Of a stretch of DNA of 33,901 nucleotides, positions 1 to 33,901 are shown piece after piece; within the stretch, counting starts at the first letter, position 1, and each line of letters begins with the position of its first letter. Under the pieces are notes generated by a model, which searched no databases, was not told the DNA's origin, and worked only from the letters and a program-made list of their open reading frames with translations. The translations under genes and the position numbers were made by a program. The stretch is from contig JAGLLT010000031.1 in assembly GCA_023140385.1 (NCBI GenBank), positions 1-33,901 of the forward strand, given 5' to 3'. The stretch is from Candidatus Omnitrophota bacterium (GTDB lineage Bacteria > Omnitrophota > Gorgyraeia > JAGLLT01).

Positions 1-2
1 TC

Positions 3-1178
3 GGAATTGACCCGGGATTTAGGACTGGATGTAAAGTGGCGGTCATTGATTCCCAGGGCAATTTTAAGGAATATAAACCGATATATCCGCATGAGACGAA
101 GAGAAAGATGGAGGCGGAAGAGATTTTGCTGGCCTTTATTAATAAATATGAAGCAGAGCTTATATCGATTGGAAACGGTACGGCATCAAAAGAAACGGAT
201 ATTTTTGCGCGGGATATTTTAAAAAGCCATAAACTAAGCGTTAAGTCTGTGGTGGTGAATGAGGCTGGGGCATCGGTCTATTCGGCATCAGAGGCGGCGC
301 GCGGTGAATTTCCCGATCTTGATGTGACGGTCAGAGGCGCTATAAGTATTGCCAGAAGATTGCAGGATCCATTGGCGGAGCTGGTAAAGATTGATCCCAA
401 AGCCATAGGCGTGGGGCAGTACCAGCATGACGTCAATCAAAAGGAATTAAAAAAATCGCTGGAGCTTGTAGTTGAATCCTGTGTTAATTATGTGGGAGTT
501 GAGCTCAATACCGCTTCCCGTGAACTTCTTTCTTGTGTGTCGGGGATTAATAAAACGGTTGCCGAAAATATTATAAAATACAGAAGTGAAAATTGTGCTT
601 TTAAAACCCGTAGTGAGCTTAAAAAAATAGCTCGCCTTAGCCCCCGGGTGTTTGAGCAGTGCGCGGGTTTTTTGCGGATACGCGAGAGCGAATATCCATT
701 GGATAATTCCGCTATTCATCCGGAGGCTTATCATATTGTGGAGAAGATGGCAAAGGATAAGAAGATTGCCCTAAGGGATATTGTCGGTAATGACGCGGTT
801 ATTAACACCATAGATATCACTCAATATATTACGGAAAAATTCGGGGCTCCTACGCTGACTGATATTTTAAAAGAACTAAGAAAGCCGGGGTTTGATCCGC
901 GTAAGGAGTTTGAAAGTATTGAATTTTCCGCGGAAATAAACAAGATTACAGATCTTAAGCAGGGAATGAGCCTTATCGGGAAAGTGACGAATGTAACTAA
1001 TTTCGGCGCTTTTGTAGATATCGGAGTGCATCAGGACGGGCTGATTCATATTTCTAAACTTAGCAGGCGGTTTGTAAGGGATCCCAATGAAATTGTATCC
1101 GTAGGGGATACGGTTAAAGTAACAGTTTTGGATATTGATGTTGATTTGAAAAGGATATCTCTGGAAAGAGTAGAATAG
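3..1178 (+). CDS. tex: Tex family RNA-binding transcription accessory protein (5' end outside window)
   Basis: Frame is open from position 3 and reads GIDPGFRTGCKVAVID (YqgF-like domain), then ARRLQDPLAELVKIDPKAIGVGQYQHDV, an HhH region and a C-terminal S1 domain (NVTNFGAFVDIGVHQDGLIHIS). The ORF-track start at 36 is internal. Confidence 0.95.
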   Translation, partial: GIDPGFRTGCKVAVIDSQGNFKEYKPIYPHETKRKMEAEEILLAFINKYEAELISIGNGTASKETDIFARDILKSHKLSVKSVVVNEAGASVYSASEAARGEFPDLDVTVRGAISIARRLQDPLAELVKIDPKAIGVGQYQHDVNQKELKKSLELVVESCVNYVGVELNTASRELLSCVSGINKTVAENIIKYRSENCAFKTRSELKKIARLSPRVFEQCAGFLRIRESEYPLDNSAIHPEAYHIVEKMAKDKKIALRDIVGNDAVINTIDITQYITEKFGAPTLTDILKELRKPGFDPRKEFESIEFSAEINKITDLKQGMSLIGKVTNVTNFGAFVDIGVHQDGLIHISKLSRRFVRDPNEIVSVGDTVKVTVLDIDVDLKRISLERVE

Positions 1179-1230
1179 AAATACGGACCGGCGCCTATAG
1201 GGCGCGGGTAAAGAGGTTTTGAAATAAAAT

Positions 1231-3135
1231 ATGGCGTTAATCAGCTTACAGGAAATTACACTTGCGTTTGGCGGGCCGCTTATCTTTGATAAGTTGAACT
1301 TACAACTGGAACCCGGAGAAAAGGTGGCTCTTCTGGGCCGTAATGGCACGGGGAAAACCTCCCTGATAAAGGTTATTGCCGGCCAATTATCACCTGATAA
1401 AGGCAAGGTTGTTTATCAAAAGGGTTTTAAGGCCGCGCATTTACCTCAGGAAGTACCGCCGAATATTACGGGAAATGTTTTTGATATTGTCCTCTCCGGA
1501 TTAGGGCAGAGCGCGGCTCTTTTAGCTGATTATCATCATCTTGCCCATCGTCTTCACAGCGAACATGCTCCTGAATTAATGCGCCGGCTTGACAGGCTGC
1601 ATTCAGAGATGGACCGCACTGCCGGGTGGGATCTCAGTAATCAGGTAGAATATATTATTACCAAGATGAAGCTTGATTCGGAAAGCGAATTTGAATCTTT
1701 ATCCGGAGGGCAGAAGCGGCGCGTCCTTTTGGCTAAGGCTCTGGTTTTAAAACCGGATGTCTTGCTTTTGGATGAGCCGACTAATCATCTGGATATTGAG
1801 TCAATTGGCTGGCTGGAAAGTTTTCTGGTTTCCTATTCGGGAACTGTTTTTTTTGTTACCCATGACCGTAGGTTTATGACGAATTTGGCCAAGAGGATTA
1901 TCGAGCTTGATCGCGGAAAACTATTTAGTTGGGCATGTGATTATAAGACTTTTCTTCAACGCAAGCAAATGGCATTAGACACAGAGCTAACGCACCAAGA
2001 TAATTTTGATAAAAAATTAGCCCGGGAGGAGGTTTGGATCAGGCAGGGAGTTAAGGCCCGCCGCTGCCGTGATGAAGGGCGGGTTAAAGCGTTGGAGCGT
2101 TTGCGTGAAGAAAAGAAGGCTCAGCGTAAGGCGATCGGGCAAGTTCATTTCAACGCGCTGAAGAGTGATTTTTCGGGCCGCCGTGTTATCAAGGCGGTTA
2201 ATGTAAATTTTAGCTATGAGGATAATTGTTTAATTCATGATTTTTCAACCCGGATTACGCGCGGCGACAAAATCGGGGTTATCGGGCCCAACGGCAGCGG
2301 CAAAACAACATTATTGCGAATTCTTATGGGAGAAATTCGTCCGCGAACAGGCAAGGTAATCTTGGGAACCAATATTGAGGTTGCGTATTATGACCAACTT
2401 CGCGAGCAATTAGATGAAGACAAAACAGTAATAGAAAATGTATGCAGCGCCGGGGAAACGATTATGATTAACGGCAAACCTAAGAACATAATCGGCTATC
2501 TCCAGAATTTCCTTTTTTCTCCGGATCGGGCCCGTTCACCTGTTAAGGTTCTTTCCGGAGGCGAACGTAACCGTCTTTTTCTCGCGAGGCTTTTCAGTAA
2601 GCCGTTTAATTTATTAGTTATGGATGAACCGACTAATGACCTTGACATTGAGACCTTGGAGCTTTTAGAGGAGTTGCTGCTGGAGTATTCAGGTACACTG
2701 CTTTTGGTCAGCCACGACAGGGCATTTCTTAATAATGTGGTAACTTCTACAATGGCGCTTGAAGGTAACGGGCTCATCAAGGAATACCCCGGTGGATATG
2801 ATGACTGGTTAACTCAGAGCAAGGCGAGTGTTTCGCGGGAAAAACCAAGGATAAGGGCCGGCAAAAAAATCTCAACGCCGGATAAACCGGTTGTCAAAAA
2901 GAAGCTGTCCTTTAAAGAACGGCATGAATTGGAATCTCTCCCGGATAAACTTGAAAAACTCGAATCAGAGCAGAAAGAGATTTACGTCCTTTTGGCGGAT
3001 GGTGCTTTTTACCAAAAAGATCCAAAAAAGATTGCTCAGGCTAAGGGGAGGTTAAAGTCTCTGGATGTTGAAATTCATGATGCCTTTGCGAGATGGGAAT
3101 ATCTGGAGGAATTGTCTAAATTTGATATTTTGTAG
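1231..3135 (+). CDS. uup: ABC-F family ATPase, Uup-like
   Basis: Two ABC domains (GRNGTGKT, LSGGQKRR, LLLDEPTNHLD; GPNGSGKT, LSGGERNR, DEPTNDLD), linker EEVWIRQGVKARR, C-terminal coiled coil KLSFKERHELESLP; no TM segments. Confidence 0.92.
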   Translation: MALISLQEITLAFGGPLIFDKLNLQLEPGEKVALLGRNGTGKTSLIKVIAGQLSPDKGKVVYQKGFKAAHLPQEVPPNITGNVFDIVLSGLGQSAALLADYHHLAHRLHSEHAPELMRRLDRLHSEMDRTAGWDLSNQVEYIITKMKLDSESEFESLSGGQKRRVLLAKALVLKPDVLLLDEPTNHLDIESIGWLESFLVSYSGTVFFVTHDRRFMTNLAKRIIELDRGKLFSWACDYKTFLQRKQMALDTELTHQDNFDKKLAREEVWIRQGVKARRCRDEGRVKALERLREEKKAQRKAIGQVHFNALKSDFSGRRVIKAVNVNFSYEDNCLIHDFSTRITRGDKIGVIGPNGSGKTTLLRILMGEIRPRTGKVILGTNIEVAYYDQLREQLDEDKTVIENVCSAGETIMINGKPKNIIGYLQNFLFSPDRARSPVKVLSGGERNRLFLARLFSKPFNLLVMDEPTNDLDIETLELLEELLLEYSGTLLLVSHDRAFLNNVVTSTMALEGNGLIKEYPGGYDDWLTQSKASVSREKPRIRAGKKISTPDKPVVKKKLSFKERHELESLPDKLEKLESEQKEIYVLLADGAFYQKDPKKIAQAKGRLKSLDVEIHDAFARWEYLEELSKFDIL

Positions 3136-3158
3136 TATAAGGCGGGTAACACGCAAAA

Positions 3159-3247
3159 ACAGGATTTACAAACAGGATTAAGGATAAAAAATAGGATTTG
3201 CACAAGAAACCTTACCGGGTAAAGATAGGAAAGTTGGGTATAAGGAG
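3159..3247 (+). repeat. Cluster of (A/T)(C/T/A)AGGA motifs in the intergenic leader of the GT4 gene
   Basis: ACAGGAT at 3159 and 3172, AAGGAT at 3180, ATAGGAT at 3191, ATAGGAA at 3225, TAAGGAG (SD) at 3241. Confidence 0.5.
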
Positions 3248-3253
3248 AAAAAT

Positions 3254-4276
3254 ATGCGCATTGCACAAATAGCTCCCATTTGTTTAAGCTTACCGCCTGT
3301 TAGTTATGGCGGAGCTGAACTGATTGTTAGTTCATTAACGGAAAGTTTAGTTAAACGTGGGCATGAAGTTACTTTATATGCATCCGGAGATTCCAAAACA
3401 AGTGCCAGATTGAAATCATTATTCAAAAAAGCTTTAGGGTTTGGGAAAGATTCTCCGGAATTTTGTATAGCAAATGCAAATTTTGCATTTCAAGATGCAG
3501 ATTCATTTGATATCATTCATAGTCATATAGGATTCTATGGTTTGCCATTCTCTAAATATGCAAAACCGCCAGTTGTCACTACTTTACATAATGATTTCAC
3601 CAGCAAAAATGGTACTTTTGTTGAATATTATAAAGATGCGTGTACCTTTATGGCGGTGAGTCAGAATCAATGTAAAAGAATGAAAGGACTTAAAGTAGAT
3701 GGTTATGTCCATAATGGTATTGATGTCGATCATTTTCAAGTTGGGGATAACAAAAAAGACTATCTATTATTTATCGGAAATATAAGTAAGAATAAAGGAG
3801 CTGATACTGCAATCAAAGCCGCAATCAGACTTCGGCGGAAATTATTTATAGTTGGGAAAATAGATGATGCCCACAAATTGTTTTTTGAGCAAGAAATTAA
3901 ACCCTTCATAGACAATAAGCAAATTATTTATGAGCCTTTAGCAGATAGCTCACGTAAGCAATCGTTGTATGGTGACGCAGCGTGTTTATTGTTTCCTATT
4001 GATTGGGAGGAGCCATTTGGCCTGGTCATGCTTGAATCTTTGGCTTGTGGAACACCAGTGGTGGCATTCAACCGAGGTTCGGTGCCGGAAATTATCGTGA
4101 ATGGTAAAAATGGTTTTGGTGTAGATTCATTTGAAGAATTATTGAAAGCAATTGAAGATGTTAAAAATTTAGATCCATGGAATTGCAGAAAACATGTTGA
4201 GGATTTTTTTAGTGTTGAAAAAATGACAGATCAGTATGAAATGTTATATAAAAAATTAATCCAAGCTGGAAAATGA
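3254..4276 (+). CDS. Glycosyltransferase family 4 (GT-B)
   Basis: MRIAQIAP...PPVSYGGAE N-terminus; EEPFGLVMLESLACGTPVV signature; SD AAGGAG. Confidence 0.93.
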   Translation: MRIAQIAPICLSLPPVSYGGAELIVSSLTESLVKRGHEVTLYASGDSKTSARLKSLFKKALGFGKDSPEFCIANANFAFQDADSFDIIHSHIGFYGLPFSKYAKPPVVTTLHNDFTSKNGTFVEYYKDACTFMAVSQNQCKRMKGLKVDGYVHNGIDVDHFQVGDNKKDYLLFIGNISKNKGADTAIKAAIRLRRKLFIVGKIDDAHKLFFEQEIKPFIDNKQIIYEPLADSSRKQSLYGDAACLLFPIDWEEPFGLVMLESLACGTPVVAFNRGSVPEIIVNGKNGFGVDSFEELLKAIEDVKNLDPWNCRKHVEDFFSVEKMTDQYEMLYKKLIQAGK

Positions 4277-4304
4277 AACTCCCCGCAGCAAGCCACGGAG
4301 TATT
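4275..4304. repeat. Imperfect GC-rich palindrome, possible IS200/IS605-end or REP-like relic
   Basis: GAAACTCCCCGCAGCAAGCCACGGAGTATT: arms CCGCAGC/GCCACGG around an AA core with 2 mismatches; no transposase nearby. Confidence 0.3.
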
Positions 4305-4426
4305 GGCGGAGGCGAATAAAATCTGGAAATCTTATGGATTTCTAAGGGTAATTCCGACCTACTACGAGCCAATGAGTTTTTTGTGGTATAATATTCTTGC
4401 AACAGAAAAAGGAATAAGGGCAGGAT

Positions 4427-4672
4427 ATGATTAATAATAAACACAAAGACCCTCTTCATGGTATTACCCTTGAAATGATCCTTGTGTATCTGGTTGAAAA
4501 AATCGGCTGGGAAAATTTGGCTCGAAGAATCAGGATAAACTGTTTCGCAAAAGACCCCAGCATCAAGTCTAGTCTGACGTTTCTTAGGCGAACTTCTTGG
4601 GCTAGAAAAAAAGTTGAAGATTTGTATATAACTGAAATAGGCTCTGTGTCGAAAAAGGGTACGACTCAATAA
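4427..4672 (+). CDS. VF530 family (DUF2132) small DNA-binding protein
   Basis: DPLHGITLEMIL..LVE..GWE.LA.RIRINCF..DPSIKSSL.FLRRT.WAR.KVE.LY matches the family pattern; extended -10 TGTGGTATAAT upstream (4382-4392). Confidence 0.9.
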   Translation: MINNKHKDPLHGITLEMILVYLVEKIGWENLARRIRINCFAKDPSIKSSLTFLRRTSWARKKVEDLYITEIGSVSKKGTTQ

Positions 4673-4685
4673 TCTCTTTGCTTAA

Positions 4686-4754
4686 GTGATTACGAAGGAG
4701 GGAGGAAAAACACTGAAAGAAAAACGGCTTGAGAAAAGGGCGAAAAAAAGATAA
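4686..4754 (+). CDS. Possible 22-aa Lys/Arg-rich micro-protein or remnant (MITKEGGKTLKEKRLEKRAKKR)
   Basis: GTG-to-TAA ORF translated by hand; KTLKEKRxEKRAKK resembles small basic hypothetical proteins; no clear SD before the GTG. Confidence 0.3.
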   Translation: MITKEGGKTLKEKRLEKRAKKR

Positions 4755-4790
4755 GAAAAATAACACTATTTATAAAAAAGGGGGAGTGTA

Positions 4791-4874
4791 ATGGGAGACA
4801 AGGGGCAGAAGGATAAGAACAAGGCGAGCAAACAGAAGAAATCAAAAAAAGATAAAAAGGCAAAAAAGAAGTAG
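4791..4874 (+). CDS. 27-aa Lys-rich micro-protein (MGDKGQKDKNKASKQKKSKKDKKAKKK)
   Basis: Strong SD (AAGGGGGAG) just upstream of the ATG, 14 of 27 residues Lys, intrinsic terminator 40 nt downstream; below the ORF-track cutoff. Confidence 0.65.
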   Translation: MGDKGQKDKNKASKQKKSKKDKKAKKK

Positions 4875-4913
4875 GATAAGAGACAAAAAGCAGGACTATG
4901 GAAAATGTACTCT

Positions 4914-4948
4914 ACAGCCTCAAGATTTATCTTGAGGCTGTTTGGTTT
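4914..4948 (+). terminator. Rho-independent terminator
   Basis: Perfect 13-bp inverted repeat ACAGCCTCAAGAT/ATCTTGAGGCTGT followed by TTGGTTT. Confidence 0.75.
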
Positions 4949-5165
4949 AGATATTTAATCAAAAAGCTATCAAAAGAAGGATAATTTACGCTTGCCAAAA
5001 AATGACATTAATTATTCTATAGCGCTTTTCTTAACATAAACTTCAAAAATATTATTTCTTAATATATTCATGCCTTTAAATTAACAAGTTTTTTGACGTT
5101 TTTTATATCAATTTCTAAGACTTTGCCTCTTTTGGTATAAGACATGCATAGCAAGTGCAATTCAC

Positions 5166-5194
5166 TTGCTTTTTAGGCTGATTTCTGATATAAA
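5166..5194 (+). promoter_or_regulatory. Putative sigma70 promoter for the LOG-hflKC cluster
   Basis: TTGCTT-N17-TATAAA with extended TG; -35 overlaps the inverted repeat AGCAAGTG-N5-CACTTGCT (5150-5170). Confidence 0.45.
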
Positions 5195-5233
5195 TGAGAA
5201 AAAGGGATCTCCCCTTGCTTAAGCAGGAGTTAA

Positions 5234-6274
5234 ATGATGAAGAAGATATCGAGAGAATACGAAATTGGTGATGGAGTTATAGACGGCTTAATAAATAAGC
5301 TTGCTAAGAAGTCCGGTTCTGCTGGGACCGAAGGCCTGTTGCGTGAAATACTTACGACCGCCGTTAAGTTGGGGTTGGAATCAGGCGATAAGGGGGACCT
5401 TAAGCTTGTAAATAGTACGCTGAAAGAATTAAGATATTCTTTTAAGATATTTTCTCCTTATAGAGCTGTCAAAAAGGCTATAATTTTTGGGTCGGCGCGA
5501 TCGAAAAAAACATCAGCCGAATATAAGGCAGCTGAGGAATTCGCGCGAAAGCTGACAGCAAAAGGTTACATGATCGTAACCGGAGGAGGCCCCGGGGTTA
5601 TGGAGGCCGGTAATAAAGGCGCCAAAATCGGTACAGAGTTCGCGCTGAATATTCGGCTTCCTTTTGAACAAAAGCCCAATCCATATATAGACGAAAAAGA
5701 TAAAATAATTAACTTTAAATATTTTTTTACCAGAAAGTTAATTTTTATTAAAGAGACTGACGCGACCGCTCTTTTTCCCGGGGGATTTGGTACACATGAC
5801 GAGGGGTTCGAAATGCTTACCTTAATCCAAACCGGCAAATCTAAACCCAGGCCTATAGTTTTAATAGAATCGGAAGGTTCGACATACTGGACCGCGTGGA
5901 AGCATTTTATAAATAACCACTTAGTTAAAAATGGATTTATTAAAAAGGAAGATTTTAATCTTTTTCGTATTGTGAAAACTGTTGATGAGGCAATAAAATA
6001 TATAGAAAATTTTTATAGAGTATATCATTCGATAAGATATGTTTCAGGTTTGACCGTATTAAGACTGAATAGAAAAATTTCCGGGAAGACATTGAAGCTT
6101 ATAAATCAAAAATTTAAAAACATTTTAACAAAGGGTGAAATTAAGATTTCGCCTCCAACGAGTGAAGAAATTCAAAAAGAAGAATACCTCAATCTACCGC
6201 GGTTAGTAATGAACTTCAATCAGCATGATTATGGCAGGTTATATGAGATGATCCAAGTTATTAATAAAGATTAG
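5234..6274 (+). CDS. LOG family (lysine-decarboxylase-like Rossmann fold) nucleotide monophosphate phosphoribohydrolase
   Basis: IFGSAR, TGGGPGVMEAGNKGA, FKYFFTRK, PGGFGTHDE motifs. Confidence 0.9.
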   Translation: MMKKISREYEIGDGVIDGLINKLAKKSGSAGTEGLLREILTTAVKLGLESGDKGDLKLVNSTLKELRYSFKIFSPYRAVKKAIIFGSARSKKTSAEYKAAEEFARKLTAKGYMIVTGGGPGVMEAGNKGAKIGTEFALNIRLPFEQKPNPYIDEKDKIINFKYFFTRKLIFIKETDATALFPGGFGTHDEGFEMLTLIQTGKSKPRPIVLIESEGSTYWTAWKHFINNHLVKNGFIKKEDFNLFRIVKTVDEAIKYIENFYRVYHSIRYVSGLTVLRLNRKISGKTLKLINQKFKNILTKGEIKISPPTSEEIQKEEYLNLPRLVMNFNQHDYGRLYEMIQVINKD

Positions 6275-6375
6275 ATTACAAAATTGATGAAGAAGATAAT
6301 AAGTTCAGAAAAAAGATGGGTAAGGTTATTTCACGTTTGATGTAGAAAAGGCGGGATAAAGAAAGGGAGAAAAAT

Positions 6376-7374
6376 ATGGAATGGAAAGATGTTCGTGGGC
6401 CGGATGATATTATCAACGTGGGGCGGGAAAAGTTTGGTGATACCGGAAAATTTCTACCGCTGATAGTCTTGGCTGTTTTTCTGTTGATTTTTGCTGGAAG
6501 CTCAGTTTATTCTATTGGGCCGGATGAAGTAGGTGTGGTGCAGAGATTCGGCCGCTATGCTTATACCACCTCTCCCGGCTTGCATGCAAAGCTTCCGTTT
6601 GGAATTGATAAGGTAACCAAGATCAAGGTAACCAAGATATTTACGCAGGAATTTGGTATGAGAACTCTGCGTGCAGGGGTAAAAACACAATATTCTTCCC
6701 GTAAATATCCTGAAGAATCCATAATGCTTACAGGAGATTTAAATATTCTGGATGTGCGCTGGATAGTGCAGTTCAAGGTCAAATCCGCCACAGATCTGCT
6801 TTTTAAGACCAGAGACCCGGTGGATAATGTCCAGGATGTTTCTGAGGTAGTCATGCGCCGGCTGGTGGGTGATTATTGTGTAGATGAAGTGCTTACCACA
6901 AAGAGAGAGGAGATAAATGACTTTGCTCAGATTGAGATCCAGAAGATACTCGATAATTACCAGGCCGGGATTCAGATTGATACCGTTAAACTTCAGGATG
7001 TCAATCCTCCTGATGAGGTAAAGCTGGCCTTTAATGAAGTAAACGAGGCTAAACAGGAAAAAGAGCGGATGATTAATCAAGCCTGGGAGGCTTATAATAA
7101 AACTATTCCCCGAGCCCGCGGTGAGGCGGAAAAGACCATTCGTCAAGCTGAAGGATATCAATTGGATAAAGTAAACCGCGCCAAGGGCGAAGCTGAGAGA
7201 TTTTTAGATACCTGGGCAGAATATAAAAAGGCGCCCGAGATAACTCAGAAGAGGCTATATTTGGAGACAATGATGAATGTTTTACCCAGGGCAAAAGAAA
7301 AATATATCATTGATCCTGAACAGACCTCAATTCTACCGTTATTAAATATAGGCCAGAAGGGGGGAAGTCAATAA
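6376..7374 (+). CDS. hflK: FtsH protease modulator HflK
   Basis: N-terminal TM, GVVQRFG, MLTGDLNI, AFNEVNEAKQEKER, AKGEAERF, RLYLETM; followed directly by hflC. Confidence 0.93.
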   Translation: MEWKDVRGPDDIINVGREKFGDTGKFLPLIVLAVFLLIFAGSSVYSIGPDEVGVVQRFGRYAYTTSPGLHAKLPFGIDKVTKIKVTKIFTQEFGMRTLRAGVKTQYSSRKYPEESIMLTGDLNILDVRWIVQFKVKSATDLLFKTRDPVDNVQDVSEVVMRRLVGDYCVDEVLTTKREEINDFAQIEIQKILDNYQAGIQIDTVKLQDVNPPDEVKLAFNEVNEAKQEKERMINQAWEAYNKTIPRARGEAEKTIRQAEGYQLDKVNRAKGEAERFLDTWAEYKKAPEITQKRLYLETMMNVLPRAKEKYIIDPEQTSILPLLNIGQKGGSQ

Positions 7375-8327
7375 TGAAAGGGATCTTAAGAATATTAGGG
7401 ATTTTAGTAGTTTTGGTAATAATTCTGTTTTTAAGCGGCGCGGTATATATTGTTGATGAGACCAAACAGGTGGTAATTACCCAGTTTGGTAAACCTGTGG
7501 GTGAATCGATAACTGCCGCCGGCTTACATTTTAAGACGCCATTTATCCAGCGGGCTCAGTATTTTGAGAAAAGACTTCTGAATTGGGATGGAGACCCTAA
7601 TCAAATTCCTACCAAAGATAAAAGATATATCTGGATTGACACTACCGCCCGTTGGCGGATCTCCGATGCCTTGAAGTTTTTACAAGCGGTAGGAAATGAA
7701 ATGGGAGCGCATTCGAAGTTAGATAATATCATCAATTCAGCTACGCGCGATGCCATTGCCAGCCATCTCCTTGTTGAAGCAATCAGGAATACTAATCGTA
7801 TCCTCGAGACTAAAGAGGAAGAAGAGATCGTAGTTACTGAAGAGGCGTTAGAGAAGATTAAGGTAGGACGTCAAGTTCTGGCCGGTATGATTTTGGAAAA
7901 AGCCAGGGTCATTGCTCCCCAATATGGCATTGAATTAATTGATGTGCGCATCAAGCGCATTAATTATGTTGAAGTGGTAAGAAAGAAGGTCTATGAGAGG
8001 ATGATCGCGGAGAGGAAGCGGGCTGCCGAACAATATCGCTCTGAAGGCCAGGGAAAGCGGGCTGAGATTGAAGGCCAGATGGGCAAAGAATTAAAACAAA
8101 TTACCTCCGAGGCCTATCGCAAGGCCCAGGGCATCAGAGGAAAGGCGGACGCTGAGACAACCAGGATTTATGCTGACGCGTATAATAAGGATCCTCTTTT
8201 TTACTCCTTTTTAAAGACATTAGAAACATACCGAAAGACGATTGATGAGAAAACTACTATAATTTTAACAACCGATAGTGATTACTATCAATATTTAAAA
8301 GGGCTTAAGTCTGTAACAGTGGATTAA
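7374..8327 (+). CDS. hflC: FtsH protease modulator HflC
   Basis: N-terminal TM, VITQFGKP, GLHFKTPFIQ, DVRIKRIN, VYERMIAER, IYADAYNKDP.FYSF. Confidence 0.93.
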   Translation: MKGILRILGILVVLVIILFLSGAVYIVDETKQVVITQFGKPVGESITAAGLHFKTPFIQRAQYFEKRLLNWDGDPNQIPTKDKRYIWIDTTARWRISDALKFLQAVGNEMGAHSKLDNIINSATRDAIASHLLVEAIRNTNRILETKEEEEIVVTEEALEKIKVGRQVLAGMILEKARVIAPQYGIELIDVRIKRINYVEVVRKKVYERMIAERKRAAEQYRSEGQGKRAEIEGQMGKELKQITSEAYRKAQGIRGKADAETTRIYADAYNKDPLFYSFLKTLETYRKTIDEKTTIILTTDSDYYQYLKGLKSVTVD

Positions 8328-8335
8328 AAGGAAAT

Positions 8336-9007
8336 ATGAGATATGTAACTTCTCGAGAGATGAAGGAGATAGATAGGCGGACGATAGAGGAGTTTGGCAT
8401 ACCCTCGCTTATTTTAATGGAGAACGCGGGTAGGGGTGCGGCTGAAACTGTGCTTGGTATGTTGTTGGACAAAGACAATAAAAAGGTGGTTTGTGTTTGT
8501 GGGAGAGGTAATAATGGCGGGGATGGATTTGTATGCGTTAGGCATTTGATTAATGCCGGAGTTGATGCGGAGGTGTTTTTGATAGGAGAGCCTTCCATGT
8601 TAAAAGGGGAGGCGAAGATTAACTTTGATATTTTGAGAAAAATGGAGGCAAAAATCAAAGTTTTAAAAACCGATAAAGATTTTGAGCTCTTTGAAGAAAA
8701 GTTGAAAGATGCTCAACTTATTGTAGACGCGATTTTTGGAATTGGTTTGTCCGGTGAGATAAAAGAGCCTTATGGTATAGCTATCAAGCTGATGAACCGG
8801 TCTAAAAAGCCTATTTTGGCAATAGATGTACCCTCGGGTTTAGATGCTGATACGGGAAGCATGCTTGGGATTTGCGTAAAGGCTGAGAAAACGGTTACTT
8901 TTGGTTTGCCGAAGACAGGATTTATTAAAAATGACGGCCCTTCAAGCGTCGGAGAGTTGATCATAGCGGATATTTCTATTCCAAAACAGCTTTTAAAGGA
9001 GAAATAA
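8336..9007 (+). CDS. nnrE: NAD(P)H-hydrate epimerase (stand-alone YjeF_N)
   Basis: LMENAG, CGRGNNGGDG, VDAIFGIG, AIDVPSG, TVTF motifs. Confidence 0.92.
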   Translation: MRYVTSREMKEIDRRTIEEFGIPSLILMENAGRGAAETVLGMLLDKDNKKVVCVCGRGNNGGDGFVCVRHLINAGVDAEVFLIGEPSMLKGEAKINFDILRKMEAKIKVLKTDKDFELFEEKLKDAQLIVDAIFGIGLSGEIKEPYGIAIKLMNRSKKPILAIDVPSGLDADTGSMLGICVKAEKTVTFGLPKTGFIKNDGPSSVGELIIADISIPKQLLKEK

Positions 9008-9014
9008 CAAAAAT

Positions 9015-9647
9015 ATGGGATTGATACAACTTTTATTTACAAATCCAATAGCGTTTTTTATATTGGTGCCAGTGCTTCTTTATTCAGTTATTATTCATGA
9101 GATCGCCCATGGCTGGGTGGCTTCGTTGTTTGGTGATAATACGGCGAAGTACTATGGCAGGCTGTCTTTAAATCCAATGCTTCATATTGATCCAATGGGG
9201 GCGCTGGCTGTTCTTTTAGTAGGGTTTGGATGGGCGAAGCCGGTTCCTGTTGACTATGGAAATCTGAGTAATTCCCGCCGGGCTATCATTGCCGTTTCAT
9301 TGGCGGGGGTTGGCGCGAATATACTTATTGCTACGCTGGCAATATTTTTACTTCAGTTTCAAGCTGTCTACGCGAACCCTTTCTTTTATCCCGTACTTTT
9401 GATTGCGGCGGAAATAAATATTATATTGGGATCATTCAATTTGATACCCATTCCTCCTTTGGATGGCTCACGGGTCCTGATGGAATTTCTGCCTTATGAT
9501 GCCAAACATCAGCTTGCGAGACTTGAACCATACGGTTTTTTTATAATTATTGGTTTGCTTTTTTTGGGAGTTTTAGATCCGGTAATTACATTTATTAGGA
9601 CCATCATTCTTGGGTCAATTGGAGTGCTGTTGGGTTTTATGGGATAA
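9015..9647 (+). CDS. Site-2 protease family (M50) membrane metalloprotease
   Basis: HEIAHG zinc motif, FGWAKPVPV, FNLIPIPPLDGS. Confidence 0.92.
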   Translation: MGLIQLLFTNPIAFFILVPVLLYSVIIHEIAHGWVASLFGDNTAKYYGRLSLNPMLHIDPMGALAVLLVGFGWAKPVPVDYGNLSNSRRAIIAVSLAGVGANILIATLAIFLLQFQAVYANPFFYPVLLIAAEINIILGSFNLIPIPPLDGSRVLMEFLPYDAKHQLARLEPYGFFIIIGLLFLGVLDPVITFIRTIILGSIGVLLGFMG

Positions 9648-9753
9648 TAGCCAATTAGTTGGGCAGGTTGTTGAATCGGCAGGTTCTATTGGGACTAATT
9701 ACAGAGAAGTTAATGATGCTTTGGATAAGAAGGATCTTATTCAAAAATTATGA
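9646..9753 (+). pseudogene. Internal fragment of a four-helix-bundle (23S rRNA IVS protein-like, TIGR02436-type) gene
   Basis: Intergenic DNA translates as NSQLVGQVVESAGSIGTNYREVNDALDKKDLIQKL*, matching the family core Q..RSAGSIGANY.EA..A.SKKDF..K; no start codon and a premature stop. Confidence 0.65.
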
Positions 9754-9777
9754 AGTTAATTCGAGAGTTAATTATTT

Positions 9778-9806
9778 TTGACAAAGCGGGCAGATTGTGG
9801 TATACT
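9778..9806 (+). promoter_or_regulatory. Sigma70 promoter of the pilin gene
   Basis: TTGACA-N17-TATACT with extended -10 TG. Confidence 0.8.
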
Positions 9807-9826
9807 TAATACAGTAGGAGAGGTGT

Positions 9827-10288
9827 ATGGAAAGGGAGGTGAGAAAGATGAGAAAGAGAAGGGGTTTTACGTTGATTGAGATGATGATTGTAGTAGCAAT
9901 CATAGCTTTATTAGCGACAATAGCAATACCTAATTATATTAGTTTTCAGTATCGCGCCAAAACCTCTGAAGCTAAATCAAACCTGGGTGCCATTCGAACC
10001 TGTGAAGAGGCCTATAAGGCTGAGAATGATGTCTACTTAGCCTGTGCCGTGAATCCGGCGGCAATAGCGGCCGGAGTTAAGGGAGATTGGGTTGCTGACC
10101 AGGCGGGATGGATTGATATAGGATTTGAGCCCAAGGGCCAGATCTATTATCAGTACCAGGTTACGGTTGGATCTCCGGCTACGACCTTTCTGGCTTATGC
10201 CAGAGGCGACTTGGACGGTGATAGTACGACTTCAACGTTTACATTAGATCAGGACGGCAGCTTGGGAAGTAGTAATCCGCTTGAGTAA
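9827..10288 (+). CDS. pilA: Type IV major pilin (PilA-like); alternative start at 9848
   Basis: Class III signal KRRG|FTLIEMMIVVAIIALLATIAIP, then KTSEAKSNLGAI; strong promoter and SDs. Confidence 0.88.
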   Translation: MEREVRKMRKRRGFTLIEMMIVVAIIALLATIAIPNYISFQYRAKTSEAKSNLGAIRTCEEAYKAENDVYLACAVNPAAIAAGVKGDWVADQAGWIDIGFEPKGQIYYQYQVTVGSPATTFLAYARGDLDGDSTTSTFTLDQDGSLGSSNPLE

Positions 10289-10339
10289 CAAAGAGTTAAA
10301 AGTTTTGTACATTAAATACCCGGATTGGAGGGTGAAAAT

Positions 10340-10813
10340 TTGAAAGTTAATGACTATATGACCAAAGAGGTGGTAACTGTCAGACGGGGTACGCCTTTAA
10401 GGGAAATCATCAGAACCTTCAAAGAGAAAAATTTTCACACACTGCCCGTAATCGAGAGCGACAACCGGCTGGTAGGTTTGATTGATTTCTCGGATATCCT
10501 TAAAGTTTTTGAGCCTTATGGTTCTGAGGTACACCAGATATTAAAAACAATCCCGTTTATTGACGCGCCTCAGGAGCAAAATCTTCTTGAAACCGATATT
10601 TCGGCCGAGATGGGCATACTGGTGGTGGCTGATGACATAATGTCATCAAAACTGGTGACCATTAGTCCTGATGAAGAAATAAACCGAGCCTATTCCGAGA
10701 TGAAGGTACACGATACGGAAAGGCTCTTCGTAACCGAGGACGGCAAGCTAATAGGGATCATCTGCCTGTTTGACATAATTTTGTCCTTATTTAAAGAGAG
10801 CGGGGTAATTTAG
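10340..10813 (+). CDS. CBS domain pair protein
   Basis: TTG start with SD GGAGGG gives MKVNDYMTKEVVTV; LPVIESDNRLVGLI and VTEDGKLIGII CBS repeats. Confidence 0.88.
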   Translation: MKVNDYMTKEVVTVRRGTPLREIIRTFKEKNFHTLPVIESDNRLVGLIDFSDILKVFEPYGSEVHQILKTIPFIDAPQEQNLLETDISAEMGILVVADDIMSSKLVTISPDEEINRAYSEMKVHDTERLFVTEDGKLIGIICLFDIILSLFKESGVI

Positions 10814-12012
10814 TGCAAATCAACACCGCCTTTAGCTTAGGGATTATTCTTTTAGCCGGCCTGCTTTCGGCAAACTTAATCAGAAGAATAAAGATACCCG
10901 CCATAACCGCTTATTTATTGCTGGGTATTATCATCGGCCCCGCCTGTTTCAATTTAGTTTCAGAAGGCATCTTAACCTCATCCGGCTTAATCTCCAATGT
11001 AGTATTGAGCTTCATCGCCTTTAGCATAGGACAGAATTTTTCCTTTGAACGCTTCAGAAAAATAGGCAGGACGGTTCTTTCTATCTCTATTGGAGAGGTG
11101 CTGCTCGCCTGGATAGTCGTTACTTTTAGTATCTGGTTTTTTTTAAAACAACCTTTTTATATCGCCCTTATATTTGGCGCTATTGCTCCGGCGACCGCTC
11201 CGGCCGCCATAGTTATGGTAACCAGAGAGTACAAGGCCAGAGGTACCTTTACCGAAACGCTTTTGGGCGTGGTAGCCATTGATGATGCCTGGGGCATTAT
11301 CCTGTTCGCCTTTTGCCTCGCTATTGCTAAAAGCCTTGCCGGGGCGCAGGAGTTTGTAGTAACCTCGGCCCTTTCAGGGGCGCTTCACGCGGGTATTGAA
11401 ATTGGCGGAGCTTTGGTCTTGGGCGGCATCCTGGGCTGGGTTCTATCAAAGCTGTCCCGCTTTATCACTAACCCCGCGGACCTTTTAATCTACACTCTGG
11501 GTTTTATTCTCTTTAACTGCGGCATAGCTATATGGTTGGGCTTATCCGTTCTTTTGGCGAATATGGTTTTAGGGGCGGTTTTGGTTAACATTAATAAAAC
11601 CAGTTTTAAGTTTTTTGATATAGTAAGAACCGTTGATTCACCTTTTTATTTGTTGTTTTTTGTTCTGGCCGGTGTCAGCTTAGATGTCCTTTTATTAAAA
11701 TCATTAAGCGCCCTTGGCTTGGTTTATATATTTATGCGCCTTGTAGGTAAAATAAGCGGAGCTACAATTGCCGCCTATCTCTCAAAAGCCGGCTCTAATG
11801 TGAAAAAAAATATCGGACTGGGGCTTGTTCCGCAGGCCGGTGTAGCCCTGGGCCTGGCGTTAATAGCCAAGTCAACCTTCACCGAAGAGATTGCCGGTGT
11901 CAACGTCGGCAACATCATCTTTTCAACTATCGTAGCCACCACGGTTTTCTATGAACTCATAGGCCCTCTATGCACAAAGTTTGCCCTTAAAAGGGCCGGG
12001 GATATAGAGTAA
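10813..12012 (+). CDS. Cation:proton antiporter (Na+/H+ exchanger family)
   Basis: Many TM segments; ATAPAA, GVVAIDD, LFFVLAG, GLVPQAGVALG motifs. Confidence 0.88.
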   Translation: MQINTAFSLGIILLAGLLSANLIRRIKIPAITAYLLLGIIIGPACFNLVSEGILTSSGLISNVVLSFIAFSIGQNFSFERFRKIGRTVLSISIGEVLLAWIVVTFSIWFFLKQPFYIALIFGAIAPATAPAAIVMVTREYKARGTFTETLLGVVAIDDAWGIILFAFCLAIAKSLAGAQEFVVTSALSGALHAGIEIGGALVLGGILGWVLSKLSRFITNPADLLIYTLGFILFNCGIAIWLGLSVLLANMVLGAVLVNINKTSFKFFDIVRTVDSPFYLLFFVLAGVSLDVLLLKSLSALGLVYIFMRLVGKISGATIAAYLSKAGSNVKKNIGLGLVPQAGVALGLALIAKSTFTEEIAGVNVGNIIFSTIVATTVFYELIGPLCTKFALKRAGDIE

Positions 12013-12321
12013 ATGATTTGTCATAAATGCCAAAAAGAAGCCGGCCCGCGGGATAACTACTGCAGGTTTTGCGGAGCCGGATTAGGGAACAATAAAGTCG
12101 CTCCATGGTACAACAATATATTGCTAATCATTTTATTAAGTGTATTTTTTCCCGTAACGGCCATACCCCTCATATGGAGAAATACTGAATTTAGCCCTAA
12201 GACAAAAAAGATTTCCATCGCCGCCTGTATCATCTATATGATACTTTTAATCAGCATAATAGCATACATTTTCTTTTTTCACATAGGCAAACACTATTTG
12301 CGGATTTACGGGGAGTTATAG
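12013..12321 (+). CDS. Zinc-ribbon membrane protein
   Basis: CHKC...YCRFCG zinc ribbon followed by hydrophobic TM segments. Confidence 0.75.
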   Translation: MICHKCQKEAGPRDNYCRFCGAGLGNNKVAPWYNNILLIILLSVFFPVTAIPLIWRNTEFSPKTKKISIAACIIYMILLISIIAYIFFFHIGKHYLRIYGEL

Positions 12322-12344
12322 TCAGTAACTAAAGGAGTAAGCTT

Positions 12345-12917
12345 ATGTCCGCGTTGAACAAGGTATTAGCGCTTTTACTTATAAGTTTAGCCATTATTAA
12401 TCTTAATTGCGGCGTCAAAGAAGAGCCGCCCATAATTGAGGACGACAACAGATTTTATTATAATGAAAAGTGCGGCTGTTCTGTAACTTTGCCTGAGGGC
12501 TGGGTGTTGAATAAGAAGCGGGAGTTTACGGGCCGGCTCAAGATTTTTTTAATTCAGGCATTCAAGCCCGGCTTAATAAGTAATGTAGTCTTTACCGCGC
12601 AAAGAAACTTTGATGATGAAGTAACGGCTGAGAAAGCGATTAAGGTTGAAATTGCCCACTTGAAGACTTCAGCGGATAAAAATTTTGAAGTTATAAGCGA
12701 AGAACCGGTATGTATATCAGGTTATGTGGGACATCAGATGGTTGACGAGTTTGATTGGAGGGGAGTAAGGGTATATCAGAAAAGGATATACTTTGTCCGC
12801 TCCAAGTACATATTTGCTCTTGTTCTCAATTCTACTACGCGGGAAGCGTATAAAGAGTGCGAACCTACCTTTGATAAAATGGTCAAATCTCTAAAATTGC
12901 CGGATTTAATCCCGTAG
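12345..12917 (+). CDS. Putative lipoprotein, PsbP/DcrB-like fold
   Basis: Signal peptide ending NLNC; SVTLPEGW near the N-terminus and FDKMVKSLKL at the C-terminus, typical of PsbP-like proteins; SD AAGGAG. Confidence 0.6.
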   Translation: MSALNKVLALLLISLAIINLNCGVKEEPPIIEDDNRFYYNEKCGCSVTLPEGWVLNKKREFTGRLKIFLIQAFKPGLISNVVFTAQRNFDDEVTAEKAIKVEIAHLKTSADKNFEVISEEPVCISGYVGHQMVDEFDWRGVRVYQKRIYFVRSKYIFALVLNSTTREAYKECEPTFDKMVKSLKLPDLIP

Positions 12918-12952
12918 CTAATCCTCTTTAAAGCTAAATACCTCATTTGGGC

Positions 12953-13047
12953 ATAAAAGTAGCCCTAGTCTTTTAGGGGGAGGGCAGGACCTCAACCAGG
13001 GCTAACTCTTATTATGAGTTCTTCAACTCACACCTCTTTTTTCACCA
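12953..13047 (-). ncRNA. Candidate small RNA (~95 nt), unknown family
   Basis: Minus-strand promoter (13082-13054), no ORF longer than 4 codons after the SD-like motif, and an 11-bp terminal stem UAGCCCUGGUU/GACUAGGGCUA + CUUUUAU that pairs better on the minus strand (G-U there, A-C on plus). Confidence 0.5.
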
Positions 13048-13053
13048 ATACAT

Positions 13054-13082
13054 AGCATACAATAAATAAATCCATTTGTCAA
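13054..13082 (-). promoter_or_regulatory. Sigma70 promoter driving the candidate sRNA
   Basis: Minus strand reads TTGACA-N17-TATGCT. Confidence 0.65.
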
Positions 13083-13126
13083 GAGATTTATTTGTCTTTA
13101 AGTGGTAATTTGTTGCGTATATAGCC

Positions 13127-13171
13127 AAAAAAAAGATTCTTCCCCTAAATTTGATGCAAAAAAGGGAAGAA
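13127..13171 (-). terminator. Rho-independent terminator downstream of rpmB
   Basis: Minus strand: TTCTTCCC...GGGAAGAA 8-bp stem followed by TC and a T8 run. Confidence 0.65.
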
Positions 13172-13251
13172 CTGGATTTGTTTTTTTGCTTGTGCCCTAA
13201 TCTTTCTGTCTTTTTTTGCCCTGTATTTTCTTACTTTTTAACCCTTGTGAC

Positions 13252-13336
13252 TTATACCTTGCGCCTTTTTTGTATATCTTGCTTTTTACTATGAGCCATG
13301 AGCTATGAGCTATGAGCTGCTTTGTACCATGAGCTA
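13252..13336. repeat. 85-bp direct repeat, copy A, containing ATGAGC(T/C) heptamers
   Basis: 81/85 identical to 13686-13770 by manual alignment. Confidence 0.92.
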
Positions 13337-13606
13337 AGAGCTATGAGCTGTATCTTGCGTTTTACGCTCTTGCTGCTTTGTGCCTTTCAACACCTTGCCC
13401 GCCTTGATACATTTAACGCAGACGTTCATCCTTTTGATTTGCCCATTAATACTGGCCCTCACCATTTGCAAATTAGGCTTAAATGTTCTTCTGGAGATAC
13501 CGGTTATGTTTTTTCCGACACCGCCGTCTTTCTTTGCCTTACCGCGCCTTTTAATGCTTCTACCGGCCGTAGTTCCTTTTCCGCATACAGCACAAACGTT
13601 CGCCAT
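13334..13606 (-). CDS. rpmB: 50S ribosomal protein L28 (zinc-binding CxxC form) with C-terminal extension
   Basis: MANVCAVCGKG...RRGKAKKDGGVGKNITGISRRTFKPNLQ...VCVKCIKAGKV; SD GGAGG 7 nt upstream. Confidence 0.95.
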   Translation of the reverse strand: MANVCAVCGKGTTAGRSIKRRGKAKKDGGVGKNITGISRRTFKPNLQMVRASINGQIKRMNVCVKCIKAGKVLKGTKQQERKTQDTAHSS

Positions 13607-13649
13607 GGTATAACCTCCAACTATTATTTTTTATCAATGCTTGACGCCT

Positions 13650-13678
13650 AACTTAACATAAATAAACGCATATGTCAA
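13650..13678 (-). promoter_or_regulatory. Sigma70 promoter of rpmB
   Basis: Minus strand reads TTGACA-N17-TAAGTT with extended TG. Confidence 0.65.
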
Positions 13679-13685
13679 ATTTTTT

Positions 13686-13770
13686 TTATACCTTGCGCCT
13701 TTTTTGCATATCTTGCTTTTTACTATGACCCATGAGCTATGAGCCATGAGCTGCTTTATACCATGAGCTA
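13686..13770. repeat. 85-bp direct repeat, copy B
   Basis: 81/85 identical to 13252-13336. Confidence 0.92.
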
Positions 13771-13893
13771 TATCTATAATCTGGAAAGCTTCATTTTTAG
13801 CTGGACTTTCCCCAATCGTATAGTAAAATATGCTATATTGTTTAAAAGCCCGCTTATACAGGGGTTATTCCAGAAGAAAAGCAAAATATTCCA

Positions 13894-13922
13894 TTGACAA
13901 GCTTACAAGTTTTTGATATAAT
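13894..13922 (+). promoter_or_regulatory. Consensus sigma70 promoter of the polysaccharide operon
   Basis: Perfect TTGACA-N17-TATAAT plus extended TG. Confidence 0.9.
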
Positions 13923-13976
13923 TTTACACGATATTGTACGATTTTAACTACTAGTAATAATTAAACTTATACTATT

Positions 13977-14159
13977 ATGTCAAAAACACACATAAGTATA
14001 CAATTAAATTATATGACCCCAAAACAGGCGGCTGAATTTCTTAACCTAAGCCTGTCCACTATAAAAAATTATATCTATTCCGGTGTTCTGAAATCGTACA
14101 AAACGCCGGGCGGGCATCACCGTATAAAAAAAGAGGATTTAGTCAAAGTTCTACATTAA
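13977..14159 (+). CDS. Excisionase/BldC-like small HTH DNA-binding protein (HTH_17)
   Basis: MTPKQAAEFLNLSLSTIKNYIYSGVLKSYKTPGGHHRI: MerR-type winged helix with T.GGH.R wing. Confidence 0.88.
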   Translation: MSKTHISIQLNYMTPKQAAEFLNLSLSTIKNYIYSGVLKSYKTPGGHHRIKKEDLVKVLH

Positions 14160-14176
14160 CACAGGAGAGTAGCGTA

Positions 14177-14911
14177 ATGAAAAAGTCTTTAGTATTTATA
14201 GTCTTTATAATCTTTTGTACCGCACTTGCGGGCTGCGCTATGCCCGGCATAAAGTCCGTCAAAAATCCCAAGCCCGGCACTATCTTTAGAGAAGCCGGAT
14301 TTGAACCGGCGGGTGATATTACGGAAGAGTATAAACTAGGCCCTGCGGATGTTGTCGAGGTACGTGTCTGGGGTTATGAGGACCTAAAGCAGGTTATCGC
14401 CGTTCCCCCCAACGGTGTACCTACGGTTTATCCTATAGGCAAAGTTAAGGCATCCGATCTTACACCCACGGAACTGCAGGAAAAGATTGCCGAGCGTCTC
14501 TCCAAGTTTGTCAAAGAGATTCCCTCTGTCACAGTAACCGTGCTGGAGTACAACTATTACCGTATTTACGTGCTGGGCGCGGTAAACAAGCCAGGGCTTT
14601 ATCAATTTAAAGGCAGGATGACGGCGCTTGAAGCCATTGCCTTAGCCGGCAACTATGATGACAGCCGCGCCGCTTTAAAGAGAGTGCAGGTGGTCAGAGT
14701 TGACAAAGATGACCCGACGACAGCCCAGGTAATTACCCTGGATATAAAACGTCTTATCCATAGCGGAGATGTTTCTCAGGATATAAAATTATATCCCAAC
14801 GACATTGTCTTTGTGCCTTCGTCCTTTGTGGCCAGTGTTAATAAAATTATTTCTGAAATTATGCCTTCAATTCAGACTATCTTCTATGTGGATAGACTGG
14901 TAAACGATTAA
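14177..14911 (+). CDS. wza: Outer-membrane polysaccharide export lipoprotein (Wza/OPX)
   Basis: Lipobox LAGC; Poly_export motif YKLGPADVVEVRVW...PIGKVKASDLTPTELQEKI; SLBB domain VLGAVNKPG; C-terminal amphipathic helix. Confidence 0.9.
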   Translation: MKKSLVFIVFIIFCTALAGCAMPGIKSVKNPKPGTIFREAGFEPAGDITEEYKLGPADVVEVRVWGYEDLKQVIAVPPNGVPTVYPIGKVKASDLTPTELQEKIAERLSKFVKEIPSVTVTVLEYNYYRIYVLGAVNKPGLYQFKGRMTALEAIALAGNYDDSRAALKRVQVVRVDKDDPTTAQVITLDIKRLIHSGDVSQDIKLYPNDIVFVPSSFVASVNKIISEIMPSIQTIFYVDRLVND

Positions 14912-14931
14912 AAATTAAGGAACCACGCATT

Positions 14932-16437
14932 ATGAACCAAAGGCTATTGGGCCCGGAAAAAGGGCGGGAGCAAGTCTCGACCTCTGATTACCTAAAGACC
15001 ATCCACAGGATAATTGTCAGGCGCCTGCCGCTTATCCTCATCCTGATTGTTGGCTGTGCTTTAGCGGCATTTGTTACCTCAAAGATAATGAAGCCCGTTT
15101 ACGAGGCATCTACCTCTCTCAGGATTCAAAAGCAGGCGGCTTTTCTGCAAGGAGCCGGCCAGCCGGTGGTACTGAGCAAAGAGTCCCTTGAAGCGGAAGC
15201 GATGTGGATTAGGTCGCGGGTCATTTTACAGACGGTGATGAATGAACTGGGTATTGGCGCTGAAGCTAAATCCAAAAAAGAGGCCTTAAAAGTTTTAGAG
15301 AAACTAAGAAGCAAGATTAAAGTAGAGGTAATAGAAGGTTCTGATGTTCTGAGAATAAGCGCCGCCTGGAATGATCCGGTATTAGTTAAAGAAATAGTAA
15401 ACACTTTATCCGATGTTTTTATAGAAAAGTACACGCTTTTTACCCGCGGCAAGGCAAAAGAGACAACCGGTTTTATCGAAGAGCAACTCGAGGTAGTAAA
15501 ATACAATCTCAAGCGCGCCCAGAACAAAGTAGCCCGCTTTCAGAAAGAAGAAAGTATTCTTTCTATCGATCAAAAAATTGCCAGCGTGAACTCTCAACTT
15601 ACCCAGCTTGAAACAAAACAAGCGGATATTAAGATGGAGCTGGAGTTAGCCAGGATGAAGAGCCGGAATCTGGGAAATAAACTTGATCTATCCGAGGATG
15701 ACCTTGAAACCTTTAAGTCCAACTACTCAGCTATCTCGGCCAACAGCATTTTATCCAATGATCTCGTCCGCAGTTTCAGAATACGTATAGCTGAAATCGA
15801 GTCAGATATAGTCTCGCTCTCCACTCTATACACCGATGAATACCCTCTGCTCATCCAAAAGAGGGAGGAGCTGAGAACATCCAAAGAAAAACTCAACAAG
15901 ACACTTTGCGATTTAGTTGGAGGCCTCGATATAGCCGACAAAGACCCGCTCTATCAGGATCAGCTGATTGAATTGGTCATCAGCCAGATACAAGTTGATG
16001 ATTTAGAGAACCAGGGCGACTCTTTAGAGCTTCTGATTACCGATATGAATAAAAAAATTGAGGTTCTACCCGATAAGCAGATAGAGTACATCAATATGGT
16101 CAGGGACGCCAGCGTCAACGAACAACTTTACAATCTCCTCCTGGCCAGATTGCAGGAGGCGCGCATCAGAGAAAGGTCAAATGAGTGGGATATCAGAGTC
16201 TTTGACCGTGCTCATCAGCCGCTGGAGCCCATTAAGCCCAGGCCCATTGCTAATACCGTTTTCGGAGCTATCCTCGGCCTGCTTTTGGGGGTAGGAGTAT
16301 CAATGATGATAGAGTACTTCGATGACTCCTTCAGAACCATAAGCGACGTCGAAGAATACCTACAGCTCCCGGTTTTAGCCGCCATCCCAAAAATCAAACA
16401 CCGGATTAAAGGGGTGGATAGGAAGAAAAAAAATTAA
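14932..16437 (+). CDS. wzc: Polysaccharide co-polymerase (Wzc/GumC membrane-periplasmic module, kinase split off)
   Basis: TM1 + PVYEAS, long coiled coil, P.EPIKP + TM2, DDSFRTISDVEEYLQLPVLAAIP tail. Confidence 0.88.
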   Translation: MNQRLLGPEKGREQVSTSDYLKTIHRIIVRRLPLILILIVGCALAAFVTSKIMKPVYEASTSLRIQKQAAFLQGAGQPVVLSKESLEAEAMWIRSRVILQTVMNELGIGAEAKSKKEALKVLEKLRSKIKVEVIEGSDVLRISAAWNDPVLVKEIVNTLSDVFIEKYTLFTRGKAKETTGFIEEQLEVVKYNLKRAQNKVARFQKEESILSIDQKIASVNSQLTQLETKQADIKMELELARMKSRNLGNKLDLSEDDLETFKSNYSAISANSILSNDLVRSFRIRIAEIESDIVSLSTLYTDEYPLLIQKREELRTSKEKLNKTLCDLVGGLDIADKDPLYQDQLIELVISQIQVDDLENQGDSLELLITDMNKKIEVLPDKQIEYINMVRDASVNEQLYNLLLARLQEARIRERSNEWDIRVFDRAHQPLEPIKPRPIANTVFGAILGLLLGVGVSMMIEYFDDSFRTISDVEEYLQLPVLAAIPKIKHRIKGVDRKKKN

Positions 16438-16449
16438 AGGGGGAAAAAC

Positions 16450-17313
16450 ATGTTTGACGGATTATTTAACAGGCGGCGCGGCTTAATCGGCCAGATACTT
16501 TTAGATGCCGGCTTGGTAACGCACAATGAACTGAAAAAGGCTATTAAGATTAGTAAGGAAAAAGGCAGCCTGCTGGGCGAGACCCTTATCCGCCTAAATC
16601 ATATCTCCGATGCTGACCTGAAAATTGCCCTTCAGGAACAGCTCTCTATGTCCATTGTGCCTATAAAAAAAGAAGACCTCGATACGTCTGAGGCAACGGA
16701 ATTTTACCGGTTGCACACCAACGTAAAGTTTGCCCTTTTTTCAGACGACCCCATAAAGTCATTAATGATTACATCTGCCGTTCCCAAAGAAGGCAAGAGT
16801 ATGACTGTTGCTTACTTCGCGCTGGTAATGGCAAATGTTATGCAAAAAAAGACACTTCTGATTGACGCGGATATGCGCCACCCCTCAATAGACCTGCAGT
16901 TTGGCTTCAGGGCGGATCACGGCCTGGCCGACCTGATGGTTGACTCTGTAACAATAGATGCCTGCATCCACGATACAGAGATAAAAAATCTAAAAATACT
17001 ACCCTGCGGCACCAAACCCCCTAATCCGGCCGCCCTCTTAGCCTCTCAGAAATTTAAAGACATTGTAGAGCACCTAAAAGAACGGTTCGATCTAATCCTT
17101 TTTGACTCCGCGCCGGTTTATCCTGTGGCCGATGCCACGCTTCTAAGCGCCAATGTAGACGCCGCCATACTCGTCATAGAGGCGGGTTCTACCAGAAGAG
17201 GCGTTGTCAAGCGGGCAGTAGACAGCCTCAAAGAGTCAAACGTCAAAGTATTAGGCACCATACTAAATAAAGTAGAAGCCGAACTATCAAAATACTCCTA
17301 CGCTGGATATTAA
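16450..17313 (+). CDS. CpsD/CapB family BY tyrosine kinase with N-terminal MshEN-like domain
   Basis: Walker A SAVPKEGKS, A' LIDADMRHP, B ILFDSAP, C-terminal KYSYAGY; residues 12-64 follow the MshEN 24+5+24 pattern; strong SD AAAGGGGG. Confidence 0.88.
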   Translation: MFDGLFNRRRGLIGQILLDAGLVTHNELKKAIKISKEKGSLLGETLIRLNHISDADLKIALQEQLSMSIVPIKKEDLDTSEATEFYRLHTNVKFALFSDDPIKSLMITSAVPKEGKSMTVAYFALVMANVMQKKTLLIDADMRHPSIDLQFGFRADHGLADLMVDSVTIDACIHDTEIKNLKILPCGTKPPNPAALLASQKFKDIVEHLKERFDLILFDSAPVYPVADATLLSANVDAAILVIEAGSTRRGVVKRAVDSLKESNVKVLGTILNKVEAELSKYSYAGY

Positions 17314-17333
17314 ATAGCGGATACCATATTGCA

Positions 17334-17694
17334 AATGGCTAAGAGCAATGAGCTATCAGTTATTTGTTTTACACGCTTTACGCTGTTTTATTTTGCTTTT
17401 TTATCGTATTTACCATGAGCCATCAGCCATGAGCTATCAGCTATTTGTTTTATACGCCTTTTTATTGTTTTTACCATGAGCCAAGAGCTATGAGCCATCA
17501 GCTCTTTGTTTCTTATTTTTTGTTTTGCACGCTTTACACTTTGCGCTTTTCGCTTTTACCATGAGCCAAGAGCTATGAGCCATCAGCTCTTTGTTTAATG
17601 CATTTGAACATTAGAGTTTGTAATTTATTTAGGGTTTAGATATTAGAATTTAGGATTTTATTTACTTTTGTCTATACGCTATACGCTAAACGCT
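17334..17694. repeat. Composite heptamer tandem-repeat array inside the operon
   Basis: Four blocks of 4x A(T/A)(G/C)AGC(T/C) at ~17334 (degenerate), 17415, 17476 and 17561; exact 43-bp duplication 17469-17511/17554-17596; TTTAGGG-TTTAGAT-ATTAGAA-TTTAGGA at 17628-17655; ATACGCT-ATACGCT-AAACGCT at 17674-17694. Confidence 0.9.
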
Positions 17695-17725
17695 GTGTTT
17701 TTGGGTAGGTTTAAAGATATATGAT

Positions 17726-18346
17726 ATGAAAATACAAGTTGAAGCATCACATTATAATTTAGGATACGATTCAAAGGAGCGTTTCTGTAGCTACTGGCAT
17801 CAGATTAATGAAATAACTAAACTTAATCCACAGAATGTTCTTGAGGTTGGTATTGGCAATGGTTTTGTTTCTGAATACCTTAAAAAGCATGGTTTAAATA
17901 TTACAACTGCTGATGTCGATAAAGGTTTAAAGCCGGATATCGTTGCTTCGGTTTTAAGTTTACCTATCTCGGATAATGTGTTTGATGTGGTTGTTTGTTA
18001 TGAAACATTAGAACATATGCCCTATGAAAATTTTAGCAAAGCTCTTTTGGAATTAAAAAGAGTGTCTAAGAAGTATGTACTTATATCATTACCTGATGTT
18101 CATAAAGTCTGGAGATATGTAATTCACATACCAAGATTTAAAGAGATTATGAAATTAATATATAAGCCACGGATTAAACTGCCGGAGCATATATTTGATG
18201 GGCAGCATTATTGGGAAATAGGAAAAAAGGGATACGCGCTTAAAAAAGTTAGTAAGGATATTTGCGCTTGCGGTTTTAAGATATCAAATACATACAGGCC
18301 GTTTGAGATTACTTATCATAGATTTTTTGTTTTAGAAAAGGTATAA
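17726..18346 (+). CDS. Class I SAM-dependent methyltransferase
   Basis: VLEVGIGNG motif I; FDVVVCYETLEHMP. Confidence 0.88.
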   Translation: MKIQVEASHYNLGYDSKERFCSYWHQINEITKLNPQNVLEVGIGNGFVSEYLKKHGLNITTADVDKGLKPDIVASVLSLPISDNVFDVVVCYETLEHMPYENFSKALLELKRVSKKYVLISLPDVHKVWRYVIHIPRFKEIMKLIYKPRIKLPEHIFDGQHYWEIGKKGYALKKVSKDICACGFKISNTYRPFEITYHRFFVLEKV

Positions 18347-18357
18347 GGAAGAATTGC

Positions 18358-19857
18358 TTGAATATTAAAAAATTTTTACAGTCTAAGTTTAAAGGGTTGT
18401 TTTCTATAGAAGGTACTTTGTCTCAGAAGGCTGCCAGAAGCGGCGTCTGGGTGTTTGGGTCGTTTGGCTTTAGTAAAGTATTATTCTTTGTTCAGACAAT
18501 TATTTTGGTGAGATTACTTACTCCGGAAGATTTTGGTTTAATGGGACTATGTTATGTGGCCATTGGAGCAATGGCTGTATTTACTGAAACCGGCTTTGGG
18601 CATGCTCTAATTCAAAGGAAAAAGTATGATGATGATGCGTTAAACACTGCCTGGGTTATAGGAATTATTAGGGGGGTGGTACTTTTTTTACTTTTATTTA
18701 TTTTTGCTCCATCAATTGCTAAATTTTATGACAGTTTACTGATTGAACCTATACTAAGGATAATTGCTATATCTTTTTTATTTTATGGCTTTGGTAATGT
18801 CGGGCTTATTCTTTATAGCAAAGAGCTAAATTTTAAGAAAAAGATTGCTTATGACCAATTGGGAGCTATATTATCAATTATTATTACCGTAGCCTTAGCT
18901 TTTTGGTTAAGAAATGTCTTTGCGTTAGTTTTAGGGCATATTGCTGGTGCAATAGTGGGTGTTAGTTTCTCATATCGAGCACATCCTTTTAGGCCTAAAT
19001 TTAGATTTAAAGTAGACATTGCAAAAGAATTATTTCGTTTTGGTAAACATATCTTTTTTATGGGTATTGCCATGTTTGTAATTACCCAGGGGGATGATGC
19101 TTTAGTTGGTAAATTATTAGGTATGAGTGCCTTAGGTTTTTATTTACTTGCATATAAACTATCAAATTTACCGGTTACCTCAATAACGCATGTTGTTTCA
19201 AGTATAAGTTTTCCCGCATATTCTAAGGTGCAGGATGATGTAATTAGGCTTGAAAGGGGATATTTAAAAATACTTAAAGGTACTTCTTTTTTTGTTATTT
19301 TAGCCGCCTTTTTATTATTGGTATTAGCTCCTGAATTTATTCAAGTCGTATATGGTGATAAATGGCTTCCTATGGTTCCGGCAGTTGTGGTTATGTGTTT
19401 TTTGGGGTATTTTAGGGGTATTTCAGCAACTATGGGGCCTGTTTTTACCGCAATTGGAAAACCCTATATATTAAGCAAAATAAAACTTAGTGAATTGATA
19501 TTAATGGTATGCATTATTTATCCTTTAACCCTTAAGTTTGGAATAGTTGGAGCTAGTATTGCGGGGACATTAGTATATTTTTTGAGTTTTATTCTACATT
19601 ACTATTATCTAACGGGAGTTATGAAGGGCATTGGTTATAAAGTGGCAAAAATAATATCATTGCAAACTATTGTGGCTATTTTAGCTGGCACTATAATTGT
19701 TGTCATTAAAAAGTATTTATTGATGGATGTTAGTTTGGTTAATCTTGTACTTTTATTGTTAATTGGTAGTGGTTTATATATAGGTGTTAATTTAATTGCT
19801 GATAAGAATATTATTAAAAATTGCAAGGAACTATATTTATCTATCAAAAGTGTATGA
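18358..19857 (+). CDS. wzx: Polysaccharide flippase (Wzx, WzxC/PST-like)
   Basis: LVRLLTPEDFGL, LFRFG, D.LVGKLLG..ALG.Y, FPAYSK.Q, YGDKWLP; many TM segments. Confidence 0.88.
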   Translation: MNIKKFLQSKFKGLFSIEGTLSQKAARSGVWVFGSFGFSKVLFFVQTIILVRLLTPEDFGLMGLCYVAIGAMAVFTETGFGHALIQRKKYDDDALNTAWVIGIIRGVVLFLLLFIFAPSIAKFYDSLLIEPILRIIAISFLFYGFGNVGLILYSKELNFKKKIAYDQLGAILSIIITVALAFWLRNVFALVLGHIAGAIVGVSFSYRAHPFRPKFRFKVDIAKELFRFGKHIFFMGIAMFVITQGDDALVGKLLGMSALGFYLLAYKLSNLPVTSITHVVSSISFPAYSKVQDDVIRLERGYLKILKGTSFFVILAAFLLLVLAPEFIQVVYGDKWLPMVPAVVVMCFLGYFRGISATMGPVFTAIGKPYILSKIKLSELILMVCIIYPLTLKFGIVGASIAGTLVYFLSFILHYYYLTGVMKGIGYKVAKIISLQTIVAILAGTIIVVIKKYLLMDVSLVNLVLLLLIGSGLYIGVNLIADKNIIKNCKELYLSIKSV

Positions 19858-19863
19858 TAAGTA

Positions 19864-20898
19864 ATGAAAATAGCATTATTAGTTAGTCAATTACCAAGTC
19901 GTTGCAAGCATGGTCCCGCATATCAAATGCACTACCTTGCGAATCATCTTGTGCAAAGAGGGCATGAGATTACCGTATTTTCAATGGATCCTAAGCCGGA
20001 TGATGCTTTATATAATGTAAGAATAGTTAAAGTTAAAGATAGATTTAAAATATTTAGATATATGTGGGCTTTAAGCAGAATAGATTATTCCGCATTTGAT
20101 GTACTACATGCGTCCGGAGACGATGCTCTTTTATTTCTTTCGAAAAATAAGCCCCCTCATGTAAGAACGTTTATGGGTTCAAGTTTATCTGAAGCATTTC
20201 ATATGTTTAAACAACCCAAGCAATGTTTGAAAACTTTCGTTTTAGCTTTTTTTGAATATATTTCTATATTTGTTGCTGATAAATGTGTATTGATTTCTAA
20301 AGGAACACGTAGATTTATTCCTTTTGTGAGGGATGTAGTTTATTGCGGGGTGGACACTAATAGATTTAAGCCCGGAAATGAGAAATCAGATAATCCCTCA
20401 ATCCTTTTTGTTGGTACTTTAGGGTGGAGAAAAAGAGGGAATATGCTGGTTGAAATTTTTAATAAACAAATTAAAACAAAAATTCCTAACGCTGAGTTAT
20501 GGCTTGTTGCAGATCGGGATGCTAAGGGAGAAGGTATTGCAAATTATAGCAAAGTTAGCACTGAAAAATTAATAGAGCTATATCAAAAAGCATGGGTTTT
20601 TTGTTTACCCTCTACGTATGAAGGATTTGGTTTGCCGTATGCAGAGGCTATGGCATGCGGCACACCAATTGTTGCTTCACCTAATTTAGGCGCTAAAGAG
20701 GTTTTAGGAAATGGTAAATATGGAATTGTTGCCAATGATAATCGACTGCTGGATGCATTATTAGGTTTATTGCAAAATGAGGAATTGAGAAAAGAATATG
20801 CCCAAAAAGGCTTAGATCGCGCAGAAGAATTTGATTTTAGCAAAATCACAACTGAATACGAAAATCTATATTATGCATTTACTAATAACTCAAAGTGA
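19864..20898 (+). CDS. Glycosyltransferase family 4
   Basis: PSTYEGFGLPYAEAMACGTPIV. Confidence 0.92.
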   Translation: MKIALLVSQLPSRCKHGPAYQMHYLANHLVQRGHEITVFSMDPKPDDALYNVRIVKVKDRFKIFRYMWALSRIDYSAFDVLHASGDDALLFLSKNKPPHVRTFMGSSLSEAFHMFKQPKQCLKTFVLAFFEYISIFVADKCVLISKGTRRFIPFVRDVVYCGVDTNRFKPGNEKSDNPSILFVGTLGWRKRGNMLVEIFNKQIKTKIPNAELWLVADRDAKGEGIANYSKVSTEKLIELYQKAWVFCLPSTYEGFGLPYAEAMACGTPIVASPNLGAKEVLGNGKYGIVANDNRLLDALLGLLQNEELRKEYAQKGLDRAEEFDFSKITTEYENLYYAFTNNSK

Positions 20899-21911
20899 AA
20901 GTTAAATTTAATATGTATAAAATATTTGATGAATTTTTAGAGAGAAATTGTATGAGGCTTGGGAAAGCATTCGGTAGGTTGTTAAAAAATCTACCGCAAA
21001 GTATAACAATAAAAATATCAAAATTATTACGAAAGTGCGAATATTTTCCAGTTGCATTAAGATGTCCCGTAACTATATTTGCTTATAATGTTATCAAATT
21101 TATGTATTTCGCAAATAAAACACCAGTTATTTTAAAGAAAGTTCTGTTTGATGGCAGTATAATGAAGCTAGATATAACAGATCATACACAACAATTGATA
21201 TATTTATGGAAGTTATATGAGCCTCCAACAACAAAGTATATAAATACCAACTTGAGGGAAGGTGAGATATTTATTGATATTGGTGCAAATGTTGGTTATT
21301 ACACTCTTTTAACAGCAAAGATAGTTGGCCCTTCAGGAAAAGTTTATGCCTTCGAGCCCGAAGTTAAGAATTTTTTAGCCCTCAAAACAAATCTTAGCAT
21401 TAACAATATTAAGAATGCAATGTGTTATCAAAAAGCCGTTGCTGATAGAGTAGGTACAATGAAATTAAATCTTAATCCTTTGAATAAGGGAGGTCATAGC
21501 TTAAATCAATTTGAGCAATATTCCGGAGATGCTTCAAAAAGTTATACATTGCAAGAAATAAAAGTATTATATCCTAATGCAAAATTTCAGCAAGAAGTAA
21601 GTGTGATTACTATGGATGAATTTTTATCACAGATGATAGATTCCTCTTTTGATTTTTCTGATATTTCTCTTATTAAAGTCGATGTTGAAGGCGCAGAAGT
21701 TAATGTGTTAAGAGGCATGCAAATGCTTCTTAGTTTAGATAGAGCCCCAAAGATCATTTGTGAAGTAAGTAGTAAAAATTGTGAAGAGATAAATTCTATA
21801 TTAGCAAAATTTGGATTTAAAGTGTTTAACTTAAGCAATAATGGTCAGCCTATGGAATGTATGCTTGAGGAAGATATGTGTCCAGGCAATTTTGTATTTA
21901 TTAAGGAATGA
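20895..21911 (+). CDS. FkbM family methyltransferase
   Basis: FIDIGANVGYYT, VYAFEP, IKVDVEGAE..VLRG; exact start uncertain. Confidence 0.9.
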   Translation: MKVKFNMYKIFDEFLERNCMRLGKAFGRLLKNLPQSITIKISKLLRKCEYFPVALRCPVTIFAYNVIKFMYFANKTPVILKKVLFDGSIMKLDITDHTQQLIYLWKLYEPPTTKYINTNLREGEIFIDIGANVGYYTLLTAKIVGPSGKVYAFEPEVKNFLALKTNLSINNIKNAMCYQKAVADRVGTMKLNLNPLNKGGHSLNQFEQYSGDASKSYTLQEIKVLYPNAKFQQEVSVITMDEFLSQMIDSSFDFSDISLIKVDVEGAEVNVLRGMQMLLSLDRAPKIICEVSSKNCEEINSILAKFGFKVFNLSNNGQPMECMLEEDMCPGNFVFIKE

Positions 21912-21951
21912 TATTACACTTAAAAATTTATTATGGCGAATTAAAGATATT

Positions 21952-22839
21952 ATGAAAAAAAATAATCCATTAGTTTCAATAATTATTCCTACTTATAATC
22001 GGTCAGACGTTTTAAAAAAGTGCCTATTGCATTTAAATGAACTTACATATAAGAATTTTGAGGTCATAATATCTGATGCAAGCGATAACGATGCATCAGA
22101 AAAAGTTACATCTCATATTTGTCCGCAAGCTATATATTTTAAAGTAAGTCCTGATAGAAAAGGATGTATTACTCAGCGCAACGATGTATTTGATAAGAGT
22201 AAGGGTAGTATTATTGCCTACATTGATGATGACAGCCTGGTATTTCCTGACTGGTTAAATAAGATAGTAGATACATACACACTATCTGACGATGTTGGAG
22301 GAGTGGGCGGTAGGGCTTTGCGAGGGGATATTCTTTACTGGGACGGCAAGACACCAATAGGAAGAATAAATCCTGATGGGTATTTAACGGAAGGTTTTGA
22401 TGGTAATTGCGGAGAAGTTATAGAGGTGGACAATTTGATTGCATGCAACATGAGTTATAAAAGGAATGCTTTAGAAAAAATAGGCGGATGGGATGAATGG
22501 TATGATTGTGAACGCGCCGAAACTGATCTTGCTATTTGTGTTAAGAAGGCAGGATATCGAATACTATATAATCCAAAAGCATTAGTTGATCATATAGGAT
22601 CACCCAGGATAGATACAAAACGTTTTAGTTTATTATATGACTATCGAACCCAGAGAAATCATGTATATATGTTAATTAAAAATTATGGGGTTTTTAGTAA
22701 GATATCTATATTTTATTTGACTAAAAGTACAATTATGGAAACGTATAAATGTGCAGGCAGAATAGTAAAAAGTGTTTTGAGATTAATATTAAATCAAACG
22801 GCTAAAATAATTGGATTAGTTAGAGGTATATTAAAATGA
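21952..22839 (+). CDS. Glycosyltransferase family 2
   Basis: PLVSIIIPTYNR, AYIDDD; start moved from 21841 to the ATG at 21952 (MKKNNPLVS). Confidence 0.9.
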   Translation: MKKNNPLVSIIIPTYNRSDVLKKCLLHLNELTYKNFEVIISDASDNDASEKVTSHICPQAIYFKVSPDRKGCITQRNDVFDKSKGSIIAYIDDDSLVFPDWLNKIVDTYTLSDDVGGVGGRALRGDILYWDGKTPIGRINPDGYLTEGFDGNCGEVIEVDNLIACNMSYKRNALEKIGGWDEWYDCERAETDLAICVKKAGYRILYNPKALVDHIGSPRIDTKRFSLLYDYRTQRNHVYMLIKNYGVFSKISIFYLTKSTIMETYKCAGRIVKSVLRLILNQTAKIIGLVRGILK

Positions 22840-23768
22840 ATCGTAAACCCTTAGTCAGCATCATAATTCCCACGCATAATATGGCCAAATTTTTACAATT
22901 ATCTGCTGGTAGTGTATTGAAGCAGACTTATAAAAATTTTGAACTTATTATTGTAGATGATGCTTCTGAAGATAATACCGAAGAAATTATTAAGCAATTC
23001 AACGACAAAAGAATTAAATATATTAAGCGTGATCAAAAAGGTGGGGTTTCATCTGCAAGAAATTGTGGAATTGATAACTCTCGCGGTGATTATATAGCCT
23101 TCCTGGATGCTGATAATGAATGGATGGAAAATAAATTAGAAAAGCAGATGTTTAAATTCGAGAATGTTTCCGATGACGTGGGGCTTGTATATACTCATTA
23201 TTTAGGCATATTCCTGACGTCTGGTGAAGTTATATGCGAATTTAAAGGATGTTATTCGGGAGATGTTGAAGCTGATCTCGCAGTAGGCTGTTTTCTAGGA
23301 GTTTGTGCCGTAATTATTAGAAGAAAGTGTATAGAAAAGGTTGGATATTTTGATCCTGACGTAGATTATAATGAAGACTGGGATTTGTGGCTTAGAATCG
23401 CAAAATACTACAAGTTTGATTTTATTCCGGAATTTTTAGCTAAATATTATGTTCACGGCAACCAGCTAAGCTGTAATCTTAGCCCCATGGTAGTTGCTTG
23501 GGAGAATTTTTTAGATAAGCACAAGGATATGTATGAAAAAATGCCTTCTATTTACAGTATGCATTTGGATTATTTGGGGCGAATATCATGCTTTGATGAT
23601 CAGTTTAAGAAAGGCAGGGGATACTTTTTAAAATCTATTAAGTATAAACCTGTACAAAAAAGCGGCTATCTTAATTTGGGATTATCTTTTATATCCTCTA
23701 ATTTACACAAAAACTATATAGATAAAACACTCTTTAAGAAAAAAAATGGAATAAGGCTATATAAATGA
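22836..23768 (+). CDS. Glycosyltransferase family 2
   Basis: VSIIIPTHN, IIVDDASED, AFLDAD, EDWDLWLR. Confidence 0.92.
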   Translation: MNRKPLVSIIIPTHNMAKFLQLSAGSVLKQTYKNFELIIVDDASEDNTEEIIKQFNDKRIKYIKRDQKGGVSSARNCGIDNSRGDYIAFLDADNEWMENKLEKQMFKFENVSDDVGLVYTHYLGIFLTSGEVICEFKGCYSGDVEADLAVGCFLGVCAVIIRRKCIEKVGYFDPDVDYNEDWDLWLRIAKYYKFDFIPEFLAKYYVHGNQLSCNLSPMVVAWENFLDKHKDMYEKMPSIYSMHLDYLGRISCFDDQFKKGRGYFLKSIKYKPVQKSGYLNLGLSFISSNLHKNYIDKTLFKKKNGIRLYK

Positions 23769-24706
23769 ACTGTACTCCGGTTGTCAGCGTTATAATCCCT
23801 ACATATAATAGGGCTGAGTTTTTACCTAGAGCAATTAATAGTGTGCTTAATCAGACATTTAAAGACTTTGAACTCATCATTGTAGATGACGGATCTACAG
23901 AAGATATTAAGAGCGTTGTAAATGCTTTTAATGACAATAGGATGAGGTATATAAGACACAATATTCCCAGGGGAGCTGCCTCAGCAAGGAACACAGGAAT
24001 AAAATACGCAAATAATGATTTCCTTGCTTTTTTAGATGACGATGATGAATGGAATGAGGATAAGCTTCTATTGCAGATCCAAGAATTTGAACGAGCAGAT
24101 GAAAAAGTTGGCCTTGTATATTCTGACATGATTAGAATTAATGACATAACAGGTCAAATTATGAATGATAATGTAAAGCATTACAGTGGCGATATTTCAA
24201 AAGAAATAATTACTAATTGTTTTATTGGTAGTCCTACTTATATGATTAAAAAAAAGTGCTTTGACAAAATTGGCCCCTTTGATATCGAATTACCAGCGCA
24301 TCAAGAATGGGATTTATTTATTCGACTTTCTGATTATTATGATGTCTTGTATTTGCCTCAAAAATTAGCAATATATCATATGCATGGCGATCAAATCACC
24401 ACATCACTTGTGAAAAAGATAAAAGCTTGGGAGATAATACTAAAAAAGCATCAAATGAAGTTCCTTAAAAATTCAAAAGTCTTCAGTTCTTTTCTGCTAT
24501 ATTTAGGCAAATTATACATTTTGAACGATGATTATTTAAAAGGATGTAAATTATTTTGGAACTCAATCAAGATATGTAAGTTACAGAAAAAAGTGTATTT
24601 TTATTTAATATTAAATTATTTGAATAAAAATATTCTCAAGAGAGTGATAACAAATAATACTATGCATATTAACAAAAATTTTTCATTTAAAAAAAAGGAT
24701 AACTAA
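23765..24706 (+). CDS. Glycosyltransferase family 2
   Basis: VSVIIPTYNRA, IVDDGST, AFLDDDDEW. Confidence 0.92.
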   Translation: MNCTPVVSVIIPTYNRAEFLPRAINSVLNQTFKDFELIIVDDGSTEDIKSVVNAFNDNRMRYIRHNIPRGAASARNTGIKYANNDFLAFLDDDDEWNEDKLLLQIQEFERADEKVGLVYSDMIRINDITGQIMNDNVKHYSGDISKEIITNCFIGSPTYMIKKKCFDKIGPFDIELPAHQEWDLFIRLSDYYDVLYLPQKLAIYHMHGDQITTSLVKKIKAWEIILKKHQMKFLKNSKVFSSFLLYLGKLYILNDDYLKGCKLFWNSIKICKLQKKVYFYLILNYLNKNILKRVITNNTMHINKNFSFKKKDN

Positions 24707-25300
24707 ATGCAAGATATTATTAAAAAGTTAATAAAAAGGTTTACTGATAACAATATTTTGTGTAATGATATTCAAATTATGATTGCTTTTGCAAAAGGTT
24801 ACATGGTTAAGCTGCGTCATATATTTAATCATAAGGTTAAGATAGGTAAAAAATTTAAAGTGTTCAAAGGATTTAAAATTGAAGGCGGCGGAGTTGTAAC
24901 AATTGGCGATAATGTTGAAGTGCATGATTTTTCTCGAATTATAGTAGCAAAAAATAAAGCGAAGGTTGTAATAGGCAATAATGTTATCTTGAATAATTGT
25001 ACTTTTTATAGTTGGGATAGTATTACTGTTGGAGATTTTTGTTTATTAGTTGGAGGATATTCTGATACAGATAGTCACAGTATTTCCATTGATAGGAGAA
25101 CAAATCCGAATGCAATTGTTAATGTATCACCTATTATTATCGAGGAGAATGTATGGGTTGGTACAAATTCAATAATATTAAAGGGAGTCAAAATAGGAAG
25201 AAATTCAGTTGTTGGAGCTGGATCAGTTGTGACTAGAGATATTCCTGAAAATTGTGTTGTAGCTGGAAATCCAGCGAAAGTTATTAAACATATAAAATGA
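24707..25300 (+). CDS. Hexapeptide-repeat (LbH) O-acyltransferase
   Basis: [44 protein letters not shown]. Confidence 0.9.
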
Positions 25301-26442
25301 AAATATTAATAATACCTAGCGTATATAAGCCAAATATCGGTGGCGTTGAAGAATTCACAGCAAAATTATCTAAATTTTGCAATGAAAAGGATCACAATGT
25401 TTTTATTGCAACCAATAAATGGCCATCAAATTTAAGTGCGCATGAATTGATTGATGATGTTGAAGTTAATAGATTTAATTTCTTTTTGCCTAGTAAAAAA
25501 ATAACAGATATTTTAAAATTTTTGTTCTCATTTCCAATCAGTTTTATTAAATTTTTGACATATTTGAAACGGAAGAAGTTAGATATAGTAAATATTCAGT
25601 GCGTAAGTTCTAATGGTTTTTATACACTTTTGGCAAAAAAGATACTTAGATTTCCTTTAGTTGTTACGCTTCAAGGTGAAACCGTAATGGATGACTATGA
25701 TATTTATAATAAATCTGCATTGATGAGATGGACGTTAAAGCGATTGATGAAAAAAGCTGATTGGATAATAGCTAACTCATCTTATATCTTAGAAGATGCG
25801 TTAAGCAGATTTGGCGGAGATAGGAGTAAATGCAGTATTGTTTATAATGGTGTCGATTTAGAAGAATTTAAGGGAGTTGAGCCTTATAGGTACCATAAGA
25901 CATATATATTCGCAACAGGCAGATTAGTTTATAAAAAAGGTTTTGATTTGCTTGTAAAAGCGTTTAGTAAGATAACTGATAAATATGAGGACGTAGATTT
26001 ATTAATTAGTGGAAGAGGAGATTTTGAGCCGGAATTAATTAAGCTTATAACTGCATTTAAATTAACTAATAGAGTATTTTTGTTAGGCCCCGCGGATAGA
26101 AATAAAAATGTCTCGTTATTTAAAGGTTGTGAATTTTTTGTTATGCCATCAAGATTAGAACCATTTGGCATTGTATGCTTAGAGGCAATGGCGGCCGGAA
26201 AGCCGGTTATTTATACAAAAAATGGAGGCACTAAGGAGTTTGTAAATGATGACTTTGGAATTCAGGTTGACCCTGAAAATATAGATGAATTAAGTAAAGC
26301 CCTAATAAGCTTACTGTCAGATGATGAAAAATGCAAAGACATGGGCAAGAAAGCCAGAGAAGAAGTAAATAAATTCAATTGGCCCATTATATCTCAGCAG
26401 TATATCGAATTGTATAAAAAGGTCTTAAAAGAAAATGCCTGA
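25297..26442 (+). CDS. Glycosyltransferase family 4
   Basis: [38 protein letters not shown]. Confidence 0.92.
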
Positions 26443-27352
26443 AAATGCGTTAGTTAGCATAATTATTCCTACATATAATCGAGCTCGGATTATTAAAAGA
26501 GCCGTTAAAAGTGTACTGGAGCAAACGTACACTAATTTTGAATTGATCATTATTGATGATGGCTCTACTGATAATACTGCAGAGATTATTAATTCGTATA
26601 AGGATGAAAGAGTTATTTATATAAAGAATAATAAAAATTCAGGCCAAACAATTGCCCGAAATATTGGCCTTAAAAAGGCAAAAGGTGAATATATAGCTTT
26701 TTTAGACTCTGATGATGAGTGGCATATTGACTATTTAGAGAAGCAAGTTGCAGTTCTGAATGAATTATCAGATGAATATGGACTTGTGTACTGCAAATGT
26801 AAAAGATTAGTCAATAATAAGGCATCGTTTATTCCATCGAGAATAATTAAGGAAGAAGATATAAAGGTTGAATGGTTAAAAGAAAATTTTACAACTCTGC
26901 AAGCAGTATTGCTTAAAAGACAATATCTTAAGGAGTGTGGTTATTTAGATGAACGGATGACAGCCATAGAAGATTGGGATTTCTTTATAAGATTATCAAA
27001 TATATGTAAGTTTAAGTATAATGACGAAATTTTAGTTACTATGCACGCAAGCGCAGATGGAGCCAATGACAACATAACTAACCGCATAATGGCTAGGGAA
27101 TATATATTAGAGAAGAATAAAGATGTTCTAAAGATTTATCCTGAAGTATTAGCGAACCACTTTTATATACTTGCGATTGAGTACGCTTTTTTAAAAGACA
27201 GGGAAAATATAATTAAATGTGCCAAGAAAGCATTAGAATTAAAGCCAAAAAATAAAATATATCATTCAATGCTTTTTTTAGTAAATATTAATGTAAACTT
27301 ATTAGTTTTATATCTAAAACTACAAATTAAATTAAAGAATTTATTTAAATGA
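26435..27352 (+). CDS. Glycosyltransferase family 2
   Basis: VSIIIPTYNRA, IIDDGSTD, AFLDSDDEW, EDWDFFIR. Confidence 0.92.
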   Translation: MPENALVSIIIPTYNRARIIKRAVKSVLEQTYTNFELIIIDDGSTDNTAEIINSYKDERVIYIKNNKNSGQTIARNIGLKKAKGEYIAFLDSDDEWHIDYLEKQVAVLNELSDEYGLVYCKCKRLVNNKASFIPSRIIKEEDIKVEWLKENFTTLQAVLLKRQYLKECGYLDERMTAIEDWDFFIRLSNICKFKYNDEILVTMHASADGANDNITNRIMAREYILEKNKDVLKIYPEVLANHFYILAIEYAFLKDRENIIKCAKKALELKPKNKIYHSMLFLVNINVNLLVLYLKLQIKLKNLFK

Positions 27353-28578
27353 ACAAGAAAAAGATATTACTGTTAATTTTAGTATTGGTTTATTTGGGTT
27401 TGGCAATTGCATATGCCTTGACCATACCGGCTTGGCAGCCCTACGATGAAACCGGTCACTTTTATTACATTAATTATTTAACAGAAAATAATAATCTACC
27501 TGTTATGCCGGAAGAGCCAGGCATGCTATACGAAGCCCATCAGCCTCCTGTTTATTATTTTATAGCGAGTTTGATGCAAAGATTTACTATAGGAAGCGAC
27601 TACGTAAGTCAGGTGTTATATTTAAGGTATTTGTCAATATTTATTGGTTTATTTACAGTTATCATTGCATATAAATGCGCAATGATAATATTTAAAAATG
27701 ACAGTATCTTATCTTTTATTGCTACATCGATAATAATATTTAACTCAACTTTTTTAGCTGTTAATAGTACTGTTTGCAATGATGGTTTAATGATTTTATT
27801 ATGCTCTTTAGCTATATATCTATTTATTAGGGAACTAAAATGTAAAACGGTCAGTTACAGAAATGTTTTATTAATTGGTGTTTTATTAGGAATATCACTT
27901 TTAGTAAAATTAACTTCAATTATTGTTTTAGCTTCAATAATTTTAGGTCTATTTTATTGCAATATTATTAAAGAAAATAAATATAAAAAGTTTATTATTA
28001 ATGTTACTTGTTTAGCTTTGCCTGTTTTGTTGATGAGTAGTTGGTGGTACATAAGAAATGTAAATCTTTATGGTGCTATTGTTGGTTATCAAAGCATGGT
28101 AAAAGATCCTGGAAATAGTTTATTGAGCTTGAACGGATTCAGTATATTTTGGAAGGTTGTTTTTTGTACGTTTTGGTATCCATATCAATATTTAAGAAAT
28201 GATCCAATGGCAAAGCCTCAACCGTTTATTTATTTAATCTGGAGCATTTTAAGTGTTATGGGTATTTATGCAGTTATAAAAGAATTAATCAATAGTATTA
28301 AAAATAAAGTTTCTTTAAGCTGCATTATAAGTTTTATAATTTTTTGTATCATTCTAATCCTATTGGCCCAAACTTATACTATGTGGCGAGAAGGCAGGCA
28401 TATGCTCAATGTTTTTATTCCCATTGCTATAGTTATCGCTATGGGAATAAAAAACTTACGCGTTAATAAAATATTAAGTGCATACGTAATATTTGTAGTT
28501 TTATTACTGATAAATATCTATATCATTAGTAACAACTTAGCTCTTATTGAATATAAAACGTTTTTAAACCCATTTTAA
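27349..28578 (+). CDS. Polytopic membrane protein, GT-C fold (PMT/ArnT-like, DUF2142-like)
   Basis: TM1 followed by PAWQPYDETGH (DE motif), HQPPVYY, ND, LVK, WWYIRN..LYG. Confidence 0.7.
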   Translation: MNKKKILLLILVLVYLGLAIAYALTIPAWQPYDETGHFYYINYLTENNNLPVMPEEPGMLYEAHQPPVYYFIASLMQRFTIGSDYVSQVLYLRYLSIFIGLFTVIIAYKCAMIIFKNDSILSFIATSIIIFNSTFLAVNSTVCNDGLMILLCSLAIYLFIRELKCKTVSYRNVLLIGVLLGISLLVKLTSIIVLASIILGLFYCNIIKENKYKKFIINVTCLALPVLLMSSWWYIRNVNLYGAIVGYQSMVKDPGNSLLSLNGFSIFWKVVFCTFWYPYQYLRNDPMAKPQPFIYLIWSILSVMGIYAVIKELINSIKNKVSLSCIISFIIFCIILILLAQTYTMWREGRHMLNVFIPIAIVIAMGIKNLRVNKILSAYVIFVVLLLINIYIISNNLALIEYKTFLNPF

Positions 28579-28580
28579 TT

Positions 28581-28643
28581 ATGTTATCAATAATTATAGT
28601 TAATTATAACGGGAAGCACTTAACGCGGGATTTTGGCAAATGA
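28581..28643 (+). pseudogene. 20-codon 5' remnant of a GT2 gene (MLSIIIVNYNGKHLTRDFGK*)
   Basis: Matches the N-terminus of the 29461 GT2 (MKLSIIIVNYNGKELT); its TGA overlaps the next ATG (ATGA). Confidence 0.75.
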
Positions 28644-29464
28644 ACCAGCTATTAAAAGAAAAAATAGAAGGCATCGCTCCTTTATTAAGTGACCTTGAGC
28701 GAAGAACGTATTTCAATTTACACCAATACAGATATCTGCATACTTTAAGTGAATTACAGTTGTTATGTAAAAGCGGCAAAGTTTTAGATGTAGGTATCGC
28801 CCCCGGGCATATGGCTATGGCTTTAAGCAGGCTGGGGTATGAGGTTAGCGGTGTTTCGTATGATCCGGATAGCAACTTTGCTGACTACAAAGACAAGACA
28901 ACATTAAGAGAGAGGCTTGCCGCGGAAGATATCGTAGTTAAAAAATGCGATATACAGAGTGAACCCCTTCCATTTGAAGATAACACCTTTGATATTATTT
29001 TATTTACAGAGATATTAGAACATTTGGAACAATTTCCCAATATGATTTTAAAAGAGATAAATAGAGTACTTAACAAAAAAAATGGCTATTTAATTTTAAC
29101 AACCCCCAATGCTTCTCACTTAAGCAATAGATTAAAGTTTATGCTGGGACACAATATCTATACAAGTGTTGAGACTATGTGCTCTCTGCCTATTTATAAG
29201 CGGCACAATAGAGAATATACGATGGAAGAGCTAAAGAGATTATTAAAATACACTAATTTTGAAGTAATAAAAAGCAAATACGAGAGTTATTACTTTAGGA
29301 CTACCAAACTTAAGGAAGAGGTGGATGGGCTAACACTGATTAGCCCTAATTTGAGTTTTAAGTATTTAAAGTCGTATTTAAAGCTATTTTCTTGGCCATT
29401 AGTTACGATGTGTCCCAGCCTAAAACCTAACTTATTCGTTATAGCAAAGGTTGCACAGATATGA
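28640..29464 (+). CDS. Class I SAM-dependent methyltransferase
   Basis: VLDVGIAPG, LPFEDNTFDIILFTEILEHL, LTTPN, HNREYT. Confidence 0.88.
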   Translation: MNQLLKEKIEGIAPLLSDLERRTYFNLHQYRYLHTLSELQLLCKSGKVLDVGIAPGHMAMALSRLGYEVSGVSYDPDSNFADYKDKTTLRERLAAEDIVVKKCDIQSEPLPFEDNTFDIILFTEILEHLEQFPNMILKEINRVLNKKNGYLILTTPNASHLSNRLKFMLGHNIYTSVETMCSLPIYKRHNREYTMEELKRLLKYTNFEVIKSKYESYYFRTTKLKEEVDGLTLISPNLSFKYLKSYLKLFSWPLVTMCPSLKPNLFVIAKVAQI

Positions 29465-30381
29465 AACTATCAATAATAATAGTTAACTATAATGGAAAAG
29501 AATTAACGCTTAATTGCTTAAAGTCTATATATGAAAAACTCAAAGGCGTAGAGTATGAAACTATTTTAGTTGATAACGCTTCTTCTGATGATAGCGTAGA
29601 GGTGATAGAAAAATCTTATCCGCAAGTTAATGTTATCAAAAATGATGATAATTTAGGATTCTCCAAAGCTAATAATCAAGGGATTAAGATTGCTAAAGGA
29701 GATTATATACTACTTCTTAATAATGATACTTTGTTAAAAGAGGGAGATTTTAGTAATCTTTTAGAATATATGGAGAGTAAGGCAGATGTTGGTATTTTAG
29801 GCTGTCGCATAAACAATCCTGATGGAAGCTTGCAGCTTTCTTGTTATAAATTTCCCAGTATGCGGGAGATGTTTACACACTATACTTTATTAACAAAATT
29901 ATTTCCTGATAGCAAGTTATTCGGGGATTATAGGAACTGGCCGCATAATAAAATTGAAGAGGTTGATTTTGTTATCGGGGCATTCTTTTTGATAAAGCGG
30001 GCAGTGATTGAGAAAATAGGTATGCTTGATGAAAATTTCTTTTTAAACGCGGAAGAGTCTGAATACTGCCTGAGGGCCAAAAAAGCCGGATTTCAAACAG
30101 TATTTCATCCCGGATATGAAATTATCCACATAGGTGGAGCAACTAAAAAAAATATGAAAAAAATAGAGATTATTTCATCAATTAGGGGCACAGAACTTTT
30201 AATAAGAAGGCACTATAGCTTGGTATATTTTATTACATATAAATTGTTATCCTTTTTACTGTCATTGATCAGGTTTGTTATTTTTGGTATTGTTTTACTT
30301 TTAAGTAAAAATCCTGATGTCAGAGATAAGTTTATTCAGAGCAAATACTTAATATTGTACCGGGTGGGACTGTTTAGATGA
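29461..30381 (+). CDS. Glycosyltransferase family 2 (GT2_like_c / WbbL-like)
   Basis: SIIIVNYN, VDNASSD, NLGFSKANNQG, LLNND, LDENFF. Confidence 0.9.
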   Translation: MKLSIIIVNYNGKELTLNCLKSIYEKLKGVEYETILVDNASSDDSVEVIEKSYPQVNVIKNDDNLGFSKANNQGIKIAKGDYILLLNNDTLLKEGDFSNLLEYMESKADVGILGCRINNPDGSLQLSCYKFPSMREMFTHYTLLTKLFPDSKLFGDYRNWPHNKIEEVDFVIGAFFLIKRAVIEKIGMLDENFFLNAEESEYCLRAKKAGFQTVFHPGYEIIHIGGATKKNMKKIEIISSIRGTELLIRRHYSLVYFITYKLLSFLLSLIRFVIFGIVLLLSKNPDVRDKFIQSKYLILYRVGLFR

Positions 30382-31724
30382 TTGACAATATGCGTGATAT
30401 TCAGATTAAAAAGATAGCCTTATTGGGATTGTTAATTATCTCCGGGTTTCTTTTGGCTGTATTGAGCGCGTTATATTCATTTGCTGTTGCTCTTGGTGTT
30501 CTGTTGGGAGTCCTTGCTTCAATTGCCATATTTGTAAAGCCCGAAATGGGGCTTTATTTTATCGCGATTGTTGTGCCTATAGGCAGGTTCACTGTTCCGG
30601 GGCTGCCGTTTTTTATGACCGCGGCCGATGTACTGATTATATTAACCATGCTTTCGTGGTTGTTCAGAAAGCTGGCCTATGAGAAAAAGTACAAAATGGT
30701 CAATAATAATCTTTTTGTATTTTTAGGCTTATTTACAATCTTCAGCGGGTTGTCGATATATAATTGCATAGATAAGGTAGGCGGAACTATAGAATTTATT
30801 CAGACCGTAGAATATTTTATTATAATTCCCTACATATGCTTTGATCTTATTAAATCACTGCGCCAGATAAGAATTATAGCCTGGCTTATGGCGCTTATGA
30901 GTATACCGTTTGCCCTGTGGGGCATATATGAAGCCGTTATCTTAGGCGGCCGCGCTGTGTCAATCGCCGGGCATCCGAATGCTTTTGGTATATATCTGGC
31001 GATGATTATACCTTTAGCATATGTTTTACTGCTCAATGAGAATAACAAGTTTGCTAAACTCATTTTAACTGGTGCTTTAGCAATATCGGCTTTTGCTTTG
31101 ATGGCGACCATATCACGGGCGGGCTGGTTGGCGGCATCTATATCTTTAGTTGTTATAAATTTTATAAAAGGCATAAAAAAAACCGCCATATTAACGCTTT
31201 CTATAATTTGTCTGGTAGCATTGTTGGTAAGTTTTTATTTACCTGATACAGTATCGCAAAGATTTCAAACTTTTACTAAGCCGACATCCGCGACGACCGG
31301 CGGCAGGTTGCAGCAATACAAAAATGCCCTGGAGATGATAAAAGCACACCCATTTTTTGGAGTCGGCATTGATGAGGCCGTTAGATATAATTTATACTCG
31401 GAACAGGAAGACCTATCGCAAAAAGGCGGCGGCGAAATTCATAATTTTTACCTGTCATTTGCCGCGGAAAGAGGACTTTTGGCATTTATTTCATTTATAA
31501 CTTTTGTTTTTCTGTATTTGCGCCGTCTGTATAAGCTCAGTAATTTAAAAATACCGCTAATCTCTGATTATTCTTTAATATTTTTAGGTTGTTCATTGTC
31601 GTTTTTAGTTGGAAATATGTTTCACAATTCAATTGGGCGCGGCAACGGTAATCTGTTTATGTTGATAGTAGGTATGGCATTAGCTTTAAATAGCATATAT
31701 AAGGCCGAATATGTCAAAACATAA
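30378..31724 (+). CDS. O-antigen ligase family membrane protein (likely Wzy-type polymerase)
   Basis: HPNAFG, SRAGW, R...KNALEMIKAHPFFGVG, IHNFYL..AAERG; many TM segments. Confidence 0.82.
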   Translation: MIDNMRDIQIKKIALLGLLIISGFLLAVLSALYSFAVALGVLLGVLASIAIFVKPEMGLYFIAIVVPIGRFTVPGLPFFMTAADVLIILTMLSWLFRKLAYEKKYKMVNNNLFVFLGLFTIFSGLSIYNCIDKVGGTIEFIQTVEYFIIIPYICFDLIKSLRQIRIIAWLMALMSIPFALWGIYEAVILGGRAVSIAGHPNAFGIYLAMIIPLAYVLLLNENNKFAKLILTGALAISAFALMATISRAGWLAASISLVVINFIKGIKKTAILTLSIICLVALLVSFYLPDTVSQRFQTFTKPTSATTGGRLQQYKNALEMIKAHPFFGVGIDEAVRYNLYSEQEDLSQKGGGEIHNFYLSFAAERGLLAFISFITFVFLYLRRLYKLSNLKIPLISDYSLIFLGCSLSFLVGNMFHNSIGRGNGNLFMLIVGMALALNSIYKAEYVKT

Positions 31725-33901
31725 AATATTATTCACGATTTATTCAACTGGTTTCGCGGGAACCGAGAAGCAATTGTATTCTTTATGTAAGAATATATCT
31801 GATGATTTTGATATAACTATAATCTGCCCCAAAGATAGCCGCATAAATGAAGAATTTACGAATTTAAATGTAAATATTAAGAATTACGAATTTAAGTTGA
31901 ATGAGATCGTTGATATTTCAACGTATATCAAAAAAGAGTGCTTTGATATTGTACACAACTATCTTGGCAAGGCAGAACTCATAGGCACATTAGCCGCAAA
32001 GCTGGCAGGTGTTAAGTATGTTATTACAACAAAACACTTTATAAAGCCGGCATATACATTAAGAAGTCCGTTAAAAAAATATTTGTCATTATTAAGCCAT
32101 AAATTTATCAACCGCCTAAACTCGAAGATAATAACTGTATCGGAGTCAGTAAGGGAAGTAACCGTAAAAAGAGAAGGTGAGGCTCTTAGTAAAGTTATCA
32201 CGGTTTATAACGGCACAGGCATTGAGAGTAAGGACGCGGTTAAATCTGCCGGGTTTAAAATAGGCACATTGTCAAGATTGTCTGAAGAAAAGGGCATTGA
32301 GTATTTAATTGAGGCCATGCCTCAAGTTTTAAAGAAATATCCAAACGCCAAGTGTCTAATTGCCGGAAGGGGGCCATCAGAGCATATATTAAAGCAAAAA
32401 GTTGATGCCTTAGGCTTAGGAGATAATGTTAAGTTTGTGGGCTTTGTAGATGATATAAAGGTTTTTTTAGACGAACTTGATATATTTGTACTTCCCGCTA
32501 TAGAAGAGCCATTTGGCCTTGCAATAATAGAAGCCCAGATGAGAGGTAAGCCTGTAATTGCTACAGATGCCGGCGGCCCAAAAGAAATCATAATCAATGG
32601 TAAAAGTGGTTTACTGGTATCACCAAAAGACTCGAAATCACTTGCAAATGGAGTGATATCGCTATTTGAGAATAGAGAATATGCTTATAAATTAGCTCTT
32701 GAGGGCCAAAAAAGAGCCAAAGAGCTCTTTGCCGCTGATCGTATGGCTCAAGAAACGGCTAAAGTCTATGAAGAATTGCTTAACCCTGATAAGATTGAAA
32801 AAAAGTCTAAGGTTTTAATTATCGGCCATCACTTTGTGACTAAAAATAACCAAAGGCGCATTGAAGAGTTAGCTAAGCATAAAGATTTAGAGATTAGCCT
32901 TTTGAGTCCATATTGGTGGCATGAAGAATCCCGTAAGGTTTATTTAGAAAAGGATTATGATAAAAGTTATGCTATACATAAAGGAAGAACATTATTCACA
33001 AATCACACAGCCTTGAGTTTTTATCTGTTTAGTGTTTATAAGTTATTATGGAGCATTAAACCGGATATTATCGAGCTATCTGAAGAACCCTGGAGCTTAA
33101 CTACCTTTCAGGTATTGCTATTTAAAAAGCTTTTTCTTAGAAAAAGCACGGTGATGTTTTATTCAGCCCAGAACATCAATAAAAAATACCCTTTTCCCTT
33201 TAATTTGATTGAGCGCTTTACATTATATAATGCTGATTATTGCAATTGCTGCAACAATGAAGTTGTTGATGTTTTAAAATCAAAAGGTTTAAAAAATAAG
33301 ATAAAGGTAGTGCCCTTAAGTTTTGATATACATAGATTTGAAAGGAAAGTCGCGCGAAATAGTAATTATTTCACTATAGGATTTGTAGGGAGGCTTGACG
33401 TAAAAAAAGGTATTTTTGATTTAGCTCGCGCTTTTAGTATGTTAAGTGAAGATTGCAGATTGCTAATAGTAGGCGATGGCCCTGCAAAAAATCAGCTTAT
33501 TGATATGTTAGAAAAATTAGGGGTATCAAAGAGGGTGAAATTAGCCGGCGCGATTAATATTAAAGATATCAATACCTGTTACCATAAAATGGATGCTTTG
33601 ATTATACCTTCAAAAACTACTAAACAATGGAAAGAACAGTTTGGACGTGTTATTGTAGAGGCTATGGCATCAGGCGTGCCGGTTATCGGTTCGGATTCGG
33701 GCTCAATACCCGAAGTTATGGCAAACTGCGGACTTCTATTTAAAGAAGGTGGCATTGAAGAATTGACTGAAAAGATAAATATACTAAAAAATGATAGCAA
33801 CCTTTGGCAGGAATTATCTGATTTTGGATATAAATTATCTCATGCCGTGTATACTCATAATAAGCGGGCTGAGGGTATTTATCAGATATATAAAGAGTTA
33901 A
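31711..33901 (+). CDS. Tandem GT4-GT4 fusion glycosyltransferase (3' end beyond window; absent from ORF track)
   Basis: Hand translation from ATG 31711 (MSKHKILFTIYSTGFAGTEKQ) stays open for 730 codons; domain 1 has EEPFGLAIIEAQMRGKPV, domain 2 has WKEQFGRVIVEAMASGVPV. Confidence 0.88.
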   Translation, partial: MSKHKILFTIYSTGFAGTEKQLYSLCKNISDDFDITIICPKDSRINEEFTNLNVNIKNYEFKLNEIVDISTYIKKECFDIVHNYLGKAELIGTLAAKLAGVKYVITTKHFIKPAYTLRSPLKKYLSLLSHKFINRLNSKIITVSESVREVTVKREGEALSKVITVYNGTGIESKDAVKSAGFKIGTLSRLSEEKGIEYLIEAMPQVLKKYPNAKCLIAGRGPSEHILKQKVDALGLGDNVKFVGFVDDIKVFLDELDIFVLPAIEEPFGLAIIEAQMRGKPVIATDAGGPKEIIINGKSGLLVSPKDSKSLANGVISLFENREYAYKLALEGQKRAKELFAADRMAQETAKVYEELLNPDKIEKKSKVLIIGHHFVTKNNQRRIEELAKHKDLEISLLSPYWWHEESRKVYLEKDYDKSYAIHKGRTLFTNHTALSFYLFSVYKLLWSIKPDIIELSEEPWSLTTFQVLLFKKLFLRKSTVMFYSAQNINKKYPFPFNLIERFTLYNADYCNCCNNEVVDVLKSKGLKNKIKVVPLSFDIHRFERKVARNSNYFTIGFVGRLDVKKGIFDLARAFSMLSEDCRLLIVGDGPAKNQLIDMLEKLGVSKRVKLAGAINIKDINTCYHKMDALIIPSKTTKQWKEQFGRVIVEAMASGVPVIGSDSGSIPEVMANCGLLFKEGGIEELTEKINILKNDSNLWQELSDFGYKLSHAVYTHNKRAEGIYQIYKEL

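What the first reader, a model, noticed from the sequence alone, without database searches (positions are those of the whole stretch)
16450..17313. BY tyrosine kinase fused to an N-terminal MshEN-like (c-di-GMP receptor family) domain inside an EPS/capsule operon
Seen: residues 12-64 (nt 16483-16641) read LIGQILLDAGLVTHNELKKAIKIS-KEKGS-LLGETLIRLNHISDADLKIALQEQ, ahead of an intact CpsD/CapB kinase. A strong SD fixes the start. Established: MshEN is two 24-aa motifs RLGxx(L/V/I)(L/V/I)xxG(L/V/I)(L/V/I)xxxxLxxxLxxQ joined by 5 aa, best known on MshE/PilB/GspE ATPases. BY-kinases control polysaccharide polymerisation and export and normally lack such a sensor. The spacing and hydrophobic core are exact here, but both motif arginines are Leu and the first terminal Gln is Ser (an RRR lies just upstream). 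Inference: either a direct c-di-GMP input to the tyrosine-phosphorylation switch of Wzy-dependent EPS export, or a degenerate MshEN reused as an interaction module. I am not aware of a characterised example of this fusion.
Basis: partly seen in the sequence, partly recalled or inferred. Interest (0 to 1): 0.85.

Follow-up and report, generated by a model that had tools for sequence, protein, structure and literature searches.

The report
Sugar-export tyrosine kinase with c-di-GMP sensor
A small kinase that controls slime or capsule export in an uncultured Omnitrophota bacterium carries at its front end a genuine copy of the MshE-type module that binds the biofilm signal c-di-GMP, so this signal may switch the export machine directly, though nobody has tested it.

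Summary
ORF 16450-17313 (287 aa) has an intact CapB/CpsD-type tyrosine autokinase (Walker A, A', B and a C-terminal Tyr cluster). In front of it, aa 12-64 form two 24-residue MshEN motifs joined by exactly 5 residues.

The domain call is now tested:
- NCBIfam NF053729 scores 45.2 bits against a cut-off of 38.
- A family profile hits V. cholerae MshE (5HTL, 4e-16) and PilF.
- The predicted four-helix bundle best matches c-di-GMP-bound MshE and PilF GSPII-B.

PilF GSPII-B with Lys/Leu at these positions binds at 6 nM, and with Leu/Leu at 2 nM (PMC11731258). Ser35 and Asn50 remain as real deviations.

The genome has 7 GGDEF and 6 HD-GYP-type loci. Homologues form one clade. One 781-aa member fuses co-polymerase, MshEN and kinase.

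The architecture is not new. EpsG-type relatives, which look like pseudokinases, were pointed to in 2016. This scan has already noted EpsG-type and insert-type MshEN/kinase links in at least 11 other genomes, though nothing like this sequence. I found no biochemistry.

Verdict: a new variant (a catalytically intact kinase) of a predicted, untested kind. Binding and its effect are inferred.

The parts
13894..13922 (+). sigma-70-like promoter candidate (TTGACA, 17 nt, TATAAT with TG) ahead of the gene row
   Evidence: 12 of 12 hexamer matches. It is the only perfect site among 11 found in 12900-18400 (shuffles give a mean of 12.7 sites), so it is a consensus match only.
13977..14159 (+). 60-aa HTH_17 DNA-binding protein, first ORF of the row
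   Evidence: PF12728 at 8.9e-14, 51.9 bits (cut-off 27).
14177..14911 (+). Wza/OPX-type outer-membrane polysaccharide export protein
   Evidence: Poly_export and SLBB domains. TIGR03027 119.3 bits, below its cut-off of 180.
14932..16437 (+). polysaccharide co-polymerase (chain-length determinant), the membrane partner of the kinase. Its cytoplasmic C-terminal tail ends 12 nt before the kinase start.
   Evidence: Wzz and GNVR domains. TIGR03007 173.1 bits (below its cut-off of 278.85); tail sequence. In the fused homologue P0121 the same tail runs straight into the MshEN module.
16438..16443 (+). Shine-Dalgarno AGGGGG, 6 nt before the ATG
   Evidence: read from the sequence.
16450..17313 (+). 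MshEN_N + BY tyrosine autokinase gene (287 aa, P0001)
16471..16479 (+). basic patch R8-R10 just before motif I
   Evidence: All 18 clade members have two or more Lys/Arg in the residues just before motif I. VcMshE has a comparable positive patch (Fig. 1 legend).
16483..16554 (+). MshEN motif I, aa 12-35 (L12 I13 G14 ... G21 ... L28 ... I32 ... S35)
16555..16569 (+). 5-residue linker, aa 36-40
   Evidence: The linker is exactly 5 residues in 20 of 20 aligned homologues.
16570..16641 (+). MshEN motif II, aa 41-64 (L41 L42 G43 ... N50 ... L57 ... L61 ... Q64)
16642..16701 (+). flexible linker, aa 65-84, between the bundle and the kinase
   Evidence: pLDDT below 50 for residues 66-73.
16702..17277 (+). 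BY-kinase P-loop domain, aa 85-276. Walker A is 16777-16800 (K116), Walker A' is 16855-16884, Walker B is 17089-17115.
   Evidence: TIGR01007. CapA1B1 4jlv at 8.5e-35. Foldseek 4jlv at 2e-19, then VpsO, Wzc, BceF, Etk; motifs.
17293..17310 (+). C-terminal tyrosine cluster Y282, Y284, Y287
   Evidence: Tyr-rich tails are present in the 18 clade members and absent in the 2 EpsG rows.
18358..19857 (+). Wzx-type MOP flippase of the same locus
   Evidence: NF007773 208.1 bits (below its cut-off of 273).
19864..30381 (+). row of glycosyltransferases, methyltransferases and an acetyltransferase that build the repeat unit
30378..31724 (+). Wzy_C / O-antigen-ligase-like membrane protein, the candidate polymerase
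   Evidence: PF04932 90.1 bits (cut-off 31.7).

Best explanation
The gene encodes the cytoplasmic tyrosine autokinase of a split (CapA/CapB-like) co-polymerase-kinase pair in a Wzx/Wzy-type exopolysaccharide locus of an Omnitrophota bacterium.

Its first 64 residues are a stand-alone MshEN_N (GSPII) four-helix module. I propose that this module binds one c-di-GMP molecule. Binding would use the two Gly backbone amides (G14/Q15 and G43/E44), the two hydrophobic triads (I13/L57/L61 and L28/I32/L42), Leu12 and Leu41 stacked on the outer faces of the guanines, and Gln64 (with Ser35 as a weaker contact) on the ribose-phosphates.

In the fused homologue the module sits between the co-polymerase's cytoplasmic tail and the kinase domain. 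Ligand binding would therefore change how the kinase docks on that tail or assembles into its ring. That would alter the cycle of autophosphorylation and dephosphorylation that paces polymerisation and export.

Shown: domain identity, intact kinase motifs, gene context, presence of c-di-GMP enzymes, and conservation of the module across the clade.

Inferred: c-di-GMP binding, its affinity, and any effect on the kinase (including its direction).
For: 1. Domain identity.
- NF053729 'c-di-GMP_motif, MshE-related' matches aa 13-64 over model positions 2-53 of 53, E 5.8e-12, 45.2 bits against a cut-off of 38.
- A profile of 14 N-termini hits PilF 6f8l (6e-34), VcMshE 5htl (4.3e-16) and PilB 5tsg/6olj (1.8e-13).
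- The AF2 model of aa 1-80 has pLDDT 87-94 over residues 11-60.
- The top ten Foldseek rows are all c-di-GMP-bound PilF GSPII-B or MshE entries. 5htl_B aligns at rmsd 0.7 A over 55 columns, probability 1.00, but E is only 0.06-0.2 because the domain is short.
- In VIA-align against 48,161 chains the best five are all GSPII/MshEN-type domains: 5htl Z 10.7, 8pdk Z 9.9, 6f8l Z 9.6, XpsE Z 7.9, PilB-N Z 7.7. The next row is Z 6.6.

2. Leu at position 1 is compatible with tight binding.
- PilF GSPII-B (K167/L196) has KD 6 nM and the K167L variant 2 nM, while K167R gives 150 nM and L196R 23 nM.
- The authors extend the consensus to (R/K/L)LG... and call a hydrophobic first residue a predictor of very high affinity (passages of PMC11731258).

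3. The isolated MshEN_N (residues 1-62) binds at 0.35 uM, so no C-terminal subdomain is needed (section 12 of PMC5013675).

4. Ligand-facing positions are kept in 20 aligned homologues.
- Gly at position 3 of both motifs: 20 of 20.
- 5-residue linker: 20 of 20.
- Motif I turn Gly: 20 of 20.
- Motif II terminal Gln: 16 of 20.
- The stacking positions are hydrophobic in all but 3 of 120 cells (Ala twice, in the EpsG rows; Pro once).

5. The 19 N-terminal MshEN kinases form one clade on the kinase-domain tree (SH-like support 96), down to 32% identity. The module has therefore been kept for a long time.

6. The fused homologue P0121 (781 aa) runs co-polymerase 20-484, MshEN 505-556 (52.3 bits), kinase 577-778. 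It carries the same tail sequence as the window's co-polymerase.

7. The genome can make and break c-di-GMP: 7 GGDEF loci and 6 HD_5 loci.

8. Other BY-kinases carry an MshEN-like motif as an insertion (P0159, P0222, P0229), so the pairing recurs in different layouts.
Against: - No binding data exist for any member.
- Ser35 replaces the motif I Gln. Q190E at that position cost PilF GSPII-B 158-fold, and the double Gln mutant lost binding. That position varies in the family: K 7, Q 5, S 3, R 3, A 1, M 1 of 20.
- Asn50 replaces the motif II turn Gly (G in 16 of 20, N in 4). Gly-to-Leu/Ile changes at the turn glycines lowered binding in MshE (Fig. 3d legend).
- PilF GSPII-A shows that a near-consensus sequence does not guarantee binding. 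With the full consensus restored it still bound nothing until an elongated, capped helix 1 and subdomain contacts were removed (sections 6 and 9 of PMC12002112).
- In the full-length AF2 model helix 1 runs unbroken from residue 3 to 19, a feature of non-binders. The N-terminal model does break it at residues 10-12.
- The module evolves faster than the kinase: mean pairwise identity 0.43 against 0.59.
- Pfam T2SSE_N does not match.
- The EpsG relatives score below the NF053729 cut-off at 25.0 and 30.3 bits.
Confidence: 0.5

Rival explanations
1. The four-helix module is a ligand-independent docking piece. It holds the soluble kinase on the co-polymerase or on another partner, as GSPII domains of some secretion ATPases bind protein partners, and no longer senses c-di-GMP.
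For: [quoted passage not shown]
- The N-terminal domain of Xanthomonas PilB, solved in complex with a PilZ protein (7lkm), is among the structural matches.
- In P0121 the module lies exactly between the co-polymerase tail and the kinase, a natural place for a tether.
- Ser35 and Asn50 deviate from the consensus, and the motif I terminal position is variable.
- The module evolves faster than the kinase.
- PilF GSPII-A shows that near-consensus copies can be silent.
Against: - A mere tether would not need both position-3 glycines (20 of 20), the exact 5-residue spacing (20 of 20), the solvent-facing hydrophobic triads, or a basic patch ahead of motif I.
- The residues changed in the non-binder XpsE (G11V, I19R, L29R, G40L, L54H, L58C, Q61V) are all of the consensus or a like hydrophobic type here. 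Only R38 differs, and there Leu is a proven binder residue.
Confidence: 0.3
2. The module binds a different nucleotide signal, such as 3'3'-cGAMP or a linear dinucleotide, rather than c-di-GMP.
For: VcMshEN shows weaker binding of cGAMP (Fig. 1h legend). Ser35 and Asn50 could reshape one half-site.
Against: - The guanine-reading backbone positions (Gly at position 3 plus the next residue) are kept in both motifs.
- MshEN is specific against c-di-AMP and mononucleotides (passages).
- The genome has ample c-di-GMP enzymes. I did not search it for cGAMP synthases.
Confidence: 0.07
3. The resemblance is a chance match of an amphipathic helical leader, or the true start lies downstream and the leader is not made.
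For: Pfam gives no T2SSE_N hit. Foldseek E-values for the 80-residue model are only 0.06-0.2.
Against: - NF053729 scores above its curated cut-off.
- The single sequence hits 5HTL at 1.3e-7.
- The profile hits 5HTL at 4e-16.
- The leader is conserved in 18 clade members and in a fused form.
- A Shine-Dalgarno lies 6 nt before the ATG, and there is no ATG, GTG or TTG in the 4 open codons upstream.
Confidence: 0.02

Closest known systems
MshEN_N of Vibrio cholerae MshE (PDB 5HTL) and the GSPII-B domain of Thermus thermophilus PilF (8PDK, 8PE0)
   Same: Two 24-residue motifs with a 5-residue linker and a four-helix bundle. The position-3 glycines, the hydrophobic triads and the motif II Gln are kept. 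Like PilF GSPII-B it has no Arg at position 1, and the Leu/Leu state equals the K167L variant.
   Different: It is attached to a BY-kinase, not to a PilB/GspE secretion ATPase. It lacks the alpha/beta MshEN_C subdomain. Ser replaces the motif I Gln and Asn replaces the motif II turn Gly. Binding has not been measured.
EpsG of the Methylobacillus methanolan cluster / NCBIfam TIGR03029 ('chain length determinant protein tyrosine kinase EpsG')
   Same: Same order of parts: an MshEN-like leader followed by a Wzc-like P-loop domain, encoded beside an EpsF-type co-polymerase. The TIGR03029 model aligns over aa 13-273. The founding MshEN paper names Methylobacillus exopolysaccharide synthesis among MshEN proteins.
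   Different: - It scores 131.4 bits against a cut-off of 313.8, so it is not a member.
- The two EpsG sequences examined have Arg for the Walker A Lys and no tyrosine tail, whereas this protein has K116 and three terminal Tyr.
- Their MshEN scores are below the cut-off at 25.0 and 30.3 bits, against 45.2 here.
- They do not join this clade on the kinase tree, though the backbone is weak.
Staphylococcus aureus CapA/CapB and Streptococcus CpsC/CpsD split BY-kinase pairs; VpsO, BceF, Wzc, Etk
   Same: The kinase domain is their homologue: 4jlv at 8.5e-35 by sequence and 2e-19 by fold. The genes are split the same way, with the co-polymerase tail next to the kinase start.
   Different: The solved kinases matched here align only from about residue 70-104 onward and show no counterpart of the leader. 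No nucleotide second messenger is reported to bind them in the papers I searched.
NfrB of E. coli (glycosyltransferase with a C-terminal MshEN domain, activated by c-di-GMP)
   Same: An MshEN module placed on a polysaccharide-making protein. The NfrB model aligns to aa 9-87 at 1.4e-5. Title and abstract of PMC8669469 were seen in the listing.
   Different: NfrB is a synthase-type glycosyltransferase. Here the module sits on the kinase of a Wzx/Wzy-type pathway.
BY-kinases with a DUF4388/PATAN + MshEN insertion inside the kinase domain
   Same: An MshEN-like motif is joined to a polysaccharide tyrosine kinase.
   Different: There the motif is spliced into the P-loop domain of membrane Wzc-type proteins. 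Here it is a clean N-terminal module on a soluble kinase.

Membership tests
MshEN_N / GSPII c-di-GMP-binding module (NCBIfam NF053729) | profile match above the curated cut-off | tested here: met
   45.2 bits against 38, E 5.8e-12, model positions 2-53 of 53; 48.5 bits in the six-frame genome search.
MshEN_N / GSPII c-di-GMP-binding module (NCBIfam NF053729) | two 24-residue motifs joined by 5 residues | tested here: met
   aa 12-35, 36-40, 41-64; 5-residue linker in 20 of 20 homologues.
MshEN_N / GSPII c-di-GMP-binding module (NCBIfam NF053729) | four-helix bundle superposable on MshE / PilF GSPII-B | tested here: met
   This is a predicted model only; helices 13-19, 25-38, 42-48, 54-67; 5htl_B rmsd 0.7 A over 55 columns. 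Z 10.7 and 9.9, with the top five all GSPII-type.
MshEN_N / GSPII c-di-GMP-binding module (NCBIfam NF053729) | all key residues of the extended consensus (R/K/L)LGxxhhxxGhhxxxxLxxxLxxQ in both motifs | tested here: inconclusive
   Met at L12, G14, G21, L28, L41, L42, G43, L57, L61 and Q64. Conservative changes at I13 and I32; Ile for Leu at the equivalent motif II positions of PilF GSPII-A cost 2.4-fold together. Not met at S35 (Gln expected) and N50 (Gly expected).
MshEN_N / GSPII c-di-GMP-binding module (NCBIfam NF053729) | binds c-di-GMP | not testable with these tools
   The complex tool does not score a ligand as partner. A binding assay is needed.
Pfam T2SSE_N (PF05157) | Pfam profile match | tested here: not met
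   no hit for the whole protein, for aa 1-100, or for any of 14 N-termini. The MshEN_C half of the MshEN domain is absent here. That the Pfam model includes that half is my assumption.
BY-kinase, CapB/CpsD type (TIGR01007) | profile above cut-off | tested here: met
   183.1 bits against 108.05, aa 85-287.
BY-kinase, CapB/CpsD type (TIGR01007) | Walker A with Lys, Walker A' (DxDxR), Walker B | tested here: met
   AVPKEGKS, LLIDADMRHP, DLILFDSAP. The motif definitions are recalled from the BY-kinase literature.
BY-kinase, CapB/CpsD type (TIGR01007) | C-terminal tyrosine cluster | tested here: met
   Y282, Y284, Y287 in the last six residues.
BY-kinase, CapB/CpsD type (TIGR01007) | adjacent co-polymerase with a cytoplasmic C-terminal tail | tested here: met
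   the Wzz/GNVR protein ends 12 nt upstream.
BY-kinase, CapB/CpsD type (TIGR01007) | autophosphorylates on tyrosine | not testable with these tools
   Needs an enzyme assay. One LMW-PTP-type phosphatase gene is present elsewhere in the genome.
EpsG (TIGR03029) | profile above cut-off | tested here: not met
   131.4 bits against 313.8. A true member, P0080, scores 347.4.
XrtA-associated tyrosine autokinase (TIGR03018) | profile above cut-off | tested here: not met
   142.7 bits against 230.65. The nearest neighbours on the tree, P0089 and P0117, are of this type by TIGR03018 score (P0089) or source name (P0117).

The most novel reading that the evidence does not exclude
This clade is a working c-di-GMP-gated tyrosine kinase. 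A Leu/Leu-type MshEN_N binds c-di-GMP tightly (nanomolar to low micromolar). It thereby sets the autophosphorylation and ring-assembly cycle of a catalytically intact BY-kinase. That would be the first direct, post-translational c-di-GMP control of a Wzx/Wzy-dependent polysaccharide pathway, a kind of control so far described for synthase-dependent systems.
Probability: 0.4. Interest if true: 0.8.

Novelty: new variant of a known kind. Interest (0 to 1): 0.55.

Why it matters
Direct c-di-GMP control of polysaccharide output is textbook for synthase-type systems such as cellulose. A 2025 review of capsule assembly mentions c-di-GMP only there (passages of PMC12220298). Wzx/Wzy-type systems are paced by a tyrosine kinase whose input signals are poorly known.

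This protein is a small, soluble, intact kinase carrying a clean N-terminal c-di-GMP-type module. It also has a fused natural relative. That makes it a simple test object for asking whether the second messenger talks to the tyrosine-phosphorylation switch. A 75-residue domain can be assayed for binding and a 287-residue enzyme for activity.

It would also test the published rule that a hydrophobic first motif residue predicts very tight binding.

The idea itself is not new, because EpsG-type relatives were pointed to in 2016. The gain is a better-suited, catalytically competent example rather than a new principle.

Tried and rejected
- **Pfam.** Scans of the whole protein, of aa 1-100 and of 14 N-termini gave no T2SSE_N hit. 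There were only weak DUF4388 matches in 10 of 14, best E 0.0011. I do not take this as evidence against the domain, since NCBIfam and the PDB profile agree.

- **Word-indexed search with aa 1-80.** It found only 4 proteins among 49 candidates, all the query itself or near-copies. It was uninformative for the architecture survey.

- **The search for related loci on species genomes.** It returned mostly ordinary BY-kinases.
  - I translated the 8 loci whose match began before query residue 60, plus 2 Omnitrophota loci (L064, L039) and 1 locus.
  - By reading, only L116 (EpsG-like) has an MshEN-like leader.
  - The other N-terminal overlaps are ordinary Wzc linkers.

- **Supplementary tables of PMC5013675.** I did not see the table that earlier notes say lists 'MshEN_N - AAA_31'.

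- **Rfam and tRNA scans of the window.** Nothing was found, so there is no c-di-GMP riboswitch at this locus by those models.

- **Complex prediction with the bundle (aa 1-72) against the kinase domain (aa 78-287).** The verdict was 'no answer' (scores 0.26 and 0.13, mark 0.32). It says nothing either way.

- **Maximum-likelihood tree with 141 rows.** The first run did not finish in time. I used FastTree on 81 rows instead.

- **XrtA/PEP-CTERM-linked locus.** I considered filing the locus under this system and rejected it. The export, chain-length and ligase models all score below their cut-offs, and the two exosortase genes lie on other contigs.
Full report
**1. The observation**

The window holds one ORF at 16450-17313 on the + strand, 287 aa. 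An AGGGGG Shine-Dalgarno lies 6 nt before the ATG, straight after the stop codon of the upstream gene. The frame is open for only four codons further upstream.

Laid on the published motif, motif I is L12-S35, the linker is K36-S40, and motif II is L41-Q64. A fourth was missed: Asn50 sits where the turn Gly of motif II should be.

**2. Is it an MshEN module?**

Pfam says nothing. Only the P-loop half matches (AAA_31, 3.8e-9), and neither the whole protein, nor aa 1-100, nor 14 family N-termini hit T2SSE_N.

NCBIfam does have a model of the 53-residue module. NF053729 'cyclic di-GMP-binding domain, MshE-related' matches aa 13-64 over model positions 2-53 at E 5.8e-12, 45.2 bits, above its cut-off of 38.

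Other sequence evidence agrees:
- The single sequence finds VcMshE (5HTL, 1.3e-7) and PilF (7.1e-9) in the PDB.
- A profile of 14 N-termini finds PilF at 6e-34 over four stretches (its three consecutive GSPII domains), 5HTL at 4.3e-16 and PilB at 1.8e-13.

An AF2 model of aa 1-80 is confident (pLDDT 87-94 over residues 11-60) and is a four-helix bundle.
- Its ten best Foldseek rows are all c-di-GMP-bound PilF GSPII-B or MshE entries, at rmsd 0.7-1.0 A over 53-55 columns. E-values are only 0.06-0.2 because the domain is so short.
- An all-against-representatives structural search puts five GSPII-type domains on top (Z 10.7, 9.9, 9.6, 7.9, 7.7). The next row is unrelated at Z 6.6.

Homology to MshEN_N is therefore settled as far as computation can settle it.

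**3. The kinase half and the locus**

TIGR01007 matches aa 85-287 at 183.1 bits (cut-off 108.05). The nearest solved relatives are CapA1B1, BceF, VpsO, Wzc and Etk, by sequence and by fold. Walker A (with K116), A' and B and a Tyr cluster (Y282, Y284, Y287) are intact.

The genes upstream and downstream are:
- a 60-aa HTH_17 protein behind a perfect sigma-70-like promoter match
- a Wza-type export protein
- a Wzz/GNVR co-polymerase that ends 12 nt before the kinase
- then methyltransferases, a Wzx-type flippase, many glycosyltransferases, an acetyltransferase and a Wzy_C-type membrane protein

This is a Wzx/Wzy-type locus with a split co-polymerase/kinase pair. No initiating phosphoglycosyl transferase was recognised in the window.

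**4. Whose genome?**

The nearest named protein (96% identity) is from a 'Candidatus Omnitrophica bacterium'. The assembly is 1.50 Mb in 57 contigs and 92.7% complete.

Its c-di-GMP and kinase inventory is:

| Feature | Count |
|---|---|
| GGDEF loci | 7 |
| EAL matches | 0 |
| HD_5 (HD-GYP-type) loci | 6 |
| PilZ matches | 7 |
| NF053729 matches | 10 |
| BY-kinase loci | 3 |
| LMW-PTP-type gene | 1 |

Of the 10 NF053729 matches, seven lie in 551-582-aa PilB/GspE-like frames, one in a 181-aa frame, one (below the cut-off) in a 708-aa frame, and one is the kinase. Only this one of the three BY-kinase loci carries the module.

**5. Are the Leu residues a sign of decay?**

No. Passages of Neissner et al., JBC 2024 (PMC11731258) show the following:
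- PilF GSPII-B has Lys and Leu at the two first positions and binds c-di-GMP at 6 nM.
- K167L, which makes it Leu/Leu as here, binds at 2 nM.
- Putting Arg back weakens binding, to 150 nM and 23 nM.
- The authors extend the consensus to (R/K/L)LG... and call a hydrophobic first residue a predictor of very high affinity.

In this genome's own PilB-like paralogues the first positions read P/L, Q/L, K/F, M/L and L/R (my printout was one residue out of register and I re-read it by hand). Arg is rare in this lineage.

The isolated MshEN_N (residues 1-62) suffices for binding at 0.35 uM (section 12 of PMC5013675).

**6. What remains against binding**

- Ser35 stands where Q190E cost PilF 158-fold. 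Only the double Gln mutant lost binding altogether.
- Asn50 stands at a turn Gly whose change to Leu or Ile lowered binding in MshE (Fig. 3d legend).
- PilF GSPII-A teaches caution. With the whole consensus restored it stayed silent until a capped, elongated helix 1 and subdomain contacts were removed. Ser at motif II position 1 abolished binding (sections 6 and 9 of PMC12002112).
- In my full-length model helix 1 is continuous from residue 3 to 19. In the N-terminal model it breaks at residues 10-12. I give this little weight.

**7. The family**

Full-length relatives of 279-311 aa, at 41-96% identity, come from metagenomes. All nine that I scanned pass the NF053729 cut-off at 38.7-68.7 bits: P0004, P0009, P0013, P0016, P0017, P0018, P0122, P0129 and P0121. 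None of nine other BY-kinases scanned does: P0019, P0074, P0089, P0073, P0108, P0130, P0234, P0143 and P0123.

P0121 (781 aa) is a natural fusion of co-polymerase, MshEN and kinase. Its junction repeats the tail of the window's co-polymerase.

Conservation in 20 aligned sequences, 18 of this clade plus 2 EpsG:
- Both position-3 glycines, the motif I turn Gly and the 5-residue linker are invariant.
- Motif II ends in Gln in 16.
- Position 1 is L, R, K, I or S in motif I, and L, Y, R or M in motif II.
- All 18 clade members keep the Walker A Lys and a Tyr-rich tail.

On a FastTree of kinase domains, the 19 N-terminal MshEN kinases form one clade with SH-like support 96, and P0121 nests inside. 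The tree had 81 rows: 19 MshEN kinases, 2 EpsG and every fourth of 240 others, with two near-duplicates dropped. The module evolves faster than the kinase, at mean pairwise identity 0.43 against 0.59.

**8. How common is it?**

- An exhaustive HMMER pass found 48,538 proteins at E <= 1e-10. Of the 150 best representatives, four have the N-terminal module (P0009, P0121, P0122, P0129) and three have an MshEN-like motif inside a split kinase domain (P0159, P0222, P0229).
- Among 31 related genomes, the full-length form was found in 3: the window's own genome, one of the same genus at 96%, and one of another family at 63%. The other relatives have kinases that match only from residue 42 or later (most from about 73), or show no kinase match.
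- The bare module itself is everywhere in the phylum: 399 of 401 genomes sampled, several copies each.

**9. What is already known**

The founding paper (PMC5013675) names 'exopolysaccharide biosynthesis in Methylobacillus sp.', citing Yoshida 2003, among characterised MshEN proteins. I saw passages and sections 12 and 31 of that paper. I did not see Yoshida 2003.

NCBIfam's EpsG model spans the leader. True EpsG members carry a weaker copy of the motif at 25.0 and 30.3 bits. The two I looked at have Arg for the catalytic Lys and no Tyr tail.

Earlier notes of this scan describe EpsG-type 'pseudokinases' and PATAN/MshEN insertions in Wzc-type kinases in at least 11 genomes. A look-up by this sequence found none like it.

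Literature searches:

| Terms | Papers | What I saw |
|---|---|---|
| 'MshEN' + 'tyrosine kinase' | 14 | one relevant by title; opened, only a co-citation |
| 'MshEN domain' + 'tyrosine' | 10 | two opened, the rest judged by title and abstract |
| 'MshEN domain' with BY-kinase terms | 146 holding any 2 terms | none among the 25 listed held 'MshEN domain' |
| MshEN with methanolan/EpsG terms | 16 holding any 2 terms (15 listed) | of the relevant papers, only the 2016 paper pairs MshEN with these terms; one other (a PilF paper, PMC6325625) holds 'MshEN' and 'EpsG' once each and was not opened |
| 'c-di-GMP' + 'BY-kinase' | 8 | one opened |

I found no report of c-di-GMP binding to, or acting on, a BY-kinase. 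These searches cover only the held library.

**10. Mechanism, with what is shown and what is inferred**

Shown:
- a real MshEN_N module on an intact kinase
- its place between the co-polymerase tail and the kinase in a fused relative
- a genome able to make and degrade c-di-GMP
- long retention of the ligand-facing residues

Inferred:
- The module binds c-di-GMP. I put this at about 0.55-0.6.
- Binding alters docking on the co-polymerase tail or ring assembly, and so the phosphorylation cycle. The direction of the effect is unknown.

The main rival is a ligand-independent tether, at about 0.3. A test of bundle-against-kinase docking gave no verdict.

**11. Verdict**

The finding is a new, catalytically intact variant of an architecture that was predicted in 2016 and never tested. 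It is of moderate interest, mainly as a convenient test case.

Noticed in passing
window 17314-17725: The 412-nt gap after the kinase holds 3-5 degenerate direct repeats of about 61-85 nt. Copies are at 17395-17450, 17456-17511 and 17541-17596, and they share a core built of CCATGAG / CCATCAG heptads. There is no Rfam match. Function unknown; possibly a binding-site array ahead of the downstream genes.
   Followed up: partly
window 13894-14159: A perfect sigma-70-like promoter match (TTGACA, 17 nt, TG-TATAAT) lies 55 nt before a 60-aa HTH_17 ORF that heads the export, co-polymerase and kinase genes. It is a candidate locus-specific regulator.
   Followed up: no
own genome, contig C9 about 52-60 kb (loci L119, L123, L124, L005, L007): Two PilB-like ATPases with MshEN modules, a 181-aa MshEN-only protein and two GGDEF genes lie within about 8 kb. 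This looks like a local c-di-GMP / type IV pilus hub. The small protein also has Asn at the motif II turn.
   Followed up: no
401 Omnitrophota genomes: The MshEN_N-type module is found in 399 of 401 sampled genomes, several copies each. Besides ~570-aa ATPase frames there are many 150-200-aa frames that seem to be MshEN-only proteins.
   Followed up: no
L010 (G261:C49), frame 1465-2352: A 295-aa frame starts with an MshEN-type module. By eye it ends with a PilZ-like RxxxR ... (D/N)xSxxG signature, which would put two c-di-GMP receptor modules in one protein. Not checked with a profile.
   Followed up: no
proteins P0159, P0222, P0229 (one search list): In these BY-kinase representatives the kinase match is split into 2-3 stretches, and my N-terminal profile hits the gap at 22-40 bits. 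This is the insertion-type MshEN/kinase link that earlier notes of this scan describe.
   Followed up: partly
own genome: The 1.5-Mb genome has 7 GGDEF loci, 6 HD_5 (HD-GYP-type) loci and no EAL match, in an assembly that is 92.7% complete. c-di-GMP breakdown seems to rest on HD-GYP enzymes.
   Followed up: partly
window 31711-33900: The last ORF runs off the window end at 730 aa or more. It holds two GT4 glycosyltransferase domains in tandem, seen as two matched stretches for many GT4 models.
   Followed up: no
own genome C10 (L130, L143): A second split co-polymerase/kinase pair has a 257-aa kinase without an MshEN leader, followed by a flippase. It lies about 16 kb from an exosortase gene on the same contig. 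It is a natural internal comparison for the MshEN-bearing system.
   Followed up: partly
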